Of a stretch of DNA of 64,000 bases, positions 1-64,000 are shown piece after piece. Below the pieces are notes generated by a model, which was not told where the DNA came from, ran no database searches, and saw only the letters and a list, made by a program, of their open reading frames with translations. This stretch comes from Paramoeba atlantica (lineage: Eukaryota > Protista > Discosea), in contig CDRNVI010000019.1 in NCBI GenBank assembly GCA_977017575.1, positions 558,001 to 622,000 on the forward strand, written 5' to 3'. The position numbers were made by a program, and so were the translations under genes. The first letter of the stretch is position 1; each line of letters opens with the position of its first letter.

Positions 1-270
1 GTAGTGACGGGATCTGAATTGTACCGGAGGAGGGATTCTATCTGTTGGTGTTTTGCCAGATTCTTCAGTTCGTCGATTGTGACCTTCCCATTTGCGACCT
101 GTTTGAACAGCTCCGTGACCGCCCCTCTCTTGGCTGAATGTGTCCCAAAAGCTTGACCGAGCGTTTGCTTGATATTTCGATCCATCTGTCGTACGTTCGT
201 TCGGCACGTTGTGTTCCACGACTTGAGCGTATGAACGTATTGGGCAAGCTCCGGAGTGCCTTCCCCAAGA
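1..270 (-). pseudogene. Distal part of the E2 tyrosine recombinase gene, split from 5236-6062 by insertion of E1
   Basis: The minus strand reads LGEGTPELAQYV...HSAKRGAV...KHQQIESLLRY (HxxR, H and Y catalytic motifs), closely matching E3 YR. Joining 5236 to 270 restores MYTVI-LGEG in frame. Confidence 0.92.
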
Positions 271-517
271 GAAATCAGCGTCTTCTTTCTCACACATAAT
301 GAACAAGAATAAATAAAATGAAACCAATTCCTAAATCATGTAATATCTTTCTTCATAAAGCAATTCAAAGAATTCAACTGCTTTAGTATCCTCACCACCT
401 ATCCATGAAAAGAAATTAAGGTACCTGGCCATTTCAATCAAACTTACAGTATTTGAAACAAATCCACAACAAACTCCTTTACTTACGAACGGGCATCCCG
501 TCCGCCAACTCCGCGAA
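271..517. repeat. E1 repeat B2 (247 bp), copy of B1 793-1039
   Basis: Direct repeat gaaatcagcg...ctccgcgaa. Confidence 0.95.
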
Positions 518-540
518 GTGGTTGGGGGTTGGTGGGAGGG

Positions 541-792
541 CGCAATAAAAAGGTTAGAGAAGGAGTGTCACTATACCAAACTAAATAAATGAAATCTCTA
601 AACAAAACAAACAAATCATATCTCATAATATAAATATTATGTGCCCCCAAGGGCCATTATATCAATCATCCTAAATTTCTAAACGTACACTTATATAAAC
701 AAAACAAACAAATCATATCTCATAATATAAATATTATGTGCCCCGAAGGGCCATTATATCAATCATCCTAAATTTCTAAACGTATACTTATA
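541..792. repeat. E1 repeat A2 (252 bp) with an internal 2 x 97-bp tandem
   Basis: Matches 4984-5235. Internal units 599-695 and 696-792. Confidence 0.95.
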
Positions 793-1039
793 GAAATCAG
801 CGTCTTCTTTCTCACACATAATGAACAAGAATAAATAAAATGAAACCAATTCCTAAATCATGTAATATCTTTCTTCATAAAGCAATTCAAAGAATTCAAC
901 TGCTTTAGTATCCTCACCACCTATCCATGAAAAGAAATTAAGGTACCTGGCCATTTCAATCAAACTTACAGTATTTGAAACAAATCCACAACAAACTCCT
1001 TTACTTACGAACGGGCATCCCGTCCGCCAACTCCGCGAA
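793..1039. repeat. E1 repeat B1
   Basis: Direct repeat of 271-517. Confidence 0.95.
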
Positions 1040-1194
1040 CCAGCCCGCTCGCACGTAATACTACCACCCGAGCGCATGTGTTTTCAGCAAATGGTGGCGG
1101 CCACCTACTGAAACACCTACATATATAGCCTACATATATAGTATATTATTATTTTATTTTTTTGAGTACTACATTATTTCTGATTTGAATACTT

Positions 1195-3996
1195 TCATAA
1201 CCGGCTAATCGGGTCCGCGGGGTTATCGGCAGATTTTATGTAGCGAGCCATAATGCATACGCCAAGATTCTGATTCTTTTTGAGTATATGTTTGAGCTCC
1301 CCCGCAATGCTATCTGATTTTGCAACTTTACGATTAAGGGCAGCTTTGCACGACGTATTATCTATAAAGAGGTCCACACAAGTCCCCTTTTGAAAGTGGT
1401 GGCCCAGTTTTTCAAATGCCAGTCGAACTGCCATAGCCTCCGCATGATTAACTTCATATTTAAATTCCGGTTCCCACGAGTCCCCCACAATGATCACTTG
1501 ACCATCGTCCCGGTACAGAACTGCCCCCCATCCTTTAGCGGACGCGTCCGTGTAAAGACTATGCCTATGAGGAACGACATCCGGGTGTGGTGGCGGTGCG
1601 ATTGGTTCGTTCCGTAAAATGATATTCCTCCAGTCCGCCAGGATAGAACGAGTTGCTGTCGGAAGCGGAACAGGATACTCCGCCAGTTTGGGATTTCTAT
1701 TGAGCTCATTGATCCGTCGTCGAACAATCTTTAAAGGAAAATGATACTCAGGAATGATATGTCCCAAGACCGCTGCCGCGTAGAGGAGGCGCCCCACCGC
1801 CGTCTCCAGTTGAGAAAACGTTATGTTACGATAGCGATCGCGCGACATTTTTTGTAAAACCCTAGGTCCCAGGCTGACCTTGTGGGTTTCATGATTGTAC
1901 AGGACTCCATTGAACACATATTCCTTGGAAGGGTCGGATCCGGTCTCCTTAAATAAGCCACCGACTTGAGCACACCGTCCGTCAACAAAGTTAACAAATT
2001 TGATGCATTCTTCACGGGTTCCGGCAAATCGAATACCGTCTATGTAAATATCCACGGAGCCAATACAGGAGCCCAGTGTGGGCTTGCATACAGCGGAGTC
2101 GCACGCGATAGCTGCTGTCAGTTTGTGCATAATTTCCGGGGCGCATCGGTGCCCCATGGGCATAACTTTCATCTGGTGCAAGACTCCATCTTGGTCACGA
2201 AAACGAAATTTGGCACGTGCCGCGCGCGGAACTCCGATTTGGTAGAACCCGCAACGTAAGTCGCGCTTAACGCCTGCTTCTTCCTCAGCCTTATGCAGAT
2301 ACCAAGAAGGGTGCAATAAAGGAACGTCGGGCTTATAGTCCTTTAATCTGATATTGTCGTCCTTGGTCCAGGATATGAATCGGCGCCGGGCGTTCCCCTC
2401 CTCATCGGATTCAACTACGGTAAAAGGAATAACGTATTGTAAAGTCGGATGCTGATGGAGTTCTTTCTGTTCGACTGTTTCAATCACTCCAGCGTCAAGC
2501 AAACCAACGACATCAGCTTCCGAAAGATTACCTTTGATTGCTGGTTCGGTCTGCGCTGCAAGTCGCGTGTCAAATAAGTGTCTCATCACGGTTTCCAGGC
2601 GGTGAAGCGCACCAGGGGACATCCAAGTCTTCACTTTCTGCACGTCCATTACGGGTATTCCAGCCTTAACGTGTAGGGGGAGGTTCATGTCTTCGGGACG
2701 TGCAAGACGGGAAGTGCGCCGCGCGCAAATAACACTGTATCGCCTAACGTGCGGTATTTGATCGAAACAAAGGTTGACATCCTCTTGAGTTATAGGGTTG
2801 GTAGGAGAACCGAAGCTCGCTGCGTACCGAGCGCCTTTGCCGTTGTTATCAGGTTCCCGTTGTATCGTAATAGGGAGTTGATGCATTGATGTTTGGCTAT
2901 GTTTTGCACGTCTGAGAGAGCGACGCGTCCGAGCGCCACCTCGTTGAAGAGATACGTTATCGCGCCCCGCTTCAGGGAGTGTGTCCCGTAGCCGGGGCCC
3001 AGAATTTTCTTCATTTTCACGTCCATTTCCCGAACCGTTGTGCTTGTCACCTGCTGACCCTTCCTCATAAACCGGACGTATTCCGCAATCTCTAGAGTTC
3101 CTTCCCCTTGTATGGCTGTGCACATCGATAAGCGGTACGGGTTGAGACGAGTCGATTTGGTGTTCCGTCCCCAATAGACTATGACTTCGTTCGGTTGATT
3201 TCGCACGAATCTTTCGAGGGTTAGTTCTGCGACTTCTGTCCATCTGGCTGCGGCCTTCCAACAGATCAACGCGGCGATCCCTTCGCTTAACGATAATTTT
3301 GTCCTTAGCCGGCGTAGTTGCCACGGAGTGATTGGCTCCATCTGACGCGTTGGTTCGAGAGCGCCTCTTGCCTGTAGAGCTTTTGCAAACATTTTGAGAG
3401 GGGTAGGATCGGTTTGACTCAGCTGAAATACGGTTTGAAGATTGCGAGTGTAGCTCAACAGTGTCGCGGGTGCCAGATCCATTTGCTGAAGGAACAAAAC
3501 GGCGTGTATTGGATCTGGTGGTACCCCTCTTTCCCGACAAAAAAGTTCGAGCCTTCCCCACAGTCGTGCCCTTGAGAGCCAAGTAGCATTCGTCCACATG
3601 GGATTTATCGCGGTTCTCATTTGGTGTGCTAGCGGGCTCGTACTTGGTAGATTCAAAATTGTGCATGTTAGCTTGTCCTGGGCAGACTGCACGTCCAGTT
3701 TCCTGATTTTGTTTCCGGCAGGATATACTGCTAGAGATCGTTTGGCCTGACCCGCCCTTGAGTACGTCCTTACTTCCGCCACCCGATGCTGTGGCTTCTG
3801 CAGTCCCGTTCCGTGACATGCCACAAAGGCATGCACCTTCCCTGCAGAGTGCAAATATGAGCTGAATGATAGACCTGGACAAATCACCCGCCGCTTTTTC
3901 AGCGGACAGGCACGAGCGATGTAAGGGGTGGGGAGCACTACCTAGTGACTCCTCTTTGCACTCGAAGTGCCGCTCGTCACCCCTCCGCGAAAACCC
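1195..3996 (-). CDS. E1 reverse transcriptase-RNase H, in the -1 frame relative to gag and open from the heptamer at 3990-3996
   Basis: RT motifs KRDLRCGFYQ, MPMGHRCAPEIM, YIDG. DIRS-type RNase H LYTDAS...AEAMAV...FIDN...NPADPISR. The ORF-track start at 3882 is TTG and the frame stays open upstream of it. Confidence 0.9.
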   Translation of the reverse strand, partial: GFSRRGDERHFECKEESLGSAPHPLHRSCLSAEKAAGDLSRSIIQLIFALCREGACLCGMSRNGTAEATASGGGSKDVLKGGSGQTISSSISCRKQNQETGRAVCPGQANMHNFESTKYEPASTPNENRDKSHVDECYLALKGTTVGKARTFLSGKRGTTRSNTRRFVPSANGSGTRDTVELHSQSSNRISAESNRSYPSQNVCKSSTGKRRSRTNASDGANHSVATTPAKDKIIVKRRDRRVDLLEGRSQMDRSRRTNPRKIRAKSTERSHSLLGTEHQIDSSQPVPLIDVHSHTRGRNSRDCGIRPVYEEGSAGDKHNGSGNGRENEENSGPRLRDTLPEAGRDNVSLQRGGARTRRSLRRAKHSQTSMHQLPITIQREPDNNGKGARYAASFGSPTNPITQEDVNLCFDQIPHVRRYSVICARRTSRLARPEDMNLPLHVKAGIPVMDVQKVKTWMSPGALHRLETVMRHLFDTRLAAQTEPAIKGNLSEADVVGLLDAGVIETVEQKELHQHPTLQYVIPFTVVESDEEGNARRRFISWTKDDNIRLKDYKPDVPLLHPSWYLHKAEEEAGVKRDLRCGFYQIGVPRAARAKFRFRDQDGVLHQMKVMPMGHRCAPEIMHKLTAAIACDSAVCKPTLGSCIGSVDIYIDGIRFAGTREECIKFVNFVDGRCAQVGGLFKETGSDPSKEYVFNGVLYNHETHKVSLGPRVLQKMSRDRYRNITFSQLETAVGRLLYAAAVLGHIIPEYHFPLKIVRRRINELNRNPKLAEYPVPLPTATRSILADWRNIILRNEPIAPPPHPDVVPHRHSLYTDASAKGWGAVLYRDDGQVIIVGDSWEPEFKYEVNHAEAMAVRLAFEKLGHHFQKGTCVDLFIDNTSCKAALNRKVAKSDSIAGELKHILKKNQNLGVCIMARYIKSADNPADPISRL
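2790..3941 (-). CDS. E1 tyrosine recombinase, in frame behind the gag TAG
   Basis: AARWTE (R), KST (K), HSLKRG (HxxR), KHQ (H), LLRY (Y). Confidence 0.92.
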   Translation of the reverse strand, partial: VVLPTPYIARACPLKKRRVICPGLSFSSYLHSAGKVHAFVACHGTGLQKPQHRVAEVRTYSRAGQAKRSLAVYPAGNKIRKLDVQSAQDKLTCTILNLPSTSPLAHQMRTAINPMWTNATWLSRARLWGRLELFCRERGVPPDPIHAVLFLQQMDLAPATLLSYTRNLQTVFQLSQTDPTPLKMFAKALQARGALEPTRQMEPITPWQLRRLRTKLSLSEGIAALICWKAAARWTEVAELTLERFVRNQPNEVIVYWGRNTKSTRLNPYRLSMCTAIQGEGTLEIAEYVRFMRKGQQVTSTTVREMDVKMKKILGPGYGTHSLKRGAITYLFNEVALGRVALSDVQNIAKHQCINSLLRYNGNLITTAKALGTQRASVLLPTL

Positions 3997-4982
3997 GGGG
4001 TCAAGCGAGTAGACGATTGATTTAACGGGCAGTTCGCTCGGAAATGACCTGGTTTGTGGCAGCGGTAGCAGAGAAAGGCCGGGCGATTCGTCGATTGTTT
4101 AGATACCGTCATGTTCCGTAGCTTTTCTTCTGCAACTGCCTTGGAGTACGCGTCCTTCGTTTCGTCATCTTTGTGCAGTTTTAACTGAACGCGCTCTACC
4201 TGAATTCCAGATGAGGCCCAATAATTATTCCGAAGTTCTTCAATTGCCGTACGTACGATTTCCATGAAATGTTCTTCGCGCCAGAAAGGATAGATTCGGG
4301 CTGCCTGAATCCACTCCTGTACTATTTTAAACAGCCGTTCACGAATTGGAGGTGCATTCAGCAAGAGGCCAAACTCGGGATGGGCCCGCAAATCACGTAT
4401 GAGATCCCGGACGCGGAGCTCATCCTCCGACTCCAGCCATGGTCCCCACGTGAGGGGGTCGTTCGCGGTGAATCGAGCCGGGTCAGTAATGGGTGCATTA
4501 GGAGTCTTAGGTTCCTCGTCCGCCTTTCGGCCACCAGGCATCTTAGCACGTACTCAAACAATTTCTAAGGAGTAGTACTCGATGTCCGGAAAAGGGAAGT
4601 CGTACGCCATTCCGGGATCGTCAGTCCACACAGCTTCCATGGTACCTGACCCGTCCGATTTCAAGCGTACATTCCCAGTGACAGTATCGCGCACTGCATC
4701 GCCTTGATGGCCCCAAACCGCCTCTACCGACACGTCGTAACCTTTCGCAATCAAAGTCTGAACCTTCTGTGCGAATTCCGCCTTAGCTTCCCCCGACATT
4801 GCCGCCGAACCTGTTCCCCCCCGAAGCAAAGCCGCCACTTGCTCCGGGTTAAGCGTGGTACGTTGCTCCCCATACTGCAAACTTGGGTCAACCGGATTAG
4901 GGGAAGAAGGATCTTCTCGAACAGGACTCTGTTGCCTCCCCATTGACAACGTACGGCGAACAGTATTCAAAATGCCGGACAT
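3942..4982 (-). CDS. E1 Gag-like protein with a CCHC knuckle and one in-frame TGA at 4554-4556
   Basis: ORFs 4554-5093 and 3942-4541 are in the same frame and are colinear with the single gag ORF of E4. Knuckle CYRCHKPGHFRANC. Confidence 0.88.
3990..3996 (-). promoter_or_regulatory. Candidate -1 frameshift heptamer G_GGU_UUU (E1)
   Basis: Phased on the gag frame, 45 nt before the gag stop. The -1 frame is open into RT. Confidence 0.7.
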
Positions 4983-4983
4983 T

Positions 4984-5235
4984 CGCAATAAAAAGGTTAG
5001 AGAAGGAGTGTCACTATACCAAACTAAATAAATGAAATCTCTAAACAAAACAAACAAATCATATCTCATAATATAAATATTATGTGCCCCCAAGGGCCAT
5101 TATATCAATCATCCTAAATTTCTAAACGTACACTTATATAAACAAAACAAACAAATCATATCTCATAATATAAATATTATGTGCCCCGAAGGGCCATTAT
5201 ATCAATCATCCTAAATTTCTAAACGTATACTTATA
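4984..5235. repeat. E1 repeat A1 (whole 5' leader; gag ATG follows at 4982)
   Basis: Direct repeat of 541-792. Confidence 0.95.
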
Positions 5236-6062
5236 ATTACTGTGTACATTGATGGTCGCCACTGGTCGCAACGCGACGCCTTTGTTCCTCTGCCCCAGGC
5301 GATTACTATTCTTTGCGAGGTCACCTGTACGAATCTTTCTGTCGTTAAATTTGCTGTCTCGGTCCAGCGGGAGGCAGCTTTCCAGCACAGTAGCATTGTC
5401 ATGCTTTCCGATTGAGTCAGATTCTTTCGTAGCTTGTTCAAGAGGTATGGTGTTAGTGGTTCCATTTGGTGTTTCGGCTCCTCCGCACCCTCGGCTTGTA
5501 GCGCTTTGCAGAAAAATTTTATTGGTACAGTGCTCTCTCCGATTAGGTTGAACAGTGCCATTATTGCTCGAGCGTACGTTATTTTCGTTTGCGGAGATAT
5601 CGGGAGAAGCTGAATGAAAGCGACTGCATGTATTGGACTTAGATGTATCTTTTTCCACGTGCAAAAGGTCCTGAACCTTTCCCAAAGCCTTGCCCTTGAA
5701 TCCCACGTTGATGTGCTCCACATTGAGGCCATCCCATCCAAGGCCACTCTGACTTCGTGAGTGATCGTACTCACCCCCATCAACAGGCTTATCAGGTTTC
5801 TCCTGCCTGATTGCGCCGACTCCAAACTTAACGTTCCCTGATATAATTTTCCAGATGAAATTAATCTCCCGTCGTAGCTCCGCGCATTGACTACATTCTG
5901 TGCTGTCGTCTTTCTTCGTTTGCTGTGCGGAGCCTCGATCTGCGATGAAATTCTTTTGTATACTATGGACTTCTGTGGTACCATTTGATGCGAAATTTTC
6001 GTTCCTACGTCGATTCTCCGGTATTCTATATTCGGAACACTGGCGATTAAAGGACGGGCGTT
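5236..6062 (-). pseudogene. E2 tyrosine recombinase, N-terminal part, in frame behind the gag TGA
   Basis: No stop between 6062 and the ATG at 5984. Contains AASRWTET and ends MYTVI at the E1 junction. Confidence 0.9.
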
Positions 6063-7118
6063 TCATAACGTCTTGGCGCTGTGCGCGCTGCCAGCCGCCC
6101 TCTGGCGAAAATCCGGTGGTGATGATCTTTTGTACGGACAATCCTTCAAGAAATGATCAGGAGATCGGCAATTGTAACACACTGGGCGCCCTACATTGGA
6201 AGAAGCATAACTCGGATACATTTGTCTCGGCTGACCAAAAGAACGATAACTTCGATTCACATAATTTGATCCGGAGTAGCGCGCACGAAATTTCTCTCGA
6301 TCGGATAACTGATCCGACACGTGTTGATAAAATTTGTCGTGTGATCTGTCCTCTTTATCCAACTTCTGGTGGACTGCCTCTACATCTACCTTGCACGCTC
6401 GCCAATATGAGTCTCGAAGACTCTGAACGATTGCTTTACCCAACTCCAAGAAAGGACCTTCAGACCATCCTGGGGTATCCGGCGCCAACATAATCCATTT
6501 CCCTAGCAAATTGTCGAAGTTTCGCTCTTGCTGTTTCTGAAATGAACGATCCTGAAAGAATTGATTGAGTCGCAAACCATATTCCGGTGCCTCCTTCAGT
6601 TCCCGAATCAAATCACGAATGCGAAATCCCTCATCATTACGGGCATCGATCCACGCTGGCCAAGTAATAGGTTCATAAGGGTCTAACTTTAACGAATTCA
6701 TTGATGCGAATGATTGCAGATTTGGAGGCAGGGGCCGTCCGCCGTCCAATGGCTGCGTCTCCGGAAGATTATTCGAGGACTGTGGTTCGGCTTCTTCCAG
6801 GTCAATACGAAAGTAATTCAGATCATTGTGAGGAAAGGGGTACTCACGCGTGGGATCGTCCTCCCAGACGGCCCACATTTCCATGCCTTCACGTCGAATC
6901 TTGCCATGCGAAGTACGTTTTGCCGAAGTCGACGCGTCTTTTCGTTGCCATACCGCTTTAATGTGCAGAACCGGTGCCACATCCTTCGCCAGCAAAAGCT
7001 TTTCACACACTCTTGATTTCATTATGCTCATTTCCGAGCTTCCCATCGGATTCTCTGGCACGATCGATGGACTACGCGTTTCGCGTGGTGATAGAGTCTC
7101 TCGCGGCGACTGAGGCAT
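6063..7118 (-). CDS. E2 Gag-like protein (CCHC)
   Basis: 351 aa, knuckle CYNCRSPDHFLKDC, highly similar to E3 gag. Confidence 0.9.
   Translation of the reverse strand: MPQSPRETLSPRETRSPSIVPENPMGSSEMSIMKSRVCEKLLLAKDVAPVLHIKAVWQRKDASTSAKRTSHGKIRREGMEMWAVWEDDPTREYPFPHNDLNYFRIDLEEAEPQSSNNLPETQPLDGGRPLPPNLQSFASMNSLKLDPYEPITWPAWIDARNDEGFRIRDLIRELKEAPEYGLRLNQFFQDRSFQKQQERNFDNLLGKWIMLAPDTPGWSEGPFLELGKAIVQSLRDSYWRACKVDVEAVHQKLDKEDRSHDKFYQHVSDQLSDREKFRARYSGSNYVNRSYRSFGQPRQMYPSYASSNVGRPVCYNCRSPDHFLKDCPYKRSSPPDFRQRAAGSAHSAKTL
6108..6114 (-). promoter_or_regulatory. Candidate -1 frameshift heptamer G_GAU_UUU (E2)
   Basis: Phased on the gag frame, 42 nt before TGA. The -1 frame opens shortly upstream and stays open. 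Confidence 0.7.
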
Positions 7119-7510
7119 AGGAAAATTTTTTCGTACGGATATAATCTTCTATCCTTTACCAAAGTATAAATAATTGATGTACGATTAAACTCTGACAATT
7201 TAACTAAGTAAAAATCATAATATGAGAATATCATGTGCCCCGTGGGGCCACCCCCCCACCCTACAGGAAACTCGATATCCTTCGAACAATTCTATTCGTA
7301 GACTTCTAGACACGGTCACGAAACAGGATGCTGGCCGACGGGGAGGAGATTCACTGCCCGTGTACTACCTCACTTGGGGTACCTAGCCCTCGCGGGCTAG
7401 GCGTGAGTATAGACTCTGTCGACCCGACCAGCATCCGGGCTCACATTAGAGAACCTCACTCATGAGAGCAAGGCTTGAGAATAGGTGGGTAAGACACAGT
7501 GGGTAGGGGC

Positions 7511-10420
7511 TTATGCCCCTACCAAAGACCCCGCTGGATCCGCCACGGGGATGCGTGACACCATCATCCGGGCCTGCGAACGCATGAGCGTAACATTCAG
7601 CTCCGTCAAGAGTTCATTTCGCGCTTGGCTCCGTGACAGAAACCCCTTGGACGCATTCGCCCGTTGCGTTCCGATATCCCGGAGTAACGCTAGGGCACTT
7701 TCACTCCAGGACCCAAAGGACTCTACAACCATTGCTGTGAAGAGATGCCCGGCTTCGTCTGCTTCTTGTCGCTGTCGCGCCTTGGTCTCGGCATAGTGCG
7801 CGGCAAAAGACCCTGGGGTCACCCAGCTAGCATTACGGACTGAGTCCAAATACTTTAATTGCTGGGCGTGGGTGACCGCAAAGTCCAATACCATGCCTTG
7901 CGCCAGAGTCCCTTTTGCCAAGGATGCAGTGGGCAGGAAGACATCCGCAGGCCTCGTGAGAGCTCCTCCGGGGCCTCGGTTTCCGAGACTCATCTCGCGC
8001 CGTGGTCCCAATTGGGCCTTGGAACAGAAAGATGTGAATTGTTGTGCCAGGGAGTTGTGGCGGGCGATGATGCCATGCCCATTTTTACAGAGCAAGGCGT
8101 GTTCACCGTTCTTGAGGAGAGGGAGGGCACAGCCTTCGGCGGGACAAGGCCTATCCTCTGGGAAAACATCCACCCCCAACCACCAACGTGATAGCGTCCG
8201 GAACTCCGTGGGGGTGAAAGCCAACCCTCTTTGCTTTGAGGGTGTCACAAAAACCCAGTTTCCGGCCCCTTTACCTGACTGAGAAACCCAGCGTGCCCTT
8301 GTTCGGGCGTCTGCCCTTGCGTAAGCAGCATAGAACTCCTGTTCAGCGATTGCGTGGCTCAGGTGTTTTTGTCGTGGTACGATGGTTTCTGGTTCTGTGG
8401 TGTCGGGTAAAAGGGGGTGGCGGAGGGAATGGGAAAGTTTTCTTTTCGCCGGGCGTGACTGGGCGTCCCGTGCCTCGTTGTGGTAGTCTGGTGAGCTTGG
8501 CTTGAGGATACGTCCAGTATACAGATCGACCAGGACAGTCCCAACTTTTTGATTTATTTCGCGTGCCGAATCAAGAAACCCTTCAGCTTCGGCTGCATCC
8601 CACTTATCCTTGTCGGAGGCAAAAGCCACAGAAGAAACGTATGCGGCCGAGTGGTGAAGCAACGATGAGCGAAGGCCGAATCCCCCGTAACGTTTGGGCC
8701 GTTGTAGTTGGTCACGGGCGGGAAGATCAAGAGGAAAAAGTGCGTGTTCCACAGCGCGCATGAGGTGAAAATCCAGCTGTCGACAGAGTTCTCCGAGGCC
8801 TTGGGGAGGGGTGGTACGCAGTGCGTATACCATTTGGCAGAATCCGGCGCACTGCCTTATAAGGGCGAAGGCCACTTGCGGGTCTTCTATCAGGGAAATG
8901 GCTTCCAACGTATCGCGGGCTGGCTCGATCGTGTGTGTCCTTAGGAAATTCGCACAGTGTTCTGGAGAGCCCACCGGACTCCCAAGGATATCAAAGTTTC
9001 CGTCATACCTTATTTTGTCGCTAGGAATGTCGGGGAAAAAAGCAGAGGTGTGGGCAGACGCAGGCGGGGTGATGATTTCACATTTTGAGAGGTTCAGAAA
9101 GAGTCCCCACTGAGTTCCCACTTCCGCGAGAACGTCTAGTGCCTTCCGGACTTCCTGTGGTTCGCCAATGATCACACCATCATCGAGATACCATAACTGT
9201 GTTTGGAGCTTTGTACGCGATGCGATTTCCTCCGTTGCCCCCGACAAAACCAAAGAGAACAGGAGGGGACCTAGGGGATCACCTTGCTGCACGCCCTCGG
9301 CCGAAGGAATTAAATTGTCACCAAATGTTAGACAGCTGTGGTTGGCGTAACACCACTCAACCCATGGGGACAACTCGGGGAAATGCTTTCGCGTGAGGAA
9401 GATAAACACCGGCCTACTGACATTGTTAAAGGCGTTGCGGAGATCCACTTTACAGAAGGTTATATTTTCGTTTTCCATGTTGTTGAGCATCAACCTACGA
9501 CAATTGTGAATGGCTCGCTCTGCTCCGGCGGGCGCCGCGACGCCGTACTGTTTGCAGCCGAAGAAGGAACTTGCCTTTTCCTTTAAAGAAAGACACGCTG
9601 CCTTGCTGACCAAACGTCGTAGCGTTTCCCCCGCAGCAATAGGCCTCACGTCTTCTTCGTCCTTTTCGAGCGCGCAGAGTCGTGCACCTGCAAAGAAGGG
9701 GTGTACTTCATCCGGGCCTCTGCCTGCTAAAAGGTGGTTCACAAAGGACGTGAGCGCCAGGAGTGGATCCATGTTCTGGTCAACATGCTCTTGCAGTGCT
9801 GCTTGTAGGTGTTCGGGTCGAAGACCCATGGTTCCGGCGGAGGAGCCGCGGTGAAAACTATTCACGGCCTTTTTTACTTCCGATTCGTCCAGCTGTAAAA
9901 AGTCTTCTTTCAATGGTGGCAAAGGGCAGGAGATAGGATTCCCGTGGGAGCTAGGATGTTTCCTTTGCAACTTTCGCAATGTTTCTTCGTTGTGCGGCGC
10001 GAGGGGAGCTGCCGTCAGGGCTGCCATTCCTCTGGAAAATTCCCCGTCACGGACCAGAAGTTCTGCTCGTACTATAGCCTTTTCCACGTCGTTCTCGTTG
10101 CTCGTGTTCTTCGGGCGTTTTCTCTCGTGATCGGACACAGCTTGAGACCAAAGGGTCGAGTATTGTCCTTCCATCCAAAGCTCCATTCTTTTGAGAATGT
10201 ACGACGAGTAAGTGATATGGGCTTTGCGGCCTCCTCGGAACGGGGCTGGAAGGACGCACTTTGGAAGTAAGGCAAGGAGCGTCCACGCCCTCACTGAATT
10301 TTCGCGCACCGCTGTGGATAGGGCGTAAGTCAATATCTGGGCCCACATGCGTCGGCATCGGTGTGGGACGTCTTTGCAGGTGTTTATCGGTGTCGTGCAT
10401 ATTTGCTCCAGAGAGGGTAG
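7511..10420 (-). CDS. CRE-clade non-LTR retrotransposon RT + restriction-like endonuclease (lineage C), 5'-truncated
   Basis: EGVQQGDPLGPLLFSL, WYLDDG, CCHC region (CPAEGC...HALLC...RHN), RPAD...LDFAVTH...VESFG. The first ~20 aa of the track ORF come from T-tracts and the E5 end. Confidence 0.9.
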   Translation of the reverse strand, partial: LPSLEQICTTPINTCKDVPHRCRRMWAQILTYALSTAVRENSVRAWTLLALLPKCVLPAPFRGGRKAHITYSSYILKRMELWMEGQYSTLWSQAVSDHERKRPKNTSNENDVEKAIVRAELLVRDGEFSRGMAALTAAPLAPHNEETLRKLQRKHPSSHGNPISCPLPPLKEDFLQLDESEVKKAVNSFHRGSSAGTMGLRPEHLQAALQEHVDQNMDPLLALTSFVNHLLAGRGPDEVHPFFAGARLCALEKDEEDVRPIAAGETLRRLVSKAACLSLKEKASSFFGCKQYGVAAPAGAERAIHNCRRLMLNNMENENITFCKVDLRNAFNNVSRPVFIFLTRKHFPELSPWVEWCYANHSCLTFGDNLIPSAEGVQQGDPLGPLLFSLVLSGATEEIASRTKLQTQLWYLDDGVIIGEPQEVRKALDVLAEVGTQWGLFLNLSKCEIITPPASAHTSAFFPDIPSDKIRYDGNFDILGSPVGSPEHCANFLRTHTIEPARDTLEAISLIEDPQVAFALIRQCAGFCQMVYALRTTPPQGLGELCRQLDFHLMRAVEHALFPLDLPARDQLQRPKRYGGFGLRSSLLHHSAAYVSSVAFASDKDKWDAAEAEGFLDSAREINQKVGTVLVDLYTGRILKPSSPDYHNEARDAQSRPAKRKLSHSLRHPLLPDTTEPETIVPRQKHLSHAIAEQEFYAAYARADARTRARWVSQSGKGAGNWVFVTPSKQRGLAFTPTEFRTLSRWWLGVDVFPEDRPCPAEGCALPLLKNGEHALLCKNGHGIIARHNSLAQQFTSFCSKAQLGPRREMSLGNRGPGGALTRPADVFLPTASLAKGTLAQGMVLDFAVTHAQQLKYLDSVRNASWVTPGSFAAHYAETKARQRQEADEAGHLFTAMVVESFGSWSESALALLRDIGTQRANASKGFLSRSQARNELLTELNVTLMRSQARMMVSRIPVADPAGSLVGA

Positions 10421-12472
10421 CTTTTTTTTTTTGTTAAGACACTTTTTTTTTCTATGAGACTGATCTCCATGCGAAGCGAACATGTTAGAAAGTAACCAAT
10501 AAGTAAATTCAACTAGTAGTATATATTTCTGTTGGCATTTTTCATCAGCATAAGAAGTAATTTAAATCACACACAGTTGTTAATGGTCCCTCCTTGTGAA
10601 AGACCTTCTTGATTGTTTTGTGCACCAATTATTTTATGTTAGTGTTTTCTGAAAAACTCTGTGGATCTATAACAATAAATCAGTCTTTCGGAAAACCCAA
10701 CAGAAATATACGATTTTTTACATATAAAAAATCCATTTATGAATAAATTTTCTTTTTTCTATGAGACTGATCTCCATGCGAAGCGAACATGTTAGAAAGT
10801 AACCAATAAGTAAATTCAACTAGTAGTATATATTTCTGTTGGCATTTTTCATCAGCATAAGAAGTAATTTAAATCACACACAGTTGTTAATGGTCCCTCC
10901 TTGTGAAAGACCTTCTTGATTGTTTTGTGCACCAATTATTTTATGTTAGTGTTTTCTGAAAAACTCTGTGGATCGACGCCATGCCTGTCGCCAGCGTCGC
11001 CTAGAGTGTGACTCCAGCCAATGCTCTGGAGGGCTTGTCTGCCGGATTCTTATCCGAGGAACACCAGATTACGTTACCAATGACCCCCTTCACCTTGAAC
11101 CATAGCAGCCTTTCAAGCTATCTCATCACTTTTGGTGGCCCTGCCCGCCAGCGCGTCAACCACGATACTACATTTTTGTTATTCGAAACAATTGTACCAT
11201 TCTGTATACCTAAACTATGAAGAAGCTTCATCCCCTGCTCTGCGGCGAATAATTCCTTGTACGCTATAGGTGAATCGTGTAACCAGGTAGGGAACCGTCC
11301 AGCCCTGTATTTCAGAGTGTCTTGCTCTGTCCAGGCCAACCCCCATCCGTGCTCCGAGGCATCCACGAAGATTTCAAACGGCGCAATCTGGTTCTCTCTA
11401 ACTTTACGTGGTTGGTTTTCTTCTACCTTCTGAATCAATGCGACCAAAGCAGCGATAAAGGACGTTGACATGGCGCAAGGTTTGTCCCATAAAGAAGAAT
11501 CGAACGCCAACCTCCGCGACCGACCTCTAACCCAAATCATTACACCCATGAATTGACATTGTTTTATTCCCAAGATTCGTGTGGCCCAAAATAGAGTTCC
11601 GAGCACTTTCCAGATCAATCGATGAGAAGGGAAAAACTTTTGTCTTTTTAGAGTCTCAAACGCCTCTCGTAAAGCCGCCAGCTTCTGAAGAAAGGGTTCG
11701 GGCAAAGCGAGCGTTTTTTGCGTTAAATCCACCTGCACTCCCAATATTGTGCCCTTCTTAGAGGGAGAAGTGGTAACGACAACCTCTGCACCCACTTTGG
11801 TCGCTCGCTGTTGAATGCTTCGTAAATCCTGTAGCAATGTCTCTTCGTCCTTCGCAAAGGTGTATCCATTGTCAATGAAGGTCAATGATCGTCCGTTTGC
11901 ACCTATGTTGTATATCACGTTTGTAGCCGCGTGGGCAATCTTGACAGAAGCCTGCCAGCCCATTGGTAATGTGGACCAGCCATAGGTGCGACCTTTAATG
12001 CGCACGGCGAAATACGGGAGCAGTTGTTCAGGTAAGGAAAATTGATGATACCAGCTTTTGCCATCGGTCTCGCAGAAATACTCATTGTACGCCACTAATT
12101 CTTCAATGTCCTCAAGGCGCGCAAGATTTAGTGGTCCCGGAACCATTTCCTGCATTTCATTGAGAGGTATGGCATTCAAAATCACTCTCATGGCCTTCTT
12201 CTTTTGTTTAGGCACCAGAAACGAAGTCATCCAGACACGTACAGAACGTCGGGGTATATACTTCACAATCTTGGCTTTCAGCATATCGCCAAGTACGGGT
12301 TCTAACCTACGCGATTCACCTCGATATCGCAGATCGCGGGGTTTTATTAATAATTCAATAAATTTTTTGTAGTTAAAAATATATGCAAACAGCTCAGCCT
12401 CTTCCTTCATTCCTTCTTGTGTGGCCATTTTTATCAACTCCGAAATGTTGATTCTGGCTGACGAGACCGTGT

Positions 12473-14710
12473 CTAGCGGCCAGTCTCGCTCACAGGGGCG
12501 GATTCTCTCTCCTCGTCGGGCTGGTCGATTTCCAAAGAGTCGCATATTTGCGTACGTTGGGTATGCGACGAAATCGCGTAAGATTTCCCATGGAGAGGTG
12601 CTCGCACCGACAGGTGCGGCGACGCAGGCTCGCCCATAATGGTGCTGAACCTCGCCTTTTTCTTCTGATTGAAAATTGATGCTAACTCCTCCTGTTCGTC
12701 GTACTGATTTTCCCACTCCATTGTCTGCTCGACCCCTTCTATATACTCGCTGAGCGTCTTTTGTTCGTCGCGCTTGCGTTTCCTGGTTCGTAACGGGTCG
12801 GAAAAATTTGCGTTCAGCGGGTCGATAAGATATTTCGGCAGACGGGGCTTGGGCCGCGGCGTATCCGTCAGAGAAACGTTGGGAAGCATGTGAACCATCC
12901 CGCGCGAAAAATCTTTTTGACACCACGTGGGGTTTTCTGTCGTCCCCATTTCCTGTAATACCTCCCGTTCGATCGTCATATACGGATAAGGAAGGTTTTC
13001 CCCAAGCGGAACTGGTCGTGACGCGGGGGTGAAGCACGGGGTCGGGAGTTCGGGAATCATGACACAATGTGTTATTGGCGCCGATCGAGGGGTGTTCTTT
13101 GCAGAATGACTGTGTGGGGAAGGCGTGTGGGGGATTGGAGGGAGGGAATCGATCACGGGATTTATGACGTCTTCTATAGCGGGGTTTATGACGTCTTCTA
13201 CGGTTTTGCAGGGCGGAAAAATCGGACGACTGAGCCGCGACTCCTCCCCGTGGGAGTCCGATTCCATGTGAATCGGGGTAGGAGTAAACTGTAGACGCCG
13301 AGGCGGACTCGACTCCAAGGCAGACGCCAGACAACTCAACGGCGTCTGGATCTCCGTGTGGGCAACTGGATTTTGGGGAGTCGGTGCTGGGGAGAACTCT
13401 AGACACCGCGGCAGACTTTCTAGTGCGGGCATTGGTGTCTTCGTTGCCCTCTGTTCGGTATTGTTGATGCTTAATTGGGGCGGTTCCCGAGTGTTGCCGC
13501 TCCTGTTTCCCGTTTGGCCCACTGTTTCTTCTGGAGGATCGATTAACATTTCTTCTGGAGGTTCGATCGCCAAGGTGGGTATTGCTCGATGATTTGACGT
13601 TTCCGCTTCGGGGTGTTCGTGGGGAACTCTCGCGTCGCGTCCCAGCATGCGTGTTGTTTCGAGCCCCGCCACTGCATGCGGATCTAGAAACGACCCTAGG
13701 TAGGCCCGCAGGGACGATTCCGATACATGACGAGTGAGATGTTGAATTTCCCTGGCACTTATCCCCGATGCAGCGAGGTGCTGAAGGGAGCCTCGTCTTA
13801 TCGAATACAACGTATGGTGTTCCTTGAGCAATGGGTGGTAATTGTCGACCGGAATTTGCCGTATCTGTTGGTCGATGCGACGAAGATCTATCGGGAATAA
13901 ATTTTCGGATGCATTTTGCCGGCTGTTCCAAACATGATTCTCGATCAATTTCCTCCAAAATCCCGGTACGAACATTCTCACACACCGAGGAGATAGCCTT
14001 TCTTGAGTATTCGTGTTTTTGCAGTGCTGATACATCCATAGGTTGACTTGCAATTCGTTGTTTATCGTACTCATGGCCACATCTTTCACTTTCTGACGCA
14101 TTAAATCTCCCGGGCGTTGACCCGAGAGCCAATAGATTGCTAGAAAGGCTTTCTCTTCGGTGAATAGCGCCGAACTTCCAATGAGGTTTTTTATATGGGT
14201 CAAGCCTAAGGGATTCGCTCTCTGCGCCGGACATGCTCTGCGATACATAGCTCCCTTTAAGGCTTCTATTTTTGATTTTTGAAGGACCAGTCCCCGGAGG
14301 GCGTACTCGTTTTCTAGATGACAAAGGTATTGAACTATCGTTTGACCCTTGAGTCCCTCTGACTCGCTTAGATGAATACAGAAACTCGCTAGATAAATTT
14401 CCTCTTCGAGAAAATGTCCGTATTCCTTGAGAAGTGCCGCATAGCTCTGGTACCGGCGCCAGACTCGGCACATTATGTCCCTGGTCCCTTCCGCGTATTT
14501 CTCGCGAAAGACGTCTTCTGCTTTCCTCACTTCCAGACAGGCTGTTTGCTCTTCTATTTTTAATAAATCTATAATTTTTGGTGCGTAATCTGTTGAAATA
14601 ATTTCTTCCAGAAAAGATCGGCCGGCGCCGAGGAAACATTGCATTGGGGTTACTGTACGGTCTTTTCTCTCCCCGTACAGCTTGATGGGGCGTCCGGCCC
14701 CGGGGCCGGA
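12473..14710 (-). CDS. E5 tyrosine recombinase with a long Pro/Ser-rich C-terminal tail, in frame behind the gag TGA
   Basis: GQRPGD (R), YSIRRG, RHVS, LRAY. 22 open codons link the gag stop to the ATG at 14644. Confidence 0.85.
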   Translation of the reverse strand, partial: SGPGAGRPIKLYGERKDRTVTPMQCFLGAGRSFLEEIISTDYAPKIIDLLKIEEQTACLEVRKAEDVFREKYAEGTRDIMCRVWRRYQSYAALLKEYGHFLEEEIYLASFCIHLSESEGLKGQTIVQYLCHLENEYALRGLVLQKSKIEALKGAMYRRACPAQRANPLGLTHIKNLIGSSALFTEEKAFLAIYWLSGQRPGDLMRQKVKDVAMSTINNELQVNLWMYQHCKNTNTQERLSPRCVRMFVPGFWRKLIENHVWNSRQNASENLFPIDLRRIDQQIRQIPVDNYHPLLKEHHTLYSIRRGSLQHLAASGISAREIQHLTRHVSESSLRAYLGSFLDPHAVAGLETTRMLGRDARVPHEHPEAETSNHRAIPTLAIEPPEEMLIDPPEETVGQTGNRSGNTREPPQLSINNTEQRATKTPMPALESLPRCLEFSPAPTPQNPVAHTEIQTPLSCLASALESSPPRRLQFTPTPIHMESDSHGEESRLSRPIFPPCKTVEDVINPAIEDVINPVIDSLPPIPHTPSPHSHSAKNTPRSAPITHCVMIPELPTPCFTPASRPVPLGENLPYPYMTIEREVLQEMGTTENPTWCQKDFSRGMVHMLPNVSLTDTPRPKPRLPKYLIDPLNANFSDPLRTRKRKRDEQKTLSEYIEGVEQTMEWENQYDEQEELASIFNQKKKARFSTIMGEPASPHLSVRAPLHGKSYAISSHTQRTQICDSLEIDQPDEERESAPVSETGR

Positions 14711-15496
14711 TCATTGAGATCCGGCGTTGGCCTGGCCGTTGTGGGAGGCCAGTCCCCGTCCACCTCGGGCGCGGCCGAATCCTCGGCTGTAACCTCGCGT
14801 ACGTTCTCCGAACCCGCGCCCTCCTCCGTTTTTTGCAGCCATCGCTGCACCTTGAGCGATGGAAGTATTCTGATAGTACATCATGGTTGCCTCGTGAGCA
14901 GTGGTATACTGATCGTCCATAGGCGCACTTCGCGCTGTTTCTTTCCAGTACCGTCCGTACTCTCGTCCGAACTTATGCTTGTACCGCAGGTAATGTAAAT
15001 TCTCGAAAGCGGGCTCAACCGACATCATGGAAAACGGACGCCCCGCTCGAGCATGCCCCCCGCAGTCCTCCAAATGCTTAGATATCGTATCCAGGCTTTC
15101 TCGCAGACTGATCGCGTCACCTGCGACTGCACCAGGATCTTTCGAATTACCGAAATGCTTGCGGATCTCATGCTCCAATCGCCCGATCAGATTTCGTCGA
15201 TAGAGTTCACTGCAGAAGTGCCGATATTCCCATTCTTTAGGACGGAACAGCTTATCCTGGGGAAGGTCATGTGCTGCCGGATCGTACCCACTCGGCGCAG
15301 TGACGTTTTTCGCAGCCATTCCGAGGGCTTCACGTATCTGAGCAGATTGTCGTTCAACTGTCGCCTCTAAAAGACCAATTCTTTCCTTATCGATTTGCGC
15401 AGTGGCCATCATTTCCTCCATGCGCTTCATCATCCGCGTGTTTTCACTCAACTGGAGAACTACATCTCGAGGTGACGGTGGCTGACCTTCGGACAT
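14711..15496 (-). CDS. E5 Gag-like ORF (coiled-coil N-terminus, RGG-rich C-terminus, no CCHC)
   Basis: 261 aa, first ORF after repeat A1, ends GGGRGFG...RGGRG. Confidence 0.7.
   Translation of the reverse strand: MSEGQPPSPRDVVLQLSENTRMMKRMEEMMATAQIDKERIGLLEATVERQSAQIREALGMAAKNVTAPSGYDPAAHDLPQDKLFRPKEWEYRHFCSELYRRNLIGRLEHEIRKHFGNSKDPGAVAGDAISLRESLDTISKHLEDCGGHARAGRPFSMMSVEPAFENLHYLRYKHKFGREYGRYWKETARSAPMDDQYTTAHEATMMYYQNTSIAQGAAMAAKNGGGRGFGERTRGYSRGFGRARGGRGLASHNGQANAGSQ
14828..14834 (-). promoter_or_regulatory. Candidate -1 frameshift heptamer A_AAA_AAC (E5)
   Basis: Canonical heptamer in gag phase, a 6-nt spacer, then an 8-bp stem GGGCGCGG/CCGCGCCC (14814-14821 with 14767-14774). The -1 frame is open into RT. 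Confidence 0.75.
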
Positions 15497-15642
15497 TGTA
15501 GATGGACGATTTGTTAGTGTTTTCTGAAAAACTCTGTGGATCTATAACAATAAATCAGTCTTTCGGAAAACCCAACAGAAATATACGATTTTTTACATAT
15601 AAAAAATCCATTTATGAATAAATTTTCTTTTTTTTTTTTTTT

Positions 15643-15783
15643 GTGTTTTCTCCTCTTGGGCAAAAGTCACATAAGAATAAAATCAATTTCACGCGAAAAT
15701 GCATACAGTTCATACACGTACATAATTATTAACAAACCCTATTCAAATATAATCCCTCCTGAATTTCAATCCGTAAACTTTTA
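15643..15783 (-). mobile_element. Orphan YR-element terminal (A-type) remnant
   Basis: Ends in atttc-aatccgtaaactttta, the same terminus motif as E1-E4. No associated ORFs. Confidence 0.5.
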
Positions 15784-15789
15784 GAAACA

Positions 15790-17775
15790 CATTCCTGCCA
15801 TTGTTCCTTCATATCGCATAGTCTGTACCCCGTTTGTCCTTCTCAAGAAAGGATCTCAGCTGCGAATATACAACAGCTCCATTCAACTCGCAGGAAAAGT
15901 TCTTAGCGCAAGAAAAGCACGCTCGCAGGAAAAGTTCTTAGCGAAGCCGGAGTACGACAAGGTTCGCCACTTTCGACGCTGTATTTTTGTGCATATCTCC
16001 AACCGATCCTCGAAACCCTGGCAGCTAAACATCCAGAGATCGAAATCCATGCATACATAGACGACATCAATCTCACGTCACATATGCCTTCCGAGATAGC
16101 AAAAGCGTTTGAACGCCTGAAAGCATTACTGGCAGAGAGCAGCATTGAGCTCTCCGCTCAGAAATGTGTATGGTTCGGCAGACTGCAAGGTACAGAGATG
16201 CCAACGAGCTTGAAGGAAGTGGGGGTCCGGAATGAAGAAGATGCTACCAAAATTCTTGGAGCGTTTATAGGGAAGGAGGAAACGATAAGTGAGAAGTTAC
16301 TACAGCGAGTCGACAAACACAAGGACATATTCAGACGACTGAAATCGATGGGCATGAGCAACGCATCGCTTATAATCCTGTCGAAGTGTGTCAATGTACG
16401 ACAGCAATTTCACATGAGAGTGCACAGCCCAGCGGCCACCGAAAAATGCGCACAGCTCTTCGACAATCAAGTGGAAGAAGTCCTAGAAACCTGGTTGGGT
16501 AAATTGCAAAAACAACAGATGGACATCGCACGTCTACCAATTAAGAAGGGAGGGTTGGGTCTCACGTCATGCTACCACACGCGAGAAGCAGCATACAATG
16601 CGTCCAGACACGCGGCTCTGAAGCAAAGAAAATCCTTTTCAGCTCGAGCCACGTCAACGGAAGCCAGGTGCACCGACAGCGTAAATTCAGTTCAGAAAAA
16701 TACGTCACCCCCCCCTACAGACGAACTCGCCACAGCTGCGAAACTCCACGAACATGCCTGGAACAAACTCTTTAACGATCCAGAAATAGCACCAATCCTG
16801 AGGGCCACTACCACCAAAGGGAGTTACGACTGGCTTATGTCACATACGAGATATATTCCACCCCACGTTTTTGAATTAGCCATAATGCCGAGATTGGGGA
16901 TAGAACATCCGCGCCTGCCGAAAAGCTTGCTATGCCCAGGATGCCGTTCCATACTCGACAACAGATCAGCTCTCACTCACATCAGTGGATGTGCGCAATG
17001 CTCTGGTATCAATGCCTCCGTGAAGCACAACATGCTGGTGAAATTCTTCCACGACCTTTGCATGCGCGCAGGGATACCATGTGAGAGTGAACCTCGAGCA
17101 TTCAGTAACTGGACGTGCACTACGTGTAGAAATGTGGTAAGCCGAGAAAGCCAACCTACGCACAGCAAAATATGTACAGGACGGCACCTTCATCGATCTG
17201 GGCCAGACCTTGTGATATACTGGGACACAGGAGCTATATTTTATGATCTTACCGTCGTGCACGAGATGACACCTTCCCACATAAATAAGAAAAGCTCTCA
17301 ATTGATCCGTGACGTCATTCATCGCAAAATGGAAACTTACGTCGCAACGGGACATACATTTTAATTTCGTCTGTTTTAGAAAATAGGATAAACTAAACTC
17401 TTCAATTCTTGCAGAAGTGTAACTCATTAAATATTAGACTCATTCCATGTGCTATACGTTCTTCTATTTTCTTCTAATGGTTCTTCTATTTTCTTCTAAT
17501 GCTCACTAGATGAAGGCTAAGTATGGTTTGCTTTGAAAATACGGCTAGGATTACAAAATCCCACACGGGGAATGATCGCCCAAGAATCGTTCCAATGCAT
17601 TCCGATTCTGTCCTCCGGATCACTACACGCGAACACACGCAATCTGATCAGAGCCTTGGCAGACGCTTGTCTTCTGAACGCCCGCGAGACGGAACTCTCG
17701 TTCAAGCTACTGTTGCAAAACTTCAACGGCCTCGTGGTATACTCCCAACTTCGGGAGCACCTCGAAGACAAGTAA
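15790..17775 (+). pseudogene. CRE-type RT-RLE 3' portion (lineage B), interrupted by a ~219-bp AT-rich insert
   Basis: AGVRQGSPLSTLYF, AYIDD, GPDLVIYW. YVATG (17352) joins MIAQESFQC (17572) and the frame ends LREHLEDK*. Confidence 0.88.
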
Positions 17776-18012
17776 TAGATTTTAGAAATATTCTATAATG
17801 GTGAAATAGCTGAGAGATAATATCCGTTGACATCTAAATATTATATATTTTCTATTTTATACGGAGATAGTTTCTCTTCGAAAATTGAGAGAAGGGGGGA
17901 AGGAGCACATTTCTCATTTTCCTACGTGGCTTCCTGCTGTAGGGAGCTTATAGGATTTCACAGGAGAAATGCCTCCGAGAATGTTTTGCTTTGGTTGATT
18001 CTGAATCTGATT

Positions 18013-19956
18013 TCACTCTTGAAGATAGAGTTGAAACTCCATCTGCGTCTGTTTTCGAGGCAGGCAACAAGCGTCTGCTAGGGCGTTGAGAAGAGATTTT
18101 GTATTTTCGTGTAGAGACCCGCCTGACAGCACTGGCACGCACCGAAACGTTTCCTCTGATATCAAACCCGAGCGAACATAGGTGTCTTGTTTACGTTTGA
18201 TCGCGTCGCGAAAAAGTTTGCCACATTTTGTTCCGAGATTAGAGGGCGCTAACTCGTGAATCACGGTGAAATCATAGAATATCTCGCCGGAATTCCAAAA
18301 AACTACAAGATCGGGACCCGATCTGCGGAAAGAACGGCCTCCGCAAACTTTTCCATGCGTCCGTCTGTAATCAGGATCCACTTTTTCGTTGCATTGTGTG
18401 CACGAAAACGTTGCGAAATTACGCGGCTCTTTTTCGCAGGGAATCCCAGCTTTTAAACACAACTCGTAGAGAAAATTTACTAAAGAGTTATGCTTCGCTG
18501 TGGCGTTGAGACCGGGGCATTTCGAACAACCAGGTATGTGCGCGAGCATGGCTTTCGAATCTAGCAGAATCCGGCACCCGGGGCAGAGCAACTGTTTTGG
18601 CAGTAGAGGATGCGCGATTCCGAGTCGCGGCATTAAAGCAAGCGAAAAAAGGCGCGAGGGAACAAACTTGGCATTAGACATGACCCATTCTGCGTTGCCC
18701 TTATATGAGACTGCTTGTAAGATGGCAACCGAGTCTGACTTCGAAGAAGACAAAAAGTCCCACGCTTTCGTGTGAAGAGCTGCCGCCGCCGTATCTTCGT
18801 CGATAGGAACGCTGGTGTCGGTTGTTGCTGTTGGCACGCTGGTGTCGGTGTCGGACTGCAAAATGGCGTGCGTCTGGTCTCCTTGGTGTTCGACTTGAGC
18901 TGAAAGATTAATTGGGCGCTCGAAAACTGAATACCAAGAGGACTCAAAGGCTGCACACCGAATTGGGAGACAAGCCGTCAGGCCCAGCCCGCCTTTCTTA
19001 ACCGGTAAACGTAACTGAGTTATCTGATCCTGAGATAGCGTTCCAAACCACGAATTCAACACCTCTTCTACCTCGTGATCGAATAGTTTAGCTAGATTTT
19101 CGGAGACTATGGGGTGGTGTACTCTCAACTGGTAGTTCTGACGTACATTCACGCATTTGGACAACAATTGTGCCGACGTGTTGTTGATACCCATCTGCTT
19201 CAGACGTCGAAAAATTTCATAATGTTTTTGCAAAGATTTCACCAGCTCTTCGCTGACCTTACTTTCTTCGCCGATGAAAGCACCCAGTACCTTTATCGTA
19301 CAGTCTGCTTTTTTTACCTCTGCACTGCTGAGTTCTTGCGGCATTGGAATGTTCCCCGTCCCTCGGCCGTGCCCTGAACATCGTAGATGGCTTCTCCTAG
19401 GCATTCCGAGGGTTGCGAGGGTGGAGGTGATTGCACGGCGTGCCCTTTGCATTGGTTCACGTGCGCCGTCTTTTTGTTGAGAGCGTAATGTCGACCGCAT
19501 GCGGCGCACAGAAAGCGGCCCTCTTTCTCCCACCAAACACTGGAAATTGCTTCCCCATGCCTGTAGGCCAGGTGGTGGTAATAGTACTGCCACTGCCCTC
19601 CGTGGGCTTGCGTCTTCCAGGTACACCCATCTGCAGGGCACTCTCGTTGCGGCGGATCTTCCTCAGAAATGGGCGGGGTCGCAGGAACCTGGTCACTTGC
19701 CAGGGTCGGGGCCTGAGGAGTGGTCACTCGTGATACGTTTTCCGTAGGTTCGAGAACGTGGGGGCCCCGTGTGGTCTTGTAGTCCGCGGTTTCCGCTTTT
19801 CTTGTATTGGCTTTCTCTCGGGCCTTCTGAGGTTTCGTAGCGCCCCGAAGCTGACCCTTAGAACTCGGAGGTGTGGCGGAAGCTCTTCGACGAGGGAATT
19901 TCTTAGCCATGGAATTATTATCAAGCTGTGTGGTATCAACTTCGAGATTCGATCTG
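18013..19956 (-). pseudogene. Internally deleted CRE-type element: N-terminal zinc fingers joined to thumb/RLE with the RT core missing; 5' part continues at 24751
   Basis: CPADGC...HLAYRH and CAACGRH...HVNQC, followed by LPVKKGGLGL and GPDLVVFW. Joining 24751 to 19956 gives an open frame (HSRVLI-RSNLEV). Confidence 0.8.
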
Positions 19957-20692
19957 GAATTGCACTTCCGGAAGAAAAACATATAGTCAATCAGATATAG
20001 TAAGCGTATGTAAACTGTAATGTTTAATCTGTAGAACTACATAGCTACCGAAATATAACATCCATCATGGACAACAGAGTAAAAGACATTATCTTCACCA
20101 GTACTGTAATATCAACTTCGCGAAGTAAGTATCAAACCTATTTTATATACCTCATGAACTTTTTCCTGGAGAGAACTCCCTTCCCTCCCTTTCTCGAACG
20201 GGTGTCCACGCGGGGAGTGGTTTGGGGGTTGGTGGGTGGGGCAAAAAGTTTCAAAGGATAAAAACGCGCTCTATTACCAGTTCACTGTATAATGTTTTGT
20301 GTCACTATATAAACTAGTTTATGAATAACAAACGTACAATGCCCGTCGGCCAACTAACGTAAATATAATTCTCAGAAATCAAAATTTCCATTGTACAATT
20401 CTTTTCGTAAACTTTTAGAATTGCACTTCCGGAAGAAAAACATATAGTCAATCAGATATAGTAAGCGTATGTAAACTGTAATGTTTAATCTGTAGAACTA
20501 CATAGCTACCGAAATATAACATCCATCATGGACAACAGAGTAAAAGACATTATCTTCACCAGTACTGTAATATCAACTTCGCGAAGTAAGTATCAAACCT
20601 ATTTTATATACCTCATGAACTTTTTCCTGGAGAGAACTCCCTTCCCTCCCTTTCTCGAACGGGTGTCCACGCGGGGACCACCCTTTCGCCAG

Positions 20693-23587
20693 TCAATCTT
20701 TCACCCCTTTCGCCACATTGTCGCAATCCCATCCTCCTCGGCTTATTGGATCCGCAGGGTTCAGTTTTGACGGAATGTAATGCGGCTGTACTATTATACC
20801 CTGTCTCTTTAAAAACTTAAGTAAACCTATCAATTCGATATTTATTCCATCCGATTTGGTCGATTTTTTGCATATGGAAGCTAAGCATGATGTATTATCA
20901 ATAAATAGGTCTACGCAGGTACCTCGTTGAAAATGGTGCGACAATTTCTCGAACGCGAGACGAACGGCCCTCGTCTCCGCTCGATTGACTTCATAATCGA
21001 AATCATCTTCCCAGCGACCTCCCACACATATCACGGAACCGTGGTCCAAATATATTATTCCTCCCCAACCTTTTGACGAAGCGTCCGTATACAAAACGTG
21101 GCTATGTGGTACAGTGTCGGGATGAGGCGGCGGCGCCACGAATATGTTTGAAATCAACTTTTTCTTCCATCGCGTCAAGTCCATGGTTACATTGGGGGGA
21201 AGATGAACCTTCACATCCAATAATGTCGGATCATTGTTTAACGCATTTATACGGCGCCGCACTAATTTTAAGGTGAAGTGGTAATTGGCAACGGGTTCTC
21301 CCAGTACTGCTGATGCATGGACTAATCTACCCACAGCTGATTCTAGTTTTCCGTACGTTGCATTCCGAAAAGTATCGCCTTGCATCTTTTTCACGATTCT
21401 CGGTCCCATTCTTACCTTACCTTCGGTATGGCTGTATTCCACGCCATTAAAAACATACTGCTTCATGGGCTCCTTTTCTTTATCCTTAAACGTGGCGTTA
21501 ACTTTCTCCGCGCGAGTTTCCACAAATTCCGTATACTGCTGAACTTGGTCTAGTGAACCTGCACTTCTCAATCCATCCACATATACATCGACCTTAAACT
21601 GTTCTGTATACGCCGTCTCGGCTCTGCAATACTCCGGATCTCCTGCGATTGTGGATGTAATGGTGTGCATCAGTTCCGGGGCGCACCGGTGCCCCATTGG
21701 CATCACATTAAGTTCAAACAACTCACCGTTTACTGCGCGAAATCGAAATTTTGTTCTACTTGCTACCGGAATCGGTACTTGATAAAATCCACATGTCAGG
21801 TCACGCTTCACACCAAAAGCTTCCTGCGCTCGATGGAGATAATAAGCCGCGTGTTTTAACGGGACGTGCGGCATGTACTCGTTCTTAATTCGCTCATTAT
21901 CCTCCTTCGTCCAGGCTATGAAGCGCCGCCTCTCCGTTTCCCCTTTATCGTCCGCAGGCTCAACTACTGTGAACGGTATCACCCATTGATTGGATGGTCT
22001 TTTGTTCTCCTCCTCAGGGGAAACACGCGAAACAATACGTGCGTCTAGCAAATGACTAATATCTTCCATGTTCAATCGTGGATTTACCTTTGGCTCACTA
22101 TCGGGTTTCTTCCTCCGATCCAACAAAGTATTCAACGTTTCTCTAAACCGGTTTCTTGTACTTCCATTCATCATGTTCTCAATTTCATTGACATCCATTT
22201 TGGGAATTTTCTTTACGTGCAGTGGTAGCTTTAAATCTTCCTCCGTGGCCAATTTTGTCGTACGTCTGGTACGTACAATCGTGTATCGATGCTTTTCCTG
22301 CGGCATGTCCCGCAAATATTCTCGAAATAACTCCTTCATTGCTAAAGCGTCCTCAGTTTGGCTGTCGCCTTCCCCGTTCCTAGAGCTAGCGCGGTGGTAA
22401 CTGGGTTTGAATTGTAACGCAACAGGGACTCGATCTGCTGGTGCTTCGCTAATTTTTTCACATCTTCGATTCCCACTGTCCCCTTGACAACTTCCTGGAA
22501 TAATTGCGTTACTGCTCCTCTCTTGGCGGAATGTGTGCCGAAACCCTCTCCCAGAACCCTCTTTATATTCCTGTCCATCTCTCTCACATTTGTCCGGCAC
22601 ATTCGATCCCATGACCTGAGCGTACGTACGTATTGAGCCAATTCGATTGTGCCCTGGCCCTGGATGACTGTGTACATCGATTCGCGCCACGGGTTGCACC
22701 TTGTAGCCTTTGTCCCCCTTCCCCAAGCAATTACAACCTTTTGCGGTGATATTTCCACGAATTTGTCCTTGGTCAAATTGGCGGTTTCGGACCAACGGGA
22801 TGCTGCCTTCCAGCACATCAGCAATGTTTGACTTTCGGATTGGGTGCACCTTCTTCGTATCTTGTTCAGTAGGAATGGTGTCAACGGCTGCATCTGATGT
22901 ACTGGCTCCTCTGCTCCTTGTGCCTGAAGAGCTTTGCAAAAGAATTTTATTGGGACAGTATTTAATCCGATCAGGTTGAATAAGGTCATTAGCGCCCTTC
23001 CGTAGGACACCTTGGTTTGTATTGACACTGGCAGAAGTTGCACGAACGTCACTGCGTGAAGGGGTGTCTGTCTTATATGATTCCCGGTGCAATATACCAG
23101 GAACCTTTCCCACAACCTTGCTCGTGTCTCCCACGTCGACGAGCTCCACATTCCGGACATCGCGTCCAATGCCACGCGTACCTCGGGAGTAATCCTGCTT
23201 ACCCCCATCAACAGACTCAAAAGATTTTTCCGAGCCACACTCCTGCATTCCAGGCTCAATGTTCCCTGGTACAAATTTCCACAAGCAATTGATCTTCCAT
23301 TCGAGTCTTTCACATTTTTTACACCCCCTTGTATCACTCGCGTTCTCTTCGCTACACTCTCCCTTTGATCCCCTGGATGTATCCTCTTGTATTTGACTGC
23401 TTTGCTTCTGCCGCGTTTGGCGGGTATTATATGCGAGATGTTCGTTCCTGGATCTATACGCGTGTATGTGACTCGAGGAACACTGGCGATTAATGGACGG
23501 GCGTTTCATAACGACTTTCCGCCCTGGGGGGCGTTGCCAGCCGTCCGCTGACGAAAATCCGGCGGTGATGTGCGTTTGTATGGGCAA
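20693..23587 (-). CDS. E3 RT-RNase H (-1 frame)
   Basis: KRDLTCGFYQ, MPMGHRCAPELM, YVDG, LYTDASSKGWG, FIDN, NPADPISR. Confidence 0.92.
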   Translation of the reverse strand: MPIQTHITAGFSSADGWQRPPGRKVVMKRPSINRQCSSSHIHAYRSRNEHLAYNTRQTRQKQSSQIQEDTSRGSKGECSEENASDTRGCKKCERLEWKINCLWKFVPGNIEPGMQECGSEKSFESVDGGKQDYSRGTRGIGRDVRNVELVDVGDTSKVVGKVPGILHRESYKTDTPSRSDVRATSASVNTNQGVLRKGANDLIQPDRIKYCPNKILLQSSSGTRSRGASTSDAAVDTIPTEQDTKKVHPIRKSNIADVLEGSIPLVRNRQFDQGQIRGNITAKGCNCLGKGDKGYKVQPVARIDVHSHPGPGHNRIGSIRTYAQVMGSNVPDKCERDGQEYKEGSGRGFRHTFRQERSSNAIIPGSCQGDSGNRRCEKISEAPADRVPVALQFKPSYHRASSRNGEGDSQTEDALAMKELFREYLRDMPQEKHRYTIVRTRRTTKLATEEDLKLPLHVKKIPKMDVNEIENMMNGSTRNRFRETLNTLLDRRKKPDSEPKVNPRLNMEDISHLLDARIVSRVSPEEENKRPSNQWVIPFTVVEPADDKGETERRRFIAWTKEDNERIKNEYMPHVPLKHAAYYLHRAQEAFGVKRDLTCGFYQVPIPVASRTKFRFRAVNGELFELNVMPMGHRCAPELMHTITSTIAGDPEYCRAETAYTEQFKVDVYVDGLRSAGSLDQVQQYTEFVETRAEKVNATFKDKEKEPMKQYVFNGVEYSHTEGKVRMGPRIVKKMQGDTFRNATYGKLESAVGRLVHASAVLGEPVANYHFTLKLVRRRINALNNDPTLLDVKVHLPPNVTMDLTRWKKKLISNIFVAPPPHPDTVPHSHVLYTDASSKGWGGIIYLDHGSVICVGGRWEDDFDYEVNRAETRAVRLAFEKLSHHFQRGTCVDLFIDNTSCLASICKKSTKSDGINIELIGLLKFLKRQGIIVQPHYIPSKLNPADPISRGGWDCDNVAKGVKD
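22342..23505 (-). CDS. E3 tyrosine recombinase, in frame behind the gag TGA
   Basis: 56 open codons between the TGA (23506-23508) and the track start at 23337. AASRWSE, HSAKRG, KHQ, LLRY. Confidence 0.92.
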   Translation of the reverse strand, partial: NARPLIASVPRVTYTRIDPGTNISHIIPAKRGRSKAVKYKRIHPGDQRESVAKRTRVIQGGVKNVKDSNGRSIACGNLYQGTLSLECRSVARKNLLSLLMGVSRITPEVRVALDAMSGMWSSSTWETRARLWERFLVYCTGNHIRQTPLHAVTFVQLLPVSIQTKVSYGRALMTLFNLIGLNTVPIKFFCKALQAQGAEEPVHQMQPLTPFLLNKIRRRCTQSESQTLLMCWKAASRWSETANLTKDKFVEISPQKVVIAWGRGTKATRCNPWRESMYTVIQGQGTIELAQYVRTLRSWDRMCRTNVREMDRNIKRVLGEGFGTHSAKRGAVTQLFQEVVKGTVGIEDVKKLAKHQQIESLLRYNSNPVTTALALGTGKATAKLRTL

Positions 23588-24573
23588 TCTTTAATCAAAT
23601 GGTCTGGTGATCTGCAATTGTAACATTGCGCGCGATAAGTTCCGTACGAGGGGCGAAACGATTGTGAACATTGACCTGTTGATCCTCCTCCGAAATATGT
23701 CCCTGTTCGTCGTAGCGCAGAGAAAGAAGTGTACCGACTACGTTGCTTTTCACGCTCACTCAACTGATCTGTTACATGCTGATAGAATTTGTCGTGCGCC
23801 CGATCATCTTTGTCCATTTTTCGGTGAACCGCCTCCACGTCTACCTTGCAAGCACGCCAGTAAGCATCACGTAGACTTTGGATTATCGCTTTCCCCAACT
23901 CCAAAAACGGACCTTCATTCCAGCCCGGAGTTTGGCGTGCCAACAATATCCACTTTCCCAGCAACTGATCGAAATTCCGCTCCTGTTGCATCTGAAATGA
24001 TTTGTCCTGATAATATTGATTCAATCTCAAACCATACTCGGGAGCTTCCTTTAATTCTCGAAAAAGGTCCTTAATTCGAAAGCCGTCGTCGTTGCGTTGA
24101 TCTATATGCCCCGGCCAAGTCACAGGTTCATACGGATCAATCTTGTAGGTCGCTACAGATCCAAAGGGCTGCACGTTAATAGGCAGGGGCCGTCCGCCTT
24201 CCAACGCACACTCTTGTCCTTCGCTCGAGTGTCCCAGTCCGTCTTCTAGATCAATGCGATAGTAATTTAACTCTTTGTGGGGAAATGGATACTCTCGATC
24301 TGGCTCCTCTTCCCATACCGCCCACATTTCCATCCCGACTCGACGTACTTTCCCGTGGGATATTTGTTTCGCCGAAGTCGCCGCGTTCTTCCGATTCCAT
24401 GCCGCCTTAATGTGCAACGAATGATTCTGATCGCGGGAAAGAAGCAGTTGCTCACAAACTCTCGTCTTCACCACGGCCAACTCTTCTCTACTCATGGGGT
24501 TGTCTGGTACCACTGAAGGTTCACGGGACACGCTTCTCCGTGCCTCTATGGAGCTACGCGGCGACGGAGGCAT
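23506..24573 (-). CDS. E3 Gag-like protein (CCHC)
   Basis: 355 aa, knuckle CYNCRSPDHLIKDC. Confidence 0.9.
   Translation of the reverse strand: MPPSPRSSIEARRSVSREPSVVPDNPMSREELAVVKTRVCEQLLLSRDQNHSLHIKAAWNRKNAATSAKQISHGKVRRVGMEMWAVWEEEPDREYPFPHKELNYYRIDLEDGLGHSSEGQECALEGGRPLPINVQPFGSVATYKIDPYEPVTWPGHIDQRNDDGFRIKDLFRELKEAPEYGLRLNQYYQDKSFQMQQERNFDQLLGKWILLARQTPGWNEGPFLELGKAIIQSLRDAYWRACKVDVEAVHRKMDKDDRAHDKFYQHVTDQLSEREKQRSRYTSFSALRRTGTYFGGGSTGQCSQSFRPSYGTYRAQCYNCRSPDHLIKDCPYKRTSPPDFRQRTAGNAPQGGKSL
23554..23560 (-). promoter_or_regulatory. Candidate -1 frameshift heptamer G_GAU_UUU (E3)
   Basis: Gag phase, 45 nt before TGA. The -1 frame opens only ~11 codons upstream. Confidence 0.72.
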
Positions 24574-24949
24574 AAAAAAAGTTTCAAAGGATAAAAACGC
24601 GCTCTATTACCAGTTCACTGTATAATGTTTTGTGTCACTATATAAACTAGTTTATGAATAACAAACGTACAATGCCCGTCGGCCAACTAACGTAAATATA
24701 ATTCTCAGAAATCAAAATTTCCATTGTACAATTCTTTTCGTAAACTTTTAATGAGAACACGTGAGTGGTTCGTTTCTTCGTCGCCTCCATTTTCGCATCC
24801 TGTATCAGGCGTTTGTTGTTGAGTTAAGATATCACACGTGTTCACATATCGCACATATGTCCCGCATAAACGATTAGAAGTATGAACACCGACGATAAAA
24901 ATTCTGAAAAGGATGCATTTGGGGATTTAATCCTTTTGTTTAGTGTCAC

Positions 24950-25185
24950 TGTCTGTGAACATTCATCTCAGTTTCTTTTCATAGACTTTCAGTCGTCTAA
25001 ACTTCAACTCTTATATCAATAGTCAACGCCTACCGAAAAACTCGCACGTGCCTAAAAAGCCGTATTGTCTGTGAACATTCATCTCAGTTTCTTTTCATAG
25101 ACTTTCAGTCGTCTAAACTTCAACTCTTATATCAATAGTCAACGCCTACCGAAAAACTCGCACGTGCCTAAAAAGCCGTATTGTC
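24950..25185. repeat. 2 x 116-bp tandem duplication at a CRE 3' end
   Basis: tgtctgtgaac... starts at both 24950 and 25066. Confidence 0.9.
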
Positions 25186-26460
25186 CACTTGAGTTGTGGC
25201 TATGTATTTGCGGAGTTGGGACATCACCACTGAACCGTTAAGTTCCTGTAGTCGAAGGGTGAAATCCTGTACTACGAAGTCCCGTTCGAGTCCACATGCA
25301 TCAGCCAGGGTTGTGATAAGCGCTTTGGTGTTGCTGTGCATTGCACCGCCGGAGAGCATTGGTACACATTGGAATTGCTCATTAGGAATAAGCTTAGACG
25401 CCACGTATTTGGAGACTTTGCGTTTTATGGCATCACGGAAAAGCTGAGCGGTGCTACGTCCAACATTTGATTGCGATAGCTCGTGGACGATGGTGAAATC
25501 GTAGTATACATCTCCGCTTGCCCAATGAATCACGATGTCTGGGCCCGAATGATAAAAAGATCCGGATCCGCAGGTTCTTTGGTGAGGGGATTTGCCGTCG
25601 CCATCTACGCTTGCTCCACATTTTGCGCAAGTATAGGTGGAGAACTGTCTGGGTTCCAGCTCACAGGGCAGACCTGATTTTATGCATAATTCATAAATAT
25701 TCCGAACCATCCTGTTGTGCTTTGCCGTTGCGTTATTGCCTGAACATTTGACGCACCCGGACACGTGCGTGAGCGCTGTATGGGGGGTAAGTAATGCATG
25801 GCACCCTGGACACTGTAAATTGGAGGGGAGGCTCGGATGTGCAATCCCAATGCGTGGCATAATTGCTAACTTGAAAAGTCGCGTAGGTACAAGTCTAGAA
25901 TTTGAGGTGAGCCATGAATAGTTACCTTTGGAGCTAGCTGCTCGTATTATGTGGGCTTGCGTTTTGTCTGTCATTAATTTGTCCCGTATGTCGTTGTGGT
26001 AGAGTTCCTCGGTGACTTCTTCTTCCTCCGTAGGGGCGTGCTGGCTGAGTTGAGGTTGGCTCTGCACTACGCCTAAACGAGCGGCGGGAGCTGAAAGGTG
26101 AGATGGTCGCTCCGTTGCTGCAAGTTTCGAACGAGTGTAGGCTGCCTCTCGAAGAGGTTCTGAGGGAGTAAGTCCAAGCCCGCCTTTTTTGAGGGGAAGG
26201 CGTGCCCAAGAAAGTTGTTCTGCTGTGAGTTCTCCAAACCACGTCTGTAGCGTATCTGATACCCTGGAGTCGAATTGTCGCGTAAGGTGCAATGATGTGT
26301 CTGGGTGGTGGACGCGAATGTGATATCTGTGGCGCACGTTGACACAGCGTGATAGGAGGAGGAGAGAAACGTTGCTTGCCCCCATAAGCTGTAGACGACG
26401 GAAGATAGTTCGGTGCTTTTCGAGCTTTTGCAGAAGCTTCTCACTTACGATGTCTGGCTT
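25168..26460 (-). pseudogene. 5'-truncated CRE lineage B (thumb + RLE)
   Basis: LPLKKGGLGL, CPGC...HVSGC, SGPDIVIHW. Confidence 0.88.
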
Positions 26461-26610
26461 TTTCTTAAGTAGTAGTAGTAGTAGTAGGCAGGTTGGTCAT
26501 AAAACGAGCAAAATACATTTTTTTTACTTCGTCATCTGACTATGAGGGAACCAAAATTACTCTTTCAAGTTTACATCAATCAATCAATCAAAACTTTCAG
26601 CTGTGTAGGT

Positions 26611-29600
26611 CTACGAATTGATAGAATCTAGCCATGCGGCCTTTGGTAGGCTGTCGCGTAATTGCGTGACAATCGTGTACGCATTCAGCTTTTCAATCTC
26701 TAGTTGAAAAGCCTCTACTACTTCTTTCACATTCAGATTTGCTCTCTTCGCTAAAGCTGTTATTAATTTTCGTGTATGTTCATGAAAAAAACCACTCTCA
26801 GTCATTGGAATGCATTTAAAATAATCATCTTCTATTCCGCCAGAGTAAACATACTTTTTCTTTTTCCTTTCAATAGCATTTTGCAGCAGTTGTGCTTCTG
26901 TCATTTTTAGGTAACTTGGGCTTCCGGTGTGGACGACTGTAATGTCATACAGCACTTCACCTATGTGAGGCCACATGATTCCTAGATCGGGGCCTGATCT
27001 GATTCTGCGGGCACGGCAGGGATGTTTTTCTATCTCTCCCTCGGAAACGTGAGCTTTACATTTGGTACAGTAGAAGGAAGAATGTGAGCGCGGTTCTACT
27101 ACACAGGGGACACCAGCTTTCGAGCAGAGGGACGCAAGGAACCTGACGAGATATGAGTGTTTCTTGGTTGCGTTCATTCCGTTACATTTAGTACAGCCGA
27201 CAATGTGTTGGAATATGTGAGCAGAGCTAACCTCGGCGGCACATCCAGGGCAATCGATCTTGTCATTTAAGGTTGGAGGCTTGATCCCAAGTCTAGTCAT
27301 AATTACGTATCGAAAGAGGTACGGATTAATGTAACCAGAAGAAGACTGTAGATGACTAAAGGATGATGTTGTCCGTTTTAATACGGAGTCGAGTCGCGGA
27401 TCTTTGCGAATCTCTTCTGACAGTTTCTTTTGCTCAAATTTTATGGACTTCAACGCTTGTTTTCGGGCCTTTTGCTGCTTGAGTAAAGGGAGTGCGACGT
27501 GCCGTTCCTGAGTGGAAGTCTTCGACTTGCGCGCGTCTACCGGAGCTTTTGTGGTTTGAATTTGCTCATCAATAGATTTGGAGGCAGTGTCGAAGAAGTA
27601 GCGATGTTTCAAAACGGAGGGAGTTAAACCGAGTCCTCCTAGGTACTGTGGAAGGGAGGCGAGTTGCATCGAAGTTTTGTCGGCGAAAAACCAATGTGAA
27701 ACTATATCGTTGATCTCTTTATCAAACCGCTGTGCCATTTGCAGTGAGTCTTTCGGGCGGTGTACTCGTAAATGATAGTCATTACGGGGAAGCGCGCATC
27801 GCTGTAGTATGGCCAACGAGATATTACTGGGTCCCATTTTCCGTAGCCGTCGGAACAAACATTTGTGCTTCTCAAGCTTACCAACGAGGAGCTCACTTAC
27901 TTTCTTGTGATCTCCGATGTAAGCACCCAGGATCTTAATAGCTTCGTCACGCTGGAATACTCCTAAAGAACTAATAGTGGACGGGGGCTTGTTCGTCGCG
28001 TTGTTAGTGTCTTTGCTAAACCACTCTGACTTTGTAAAATTAACCTCAAGCGCTAAATCGGAGGAAAGCTCTCGGAGGTGTAGGAAAGCGGCCTCTAGAC
28101 ATTCTCGGTTCTTCGAGGACAGCGTCACATCATCCATGTATGCTCGGATTTTCACATCAGGAAAAAGCGTGGCGACTTCAACAAGCGCAGTGTGCAGTAG
28201 GGTACAAAAATATAGAGAGGAGAGAGCGGACCCCTGTCGAACTCCGGATGTGCTCTTAATAACGGCGTGGAGATCGTTGTTTGCAAAGAAAAGCAAGTCC
28301 GAAGGGTCGCCATATTCAAGGTAGAAAAGCCTCATGAAAGGTCTGAAAATGTTGTTTTCGTTCAACGCGCGAGCTATAGCTGCTCTTTGCGGCGTGTTAT
28401 ACGCGTTGGAGTAATCCACTGTCAAAATCGTATGTCCGTCATCGTAGTCGTGAAGAAGTTCATGTACAAGGCTTTCGCATGCGTTCTTCTGTAAAATACC
28501 GCTTTGGTAGGGAGAAAAGAAGTTTTTCAAAGTGTCTTCGTGTCTTTGCAGTAGAATAGAGCCGCATACTTTCAGGATCGTGTCGCCCATCGCAATCGGT
28601 CTGATTCCATTTTAAGGTTTCGGTAGGGCAATAATCCGGCAACGTGTTAACCTATTACGGACGGATTGGCTTATTTCCCCATTGATTACATCTCGGAACA
28701 TGTGGCAAAGTGCAGTGCAGGATTCGACGTCATCGATTAGGAGACGGATAATGTTTTCACTTAAACCTGTTGGTCCAGGGGCTGCTCCATGTGAGAGTTT
28801 GTTCACGGCCGAGCGTACTTCATTCACCTCAATCACAGCAACTCGAGGGTAGTCGTGAGAAGGGGCGGGAGGGGAATCTCCTGGAGGGTGTAGTTCTTGC
28901 AGTTTCTTAACTTTTTCGTCAGCGCTTAATTGAGAGTCCAGGTAAACGTTGTCAAGAACGCGTGTGGCCTTGCCGAGGTTTCCAGCGCGTGCAGCCTTAA
29001 GAGCATTTCGGATGGACCGACGGTCAATATCAAGTTCCTTCACTTCAGCTTTGGTAAGGTGCTCGATTTCTTCAGTTCGAGGCTTGTTGGGATAGTGAGG
29101 TACACTGTCACGACGTAAAAGCGCTTTGCGAACGGACGTGAGGGAGTCGCGCGGGGCGTTGAGGAGTTTGTGCCATATAGCCTCTTTTTCTGATGACATC
29201 TCTGCTCGAGGATAGTCTCGGATGATCGATCGAAAAATGGCGATTACGTGTACAGAAAAGGTTGAGTCAATTGGTGTGAAAGGTGGTAACGGTTCCAAAT
29301 CCCCTCCGTTGTCAATGTCCTCAGTCTCGTCTGCTACGTTTTCCATGGTCTGCACTTCAGAGTTTGGAATTTGGCGGAGTTCTGTCGCGTGGGTGTGTAG
29401 AATCTTGATCTTAGAAGATTGAGGAAAGTGAAGTATTCCAGACGGTCCCGTCGTTCCCGGGGCAGGCTTGTAACTGACTTGAATGTGTAGTGCTTTTTTC
29501 CGCATTTTGCGTGAGACGACTTCACCAATTGAGTGGTTAATCATGTCTTCGTAGTTTCGAAAGGACCACTTAACGACGCATTTCGTCCCTTTACCCCACT

Positions 29601-29889
29601 GTGATATTTTTTTGAGGAGATGGTCTGGAGCTATAGGAAACGCTCGAAAGAGTGGTGCGTCTTCATCAACCGAATTTTCGGCTTCACCGTCCGCTTCGGC
29701 ACCGTATTCTGTTGCACCTGCATTTCGACTCGGTGGCAACTTCGATGGCGTCACCTTTTCTTCTGGTGTGTGTCTTTCAGGTGTTTTCGTTTGTGATGGT
29801 ATGGGGGATGCATGTGTCGATGGCTTTGGAGTACTCAACTCGTTGTTTACGCTGCTTGTCTCGGCGGCTGTACTCGTCTTTTCAGTCAC
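26611..29889 (-). pseudogene. Near full-length CRE lineage A ORF with an in-frame TAA at 28612-28614
   Basis: KP*NGIRP here versus KPQNGIRP in paralogues. GVRQGSALSS, AYMDD, GPDLGIMW. Confidence 0.9.
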
Positions 29890-30017
29890 CGGGGATCTGT
29901 ACTCGGATGCTGCACGACATTTCGAACTTTTACGCGGATGCTCGCGCGTCTCGCTGTCGGAACTGAAAGTTCCACTTTCTTTGTAAACATCGTGTAAGGG
30001 GCGCCATGTAGGTCGAC

Positions 30018-30791
30018 GACCTTTACTTTTATTAAGACCTTTACTTTTATTAAGACCTTTACTTTTATTAAGACCTTTACTTTTATTAAGACCTTTACTT
30101 TTATTAAGACCTTTACTTTTATTAAGACCTTTACTTTTATTAAGACCTTTACTTTTATTAAGACCTTTACTTTTATTAAGACCTTTACTTTTATTAAGAC
30201 CTTTACTTTTATTAAGACCTTTACTTTTATTAAGACCTCTACTTTTATTAAGACCTTTACTTTTATTAAGACCTTTACTTTTATTAAGACCTTTACTTTT
30301 ATTAAGACCTTTACTTTTATTAAGACCTTTACTTTTATTAAGACCTTTACTTTTATTAAGACCTTTACTTTTATTAAGACCTTTACTTTTATTAAGACCT
30401 TTACTTTTATTAAGACCTTTACTTTTATTAAGACCTTTACTTTTATTAAGACCTTTACTTTTATTAAGACCTTTACTTTTATTAAGACCTTTACTTTTAT
30501 TAAGACCTTTACTTTTATTAAGACCTTTACTTTTATTAAGACCTTTACTTTTATTAAGACCTTTACTTTTATTAAGACCTTTACTTTTATTAAGACCTTT
30601 ACTTTTATTAAGACCTTTACTTTTATTAAGACCTTTACTTTTATTAAGACCTTTACTTTTATTAAGACCTTTACTTTTATTAAGACCTTTACTTTTATTA
30701 AGACCTTTACTTTTATTAAGACCTTTACTTTTATTAAGACCTTTACTTTTATTAAGACCTTTACTTTTATTAAGACCTTTACTTTTATTAA
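30018..30791. repeat. Tandem array, 43 x 18 bp (gacctttacttttattaa)
   Basis: 774 bp, with one variant unit (T>C at 30239). Confidence 0.97.
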
Positions 30792-30807
30792 AGCATCGTA
30801 CGTCGCC

Positions 30808-33705
30808 ATGTCTGACACATTCAACTCGTGCGATGCCTTAAAAGTAGCGGAGGCCTCCGGTTCGGTGAGCTTTGATGCAGTAGTAGAGGAGCTCAGCTGC
30901 GCCAGGTTGGGTCGGAGCAACCTGTTCTTGCCTTCGAAAGGCGGTAAGAATCGGGTTGTACCAAAGCTTCGCCCGAGGGCATTTAACCAGATGTCACTTT
31001 CTATTACACCGCAAGCGAAGATAGCTGTTGTCTGGACTATGACATTCCGCAACATCCTACATCTTTGGGAAGGAACAGCGATAAAGAAAAGGAAGAACGG
31101 GGGATGGTGGGTACAGTACGAGCGAGTTCCGGACAAGTTATTCCCATTTCCTCCAATAGATGATAGAGTTGTTGTTTGTGCAGGCCGCGTCAAGACACCG
31201 CGATCGGAAACCCGTAGGAGAAAGCGAAGGAGGTACTATCCTCGGAATGTGACTGGGCGTGGCGCCCCCAGTTATGAGAAACCCTGTTTGAGCAAAGCCA
31301 GGAACAAGGGTTTGGCTATTATGACATTAAATGTAACGACATTGGGGCTGGACGGGCCTGATAGAATTTCATTGCGGAGATGTGCCAGGTTGCGTCTAGT
31401 TCTTCGGCTGCTCGTTTTACGTGACATACAGATCTGCTGCCTACAGGAAACTCGCTTTACATGCGCGGAGTCACTGTTTCGAACAATTCGAATTGGGACT
31501 ACTAAATTCTTCTTATACTTCTTGTCTGCCAAAAATGGGTACGGCGGACTGATGTTCATCAGTCGGTTTGCGATAGATCGTATCGTCAGCGTTTCAGAGA
31601 GAATAGCATATGCTCAAATTGACATGAAGCCTTTCCAAGCCGCGATATACAACGTGTACGCTCCAACGGCAACTGTTTCGGAAGAAGAACGCAAGGAGTT
31701 CTTGTTGCGCCTTAGTGATTCCTTCACGCGAAGCAAATATCCATTGAAAGCTGTTATGGGTGATTTCAACGCACCCTTAACACAAGATTTGAAGGGAAAA
31801 GAATCCTCGCCTGCGTACTGTGGACTGCGAACGTTCTTGGATAACATAGATGCTGTCTCTGGATTCGAAGTTTGTCCTGCTTCGAGAGACTGGACCTTCA
31901 TATTTCCGAATGGCTACAAGAAACAGCTCGATCACATTATTCTGAACCGACGATTTGCGTCTGCAATTTCACGGCACCGAGTTATCTACCCTCCCATTTG
32001 CACAGGACATTATGCCGTGGAAGCGCACATTAACATCAAATGGAAAGTGCATAAAAAGAATCCACACATGCATCCTCCATGGTATCTATTGCGTGATCCT
32101 GGAATTCGACAACTGTTTTCCGCCAGCGTTGCAGCTCACTTTGACCCACAACCTGATCATTCTCAAAGTGAGTTAGAAGGCAGGGATGTCGAGCAATTAT
32201 GGTTGTCAGTAAAAACAAGTATCCAGGAGGCGCAAATGTGTCTCAAGTCTCAGCCGAAAACAGATGTTCCTCTCAGTTTTGCCACTCCAGTATGTAATGA
32301 CGCACCGGTAAATCTGCAAGCTTTATACAAAATATCAAGTAATAGGAAACGTTTCGATAAGTTTGTGCGAGAACATGAAAAGCAAATTACTGACCTCGTT
32401 CAGTTGGAGTGCCAAAATTTAGAGAAGAACTTTAAGAAGCGACCGCGAGGATCCTGGAGGATGGTTAAGGAGGTTATAGGCGATGAAAGGACAGCTATTC
32501 ATGTACAAGGAAAGTCTGTCAAAGATAAGCTTGAAACGCTGAAAACGCACTTTGCAGCAAACTATTGCCCAGTGAAAGAAAACTCGTCCACAGACTTTGA
32601 GCAAGTTAAGGGTATTAAAATATGTGATGACCTTTTTTTGTTCGAGGAGCTGTTGGCAGCGCAGAAGCAAATCGCTCGAAGGAAAGCCACTGGTTCTGAC
32701 GATATCCCGATAGAAGCATACTGCGCGCTAACCGAGCACGACGAGTTATCCAGGACATTATTACGTTTGATCAACTCGGTGTACTTAAAGGGATATACGC
32801 CGGACTCGTGGCGCGAAATACTTCATGTGCCAATTCCGAAAAAAGGTGATCTCTCTCAGCTGAAAAACTGGCGTGCTATCTGTTTGACGAATCACATAGC
32901 CAAATTGGTGAACTACATGATTTTGAATAGATTACAACCAGAAATCGAACCAAGACTGCGTAATGCACAGTTTGGCTTCCGACCCTTTCGATCGACAGTT
33001 GGTGCACAAGCGATTCTAACAGAAGTATTCGGAAAGGCATCTCGGCATGCACATGATCTTTTCTTGGGATTCATCGATTTTCAGAGCGCGTTTCCCTCGA
33101 TATCACATGACGCCATCAAAAAAGCACTGGATGCTTTTGCAGTGCCGCCAATGCTGAGGCAGATGATTCTTGCGTCGTACAATGCGCCCTCTGGATACGT
33201 CCGTGTCGATTTCGGGGAAACAGATCATTTTGACATCTCCTCTGGAGTGCTTCAAGGTGATGTCCTTGCCCCGTTTCTTTTTATAATGTGTCTGGACAGA
33301 ATACTCGAGCGAGCAATGCAGAATTCGGAATTCGGGATCACACTTCGACGTATTGGAACTAAAAGCCGAGGTATGCAGGAAATCAAATTGACAGACATTG
33401 ACTACGCCGACGACATCGTGTTCTTTTCCAATACTAAGGAAACTCTCGAGGCTATGATTCTAGCATTGATCAAAGAAGCAGGGAAAGCGGGGATGAAATT
33501 AAATGTAGGTCCAATGAAAACAGCGTGGATGGTTGTTGGGCGAACAGCTAGGAAGCAAGAAGGACGTATTATCCTACCAGAGTTGGGTCTTGTACCGCGA
33601 GTCGAATCCTACCGCTACCTAGGGCACATGATGAGCGCCTACGCGACATCGGCAACGCTGAAAAACCGAATAAAGCTAGCATGGATGGCGTTTCACCGAT
33701 TGAAA
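30808..33705 (+). pseudogene. LINE with AP endonuclease and RT; 5' part, interrupted by E4
   Basis: CLQET, VYAPT, MGDFNA, LDHII; GVLQGDVLAPFLF, YADD. Ends AWMAFHRLK at the E4 junction. Confidence 0.92.
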
Positions 33706-34168
33706 TCAACGACGAGAGTCTTCCACATACATTAAAAACAACTTGTAAGAAAACATTGTTGTAAGAGCTAAAGAAATATATCGCTGATATCCTGAATCTC
33801 ATCCACTGCCTATATTTACTAGCTAAAGAATATTCGTATTATTGATGCAACTATCCGGATGTATATAGCGCGCAAACTATTTCAAAAGCATAATATAAAA
33901 ATATAATACGTAGTGAAGGGGCTTTGCCCCCTGGCACGCAGCCACCACCCCGATCGCTCGTCTCCTCACAACATCCTGTCTCTCGTATATTAAATCGCTG
34001 CACGTTCCACATACAAAATTCCATTGCGAAGCTGGCCAAGCTGCGAACGGAAGCTTGATAAACCTACATTTGATCATTCACTAAATACATATTTTTTTTT
34101 TTTTTTTTTTTTTTGAAAGAAGAAGCAATCTTTTTTTTTTTTTTTGTGTGTGTGTGTGTGTTTAATCT

Positions 34169-37015
34169 CTAAAAAATTCTGCTTATTGGGTCCGCTGGAT
34201 TTAGTTTCGTAGAAATATAATGAGCTTGAATACATATTCCTTTATTCTTTAAACTCTGTAAAATGCTTTTCAATTCTTTCGCTATGCCATCAGACTTGCA
34301 TATTTTCCGATTCAACGCTGCTCGACAAGACGTATTATCAATCCAAAGCTGAACGCAAGTCCCTTGCTCGAAATATTTTTGGAATTCTTCGAGGGCGAAT
34401 CGCACCGCCGCCGCTTCTGATTTGTTAACTTCGTAGGTCCATTCTGCTGGCCAAGGTGCGCCCAAAATCTTAACCTCTCCGCTATCCATGTACAGAATTG
34501 CTCCCCATCCTTTTGAGGAGGCGTCTGTAAAGAGTTTATGACGCGGAGGTGCAGTGGCGGGGTGAGGGGGTGCTCTTATCGGCACGTTTTTAATCAAGTC
34601 GTCACGCCATTGAGCTAAGATCACACGAGTTTTCATGGGAAGATCCACGATTTTGTCCTTTGCAAAAGGATGTCGGTTCAAGTAATTAATACGTCGTTGT
34701 ACTATTTTTATCGCAAAGTGATATTGCGGGATTACCACACCAAGTATCGAAGAGCAGTACAGTAGACGCCCCACCGCCGCCTCCAGCTCTAAGAAAGTGA
34801 GTCTCGAAAAAGTATCCCGTTTCAATTTGCTCACAACCTTCGGTCCCAAGCAGACCCGGCTTGATGCGTGATCAAATTTCACTCCGTTGAACACGTATTG
34901 TTTCGTCGGAGGAACGTCCTGATCTTTAAATCGAGCTCCTGCCACTCGCGCACGCGAGTCAATAAAATAAACATACTCGTCTGCATGTTTTCTAGATCCG
35001 GAAAAACGAACTCCATCTATATAGATATCAGTAGAACCGTGTTGATACGAGTGGGATTTTGAGCAATAATCTTTATTTCCTGCCAACGATGCTGTCATGC
35101 AATGCATAATTTCAGGCGCACATCTGTGGCCCATGGGTAAAACATTCATTTCGTATAATTGCCCATCTTCTGCACGAAACCGAAACTTTGCTCGGGATCG
35201 TAAGGGTAAGCCAACCTGGTAAAAACCACACATTAGATCACGTTTTACCCCCACCTCAGCATTTACTGCGTATAAATAACGAGAAGGGTGTAGGAGAGGA
35301 ACAGCTGGTTCGTAGTCCTTTAGGCGTAAATTGTCTGATCGTGTCCATGAAATAAAACGTCTTCTGTCTTTGCCCGCGTCGTCTTTTTCAAGGGCAGTGA
35401 ACGGAACCATATATTGCATGGTCGGGCGTCGTTTGGCTTCTTCGGTAGATACCTTCGATATGACTTTAGACCGAATCAATGCTGGAATGTCTCCTGGAGC
35501 CAATGCCGGTTTAATGCAAGGAGCGGACTCAGCTTTCTCGGGCAACTTGGTGAGTTCATCAAGAACGTACGTTAGCCTATCATTCTGTTGTTCCGTTAGC
35601 CACTTCCGTAATTTTTGAACATTCAACGTCGGAATATTATCCTTTGCATGCAAGGGGATATGGTAGTCGTCGGTTTTAGCTAATTTGGAACTGCGCCTTG
35701 GACATAAAATTGAATACGATTTAAGGAAAGGAACCTGTTCGTAAAACTCCTGAACCATCACATTATCGATGCACCGGGGAGAAGTACTGACACCTTCTGA
35801 GTCCCTAACGCTCTTGCCGTAGTTATTTGGTTGGCGTTGTACCGCAGTAGACTTTCTACGTTCAAGTGCTTTGAGAGATTCATTACTTCCGATAAGTTGA
35901 GGTGGCCTTCTACTATTTCCTGAAATAGAAAGGTGATGGCTCCTCTCTTGATTGAGTGCGTGCCATATCCGTCGCCTAGGACGTCTCGAATATGGAGATC
36001 CATCTCCTGAACTGTCGCGGTGCTCATTCGTTGCCCTGGTCGCAGGCTGCTTACATACTGAGCTATTTGGTTTGTGCCCGGACCCGTGATGATCGCGTAC
36101 ATGTACGGTCGGTACGGATTTAGACGAGTGGTCTTCGTGAAACGTCCCCAGTAGATTATTATTTCGTTCGAATTTACACTCAGAAATTGCTCCCTTCTTA
36201 GCTCGGCCGTTTCGGTCCAGCGTGACGCGGCTTTCCAGCATAGCAGGACCGTCATTGCTTGTGTTATCGACAGGCGTGTGCACAATTTTTGCAACATGGG
36301 AGGTGTTATCGGTTGCATTTGACGTTGTGGTTCCGTGCCCCCCTGGGCCTGAATCGCTTTTGTGAACAACTTCAACGGATTGCATTCCATCCCCATCAAC
36401 GTGAAAACCGTGTGAAGAGCGCGAGCATAATTGAGGCGAGTTGACGGCGCGACGCGTAGAGTCTGGAGATACAAAATGGCGGTTGCTGAATTCATCTCTC
36501 GGTGCTTCACGCGACAAAATTCGTTTACGTTTTTCCATAGGCGTGTTCTGTTGTTCCAAGTCGACTTTGCCCACATCGGCTGAATCGCTTCGGTCAGCTG
36601 GACGGAGTCCGGATCGTCCGGATTTATCCTCAGAATTGCCTGAGTAATGTTTTGAACTTGGTCGTGGGATACATCGCGACTGTGTTCTCGTTTTAGTCCT
36701 CTGACTGTTTGCGAATCTGTGCGGTGCGCGACACGTGTTTGAGGTAAGACCCTTAGTGGAATCAGTCGTGTGCAAGGATGCATTTTGGTCTGTATTGGGA
36801 TACGAGTAGTTTTGGGCACACTCCGGGCACTGATTTTGGGAAATTTGGGAGAGCACCTCACGAACGAGTTTTGCGAACTTTTCCACGATCTCTTCAATCC
36901 AATGACACGAGTAGTTTTTGGGGTGGGGAACAATCCCTAGTGGATTGTCCGTCTTTCGCTGCGCACCATTTGGTGGGAACGCGCAGCGCCACTCGCCACC
37001 CCCCTCTGAAAAATC
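34169..37015 (-). CDS. E4 RT-RNase H (-1 frame, open from the heptamer at 37009-37015)
   Basis: KRDLMCGFYQ, YIDG, LFTDASSKGWG, WIDN, NPADPISR. Confidence 0.9.
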   Translation of the reverse strand, partial: DFSEGGGEWRCAFPPNGAQRKTDNPLGIVPHPKNYSCHWIEEIVEKFAKLVREVLSQISQNQCPECAQNYSYPNTDQNASLHTTDSTKGLTSNTCRAPHRFANSQRTKTRTQSRCIPRPSSKHYSGNSEDKSGRSGLRPADRSDSADVGKVDLEQQNTPMEKRKRILSREAPRDEFSNRHFVSPDSTRRAVNSPQLCSRSSHGFHVDGDGMQSVEVVHKSDSGPGGHGTTTSNATDNTSHVAKIVHTPVDNTSNDGPAMLESRVTLDRNGRAKKGAISECKFERNNNLLGTFHEDHSSKSVPTVHVRDHHGSGHKPNSSVCKQPATRATNEHRDSSGDGSPYSRRPRRRIWHALNQERSHHLSISGNSRRPPQLIGSNESLKALERRKSTAVQRQPNNYGKSVRDSEGVSTSPRCIDNVMVQEFYEQVPFLKSYSILCPRRSSKLAKTDDYHIPLHAKDNIPTLNVQKLRKWLTEQQNDRLTYVLDELTKLPEKAESAPCIKPALAPGDIPALIRSKVISKVSTEEAKRRPTMQYMVPFTALEKDDAGKDRRRFISWTRSDNLRLKDYEPAVPLLHPSRYLYAVNAEVGVKRDLMCGFYQVGLPLRSRAKFRFRAEDGQLYEMNVLPMGHRCAPEIMHCMTASLAGNKDYCSKSHSYQHGSTDIYIDGVRFSGSRKHADEYVYFIDSRARVAGARFKDQDVPPTKQYVFNGVKFDHASSRVCLGPKVVSKLKRDTFSRLTFLELEAAVGRLLYCSSILGVVIPQYHFAIKIVQRRINYLNRHPFAKDKIVDLPMKTRVILAQWRDDLIKNVPIRAPPHPATAPPRHKLFTDASSKGWGAILYMDSGEVKILGAPWPAEWTYEVNKSEAAAVRFALEEFQKYFEQGTCVQLWIDNTSCRAALNRKICKSDGIAKELKSILQSLKNKGICIQAHYISTKLNPADPISRIF
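35758..36936 (-). CDS. E4 tyrosine recombinase, in frame behind the gag TAG
   Basis: TAG GGA TTG TTC...; AASRWTE, HSIKRG, KHL, LLRY. Confidence 0.92.
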   Translation of the reverse strand, partial: GLFPTPKTTRVIGLKRSWKSSQNSFVRCSPKFPKISARSVPKTTRIPIQTKMHPCTRLIPLRVLPQTRVAHRTDSQTVRGLKREHSRDVSHDQVQNITQAILRINPDDPDSVQLTEAIQPMWAKSTWNNRTRLWKNVNEFCRVKHREMNSATAILYLQTLRVAPSTRLNYARALHTVFTLMGMECNPLKLFTKAIQAQGGTEPQRQMQPITPPMLQKLCTRLSITQAMTVLLCWKAASRWTETAELRREQFLSVNSNEIIIYWGRFTKTTRLNPYRPYMYAIITGPGTNQIAQYVSSLRPGQRMSTATVQEMDLHIRDVLGDGYGTHSIKRGAITFLFQEIVEGHLNLSEVMNLSKHLNVESLLRYNANQITTARALGTQKVSVLLPGASIM

Positions 37016-37899
37016 TGAGTCAAAAGAGGACAGTTAGCACGTATATGACCTGGTTTACGACAATTATAGCAAACAGGGTTGGCACGGCGAGAAATACGAG
37101 TTTGCTTGAGCTGTTCCTCAAGCATCATTTTCCCAAATACGTCATTGGGGTCTTCCACTTGATGGAGGCGTTGTTGAACACGATCGACTGGCGCTCCAGC
37201 AGCTGCCCAATAGTGCGTGCGTAACTCCTCGATCAGCATGGTAGCGATAGCAACGAAATCTTCTGTCCAGGTGCCTAGCTCGCGCGCCGCATAAATCCAT
37301 TTGGTGAGGATAGTAAACAAGCGCTCTCGGATTGGGGGAGGGTTGAAGCGAACACCTAATTGAGGAGCATCGCGCAATTCTCTGATCAATTCACGGGGCT
37401 TGAAGTCATCTTCAGAGTATATATACGATTTCCATGTCAAGGGGAAGATTACTGAAAATGCCTTGGGGTTTTCTACGCCCACTTCAGATTGGATAGGATC
37501 ACTCACCCGTTGTCCACCCGGCATACGTGCTTGAACCTTGACGAAACTGAGATCGTAATAGCTTATATCCGGGAAAGGAAACGAATATTCAATGTCAGGG
37601 TCATCGTCCCATCGCGCTTTAATCTCACTGTTCGGATCTTTTGGATTCTTAAAGTGGACACGACCTGTAACCGTGTATCGATCCTGGTCCCCTCGCTCCG
37701 ACCACACTGCTTGAACGAAGACGCGATAACCTCGTGAGAGTAGTAAATTGGTTTTATCTGCAAATTCTCGCAAAGCTTCTTCGGACAACGGAACGGCATG
37801 GCCACCGCCTTGCAGAATCGCCTCAACCTGGCCAGGGTTGAGTGTCTGCTGGTGATCACTCGGCGCGGCCGGATCAGGACTGATCGCTCTGGCCGTCAT
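36937..37899 (-). CDS. E4 Gag-like protein (CCHC)
   Basis: 320 aa, knuckle CYNCRKPGHIRANC. Confidence 0.9.
   Translation of the reverse strand: MTARAISPDPAAPSDHQQTLNPGQVEAILQGGGHAVPLSEEALREFADKTNLLLSRGYRVFVQAVWSERGDQDRYTVTGRVHFKNPKDPNSEIKARWDDDPDIEYSFPFPDISYYDLSFVKVQARMPGGQRVSDPIQSEVGVENPKAFSVIFPLTWKSYIYSEDDFKPRELIRELRDAPQLGVRFNPPPIRERLFTILTKWIYAARELGTWTEDFVAIATMLIEELRTHYWAAAGAPVDRVQQRLHQVEDPNDVFGKMMLEEQLKQTRISRRANPVCYNCRKPGHIRANCPLLTQIFQRGVASGAARSHQMVRSERRTIH
37009..37015 (-). promoter_or_regulatory. Candidate -1 frameshift heptamer G_AUU_UUU (E4, non-canonical)
   Basis: Homologous position to E1-E3. The -1 frame opens only ~7 codons upstream, after a TAA. Confidence 0.55.
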
Positions 37900-38105
37900 C
37901 GCACACTAATAAAAATAACTTGTAAGAGAATGTAAGCTATAAAACTATACACAATCTACATAAAGTTATAATTTAAATCATATTAAAAGATATAATAGAA
38001 TTCATAATCAGAGATTATGTGCCTCGTAGGGCCATTCGAGAAAAAGGAGTCTTTTCAAATTCGTATTTGTTCTCGTCTAAATTTCCTCTCGTAAACTATC
38101 AGAAA

Positions 38106-39035
38106 CCACTATGGAACAATGGTCTAAACGTTATCCTTCGTCTTCGTATTTTCAATGCGATGGTGAGCTCCGTCCTTTCATATGGGTGCGCAACTCTCAC
38201 GCCGAGTAAAACAGAGCTTAAATCAGCAGATATAGAAGTCAACAAAATGAGGAGGCTGGCTACAGGAACTCCTTTGTGGGATGGACACAAATCAATCCCA
38301 ACGAAGGCTCTCTATCGAGGAGGCTTGATGTTTTCGACTGTAGTGAAAGTAAGCAGAGTCAAACTTGTAGGACACCTTCTAAGACATGACACTCCGTTTT
38401 ATGACGTTATGATGTGGAACAAGGACCCCAATTCACGCGTAAAATCACTATCTGAAGCGTGCGCGGAGGACCTGGGCATTGAAATCGAACACTTATGGGA
38501 ACAGGCCCAAGATCGTACAGCATGGCGTATGCTAGTTGAAGGCTTAAGGGAGAACCTTGAACCTACCGCACGTTACGTACCTGTGTCAATAAAAAAGCGA
38601 GAAATAGAACAAATCTTACTCTCAAACGCGAGCGCGATGGAAAAGTGGGAATCTTTGCAGTTTTTCGAAGAGGGATCGACGTTATGGCCCGATTATGGAC
38701 TCTTGCACATGTATTGTGATGGGTCATCACAACGTAAATTCAACCAAATAGTCGCGGGAGCTGCGGTAGCTGTGGCACAGAACGGGTATGTTGCCTTTTC
38801 GAAGAAACAATCATTGCAAAAGGCGGACGCCGCATCCATCAGATCAGAGCTTCACGCATTTTTTCTTGCACTGCAAATCGGGGAGGGTAAGCAAGAATCC
38901 TTCGTTGTGCATGTCGATTCGGAGTACGTCTGGAACTTTTGGCACAAAGTACGTGTACCGTATCAGTTGGGTAAATACGCAGACTGGGAAAATGCAGATT
39001 TGCTTGAACGTATTTCCAGCTTGGCCCGTTCGATT
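38106..39035 (+). pseudogene. 3' part of the LINE: RT C-terminus and RNase H, truncated by an opposed CRE fragment
   Basis: LRLRIFNAMVSSVLSYGC; MYCDGS...RSELHA...HVDSEYV (RNase H D-E-D). Confidence 0.88.
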
Positions 39036-39405
39036 TTGGCAACCAGGGCATTGTAAATTTTCTGGAAGACCCTTATGTGCGACCCCCAAGCGTGGTAGCA
39101 GTGCTAATGTGAATAGTTTTGACGGGACCAATTTGACGGTCGAGTGTAGCCATCTCGAGTTCCCTTTTTCGCTTGTTGCACGAATGGTTGGAGCAATCCT
39201 GTTATTTTTTAGGAGTTCGTCGCGGATTCCTTTGCTCAACATAGCCTCTGTTGAAAATTCATCGGTTGGGGGGCGTGACTTTCCTTCCATATCCCCGATC
39301 GGCTGGGGAGGCATGGGGGCTACTGCTCGAACTGAAAATTTGTTTAAACGTTCAAGGGCAGCGTGCTGAGATGCCTCGTAAGCCGATTTGCGGAGGATAA
39401 CAGAG
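39036..39405 (-). pseudogene. CRE lineage B outer copy X, third segment
   Basis: Continues GGLGLTPSVI (40355) as LRKSAYEA across an 11-bp duplication. Confidence 0.8.
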
Positions 39406-40354
39406 TCCAAGCAACGACGCAGCGCTGACCTACCTTGCTTTTTTTTTTTTTGAGTTAGACTGTGCGTATTAGGGTTTTTTTTTTTTTAGGACTCTGTTCC
39501 AGATATCGTTCCTAAGATCATACGAGCTGATTGCGTAGTTTCAACAAAAAGAATTGATCTTATATTAAATCACGTTGATCTTATATTAAATCATTTTGCT
39601 TGAACTTTGTTGGCTGCTAGGGCGCTGCAAAATTCACTTTCTATGCACCATGCCTGGTGCCCCTTCTTTCTGATCAATCTCACCCCGATCAACTTTCAAC
39701 TGCCTTGGCGTTTTAGCGTTTATGAGGCGCGAAACACTTTCCGAATAAATCTCGCAAATCAACTGAGCTGAAATGGGTTTTAGGCGCTCGAAATCAATTT
39801 TTGAGACTTTGAATGGAATGAATTCGCACATCACAAGTTTGCGAAAGATGAAGTTGGCTGGCTCTGTCCCGCCATTCTCAGACTTGCATTCCGATATCAT
39901 TGGACCTGCGAGATGCACGGACCGAGCTGAAAAAGGTTTTAAATGCTCAAGGGCCGAACGACACACAGATCCAATGATAAGAATCGGCTCATCAAACTTC
40001 AAACGGGGAAATATTGACTCACAACATCTCAAACTACCAATACAGGCGACGTCGACCATGGTGGGTATTGTCTTTTTCCGCGACTTTCCTCCTCTCGATA
40101 CCATGGGCTCTCGTGGGAAATTGACCTTCAGCTGCCTTGGCGTTTTAGCGTTTATGAGGCGCGAAACACTTTTCAAATAAATCTCGCAAATCAACTGAGC
40201 TGAAATGGGTTTTAGGCGCTCGAAATCAATTTTTGAGACTTTGATTGGAATGAATTCGCACATCACAAGTTTGCGAAAGATGAAGTTGGCTGGCTCTGTC
40301 TCACCATTCTGAGATTTGCGTTCCGATATCATTTGACCTGCGAGATGCACGGAG
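39406..40354 (-). pseudogene. Poly(A)-tailed retrocopy of an unknown gene with a 432-bp (144-codon) repeat period
   Basis: Flanked by ggataacagag at 39395-39405 and 40355-40365. Open frame to TGA at 39634, then UTR and two A-tracts on the minus strand. Confidence 0.7.
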
Positions 40355-40612
40355 GGATAACAGAGGGAGTCAGACCAAGACCACCTTCCTTCACCGGTAA
40401 CCGAGCCAACGCTTTTTGGTGTATGTCCAGCGGTCCGAACCAAGTATTTAAAACGTCATCTACCTGTTGATCGAACTGCTTAGTAAGTTCAAAACATTCT
40501 TGCGGCCGATGTACCCGGATGTGATATCTATGACGAACATTCACGCATCTCGCAAGCAACAAGAGTGAAATATTATTGGCACCCATTGCTTTGAGACGTC
40601 GAAAGATGGCTT
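40355..40612 (-). pseudogene. CRE copy X, second segment
   Basis: AIFRRLKAMGANN continues LLEKLKKHEA (45808), sharing AAGCC. Confidence 0.75.
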
Positions 40613-40649
40613 AGCTGGGGACATCCATTTCGTACCTGTATACACCTGT

Positions 40650-40674
40650 AAACTGTATCTTTATCGTTAAAGTT
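40650..40674 (-). other. Partial spliced-leader relic
   Basis: AACTTTAACGATAAAGATACAGTTT directly after a poly(A) tract. Confidence 0.7.
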
Positions 40675-40798
40675 TTTTTTTTTTTTATTCTGTTTTCTTC
40701 CGTTTCGTATTGGCGCTACCCCCCTTGTCAGGGGGATAGTAACTAACTAAGCTTACGCGTCTTTGTAAGCTGGCTATTGAATAACTAAATATTAAATT

Positions 40799-41175
40799 TT
40801 AGACTTGCGACAACGCTTTGCCCATTTGAGCGTTCAGAATGACACCGTTTAATTCTTGTAGATGCATTCCAAAATCTCGCACTACGGTTTCACGATCACG
40901 TCCGTTTGCATCAGCTAATGCCTTCAGAAGGGCGACACTGCTTTTGTTCATGGCTCCTCCGGCAAGCACTGATAGGCATACAAATTTTTCCCGAGGAATT
41001 AGATCGGAGTTTACATAAGTGTCCAGCTTCCTTTTTTCTGCTTCCTGCATCAGTTGGGCTCCCCGTTTGTGGATGTTTGATTTCGATAGTTCATTTGTTA
41101 CCGTGAAATCATAAAATATTTCACCCGACACCCAAAAGATCACGAGGTCCGGGCCGCTTCGATGGAAGGATGTGG
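40799..41175 (-). pseudogene. CRE lineage B middle copy Y, 3' segment
   Basis: FHRSGPD continues QKTCGTTS (45155) across an 8-bp duplication ggatgtgg. Confidence 0.85.
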
Positions 41176-41573
41176 CGGAGAAACGAGAACAAGGATCAGA
41201 TAACTTTTTTAGTTCCAATACGTCGAAGTGTGATCCCGAATTCCGAATTCTGTGTAATATTTCGTATTATGATATAAAAACTAATGAGCTGATTTTTCAA
41301 TTCTTTCTTTTTTTTTTTTTTTTATATGTTGGACCACATAAAACAGCATAAAACAGCATGGATGACACTTGTCCCCTCGAAACCAGCAAAGCCTCAAAGT
41401 AAAAAAGAACAGTTCCCGGATCAATTATTGTATACGCGCCAATTGTTGTCAAACGTGATGAAGAATCAATGCAGAAGTAGCAGTATCTAATATATTCGAA
41501 AGGACCTAATATATTCGAAGGCAACTAATCAATACTTATTTGTACGGAGATATACGTGTGGTAGTGAACTCTT

Positions 41574-44500
41574 TTAGAGTCGTAAACTCCCAATCCACTT
41601 TTCATCGGTGATGTAATCTCGGAGTTGAGACACTACCGTGTAAGCCGATAGCTTTTCAAGTTCCAGCTGAAAAGCCTCACGCACGTTTTCATATTTTCGA
41701 TTCGCGCGCTGAGCCAACGCCTTTAATAGTTGTTTTGTGTCGTTGTGCAACACACCACAATCTGAGGCGGCGATGCAACGAAATGCCTCACTGTCCACAC
41801 CTTTCTCTGTCACATATTTCTTGAACTTCCTTTCCTGGGCTTGCTGCAGTAGGTAGTTGCTTGTTTGTTTCTTGTAACTGTTGCAGCAAGTGTGAACCAC
41901 TGTGAAATCATAGAGGACTTCTCCCATATGGGGCCACATGATAGCGAGGTCGGGGCCAGATCGAATCCTGCGCGCCTTACATGGATGTTGGTCAGAAACC
42001 TCCGCAGAAATAGAGCATTTACACTTTGTACAATAAAATGAGGAGTGAATTCGCGGTTCGATAACACACGGAAGTCCTGCCTTCGCGCACAAGTCAGCTA
42101 GATAGCGCACGATGTGAGAGTGTTTACGAGTGCAGTTCATACCTGAGCATCTCGAGCATCCTGCGATATGTGGAATAATACTAGAAGATGTTTCTGGACC
42201 ACAGCATCCCGGGCATACGACGTTTATTGGCGCTTTCGGTAGACTTATTCCAAGTCGCATCATTAGGGTGTAGCGGAAAAGGTAAGGATTCACATAGTTA
42301 TTCGTACTCTCTAAATGTAAGTTCGCTTCTTTGCTTCGGTTCAGAATGAGCTCTAAATGCGAATGTTTCTTAAGTTCTGCGACTTGCTTTTCATACTCCG
42401 TGTTTAAGTTCTTCTTCAGAAGTTTTCGTGCCACCTCTTTTCGATCCTGCATTTTCTTCTGACCTTTGTCGCTACCTTTATAACCTACCGGAGCGTTAAT
42501 GGGTTTTGGGTGCTCTTCGATAGATGTTTGGGCAGCTTCAAAGAAGTACTTGTGTTTCAGAATCGTGGATGTGATACCTAAACCTCCAAATTTTTTTGGA
42601 AGTGCTGCGAGTTGCAAAGCATTGGAGTCAGCTCCGCACCACTTTTCCAAGACCTTACCCACCTCTGTGTCGAAAACCTGCGCTAAATGAAGAGTGGCAT
42701 TCGGTCTGTGTACGCGGAGATGATAATCGTGTCGCGGAATTGTACAGCGTCGCAAAATGGCCAGTGAGAGGTTGCTCGGACCCATCTTTAGGAGTCTGCG
42801 GAACAGACATTTGTGTTTCTCGAGTTTTTGAAGAAGCAAACTTTCTACCACCTGGTCGGCGCCAATGTAAGCACCAAGAATCTTAATGGCATCCGTCCGA
42901 AAGTTTACCCCCAAAGATTCTAATGGAAGTGGTTGGGTAGCACAGGGAGGGGCCTTCTGGAACCACTCACATTTCCGGAAATTGATATCTAAGCTGAGAT
43001 CCGCAGTTAACTCTCGTAAATGAAGAAAAGCTGCCTCAAGCGAATGAAGATTCTTAGAGCTGAGCGTCACGTCGTCTTGATAAGCTCTTATATTGACCTC
43101 GGGGTAAAGATTGGCTACTTCCATTAGAGGGCCTTGCAAGAGTGCACAAAAGTACATGGAAGAGAGAGCTGATCCTTGACGAATTCCAGATGAACTTTGT
43201 ACTGTAGAATGAAGGGCATTGTTGGCAAAGAATAAAAGGTCTGAAGGGAGGCCATATTCCAAGTAGAAAAGTCGCATGAAAGGTTTAAAAATCGCATTTC
43301 CCAGAAGCGCGCGGGCGATTGCATTTCGATTCGGTGTGTTATACGCATTGGAAAAGTCCACTGTCAGCAGTGCGTGGTCAGTTTCATAATCTTGTAGCAG
43401 CTCGTGGACTATGGATTCGCACGCGTTTTTTTGAAGGATACCTCGCTGAATCGGTGCAAAGAAATTCTTTAGCATACAGCCGTGCCGCTCTAGCAATACA
43501 GAACCGCATATCTTCAAAATTGTGTCTCCCATGGCAACTGGGCGGATGCCGTTTTGAGGCTTGGCCAGTGCAATGATTCTGCATCGAGTCAAACGGTGAC
43601 GGACACTTAGCGAGACCTCCCCGTTAATCACATCGCGGATCATATGGCATAAGGAAAGGCATGTTTCTTCGTCGTCCACCAACAACCGCATCATGCTCTC
43701 GCTGAGCCCCGTCGGACCCGGTGAAGCCCCCCGGGACAACTTTTCAGTGGCTTCCCGGATCTCTGAGTTCTCTACGACTCCGATTCGCGGAAAATTTGCT
43801 TCAGGAATTTCCAGTGGAGAACCATCCGGATGTAGGGTCTTTAGCTTGCTTACTTTTTCCTCGGGTGATAGATTGGATTCCTTGTAGACATTATCCAGTA
43901 CTCTCGTCGCTTTGCTTAAGTTCCCTGCTTTGGCTGTGATTAAAGCATTCCGTATCGAGCGTCGGTCTATCTCCAGCTCTTCACGTTGTGCTGCACTGAG
44001 GTTGGTATCGTCAGAAAGGTTTCCGTTTCGGGGCACGTGTCCCACTCTCTGATGTCTCTTTTGAGTCTGACGCACCGTGGCTAATGAATCGCGTGGTGCA
44101 TTTAGGAATTTGTGCCAAATCGCTTCTTTTTCCGATTCGAGCTTAGCGCCGGGATATCCTCTGATGATTTCACGGAAAATTGCCACAACATGCACCGCAA
44201 AGGACGGATCGATTTGCGCCATCGAAGGCAGAGGTTCGAGATCATTTTGTTCATCTTGACACGAGATATTATCCGCCTGTTCCTCCAGCCTTAGTGTTGG
44301 AATCTCAACTTTCAGCAATTTTGTTGCTCGAATACTGCGGATTCTGATCTTGTGTGATTGTGGTAAGTAAAGAAAACCGCTTGGACCTTCACTCTCAGAT
44401 TCTGGCTCGTACGAAATCTTTATTTTAACTTGTCCCTTACGAGAAGTTCCGCCTACAACTGTGCCCTTTGAAATGTATGTCGTATTGCCTTGACGAAAAC

Positions 44501-45074
44501 CCCATTCGATTACGCATTCGGTGCCCTTGCCCCACTTCGAAATGATGTTGTAAACGTGATCTGGAGCTTTGGAGTGTGAGTTTATCTCTTCTTGGTGTTC
44601 TTTTTCGTCCCCGCCGTCCATAGACATTTGATCGCGCATCTCCTCGTCGGTGGCCTTGGATTCGACTTCCGTATCACTTGTTAAATCTTGATCGAACTCC
44701 ATTTCCAACGGTACCTCTTTTGACTTCGCTGAGGATGTCTCCATTCGAAAAGTTGTTGTTTTAATCTTGATCGTGTTTCGAGGATGGGGTTTTCGAGGCT
44801 CGACGTCGTCGTTCATACCGTGATCTGCCCAGTTTCTTGGTAATTCCTTGGGCTCGATGAATTTGATTCGTGGCTTCTTTTTCAGAGTTGCTGCTACTTT
44901 TATTTCTGGTGATGTTTGTTCACATTTTTCCTCGCATTGAAGATGAATTCTTGTAGCCTCTATATCTTTATGATTTTTTGGCTTCGAGAGCCGTCCATGA
45001 TTCACTGTGGGTTCCTTCAATTTCTTCTTGACTTGTGTGGTACTTCGCGTCGGTGTCCGAGAAAGGCGTGTCAT
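41574..45074 (-). CDS. Full-length intact CRE lineage A ORF (RT + RLE), 1166 aa; inner copy Z spanning 41176-45154
   Basis: GIRQGSALSS, AYQDD, CPGC...HIAGC, GPDLAIMW...YDFTV. SL at the 5' end. Confidence 0.93.
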   Translation of the reverse strand: MTRLSRTPTRSTTQVKKKLKEPTVNHGRLSKPKNHKDIEATRIHLQCEEKCEQTSPEIKVAATLKKKPRIKFIEPKELPRNWADHGMNDDVEPRKPHPRNTIKIKTTTFRMETSSAKSKEVPLEMEFDQDLTSDTEVESKATDEEMRDQMSMDGGDEKEHQEEINSHSKAPDHVYNIISKWGKGTECVIEWGFRQGNTTYISKGTVVGGTSRKGQVKIKISYEPESESEGPSGFLYLPQSHKIRIRSIRATKLLKVEIPTLRLEEQADNISCQDEQNDLEPLPSMAQIDPSFAVHVVAIFREIIRGYPGAKLESEKEAIWHKFLNAPRDSLATVRQTQKRHQRVGHVPRNGNLSDDTNLSAAQREELEIDRRSIRNALITAKAGNLSKATRVLDNVYKESNLSPEEKVSKLKTLHPDGSPLEIPEANFPRIGVVENSEIREATEKLSRGASPGPTGLSESMMRLLVDDEETCLSLCHMIRDVINGEVSLSVRHRLTRCRIIALAKPQNGIRPVAMGDTILKICGSVLLERHGCMLKNFFAPIQRGILQKNACESIVHELLQDYETDHALLTVDFSNAYNTPNRNAIARALLGNAIFKPFMRLFYLEYGLPSDLLFFANNALHSTVQSSSGIRQGSALSSMYFCALLQGPLMEVANLYPEVNIRAYQDDVTLSSKNLHSLEAAFLHLRELTADLSLDINFRKCEWFQKAPPCATQPLPLESLGVNFRTDAIKILGAYIGADQVVESLLLQKLEKHKCLFRRLLKMGPSNLSLAILRRCTIPRHDYHLRVHRPNATLHLAQVFDTEVGKVLEKWCGADSNALQLAALPKKFGGLGITSTILKHKYFFEAAQTSIEEHPKPINAPVGYKGSDKGQKKMQDRKEVARKLLKKNLNTEYEKQVAELKKHSHLELILNRSKEANLHLESTNNYVNPYLFRYTLMMRLGISLPKAPINVVCPGCCGPETSSSIIPHIAGCSRCSGMNCTRKHSHIVRYLADLCAKAGLPCVIEPRIHSSFYCTKCKCSISAEVSDQHPCKARRIRSGPDLAIMWPHMGEVLYDFTVVHTCCNSYKKQTSNYLLQQAQERKFKKYVTEKGVDSEAFRCIAASDCGVLHNDTKQLLKALAQRANRKYENVREAFQLELEKLSAYTVVSQLRDYITDEKWIGSLRL

Positions 45075-45093
45075 GAGAAAGAAAAATTAAAGA

Positions 45094-45148
45094 CAACAAG
45101 GTCAACAAGGTACAACAAGGTACAGAAACTGTATCTTTATCGTTAAAG
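45094..45148 (-). other. Spliced-leader relic (45113-45148) followed by two truncated copies of its 3' end
   Basis: CTTTAACGATAAAGATACAGTTTCTGTACCTTGTTG-TACCTTGTTG-ACCTTGTTG, 19 nt before the ATG. Confidence 0.8.
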
Positions 45149-45154
45149 ATCGTT

Positions 45155-45807
45155 GGATGTGGTTCCACATGTTTTCTGATGCTCCTGTTTTCGCTGTTCG
45201 CTCACCGCTTCGGTACATTTAAGGCATCGGTATGATGTGAATTGTCGCGGTTCACGCTCGCATGGGATCCCGGCTCGCAGACATAGATCGTATATGTGCC
45301 GAACTAGTGCATTGTGCCTTGTCGTTGCATTTGCCCCCGTGCATTTTACACAGCCAAGTAAATGTGCCAGAGAGTGTTTAGACTCAAGGATCATCTTGCA
45401 TCCAGGGCACAGAAAATTATTCGGCATGCTTCTGTGCGCGATTCCGAGTCGCGCCATTACCACCAGTGTGAATTGGGAGGATGGGATGCATCTCGTTCTG
45501 CCTTGTAGCCAGTCGTGGTTCCCCTTCTCGCTGCACGCTTTTACCAACGGTGCTACCTCCTCATTTTTCTTAGTGAGTTCCTGATATACCTTCTGATTTA
45601 ACATTGCATCTGTCACGGCACCATCATCACATACTACTTCGCTTTCCCGCATCATCTCTTCGTCATGCGTTAACCGAGCTGAGTTGATTTTACAGCGCTC
45701 TAGAGAAACGCGTTTCGAAGAATTGTAAGCAGCATTGCGAGTTTCGGCCGATGATGGTAGACCGAGTCCACCTTTCTTGACGGGCAGTCGACACCAGGAG
45801 ATTTGCT
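45155..45807 (-). pseudogene. CRE copy Y, 5' segment
   Basis: RLPVKKGGLGL...CPGC...HLLGC...HQKTCGTTS. Confidence 0.82.
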
Positions 45808-46140
45808 GGCTTCATGTTTCTTTAACTTTTCAAGGAGTAAACTGCTCACTTTGTTGGTTTCCCCGACGAAAGCACCTAGGAGTTTTATCGCCTCATTTTC
45901 TGTCCGTAACCCTTCCGTTGTCAGACGTTCAGGCATTACCAACTTATGAAGACCGCCAAACCAGATGCACTTTTCCGGGGCCATCGAAATTTTCTTTTGT
46001 GTGAGTAGATCATTCAGTCTGAGATATGCCTGTTGCAAGAGATTTGTATCAGAAGACGCAAGGCTGATATCGTCGACATAGGCGTAGATGCGAAGAGTGG
46101 GGAATTCCTGTGCCAGAGCTCATAGCGGAAACTTTATGAA
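45808..46140 (-). pseudogene. CRE copy X, first segment (RT motif AYVDD)
   Basis: ALAQEFPTLRIYAYVDDISL...IKLLGAFVG...KHEA. Confidence 0.8.
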
Positions 46141-46149
46141 TGAACTCGT

Positions 46150-46290
46150 GGACAATCTCCTCCACGAAAGGTTCCAGCCTCTTCGATTCACCGCGATAAC
46201 GAGGATCGTAATCCTTCCTCAACAAGCCCTTAAACTTATTCGCGTCCTGCACGTAACCGAATATTTTCTTTTCTTCTCTCACATCGCTTC
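46150..46290 (-). pseudogene. Fragment of an E5-like YR-element RT region
   Basis: PRYRGESKRLEP here versus LRYRGESRRLEP in E5. Confidence 0.65.
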
Positions 46291-46510
46291 CAGTTAATAA
46301 TCAAATCTTTTTTTTTTTTTTTTTTTTTTGGGTTGCTGTTCGTCTGTTGTAGGTGTAGATTTCGTGAATACGTTTTTTTTTTTTTTTGTAAGACCCCTGT
46401 CATTGCATTCTGCCACAATGACGGATCAGAGATAAGGCTTATATAAGGCTTGCGCGACTTTGCAAGCTGTGTAATATTTCGTATTATGATATAAAAACCA
46501 ATGAGCTGAT

Positions 46511-49500
46511 TTATAGACTGAATTCCTGCGTAGCGCCTTCTTCGTTTAGGTATTTCCGAAGGTGGGAATAAACTTCTAGACCATTTAATTCCTGCACCAG
46601 TAGTTTAAATTCCTGTTCAACCCCCTGCCGGTCTAGTAAGGCGGCATCTGCTATCGCATGGATCAGACTTTGCGTGTTGCGATGTAAAGAACCTCCGGAC
46701 AGAACAGGCAAGCATTGGAAGCATTCTTCTCGTATAATATTCGTCTGCACGTACGTGTTGTGTTTTCTTTTGATCGCGTCGTTGATTAGTTGGATGCATT
46801 TTTTAGACCTATTGCTCTGCGAAAGCTCGTGTATTACGGTTAAGTCATAGTATACCTCGCCGTTGTTCCAATAAATAACGAGATCCGGTCCGGATCGGCA
46901 TAGCCGTCTTCCAGTGCAAACTTTCTGATGAGTTACGTGATTGCTTGGACTAATTATATCTCCGCACTGCAGACATTTCCATGACGAGAAAGCTCTGGGT
47001 TCCTTTTCACATGGCAATCCAGCTTTGTGGCATAGTCGCTGTAGAAATGTAACAAGTGCATTGTGCTTCGCCGTTGAATTGAATCCTGAGCATTGAACGC
47101 ATCCTGGGATATGTGACAGAGCATTCCGATTGTCGAGAACAATGCCACATCCCGGGCAAAGAAGGTTGGTCGGAAGATTTTGATGTTGAGCATTTAGCCT
47201 AGGCATAACCGCAAGCTTAAATAGGTGTGACGGTATACTTCGTACATGTGACGTGAGCCAGTCGTTGTTGCCTTTGAAAGAAGTGGCTTGAAGTATGGGC
47301 TTAAGTTCGGGATTTAGAAGCAATTCTTTCCAATCCTTTTCATGTTGAATCACGTTGGATGTTTCGTCGTCAACAGGTGTAATTTTTAGACTAGATTTCT
47401 TTGGAATGCATTTGTGTGCAGCTGTGGTGTTTGTTACAGTCCGAGCTGAAGAAGATCTTTGGCGCTCAAGAACTGAAAAACGCGAAGCAGCGTACGCATT
47501 CGCTCTATTGGGATTACTGGCTGTTAATCCGATACCCCCTTTTTTGAATGGAAGACGGATGATTTTCTTTTGATTTGATGATAACGGCCCGAACCAGGCT
47601 TCCACGACATCCTCGACTTTTTGATCAAACTCCGCAGTAGCAGTGTCTGTGGTGTCCGCTTCGTGAACGCGCATGAGGTATTGCAGTCTAATGTTTACGC
47701 ATTTAGACAGCAGCAGAAGAGAAATATTATTTATACCCATTTTCTTTAGCCGCCTAAACCCGTCATCATGTTTGTTTACCTGTCGAAGGAGCCTTTCACT
47801 AATCGACTCGTTTTCACCTATGTGAGCACCCAGTATCTTAATGGCATCGGATTCTGTTTTAAGACCTTGCTGTTGAAGAGACCATGGTATGGAGTTTCCT
47901 GACATTCCCTGAAACCACACACACTTCGTCTCGGCGAGACTCACCCGTTTCTGCTTGAGAAGATCTCTAAGTCGGAAAAACACCGTTTCTAATTCGTTAG
48001 GGTCTCGCGAAACCAGAGTTATATCGTCGATGTAAGCGTTGATTTCTACACCAGGGAATTCCATGGCCAACGTTTCAAGGATCGGCTGACAAAATACACA
48101 AAAGTATAGACTTGCTAAGGCAGAACCTTGTCGTACTCCAGCGGAACTCGGTATAATGCTCGCTAAATTGCCATCAGAACCGAAATACAGCAGGTCAGAG
48201 GGTTCGGAGTATTCGGCGGTGAAGAACCTCTGGAAAGGTTTGAGTGTTGCAAATGCAAAGACGCTTTTGGCCATTTCGGTCCTTGAAGGGGTGTTAAATG
48301 CATTCCTCATGTCGACAGATAGAATCGTGTGACCGTCTCGATATCGGTCGCGTAGCTTGTGGACGATTCTTTCACACCCCGCCTGCGAAAACACCCCCTG
48401 TTGCATTGGAGAGAAAAGGGGTTCCAGCGTTTTTTCATACCTCTGCAGCAATATCAGGCCGGCTAGCTTACCAAATATTTCGCCAATCGCTACAGGCCGA
48501 ACTCCTCCGTCGGGTTTTGCTATTGCAACCAGACGGGCCCGATTAAGTCTTTGCATCACTTGGCGTGAAAGAAATCCGTTGATCAGGTCCCCCATCATGT
48601 GACACATACTCCCACAACATGGCTCGTCGTCAACCAGTAGTCTAATAACACTATCCGTTGTTCCTGTGGGACCCGGGCTGACGCCTTTCGCCAACCGTTT
48701 GCTGGCGCTGCGAATTTCGATCGGCGAAACTGCAGCTATGATGGGTGCATCTTCGGGTGCGTCAAATTTGCTGTTTTGTTCCGGATGCAGGTCTCGCAGC
48801 TTTTGTATGGTTTCTTGGTCTGTAAGTGACTTATTCTGAAACGAACGATCAAGTACTTTACATGCTTTGGAAACGCAGCCTTCTAAGGCAAGACGTGTTA
48901 CTCTCTTGATGGCTCTTCGGTCCTCTTTCGCTACTACTTCTTCTTCCACCTTGTCGTCATTAAACGGGTCTCGTAGAGGTCTTCGGCGTCTTTGTCTGAC
49001 ACTGGATTGACGGACCTCTGCAAGAGACAGTTTCATAGCAGACAGAACTTGGTTCCATATTTTGTTCCTTTGCGGATAGTCGCTTTGTTGGTACGGTTGC
49101 ATAATGTCTCGATATATGGCAAGTATTCGCGGAATGAAGTCTGGACTAATTGTTTTGGCCGTGGGAATCGGAAGGTGGTCAACGTCGTCGCCTTTCCAGT
49201 CACTCACATTGAAACCTAAACTGTTGAATGTGGTATCTTCGTGTGATTGTTCGTCGCTTTCATCCAACACTGGCGGCGTTATGTGCCACCGTAGGTGAAA
49301 GATCCGTACGTTTTCTTGAGGCGGAAGGAAGCCGACGAAATATTCGCTTGCATGATGGCCTTTGATACCTCTGTACCGAAGAGTGATCTTCTTCTTGTTA
49401 GCTCTGCAATTTGTTTTTGTAACGACACCCTCCGATATGTTGATTTTCGTTTGCCTGTCGAAAGTCCAAGCGATAGTGCACGTCGCTCCTTTTTTTATGT

Positions 49501-49760
49501 GAGATAGTGATTGGATGATGTCATTGGAGGTGATGGGGAACTCTGTTTCCGGTTTTATGGCTCCGATAATGTTCTCGAAGACTTCGCCATTTATTCCATC
49601 GCAAAATGTGATCGCGGAACCTCTCTGTATTTCGTCAGCTATGTCCACAGGAATTGGTGGTAGTGGGGTTTCAAGGGCTGCGCCGCGAGTCGGAGACTCA
49701 CAGTCGTGAAATTCAACATCTTTGTCTATAGACTCTTCTGCTCCTGTGCTCTTTTCTTTT
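46511..49760 (-). CDS. CRE lineage B RT + RLE ORF, open, slightly 5'-truncated at an A-tract
   Basis: AGVRQGSALASLYF, AYIDD, GPDLVIYW. The frame is open upstream of the GTG at 49648 to ~49760. Confidence 0.9.
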
Positions 49761-50322
49761 TTTTTTACAGACTATGCGATATGAAGGAACAATGGCAGGT
49801 CCATTAAAAACGTACTGTTGCATTTTTTTTTTTTTTTTTTTTTTTTTCAATCCGTATACTTTTATGTTTTTTTACGTGTACGCTTCGATTACCTTCACAA
49901 GATCTATTAATGAAAATAATTTTTTTTTTGCCACAACTCAAGTGGACAATACGCTACATACCTTTTGTTACTTCATCAAGTCGTAGTTTCTTAAATTCAA
50001 TTTATAGAATGTTGTTTATACATAAAATATCTTATAAAGAGGAAAAAATATAAATAAATAAATAGAGGAAATACTAAATAAAGAGGAAATATCTTATAAA
50101 ATATCTTTTTTTTTTTTTTTTTTATTCTATTAGAATTTCCCTGAGTTGGTGATCTCAGGCTACTATTGAAAAGGGAATGTTATGGTCTTTCGGTTTTATA
50201 TAACAATATCTTCATATAGTCGAACGTGTACGAGCTGCCGTCATATGTTAAGAATTTGGGTTTTCTCAAATACCCGTAAATTTAGATTACAAATTTTACT
50301 TTAAAGAGACTTTAAATATATC

Positions 50323-53300
50323 TTATAGGCGCAATTCACTCATCCACTTCTCTGCTGGAATGTAGTCTCGGAGCTGCGACACTACCGTGTACGCTGACAT
50401 TTTTTCGATTTCGAGCTGGAAAGCATTGCGCACGCTTTCATATTTAAGTTTCGCTCTTTGTGAGAGAGCCTTCAGCAACGCCTTAGTATCGTCATGTAGA
50501 AGGCCGCAATCTGTTGCAGCCAGACACTTAAACGAATCGCTATCGACACCCTTCTCAGTAACGTATTTCTTATATTTTCTGTCGGAGACCTGCTGCATAA
50601 GGGCAGAGCTGGTGTGTTTTGCGTAGCTTGAGCAGCACGTATGTACTATTGTGAAGTCGTAGAGTACCTCACCCATGTGAGGCCACATGATGGCCAGATC
50701 TGGACCTGAACGAATACGGCGTGCTTTGCAAGGATGTTGCGCGGCGACATCTGCTGAGATAGTGCACTTACATTTAGTGCAATGATACGAGGAGTAGATG
50801 CGGGGTTCGATCACGCTAGGAAGGCCTGCTTTTGAGCACAACTCTGAGAGATACCGGACGATATGTGAATGTTTGCGTGTGGAGTTCATCCCGGAGCATC
50901 GGGAGCATCCAGCAACGTGGGGAATAATGGTGGAGGGTGATTCTTGATTAGAACAGCCGGGGCATGTTACTTTGGCCGGTGCCTTAGGCAAGCCAATTCC
51001 TAAGCGCATCATGAGCGTATATCGGAATAGGTATGGGTTAACGTAGTTGCTGGTGTTTTCGAGGTGGATATTAGCCTCTTTAGTGCGTTTTATGATGTTC
51101 GCTGCGGTGGAGTCTTTCTGTATTTCTGTCAATTGTTTTTCGTGAGCTTGACTCATGATCTTCTTAAGCGATTTGCGGGCCTTTTCTGCGCGGCTCTGAA
51201 TTTTAGCTTTGCTCTTGTCATTGCCTTGCGAATCTACCGGAGCTTTATTGGGTTCCAAGTGCTCTTCAATAGATTCTCGGGCTGCTGCGAAGTAGTGCTG
51301 CTGTTTCAGAGTGCAAGAAGTCAGTCCTAATCCACCTAATTTTTGCGGGAGAGCTGCGAGCTTAAGTGCCTGGGCGTCCGCGCCGCACCATTTCTGCAAG
51401 ACTTCGTGTACGTGGCTTTCAAAAGAATGTGCCAGACGCCGAGTGGCCTCCGGGCGGTGAACTCTCAGATGATAGTCTTGACGTGGAATTGTACATCGGC
51501 GAAGAATCGCGAGAGAAAGGTTACTGGGGCCCATGAGAAGTAAACGGCGGAAAAGGCATTTATGCTTACTGAGTTTGCGCAGGAGAAGATCCTCTACCAC
51601 ATTATCTTTCCCGATATAGGCTCCCAGAATCTTGATCGAATCAGTGCAAAGCTTGACGCCTAGATTATGCAAAGAGAACGGTTCGTATGTGGTATTTTTC
51701 TGGAAAAATTCGCATTTCTGAAAGTTGACGCGTAGATTGAGCTCGCCTGTGATTTCACGTAAGTGCAGGAACGCAGCTTCGAGTGACTGTACGTTTGTAG
51801 AGCTGAGAGTCACATCGTCTTGATATGCTCGTATTTTGACGTCGGGGTATAAGCTTGCGATCTCGCGAATGGGACCGTGTAAAAGTGCACAGAAGTACAT
51901 GGAGGATAATGATGAGCCTTGTCGAATTCCTGACGAACTTTCGATGGTCGCGAAAAGAGCGTTGTGTGCGAAAAACAAAAGTTCGGATGAGAGGCCGTAT
52001 TCAAGGTAAAACAGTCGCATAAAAGGTTTGAACACAGGATTCTCTAGTAGTGCTTGTGTTATGGCGTCGCGTCGTGGAGTGTTGTATGCGTTCGTGAAAT
52101 CTACCGTAATCAATGCGCATCCATCCTCGTATTCTTGTAGTAGCTCATGCACTATTGATTCACATGCGCTCTTGTGGAGAACGCCCCGCTGCATAGGCGA
52201 AAAGTATTTTCGTAGTGCACATTCATGTCGCTCGAGTAAAATGGATCCGCAGATTTTTAGGATCGTCTCCCCCATGGCGACTGGCCGTATACCGTTTTGT
52301 GGCTTCGGAAGAGCAATAATTCGGCAACGAGTGAGACGCTTCCGCACGCTTACAGGCACGTCGCCATTGATAACGTCGCGAATCATATGGCATAATGAAA
52401 GGCATGCTTCTTCATCTTCAACAAGCAAACGCATCATGCTCTCACTAAGCCCGCTTGGTCCCGGAGATGCCCCTCGCGCAAGTTTTTCGACTGCAAGGCG
52501 GAGTTCTGATTTATCTACAACGCCGATCCGTGGAAAGTCAGCTTCCGGAATTTCAATACTAGGCCCCTCGGGATGCAAATCGCGAAGTTTCTGTAATTTT
52601 TCATGCGCTGTAAGATTGGAGACCTTGTAAACGTTGTCGAGAATTCGAGTGGCTTTCCCGATGTTTCCAGCTCGAGCGGTCGTTAAAGCATTCTTGATCG
52701 AGCGACGGTCGACGCCAAGTTCTTCCCTTTGTTCTATGCTGAGTGTTTCGTTTTCCGATGGATCCGCTTGTTTGTTTATGTGTCCGACTCGTTGATTTTG
52801 CCGAGAAAGTTGACGAATAGTAGCGAGCGAGTCTCTTGGTGCGTTCAAAAATTTATGCCAGATAGCTGTTTTCTCAGAGTCAAGTTCTACCGATGGATAC
52901 CCACGAAGTATGGCTCGGAAGATGGCGACTACATGGATTGAAAAAGATGAATCAATGGGTACCATCGTGGGCAGCGGCTCGAGATCACTTTGACCATTTT
53001 CATCGCTAGACACGTTGTCGGCGTGTTCTTCTAAATTCCGCGTAATTGTTTCGACTTTGATCAGTTTCGTGGCTCGTATCGAACAGATTCTGATCCTGTT
53101 TGTGTGTGGAAGATAAAGAAAGCCACTGGGACCTTTGCTGCCTTGAGCTGGATTGTAAGAGATTTTGACTTTGACCATTCCTTTTCGTGAGGTCCTACCT
53201 ACGACGATGCCTTTCGACGTGTAATTTACCGTGTCTTGTCGGAAGCCCCACTCGATAACACATTCCGTGCCTTTGCCCCACTTTGCTACCATGTTGTGCA

Positions 53301-53862
53301 CATGATCCGGTGCTTTGGAAAGAGCACTTCTGTTTGCCAGATCTGCTATGACCTCGTTATCGCTGTCAAGAGACATATCTTCGCTCTCGTCTTCGTAATG
53401 TTCCTCTTCCGAGTCAATATCCGGTGTTGTCTCTTGTTGTGGTTCTTGACGTGGCTGTTCGTCGAAAGATGTCAATCGAAAGGTCTTAGGCGTGATTTTG
53501 ATTTTGATTTTGTCGCTGTGCGCACTGTTCTGTTCGCCGTGATCAGCCCAGTCTTTTGGCAGAGGTGTAGATCCGACGATTCGAATTCTTGGGGTTTTCT
53601 TTGGTTTGGACATTTCATGCGTAATTCGGCCATCTCCTGTGGTGAGATCGGGTAAGTCTGACGCCGTGTGATTTCCGGAGCGTTCCTTCATTCCCTCTTT
53701 CCGCGAAACTTGTAGAATCTTGATCATTGAGCCGTCTGAGGAAACCGTTGTTGTGCTCTTCTTTTCTTTGCCACGCTTTCCTTTTTCACGTGATTTCTCT
53801 GTTGTACGACTTGTCTTCAGGTCTGAATTTTTGCTCACGACTGAGCGGGAAGGGCGTGTCAT
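50323..53862 (-). CDS. Full-length intact CRE lineage A ORF (1179 aa from the ATG at 53862)
   Basis: Same motifs as 41574-45074. Poly(A) at ~50107-50124 and SL at 53890-53927. Confidence 0.93.
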   Translation of the reverse strand: MTRPSRSVVSKNSDLKTSRTTEKSREKGKRGKEKKSTTTVSSDGSMIKILQVSRKEGMKERSGNHTASDLPDLTTGDGRITHEMSKPKKTPRIRIVGSTPLPKDWADHGEQNSAHSDKIKIKITPKTFRLTSFDEQPRQEPQQETTPDIDSEEEHYEDESEDMSLDSDNEVIADLANRSALSKAPDHVHNMVAKWGKGTECVIEWGFRQDTVNYTSKGIVVGRTSRKGMVKVKISYNPAQGSKGPSGFLYLPHTNRIRICSIRATKLIKVETITRNLEEHADNVSSDENGQSDLEPLPTMVPIDSSFSIHVVAIFRAILRGYPSVELDSEKTAIWHKFLNAPRDSLATIRQLSRQNQRVGHINKQADPSENETLSIEQREELGVDRRSIKNALTTARAGNIGKATRILDNVYKVSNLTAHEKLQKLRDLHPEGPSIEIPEADFPRIGVVDKSELRLAVEKLARGASPGPSGLSESMMRLLVEDEEACLSLCHMIRDVINGDVPVSVRKRLTRCRIIALPKPQNGIRPVAMGETILKICGSILLERHECALRKYFSPMQRGVLHKSACESIVHELLQEYEDGCALITVDFTNAYNTPRRDAITQALLENPVFKPFMRLFYLEYGLSSELLFFAHNALFATIESSSGIRQGSSLSSMYFCALLHGPIREIASLYPDVKIRAYQDDVTLSSTNVQSLEAAFLHLREITGELNLRVNFQKCEFFQKNTTYEPFSLHNLGVKLCTDSIKILGAYIGKDNVVEDLLLRKLSKHKCLFRRLLLMGPSNLSLAILRRCTIPRQDYHLRVHRPEATRRLAHSFESHVHEVLQKWCGADAQALKLAALPQKLGGLGLTSCTLKQQHYFAAARESIEEHLEPNKAPVDSQGNDKSKAKIQSRAEKARKSLKKIMSQAHEKQLTEIQKDSTAANIIKRTKEANIHLENTSNYVNPYLFRYTLMMRLGIGLPKAPAKVTCPGCSNQESPSTIIPHVAGCSRCSGMNSTRKHSHIVRYLSELCSKAGLPSVIEPRIYSSYHCTKCKCTISADVAAQHPCKARRIRSGPDLAIMWPHMGEVLYDFTIVHTCCSSYAKHTSSALMQQVSDRKYKKYVTEKGVDSDSFKCLAATDCGLLHDDTKALLKALSQRAKLKYESVRNAFQLEIEKMSAYTVVSQLRDYIPAEKWMSELRL

Positions 53863-53889
53863 AACGATTGAGATAATAAGAAAATAAAT

Positions 53890-53927
53890 CAACAAGGTAC
53901 AGAAACTGTATCTTTATCGTTAAAGTT
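53890..53927 (-). other. Complete 38-nt spliced-leader relic
   Basis: AACTTTAACGATAAAGATACAGTTTCTGTACCTTGTTG, 27 nt before the ATG. Confidence 0.82.
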
Positions 53928-55039
53928 TCTGTACTACAGTTGGTGAAGGCAGTTACTTTTGCAGTGTTAGTTTTTAGCATGACGCTCCCTTCTGGATGTC
54001 GAAGTGTCGGGTTGCTGTTCTCGTGTTCTTTACTTTGTTGTACTAAATTCAACTGTTTGTTCCGTCGACTAAAAAAGCTGGACGAGAGGAGCGAGTTCTT
54101 GAATCGAATACGGCAGTTGGATTTCGAATGTTTATCGACTTCTTTGCTGGCCATCCCATCGCTCGGTGGCATGTTTGGCGCTTCGCTGGATCTGTCTTGA
54201 CATCTTGGGGAATGATTCATCGAACTCGTATGATTTTTAGCAGAATTTAGTGGATCATGGAGGTCTGGAGCTGATAACGGTGTCAGAGGTGGCAGCGACG
54301 GCGGTGGCAACGGCGGTGGCAAATCTGGCGATTCAGGGCTCGGGCGTGTAGTTTGCGTCGTGATGATTGCTGAAAGTTGATGGCTCTCAGTTTGCATCGC
54401 CGTAACGCTGGCGCGGGCTTTCCGCGACAGCGCATGCATGCTCGATTGCGTAAAGGGTGTGACCTGCACCAGTGCAGCTGGAGTGGACGGCGGAGCAAGT
54501 AAAGGTGGCGGCGCAGCGCAATGGGACGGCTGCGGCTGTGGCGGCAAGAGGATGGTGGCGGCAAGAGGCTGTGGCGGCAGGGTCTCAGGAGCTTTCTTTT
54601 TTTGCCGCGAAGGTGGCGATCGCTGCGGCGGCGGCGGCGACTGTTGCGGTGTTGTGGTCGCTGGAGGCTCTGGACTGTTGCGGTGGTGGAGGCGCTGGTG
54701 GTCTGAGCACGTGGAGGGTGTGACCTGCACCAGTGCAGCGGGAGGCGGCAGCGGCGGCGCAATGGGGGGGAACGGAGGGGCAGCGGGAGAGCAGACGTCG
54801 CAGAGAGGCAACGCAGCAGATTGTATAATCCGTGGCGGCGACTGTGGCAAATCCTCAGAAGGTTTCTTTTTTTGCCCCGAATGTGGCGATCGCTGCTGCA
54901 GCGGTGGCGAATGCTGCGGTGTTGTGGGCGGCAGCCCCACTTCAAGCGTTTTCTTCTTCCCTCGTCGGGACGGCGGCAGCGGTACAACCTCTGGAGCTAC
55001 TCCAGTGTCCTTCGCCCTGCTCCGCGTGAACATTCCCAT
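53928..55039 (-). pseudogene. Proline-rich ORF of unknown function with a ~260-bp internal duplication, cut at its 3' end by the CRE insertion
   Basis: Starts MGMFTRSRAKDTGVAPE, with a homologous start at 62513. The block TTPQ...QKKK...PAALVQVTP occurs twice. Confidence 0.55.
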
Positions 55040-55813
55040 TAAGTAAAAGTAAGAAGTTGAATACAACACCTTGGACAAACTAGCGAACGAGGCAGCAGTC
55101 GAACTCGTGCGTGAACCAGTGAATCCCTCAACCACAGCGTGTAGAGTTATAAATTCTACGGCCGAATGCGGCCATAAGTGCCGTGATAAGGCCTCATGTC
55201 TACATTCCTGTTGTAAGCGGCATTTAGGAGTAGCGAAGGATAATGTCAACATTTCTTTGTCATAATAGTCGAACACTTAGCCACTTAGTCAGAAAGTGGT
55301 ATATTATTATTATTATTATTAGGTCGACGATGCTTCTTTTTCCGCCTCCCAAAACCAATGTCGTCCAGAGTTTCCAGAGTTTTTTTTTTTTTTTTTTTTT
55401 TTTTTGTGGGACTAGATCAGCTCCGACTTTGTCGTTAAATGAAAAAAAGGAACAAAAACAAAGGTCTTAACACAAACCCGTGGAGCGCATATATTATATA
55501 CGCGCAGATTACTATCAAATGTTCACATTCTAATAAACTAAAATCCCTTTCTTTTTTTTTTTTTTTTTTTTTGCTTGAAGGACCTAATATATTCGTTGTC
55601 GTAATATAGTGCGTTGTCGCATTCGTTGGTACTTTCAAAGCTCTTTTTGCGATCGCTGAAAGGACCTAATATATTCGAAGGCAACTAATCAATCGTGTGG
55701 AAGGCAAACATTGCTTTCGCAAAGTAAATAAAACCAACAAGGTACACCTTATACCTTATATCCCATACCGTAAACTTATAATAGCTATATTAATTATACT
55801 TTTTTTTTCCTCA

Positions 55814-55831
55814 AGTTTCTGTACCTTGTTG
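55814..55831 (+). other. 3' half of a spliced-leader relic
   Basis: AGTTTCTGTACCTTGTTG, 23 nt before the ATG at 55855. Confidence 0.72.
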
Positions 55832-55854
55832 TTTTTATTTTTATTTTTACTCGT

Positions 55855-58800
55855 ATGAACACGCAAAACGCCGAACAAATTATGAAGAGGGGATCAACGC
55901 TCGATAAGCCAAAGAAAACCCCCCGTGTGAGAGTTATTATGAGTGCAAAGGAATTATCGCCGAACTGGGCCGACCACGAGGTACATAGCAACTACCGACG
56001 GCCAAGGATAAAATTTTCTGATGCAAGGCCGACCTCACAAGAGTCCGAGAATGATTCCGATGAGGAGAGAGATTCATCCAAACATCCTGAAGATTGCGAA
56101 GGCGCCTCCGATGATACCACAGGCGAAGAATCTGATGTGATGTCGGTGGATGAGGAAGTGACGTCGATGGATGGGGAAGTGGGGCAACGCAAAAACGAAG
56201 AATTTCCGAAGGCTCCAGATCACATCAACACCATTATCCATGAATGGGGCAAAGGAACGACGTGCGAACTGAGATGGGGATTCAAAAAAGAGCAGAAATA
56301 TGCCTCAAAAGGAGTAGTGGTGAAGAGGACTGTCCGAAAAGGTATTGTAAAGCTGAAGGTGGAATACAAGCCAAGCGACGGAGACAATGGACCCTCTGGT
56401 TTTATCTACCTTCCTCCATCTGCAAAAGTGAAAATTTGGTCCATTAAGGCACTGTGTCTAAATAAAGTAAAAAGCGTCGATGTGTCAATGGAAAACACTG
56501 GAAATTCAGAGAACAAGGAGGAGCGAGGCATTGAGGGAACATCTGATTTGGAACCGCTGCCAAAGATGGCACAAATTGATCCAACGTTTGCCGTCCATGT
56601 AATCGCGATTTTTCGTTCCATTATTAAAGCGTACCCGAAGGCTCAGACAGAAGCAGAAAGAACTGTTATCTGGCACAAACTCCTCGATACACCACGGGAC
56701 TCTTTGGCCACAATCCGTCTAAACTACCTACGGCGCCAGAGCTCCGTACAGCGTCGAGGGAGACGTGAGTGGGAAACTATCGATACGAACATTACCGAGG
56801 AAGAACGACTTGTACAAGAAGTAGACAAACGATCAATTCGAAATGCATTGCAAGCAGCAAAGGCAGGAAATCTTGGAAAAGCTACCCGCATACTCGACAA
56901 TGTTTACAAGGACTCTGCTCTTCCACTCTGGGAAAAGGTTGACAAACTTCGAGATCTACACCCCAAAGGCCCTACACCTCAAACTTCTGATCGAGACTTC
57001 CCGCGAATTGCGATATTGGAACCTTCTGAACTTCGTCTAGCGACTGAAAAATTGTCAAAAGGTGCAGCTCCTGGCCCGACAGGTCTGAGTGAAAGCATGA
57101 TGCGAATTTTAGTGGAGGACGAAGAATCCTGCCTTTCACTCTGCCACATGCTGAGAGACGTCATAAATGGGGAAGTTGCGAAAAGTGTCCGAGTAAGATT
57201 AACACGATGCAGAATGATAGCCCTTGCAAAACCGAACAATGGAATACGACCGGTTGCAATGGGGGAAACGCTGCTAAAAATTTGCAGTTGTATCCTCCTT
57301 GAGCGCCATGCGAACTCCTTGTCAGACATATTCCAACCGATCCAAAGAGGCATATTACAAAAGAATGCATGTGAGTCCATTGTACATGAACTTTTGGAAG
57401 AGCATGAAGCTGGAGCCACAATTTTGACGATTGACTTCAAGAATGCATACAATACGCCACAACGTACGGCAATAGAAGAAGCGCTCCTTCAATACCCGGT
57501 ATTCAAACACTTTATGCGAATGTTCTATTTTGAATATGGTCAACCATCGGAACTTTTATTTTTCGCCAACGACTCATTACATTCCGTGATCGAAAGCTCG
57601 TCTGGGGTCCGTCAAGGATCAGCACTCTCTTCGGTTTATTTTTGCGCACTGCTACAAGGTCCTTTGAAAGAAATTGCGAAGCTCTATCCAGAGGTTACTA
57701 TCAGAGCCTACCAGGACGATGTGACGATGAGCTCCAAAAATGAGTCGTCTTTGGAAGTTGCGTTCCTTCACCTCAAAGAACTAGCAAGTGGTCTGAATCT
57801 TGAAATTAATTCCCGTAAATGCGAAGTATTCCAAGGCAACAGTTCAACGAATAATCGAGGGATGGATCTCAAGGAACTTGGGGTGGAAGACTGTGTGGAT
57901 TCCATCAAGGTCCTAGGAGCATACATCGGGCATAATAAAGCCGTTGAACGAAAGCTCTTGGAGAAGTTAGGGAAACATAAATGTTTATTTCGAAGACTTC
58001 GCGCTATGGGTCCCAGCAACTTGTCACTAGCGATTCTCAAGCGATGTACCATACCCCGTCATGATTACCACCTTCGAGTCCACAAACCTGGAGCTTCGTT
58101 TCTTCTTGCCCAGGTGTTCGACGAGGAAATCCATGAGATCTTAAAGAAATGGTGTGGTGCAGATAGTGAAGCACTTAAACTCTCTGCCCTCCCATGTAAA
58201 ATGGGAGGTCTAGGAATCACCTCAACCGTTCTAAAGCAACGCTACTTTTTCGAAGCGTCCCTAAAATCTATTGATGAGCGATCGAAACCCATTAATGCTC
58301 CGGTAGATAAGGGAGGCAAGAAACAAGCCGACAGCACACGAACGAATTCACAAGCTGCACGCACCCAGCTAAGAAAGAGCATGAAGAATGAACACGAGAA
58401 GACAGCAGCAGAATTGAATGCAATACCGAGATTCCAAAATATCATAAAGCGAACGAAGGAGGCGAACAATCACTTAGATTCAACGTGCAACTACGTAAAT
58501 CCATATCTTTTTCGTTACACTCTAATGATGCGCCTAGGAATTGCTCTAAGTAATGTGCCAGGCGAGATTACATGCCCTGGATGTGGAACAATCGAAACAT
58601 CAAGCAAAATCATTCCTCACGTAGCGGGATGTTCACGATGTGCTGGCATGAATTGCACGAGAAAACATTCTCATTTGGTACGCTATATTGCCGAAATGTG
58701 TTCCAAAGCTGGTCTTCCATGTGCGATCGAACCTCGTATTCATGCGTCCTTTTTTTGCACCAAATGCAAGTGCTCAATTTCCCCAGAAGCGGCGGAATAC

Positions 58801-59214
58801 CATCCTTGCCGAGCGCGTCGAATTAGATCTGGCCCAGACCTAGCGATTATGTGGCCAGATGTTGGAGAAATTTTATACGACGTTACCGTGGTACATACGT
58901 GCTGCAGCAGCTATGCAAAGCAGAGCAGCAATGCCCTGCTGCAGAGTGCGGAAGAGCGGAAGATAGCAAAATATGTCAAAGAAAAAGGTCTTGATCCAGA
59001 ATGCTTTCGCTGCATAGCTGTGACAGATTGTGGAGTACTACATGAAGAGACAAAGGTTTTGCTGAAAACATTGGCGAAAAGAAATGATGTTGATTACAAG
59101 ATTGTACGAGAAGCTTTTCAACTTGAACTGGAAAAATATTCAGCCTATGCAGTCGTCTCTCAATTGCGCCAATATATAGAAACCGAGAAATGGGTAGGAG
59201 GACTCCGTCTTTAA
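55855..59214 (+). CDS. Full-length intact CRE lineage A ORF, 1119 aa
   Basis: GVRQGSALSS, AYQDD, GPDLAIMW...YDVTV. Confidence 0.93.
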   Translation: MNTQNAEQIMKRGSTLDKPKKTPRVRVIMSAKELSPNWADHEVHSNYRRPRIKFSDARPTSQESENDSDEERDSSKHPEDCEGASDDTTGEESDVMSVDEEVTSMDGEVGQRKNEEFPKAPDHINTIIHEWGKGTTCELRWGFKKEQKYASKGVVVKRTVRKGIVKLKVEYKPSDGDNGPSGFIYLPPSAKVKIWSIKALCLNKVKSVDVSMENTGNSENKEERGIEGTSDLEPLPKMAQIDPTFAVHVIAIFRSIIKAYPKAQTEAERTVIWHKLLDTPRDSLATIRLNYLRRQSSVQRRGRREWETIDTNITEEERLVQEVDKRSIRNALQAAKAGNLGKATRILDNVYKDSALPLWEKVDKLRDLHPKGPTPQTSDRDFPRIAILEPSELRLATEKLSKGAAPGPTGLSESMMRILVEDEESCLSLCHMLRDVINGEVAKSVRVRLTRCRMIALAKPNNGIRPVAMGETLLKICSCILLERHANSLSDIFQPIQRGILQKNACESIVHELLEEHEAGATILTIDFKNAYNTPQRTAIEEALLQYPVFKHFMRMFYFEYGQPSELLFFANDSLHSVIESSSGVRQGSALSSVYFCALLQGPLKEIAKLYPEVTIRAYQDDVTMSSKNESSLEVAFLHLKELASGLNLEINSRKCEVFQGNSSTNNRGMDLKELGVEDCVDSIKVLGAYIGHNKAVERKLLEKLGKHKCLFRRLRAMGPSNLSLAILKRCTIPRHDYHLRVHKPGASFLLAQVFDEEIHEILKKWCGADSEALKLSALPCKMGGLGITSTVLKQRYFFEASLKSIDERSKPINAPVDKGGKKQADSTRTNSQAARTQLRKSMKNEHEKTAAELNAIPRFQNIIKRTKEANNHLDSTCNYVNPYLFRYTLMMRLGIALSNVPGEITCPGCGTIETSSKIIPHVAGCSRCAGMNCTRKHSHLVRYIAEMCSKAGLPCAIEPRIHASFFCTKCKCSISPEAAEYHPCRARRIRSGPDLAIMWPDVGEILYDVTVVHTCCSSYAKQSSNALLQSAEERKIAKYVKEKGLDPECFRCIAVTDCGVLHEETKVLLKTLAKRNDVDYKIVREAFQLELEKYSAYAVVSQLRQYIETEKWVGGLRL

Positions 59215-59234
59215 ACACTCCTCTGAATATTACA

Positions 59235-59520
59235 TTTTCGCTGCTTTTAACATTTCGTTAATAATGTTTCGTTGCTTTCAGCCTTTGGTGATTAATAATG
59301 TTTCGTTGCTTTCAGCCTTTGGTGATTACTGTTTCGCTGCTTGGTTAGGTTTCAGCCTTTGGTTATTTTTGTTTTGCTGCTTGGTGATTATTGTTCCGCA
59401 GCTTTCAGCTCTTGGTTGTTACTGTTTCGCTGCTTTGGGTTATCACCGTTTCGCTGCTTTGAGTCGTCACTTTTTCGCTGCTTTCAGCATTCGGCTATTA
59501 CTGTTTTGCTTTTTTGAGTA
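59235..59520. repeat. Degenerate short-unit repeat (ttcg(c/t)tgctt...cagc) after the CRE stop codon
   Basis: Recurrent tttcgctgctt / ttcagc(c)tttgg units. Confidence 0.6.
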
Positions 59521-60298
59521 ACATGTGAATAAATAAAGGAACGGAAAACACGTGAAACTATTATTTTGAGTATACAGCAACATTGTATACTGCCATTGTA
59601 TACTACAACAAGACGTTAAAGTCGTAAAAAAAAAGGGATGCTTGTCGGGCGTGGTACTGTCGTCTGGCGGCTCTACATTTTCGGGTACAAATAATGAAAG
59701 ATGCATCATATTGGAAAAAAAAAAGTATGAACTGTATGCATTTTCGCGTGAAATTGATCAAGTTTCCAAGGTTTTTGTTTTTAATGTCAAATTCTAGAGG
59801 CCCATGTTTTGTGAATCGTCATTGATGATGATGTATTGGGCCTTTTGACTCCGAAAAGTTATGGCCCCTCAACTCCCCAAACGGGCAGTCCGAATACGTC
59901 TTGCGACGTATCCGGAGAGCCAGCCATAGCAAGCTACGGCTGACCTCCGCTTGGAGAGGAGTTAGGTTACAGCTAGGGAGGTGGGGTGCGCTATACCCCT
60001 GCGCCTTAGGTAATGCAAATAAGGCGCCCCTTGACCAAAAAAAACCACTCTATCTTTTGAGGGTGGATAAAAAAAACACAAACGCATTCCAAAGATTAGC
60101 CCGAATGGCACCCACCCTAGTTTCTTAGTACCTTGTTATATTCGGTACCGGGCGGTGCCACCCATTCTACGTTGCCAGAATGACATCCACCCTAATTATT
60201 TAGTGCCTCGTTTTACTGGCACCGGGTAGTGTCATCCATATTGTATTCATCGTATTCACCCTAGTTCTTTAGCGTCTTGTTATGCGACGCCGGGTGAG

Positions 60299-60446
60299 TT
60301 AGCTCGGGAAGCTGGGATCGCTAAGTCCCATCATCCGACATAAGCCGGATGCCCTGACATAGAGTGAATCGTCATTAGATAAATAATTTCTCAGCTGAGA
60401 GAATACAATGGACCCATTTAACTCCTGCAGGCACAGAGAAAATTCG
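60299..60446 (-). pseudogene. Extreme 3' end of the CRE at 63024-64000, separated from it by Merlin
   Basis: RTLNEFS joins LCLQELNGSIVFSQLRNYL in frame. Confidence 0.88.
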
Positions 60447-60916
60447 GGGAGGGGGGGCACTCGATGAATATTCATCGAACGGACAGTGCGTTCGATGAAT
60501 ATTCATCGAACAGGACATCCTGTTCGATGAATGGATTGCAGTACGACCCGTTCGATGAATCATTCATCGAACAGGATGTCCTGTTCGATGAATGAAAACG
60601 CAATTTTTTTTGTAAAAAAATGCTCGACGAACGGAGCTTGGTTTTTTATTGTAAGCGAGATTGAAATACCGTTGGAAAAGGTTATAGTCCTTGCGCGCAC
60701 TAATAGGGATCGTGAGGACACGTACAGAAACAGCATCTTTATGTCTTGAAGGATTAAACCTTGCTTGCATGGTATTCTTGCGCCCAAAACAATTTTTTTT
60801 CATTTTTTTTTATTTTTTCTTGTTTTTTTTTAGCCAGTCAGGTTGAGCCCTGAGTCCCAGCAAAATAAGTAATACACAAAAAAAAGACTGCGTATGAACA
60901 AATATTATAAAAAGCA

Positions 60917-62104
60917 TCATCCCTCGTAATCTGATGCGCAACTATCGGAACTGAGTTCCTCAAATTCTTCGGGAACGGGAAAACCGTAGTTGTCTTTTAT
61001 ACACTTCATTATATTAACAAAGCGACTCTGCCAAGACTGCTCGCGTCCATTATGGGTATCCCCATACTTTACACACTGGAGCGCGACGTTTCGCTGCAAC
61101 TCCAATGTTGTTGCCCCAAAATTATAGTGTTGGAGTCTTACCCAATACTTAATGGTGTTGTGGACACTCTCAGCACCATTAGTATGATATCCCTTCTCGT
61201 TCACAAACTCCTTACTATGATTCACGGAGTAGTGACGACAAACTTGGTCTAAACCATTGTAAGCCCCCCAACAATCGCTGACTACCACGGATCGCGCACT
61301 GGCAAGATGGGGAATGATGAAGCCATGGAGGGTAGGCGTATCACGACGCTTCACCAATTTCCAATGGGTCCGCCCCGTTTTACCAGTGCCACGAGACTCC
61401 GTGACAGTTGCGAACCACCATCCCCTTTTCCGCTGTCTACGGCCCCGATTATACTTCCGTTTGCCGATGAAGGTCTCATCGACCTGCACTCGACTGAATT
61501 CATAATCAGACATTGTTTCGTTACGGAGCGCTGCATCAGCAAGAGTGTGCAGGAGATCCTGAACCACCTTGCGATCAAGTCCGCGATTACGCGTTATTTG
61601 ACCCGTGCACATGTTGTTCGCAATGTCTGCCCATACGAGCAAGACTTGCCCTGGAGTAAGTTGCGTACGGGGAGAAATAAATGGTGACCATTTACAAACT
61701 TTTAATCGGCAACGGTTCACCTTGCCGGGTTCTCGATGCCCACACATACTTAAATTTGGTTTCCCTGGAACGTCGGACATAAAGTGGAGCCCGTGCGAAG
61801 GACAAATGGGTGGGAAAAACAAATCATGATTCCGCATCCAGTCTTCTGCATCACGCCCTTGCGGGACATCGGTAATACCCCGCCAATGAGAAACACATGT
61901 AAAAGCGGGACAACCATGACAAAGAGGAGGAACAGGTCGTCTGCGCCAAGTAGAGAAATCGAGTTGTTCTTGTTCGGGAGGAGGTAAATCACGCAGTCCA
62001 GTAGGCGGCCGCTCGTAAGTAGCAGATTCCAGGAGAGCCATAAATCGGGCGAACATTCGCTCGCTTCGGTCTGCATCATGCTCCTGCCTGCTACGTTGAT
62101 CCAT
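60917..62104 (-). CDS. Merlin (ISXO2-like) DDE transposase, 395 aa
   Basis: VQVDETFIGKRKYNRGR, VVSDCWGAY, VNHSKEFV, HTNGAES; N-terminal Cys/His cluster. Confidence 0.92.
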   Translation of the reverse strand: MDQRSRQEHDADRSERMFARFMALLESATYERPPTGLRDLPPPEQEQLDFSTWRRRPVPPLCHGCPAFTCVSHWRGITDVPQGRDAEDWMRNHDLFFPPICPSHGLHFMSDVPGKPNLSMCGHREPGKVNRCRLKVCKWSPFISPRTQLTPGQVLLVWADIANNMCTGQITRNRGLDRKVVQDLLHTLADAALRNETMSDYEFSRVQVDETFIGKRKYNRGRRQRKRGWWFATVTESRGTGKTGRTHWKLVKRRDTPTLHGFIIPHLASARSVVVSDCWGAYNGLDQVCRHYSVNHSKEFVNEKGYHTNGAESVHNTIKYWVRLQHYNFGATTLELQRNVALQCVKYGDTHNGREQSWQSRFVNIMKCIKDNYGFPVPEEFEELSSDSCASDYEG

Positions 62105-62453
62105 AGGACAAAAACAAATCCGAAAAGTTATCAAAAAGCGGAAGGATTCTTAAAACTATTGCCTCATAAGTTTACAAAGATAAAATCATAACAAATCATA
62201 CTCCTGCGTAGCGAAAACTACGAAATTCAGTGAGCTTCGCAAATTGCTTCCCACTAACGACGCACAGGGGAATCCTACGCGGGGTACGGCTCAGGCCCGC
62301 TCACGCGGGCCCTCGCCGTTTCGCGGCCGCGCGCACCCCCGCTCACGCGGGGGCCCCCGCGCGGCCAAAATGGGTACTAAAATTTGTTATCAAGGTAGTT
62401 GGGCTTCGCATATTGCTTCCCACGAATCTAGAGAGAAGCACACGTACAATAAT

Positions 62454-62575
62454 CTTTAACGATAAAGATACAGTTTCTGTACCTTGTTGATTATTTACTT
62501 TTTTTACCTTTCATGGGAGTGTTCACACGCTCCAAAGCAAAAGAATCAGGAGTAGCTCCTGAGATTTTGCCGCTT
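62454..62575 (+). other. SL relic, 5' UTR and first ~21 codons of the proline-rich ORF family, inside Merlin
   Basis: 36-nt SL at 62454-62489. ATG at 62513 reads MGVFTRSKAKESGVAPEILPL. Confidence 0.75.
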
Positions 62576-62639
62576 GTTCGTTGAGTACTCAACGAAAATC
62601 CGGATTTTCTCAACGAAATCAACGAACGTGCCCCCAAGC

Positions 62640-62805
62640 CAAAATATTATTATGTCCCAGGGCTACGCTCACAGTTGGGCCTTGCTCGCAAAGGGGGGCT
62701 TTTGCCTCCAGAAGTGGGCTACGCTCACAGTTGGGCCTTGCTCGCAGACGGGGGCCTTGCTTGCACACTTGGGCTTCGCTGACAGTTGGGCCTTGCCTCC
62801 AGACA
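62640..62805. repeat. Eight 17-20-bp gggc-headed subterminal repeats in Merlin
   Basis: gggctacgctcacagtt / gggccttgctcgca units. Confidence 0.75.
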
Positions 62806-63023
62806 TGTAAACGAGATGGTAATGTTCAAATTCCCCCGAAAAAATCGAGACGAAAAAATCGTGCAGCAGTGCCCGTTGGATGAATGATTCATCGAACGCA
62901 CTGCCAATTTCGATGAATATTCATCGAACGGGACGCCTGGTCATCGAACGGGACGCCGTTCAATGAATATTCATCGAACGCACCGTGCGTTCGATGAATT
63001 TTCATCGAATGCCCCCCCTGGCC

Positions 63024-64000
63024 GAAAATTCGTTCAGTGTTCGGACCCTATCAAGTCCGCTGCAGTCCGCCAACGTATGCAACAAGTGCCGGAGCCCGTG
63101 ATGCATAGCACCACCGGAGAGGACTGGGAGGCATACGAAACGCTCTTGTGGTATCATCCCGGAAGCCACGTATGTGCTGTGCTTGCGCGTAATAGCCTCT
63201 CTCATCAGGGTACCGCTACGTTTCCGTGCATTAGTGGGCGCCAGCTCGTGAATTATTGTTAGGTCATAAAAGATTTCCCCAGTTGCCCAATGTATTACAA
63301 TGTCAGGTCCTGACCGATGGAGGCTCGCATTTCTACAAACTTTTTGATGATCACTTTTTCGCCATTGTGGGAACGATTCTCCGCATGTAGAGCATTTATA
63401 AGAAGTAAACTGTCGAGGTTCCCTTTCGCATGGCACACCCGCCTTCATGCACAGTTCATAGATAATACGCACCAGATTATTATGTTTCATTGTTGTATTA
63501 TTGCCGGAACACTGGACGCATCCAGCTATGTGCGAAAAGGCTGATGAAGAATCCAGAAGGGTGCGACATCCTGGGCATTGCAGACTTTCGGGAATACGAG
63601 GGTGGCTTAGACCAAGACGTGGCATCAAAGCTAATGTGAAGAATTTGGAAGGCACTAACTTTGCCGTCGAATGAAGCCACGCGGAGTTCCCTTTTTCACT
63701 TGCTGCTCTCAGCACTGGTGCAATTTTCGGGTCCTTACTCAACGATTCTTTAATGGCCCTGTTAAGCTTTGCTTCAGTTACAAATTCATCGTGGGGAGGG
63801 GTTATCTGATCTTCATTTCCCACCTGCGATGGAGACGTGAGACTGGGTGCTCGAACTGAATAGGAATTAAGTCGTTCAAGAGCACTGTGCCTTGATGCTT
63901 CATACGCCGATTTTCGCAAGAGATCAGTGGGCGTTAACCCCAATCCTCCGCTCTTCACAGGTAGACGCGCCCAAGCAATTTGCTTTGGTGTCATCGATCC
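63024..64000 (-). pseudogene. CRE lineage B thumb + RLE, interrupted by Merlin and running off the window
   Basis: LPVKSGGLGL, CPGC...HIAGC, SGPDIVIHW. Confidence 0.9.

Follow-up and report, generated by a model that had tools for sequence, protein, structure and literature searches.

In the stretch of 64,000 nucleotides analysed here (the window), the 3′ end of gag in five retrotransposons has the features of a recoding cassette, by which a single mRNA may give rise to Gag, to Gag-RT by −1 frameshifting, and to Gag-YR by readthrough of the gag stop codon. Judged from sequence features, we regard this reading of the cassette as evenly balanced between right and wrong, and its two parts differ in strength. 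Comparative evidence provides good support for a −1 frameshift to Gag-RT, while Gag-YR production by readthrough is plausible. The sequences show how the frames are laid out, that this layout is conserved, that selection keeps stops out of both frames, and that a slip site and covariation in the RNA are present; actual slipping and readthrough, as well as their ratios, are inferred. That the ratios are tuned, as a preliminary description of this DNA proposed, is pure conjecture.

Five VIPER-type elements with a shared frame layout

The five elements, designated E1 to E5 with coordinates given as positions in the window, all lie on the minus strand and are VIPER-type tyrosine-recombinase (YR) retrotransposons carrying gag, YR, and RT/RNaseH, with split direct repeats and no protease. 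Pfam analysis identified zf-CCHC in gag, Phage_integrase in frame 0 (weak, in E5), and RVT_1 and RT_RNaseH in the −1 ORF. No other Pfam domain was found in the elements, the gene set being without a methyltransferase, protease, or DDE integrase, and Rfam gave no match within the window. Alignment of YR from nine lineages displayed the catalytic R, K, HxxR, H, and Y, with R232, K261, H350, and Y359 invariant and a consensus of HSIKRG; YR profile matches to Tre/Cre and integrases were marginal (E = 6e-4 to 0.09). Papus and Diplonema proteins are the nearest named relatives, and word-based homolog searches returned no more than two small sets of unnamed ENA proteins (4 and 3). Judged by eye, ASRWSE in YR and the motif MW..STW agree with published Trypanosoma cruzi sequences. 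Split direct repeats with 100% identity, in the arrangement A1 (5′) and B1-A2-B2 (3′), flank E1 and E3; none were detected around E4. In E1, the 252-nt A1 (4984–5235) is identical to A2 (541–792), which lies between B1 (822–1039) and B2 (300–517) in the 3′ repeat region (300–1039).

Frame maps of all five elements place YR in the gag frame behind a single stop codon: TAG at 3942–3944 in E1, TGA at 6063–6065 in E2, TGA at 23506–23508 in E3, TAG at 36937–36939 in E4, and TGA at 14711–14713 in E5. After this stop, frame 0 is open for 283–745 codons. The −1 frame is open from 82–259 nt upstream of the gag stop, across the entire YR gene, to the end of RT/RNaseH, and the +1 frame has a stop every ~40 nt. 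The frame maps confirm the earlier claim that RT/RNaseH is always found in a −1 frame open from before the gag stop, and the ORF list agrees with its remark that most of the YR and RT frames have TTG or GTG as their listed starts. The claim that YR follows exactly one gag-frame stop holds for the layout of all five, but E1 gag contains an additional, premature in-frame TGA at 4554–4556 (counted from the ATG at 4982), of which the base at 4556 differs in other contigs.

E1 gag, with its CCHC knuckle (zf-CCHC in the translation), extends from the ATG at 4982 to the TAG (3942–4982). The frame-0 continuation (2790–3941, 383 codons, ending at the TAA at 2790–2792) consists of a poorly conserved linker of ~90 codons and then the YR core, with its first ATG at codon 107, and the −1 frame is open over 1195–4098, beginning 154 nt before the TAG and ending with the TGA at 1195–1197. 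Insertion of E1 has split E2 in two, and the 5′ part of E2 (5236–7118) contains gag at 6063–7118, with its TGA overlapped by a −1-frame ATG. E3 (19957–24750) carries gag at 23506–24573, an ATGA overlap at the stop, YR at 22342–23505, and a −1 ORF ending at 20693. In E4 (34169–37899), gag lies at 36937–37899, with its stop in the context CAC UAG GGA, YR lies at 35758–36936, and the −1 ORF extends to 34169. E5 (11118–15496) is of a divergent type with a long YR; its gag lies at 14711–15496, its YR ORF at 12473–14710, and its −1 ORF extends to 11118, an overlap of 2.2 kb, while its stop, also within an ATGA overlap, sits at the apex of a hairpin.

The preliminary description had pointed to frame offsets in other copies as informative, and in a tally of this genome that covered 50 loci, 15 junction families, represented among 55 copies, were found to have the same layout. 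It was also found in seven contigs of other samples (L051–L056 and L059) and in VIPER of T. cruzi Dm28c, where ORF1 (6599–7939) and ORF2 (7940–8956) share a frame and ORF3 (7816–10653) is in −1, according to the coordinates in the supplements of PMC6681497.

Slip site and RNA fold at the junction

Every lineage has a gag-phased slip site, either G_GGU_UUU, G_GAU_UUU, A_AAA_AAC, or G_GGA_AAC, with E4 having only the candidate site G_AUU_UUU. Put more generally, an xxU_UUU or a strict heptamer is present in gag phase inside the −1-open window of each lineage, against a background in gag bodies of 0.0065–0.0077 per codon. The heptamers previously listed were all present 42–114 nt before the stop, at 3990–3996 in E1 (G_GGT_TTT), 6108–6114 in E2 (G_GAT_TTT, 42 nt before the stop), 23554–23560 in E3 (G_GAT_TTT), 37009–37015 in E4 (G_ATT_TTT), and 14828–14834 in E5 (A_AAA_AAC, 114 nt before the stop), but X_XXY_YYZ in its strict form is matched by the E1 and E5 heptamers alone. 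A scan for this strict pattern found none in E2, E3, or E4, where the homologous site is non-canonical. Across lineages, a canonical heptamer is present in E1, E5, L053, L054, and T. cruzi, and G_GAU_UUU in E2, E3, L022, L032, L051, L052, and L055. Slippage at both G_GAU_UUU (PEMV2) and G_GGU_UUU (BYDV) has been proven by experiment in plant viruses (PMC4737148). In E1, 45 nt separate the site from the stop codon, which begins 52 nt downstream of the first heptamer base, and the site is kept in families at 55–80% YR identity. In L054, G_GGA_AAC marks the exact point at which the −1 frame becomes open. A transframe motif located before the gag stop, GFS.R.G, is likewise conserved and is also present in a Papus transcript ORF.

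An RNA fold is found 6–7 nt past the slip site, with compensatory changes in helices S2, H2, H3, and H4 according to per-family helix tables and RNAalifold; S1 is nearly invariant and almost without covariation. In E1, the fold (3886–3983, z = −2.06 relative to shuffles) begins 6 nt past the slip site. Its stem S1 pairs GGGGUG at 3978–3983 with CACCCC at 3925–3930, and S2 pairs 3970–3977 with 3912–3919, crossing S1, so that S1 and S2 could form together only in a pseudoknot whose loop 1 has no length. Hairpins H2 (3958–3970), H3 (3932–3952, with the UAG in its loop), and H4 (3886–3911) complete the fold. E2 and E3 have the same fold topology with different sequences (z = −0.25 and −1.98, respectively). 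In E5, a stem lies 7 nt downstream of the slip site, with a fold z of +0.25/−0.22 that is indistinguishable from shuffles. At the T. cruzi VIPER junction, A_AAA_AAC is followed after 6 nt by a hairpin of −34.7 kcal/mol (z = −3.98) with the UGA in its loop.

Both frames are held open across YR

Synonymous differences between the slip site and the stop amount to 24%, compared to 58% in the gag body (p = 4e-8). Much of this conservation at the junction is confounded by double coding, and combined p-values overstate independence because the lineages are related by descent. Over YR, the −1 frame contains 0 stops, compared to 10–12 (30 in E5) when YR is shuffled among synonymous codons, and none of 2000 shuffles reached zero, so the layout is more than chance. 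Decayed copies do gain −1-frame stops.

The −1 stretch over YR has an amino acid identity of 0.53, versus 0.79 in frame 0. Distant RTs can be aligned only from residue ~380, and AlphaFold modelling of the E1 −1 product gave a pLDDT of ~30 for residues 1–388 and ~90 for residues 390–895. In E1, this stretch of ~380 codons is rich in S, R, and G and not conserved, and is followed by RT/RNaseH at ~1198–2715. As modelled, the 380-aa stretch is thus an unconserved spacer with no predicted structure. The idea that it is a second real protein was rejected, as it has no codon-position signature, conservation, or predicted fold. We also rejected frameshifting at the YR 3′ end as the route to RT, because the −1 frame need not then be open across YR.

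The gag stop codon and the route to YR

None of 19 lineages ends gag with TAA, compared to 13 of 35 YR and RT stops that are TAA (p = 0.002), and in 6 of the 10 TGA lineages the TGA is followed by C. The contexts are UGA-CU in L052–L056, UGA-C in L059, UGA-A in E2 and E3, UGA-U in E5, and UAG-G in the TAG-type families; UAG-G by itself is not a leaky context. The 90-codon frame-0 linker is stop-free in 15 of 15 lineages, and in most families the first frame-0 ATG is 51–107 codons downstream of the stop. A search for a conserved stem ~8 nt past the stop, like that of murine leukaemia virus (MLV), found none, the only candidate being H4 at +33. The earlier reading of one mRNA and two fusions therefore stands in unequal parts: Gag-RT by −1 frameshifting is well supported by the phase of the slip site, the covarying fold 6 nt downstream, the suppression of synonymous change, and the open −1 frame, but for Gag-YR the data are consistent with readthrough, with no readthrough-stimulating structure found at the usual spacing.

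In the model that we propose, the majority of ribosomes would terminate at the single gag stop and produce Gag. A fraction would slip by −1 at the U-run or A-run heptamer, paused by the fold that begins ~6 nt downstream and encloses the stop, and would then translate the −1 frame through the whole YR gene as a stop-free unstructured spacer, producing Gag-spacer-RT/RNaseH. Occasionally, a ribosome that has not slipped would decode the leaky stop, whether UAG or UGA, and remain in frame 0 as it traverses a short linker and enters YR, producing Gag-YR. Because the elements lack a protease, each enzyme would in this way get its own Gag tether. Kinetoplastid ribosomes are capable of programmed frameshifting, as documented for LRV1 (PMC3417650). 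The element was absent from the one possible RNA run found, and the remaining contig sets were DNA-like, with no usable starts, joints, or SL ends.

An alternative is that the frameshift is real, but that YR is made free of Gag by post-termination reinitiation a few codons past the stop, at AUG in L032, L051, and T. cruzi and at GUG, UUG, or AGG elsewhere. What keeps such reinitiation a rival for YR is the presence, in some lineages, of AUGA or of an AUG shortly past the stop: in the most abundant family, as in L051, an ATG is found two codons past the stop, and in T. cruzi directly past it. Moreover, the +6 codon is one base or less from AUG in all TAG-type families, and a readthrough structure at the usual spacing is absent. 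However, without special signals ORFs of 200–550 codons normally allow negligible reinitiation, AGG makes a very poor start, and neither the avoidance of TAA nor the UGA-CU contexts would be explained. We consider this alternative unlikely, if still the most serious of those weighed.

It is also conceivable that both enzymes are made by stop-start termination-reinitiation, with RT starting from the AUG of AUGA, YR from the next AUG, and the upstream fold holding the ribosome. The ATGA overlaps in E2, E3, E5, L054, and T. cruzi (AUGAAUG) and the stable structure just upstream of the stop fit this proposal. Yet ATGA is present in only 5 of the 10 TGA lineages, E1, E4, and all other TAG-type families lack an AUG in the −1 frame for 125–737 nt, and neither downstream frame of the TAG-type families contains a conserved AUG. 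A start that overlaps or adjoins the stop is not universal, being absent in E1, E4, L013, L020, L023, L022, L052, L053, L055, and L056. In addition, the opening of the −1 frame always precedes the slip site, and both the conserved GFS.R.G motif and the suppression of synonymous change lie upstream of the stop, leaving this mechanism improbable. Least probable by our estimate is that, in the manner of most kinetoplastid genes, YR and RT each have a separate trans-spliced mRNA on which translation starts at an internal AUG, with the frame relations as historical accidents: kinetoplastids do process polycistronic RNA by SL trans-splicing, and several families have frame-0 ATGs near the start of the YR core, but AUG positions are not conserved, and stop-free frames over fast-evolving stretches from the gag stop onward, as well as the conserved slip site and fold, would go unexplained.

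Relation to known recoding systems

A broader form of the recoding model is that a cassette of ~100 nt splits ribosomes three ways (stop, −1 slip, and readthrough) and tethers both enzymes to Gag separately, at the price of a kilobase "dummy" frame over YR, and that this arrangement is ancient and common to free-living kinetoplastids, Papus, and T. cruzi VIPER. We hold this view tentatively, at somewhat less than even confidence.

The closest known system is T. cruzi VIPER (VIPER-like group, DIRS order; Lorenzi 2006; Ribeiro 2019, PMC6681497), which has the same order of gag, YR, and RT/RNaseH, a CCHC gag, A1…B1-A2-B2 repeats, and, by its published coordinates, the same frame layout; a slip heptamer and stem can be read at the end of gag in the published sequence. 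In contrast with T. cruzi VIPER, the elements described here form many divergent families, of a non-trypanosomatid-like kinetoplastid, and mostly have UAG-G stops and U-run slip sites in place of A_AAA_AAC with UGA. No description of recoding in VIPER was found in the accessible papers.

Umbraviruses and luteoviruses use heptamers identical to those found here (G_GAU_UUU in PEMV2 and G_GGU_UUU in BYDV), and their cassettes, like those of retroviral gag-pro/pol, likewise have a structure a short spacer away from the slip site and a zero-frame stop soon after it, whereas here the polymerase begins only after the shifted frame has crossed 1.1–2.2 kb of another gene, a stretch read as a spacer. 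MLV gag-pol (UAG-G and a pseudoknot) and UGA-CU readthrough similarly place an enzyme in frame behind one UAG or UGA, and the contexts found here include UAG GGA (E4, L020, and L051) and UGA CUG/CUC (L052–L056). Unlike in MLV, there is no conserved pseudoknot 8 nt past the stop, and the stop lies inside the frameshift stimulator and not upstream of a stimulator of its own. With victoriviruses, caliciviruses, and influenza B (AUGA/UAAUG), E2, E3, E5, L054, and T. cruzi VIPER share an AUGA overlap with structure just upstream, but most families here lack the overlap, and it is the frame relation to the upstream ORF and the slip site that are conserved.

If correct, the recoding model would be the first to account for translation in VIPER-type elements, in which ORF2 and ORF3 lack evident starts, and their annotation would be corrected. 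It would add kinetoplastid cellular cases of −1 frameshifting, and possibly of readthrough, and would explain a kilobase-scale frame overlap as a spacer that needs only to be open, not to encode a second protein. No description of two recoding outcomes at one junction in place of a protease was found. As a separate observation, E5-type copies with open frames of 1240–1359 aa, which lie outside the genome tally, might be stop-less Gag-YR fusions.

Conserved arrangement of the gag, recombinase, and reverse transcriptase frames

Mapping stops in all three frames from each gag ATG of E1-E5, the five VIPER-type retrotransposons of the window, confirmed the preliminary description, which had placed the tyrosine recombinase (YR) gene in the gag frame (frame 0) behind a single stop and RT/RNaseH in the -1 frame. 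In all five elements frame 0 is open for 283-745 codons beyond the gag stop, and the -1 frame, which opens 82-259 nt before the gag stop, contains no stop until the RT/RNaseH ORF ends; stops in the +1 frame come every ~40 nt. Of 501 YR candidates in the 45.7-Mb genome, at least 108 are scored YR matches, and a survey of junctions at 50 genome loci plus the window defined 15 junction families. The expectation that other intact copies would share these frame relations was borne out, with the layout kept in every copy not obviously decayed. It is also present in seven contigs from other samples (L051-L056 and L059), and a transcript-derived ORF of the prokinetoplastid Papus has the same transframe motif, EEGFSKGG, at its start in the -1 frame. 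The published coordinates of the T. cruzi Dm28c VIPER (ORF1, 6599-7939; ORF2, 7940-8956; ORF3, 7816-10653) likewise follow the predicted relation, with ORF2 in the gag frame right after the stop and ORF3 in the -1 frame, opening 124 nt upstream and covering the entire ORF2. Because the layout is shared with the T. cruzi VIPER and with other samples, it is a property of the VIPER group. The VIPER literature that we found does not discuss it, and one review states that ORF overlaps are usually absent from Viper elements.

Three E5-type YR matches (C55:175101-175922, C16:2813-3691, and C20:139185-139661) are located within very long open frames (1240-1359 aa), and these copies may carry gag and YR, or more, as one stop-less ORF. 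A stop-less single ORF has been reported in two Bodo saltans TATE copies (Ribeiro 2019, PMC6681497).

Selection on the -1 frame across YR

The openness of the overlap was tested by shuffling synonymous codons within each YR ORF (2000 shuffles). No -1-frame stops were observed over YR, compared to 10-12 in the shuffles (30 for E5), and zero stops occurred in 0/2000; the +1 frame was as expected. Stops in the -1 frame of the overlap do arise in decayed copies, so its openness is not due to mutational bias, and both frames are kept open by selection. Over the YR core, the third position of frame 0 is the most variable between families, and between E1 and family L013 amino-acid identity is 0.94 in gag, 0.83 in RT, and 0.79 in YR, compared to 0.53 in the -1 frame across YR. 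The alignment with distant RT homologs begins only at ORF residue ~380, the end of the overlap, and the S/R/G-rich stretch before it was predicted by AlphaFold to lack secondary structure (residues 1-388, pLDDT ~30; RT/RNaseH part, ~90). This variability, the start of the RT alignment, and the low pLDDT rule out that the -1 frame encodes a conserved protein where it overlaps the YR core. The simplest reading of the sequences is that ribosomes would traverse this stretch and that its openness alone matters. On that reading, with the -1 frame kept open across YR, models that place entry to RT at an internal AUG or at the YR 3' end are ruled out.

Candidate slip site and RNA fold at the gag end

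The slippery heptamers proposed for E1-E5 proved to be present and in gag phase. E1 and relatives sharing as little as 55% YR identity have G_GGU_UUU at a constant 52 nt from the stop, and G_GAU_UUU occupies the homologous place in E2, E3, L022, the abundant family L032, and three outside contigs (L051, L052, and L055). The heptamer is G_AUU_UUU in E4, A_AAA_AAC in E5, G_GGA_AAC in L053 and L054, where the -1 frame of L054 opens exactly at the heptamer, and G_GGG_GGA in L056; the background of such sites in gag bodies is 0.0065-0.0077 per codon. Experiments have mapped the slip site of pea enation mosaic virus 2 to G_GAU_UUU and that of BYDV to G_GGU_UUU (PMC4737148). The T. cruzi VIPER junction, read by eye from the sequence printed in the paper's supplement, has TCA_AAA_AAC in gag phase, followed by GGCCGA and then a stem.

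A conserved fold starts 6 nt downstream of the slip site. The long-range helix S1 (GGGGUG/CACCCC) closes a domain with two hairpins inside; the loop of hairpin H3 holds the stop codon, and H3 retains its pairs between families with wholly different sequence. S1 is crossed by another long-range helix, S2, which displays compensatory and wobble changes, and hairpin H4 follows. The arms in E2 and E3 are in the same a-b-a'-b' order with unrelated sequences, and E5 has a 7-nt spacer and then a stem, with its UGA located at the apex of a hairpin. The 10-bp T. cruzi stem, GGGGCUGCCG...CGGCAGCCCC, encloses CGC UCA UGA AUG, and the folded junction reaches -34.7 kcal/mol (z = -3.98).

Evidence for a -1 frameshift

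Among codons for the same amino acid, 24% of sites differ between slip site and stop compared to 58% in the gag body (p = 4e-8 over seven lineage pairs, which are related, so that pooled p-values overstate independence). The motif GFS.R.G.RH can be recognised in the -1 peptide of different samples, and in the E1 type the predicted transframe peptide would join gag ...PGF to SRRGDERH... of the -1 frame. In families with a TAG gag stop the -1 frame lacks an AUG for 125-737 nt. Frameshifting by kinetoplastid ribosomes is known from LRV1 (PMC3417650). Together with the heptamers and fold, these patterns indicate that RT is probably reached by a -1 frameshift at the gag end. Recoding at gag-pol junctions is classical. 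Our literature search found no description of recoding for any tyrosine-recombinase retrotransposon, nor of a single junction with two different recoding outcomes, and the accessible portions of the Atkins 2016 review contain no DIRS or YR entry.

Route to the recombinase

Readthrough of the gag stop has, judging from sequence, an even or slightly better than even chance of being the route to YR, while the full model, in which one mRNA would yield Gag, Gag-RT by -1 frameshift, and Gag-YR by readthrough, is evenly balanced. TAA serves as the gag stop in 0/19 lineages, nor in T. cruzi, compared to 13/35 YR and RT ORF ends (p = 0.002, with lineages related). Five outside lineages have UGA CUG or UGA CUC, the E5-like L059 has UGA-C, and C follows TGA in 6/10 TGA lineages; UGA-C is a classic leaky stop context. 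Several TAG types have UAG GGA, resembling MLV. In 15/15 lineages, frame 0 is free of stops for 90 codons past the gag stop, and evolution is nearly neutral in part of this linker; were the -1 protein alone maintained, the chance of zero stops would be 0.03-0.63 per lineage. In most families the first frame-0 ATG lies 51-107 codons past the gag stop.

Alternatively, YR could be produced by reinitiation after the gag stop. An AUG lies two codons past the stop in the L032 type and L051 and directly past it in T. cruzi, and in five lineages an AUGA serves the -1 frame; this makes reinitiation a serious competitor in some lineages, but it cannot be the general mechanism. Also counting against readthrough, a conserved stem ~8 nt after the gag stop was looked for and not found, UAG-G is not leaky by itself, and the stop context is constrained by the -1 frame and the fold as well. 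A CCCCACCCC tract may be a candidate reinitiation-type tether to 18S rRNA.

A basic motif resembling a nuclear localisation signal (KKRRV, VKRRV, or RRRRV) is conserved in frame 0, 13-20 codons past the gag stop, at 3880-3900 (minus strand) and in families L013, L020, L022, and L032. These bases also supply the 3' strand of H4 and code for AEKAAG in the -1 frame, and thus three constraints overlap. In L020 and L023, the first 60 codons past the stop contain an internal duplication (SCP..AE.AAGEL in the -1 frame, RP..KRRV in frame 0) in which both frames stay open.

Element classification and genomic context

All five elements are on the minus strand. Pfam searches identified a CCHC knuckle in gag, RVT_1 and RT_RNaseH in the -1 ORFs, and a weak match to Phage_integrase in the E5 frame-0 ORF. 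An alignment of nine recombinase ORFs has R, K, H, and Y invariant at the catalytic positions, a consensus HSIKRG, and marginal profile matches to Cre/Tre. In E1 and E3, split direct repeats with 100% identity follow one another as A1...B1-A2-B2, the VIPER/Ngaro/PAT arrangement (Ribeiro et al., PMC6681497). Tests of gene order, catalytic residues, and repeats place the elements in the VIPER-like group. The window also contains a spliced-leader (SL) 3' end reading ...CAGTTTCTGTACCTTGTTG, which identifies a kinetoplastid host.

E2 only looks short: insertion of E1 has split it, and its remainder, in register with E3, is at 1-245. E1 with its repeats (246-5235, within 1-7118) sits in the YR/RT overlap of E2. 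The single stop attributed to E1 gag is correct for the gag end, but counting from the ATG at 4982 there is also a premature in-frame TGA at 4554-4556 (minus strand), although the terminal repeats of E1 are identical; contigs from another run have a different base at 4556. Just upstream of the E3 A1 repeat, a 116-nt unit is tandemly duplicated (24950-25181).

SL-specific and APE-type non-LTR elements are also present. Immediately upstream of an RVT_1 ORF at 41574-45074 are repeated SL 3' ends (45094-45148, minus strand), the first reading ...CAGTTTCTGTACCTTGTTG, followed by TACCTTGTTG and ACCTTGTTG; the combination has the appearance of a CRE/SLACS-like element that has inserted into SL genes. 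A non-LTR retrotransposon ORF at 30808-33735 (plus strand) encodes an AP endonuclease (Exo_endo_phos) and RVT_1, and with further RVT_1 ORFs at 7511-10483, 46511-49648, 50323-53895, and 55855-59214, retroelements make up almost the whole window.
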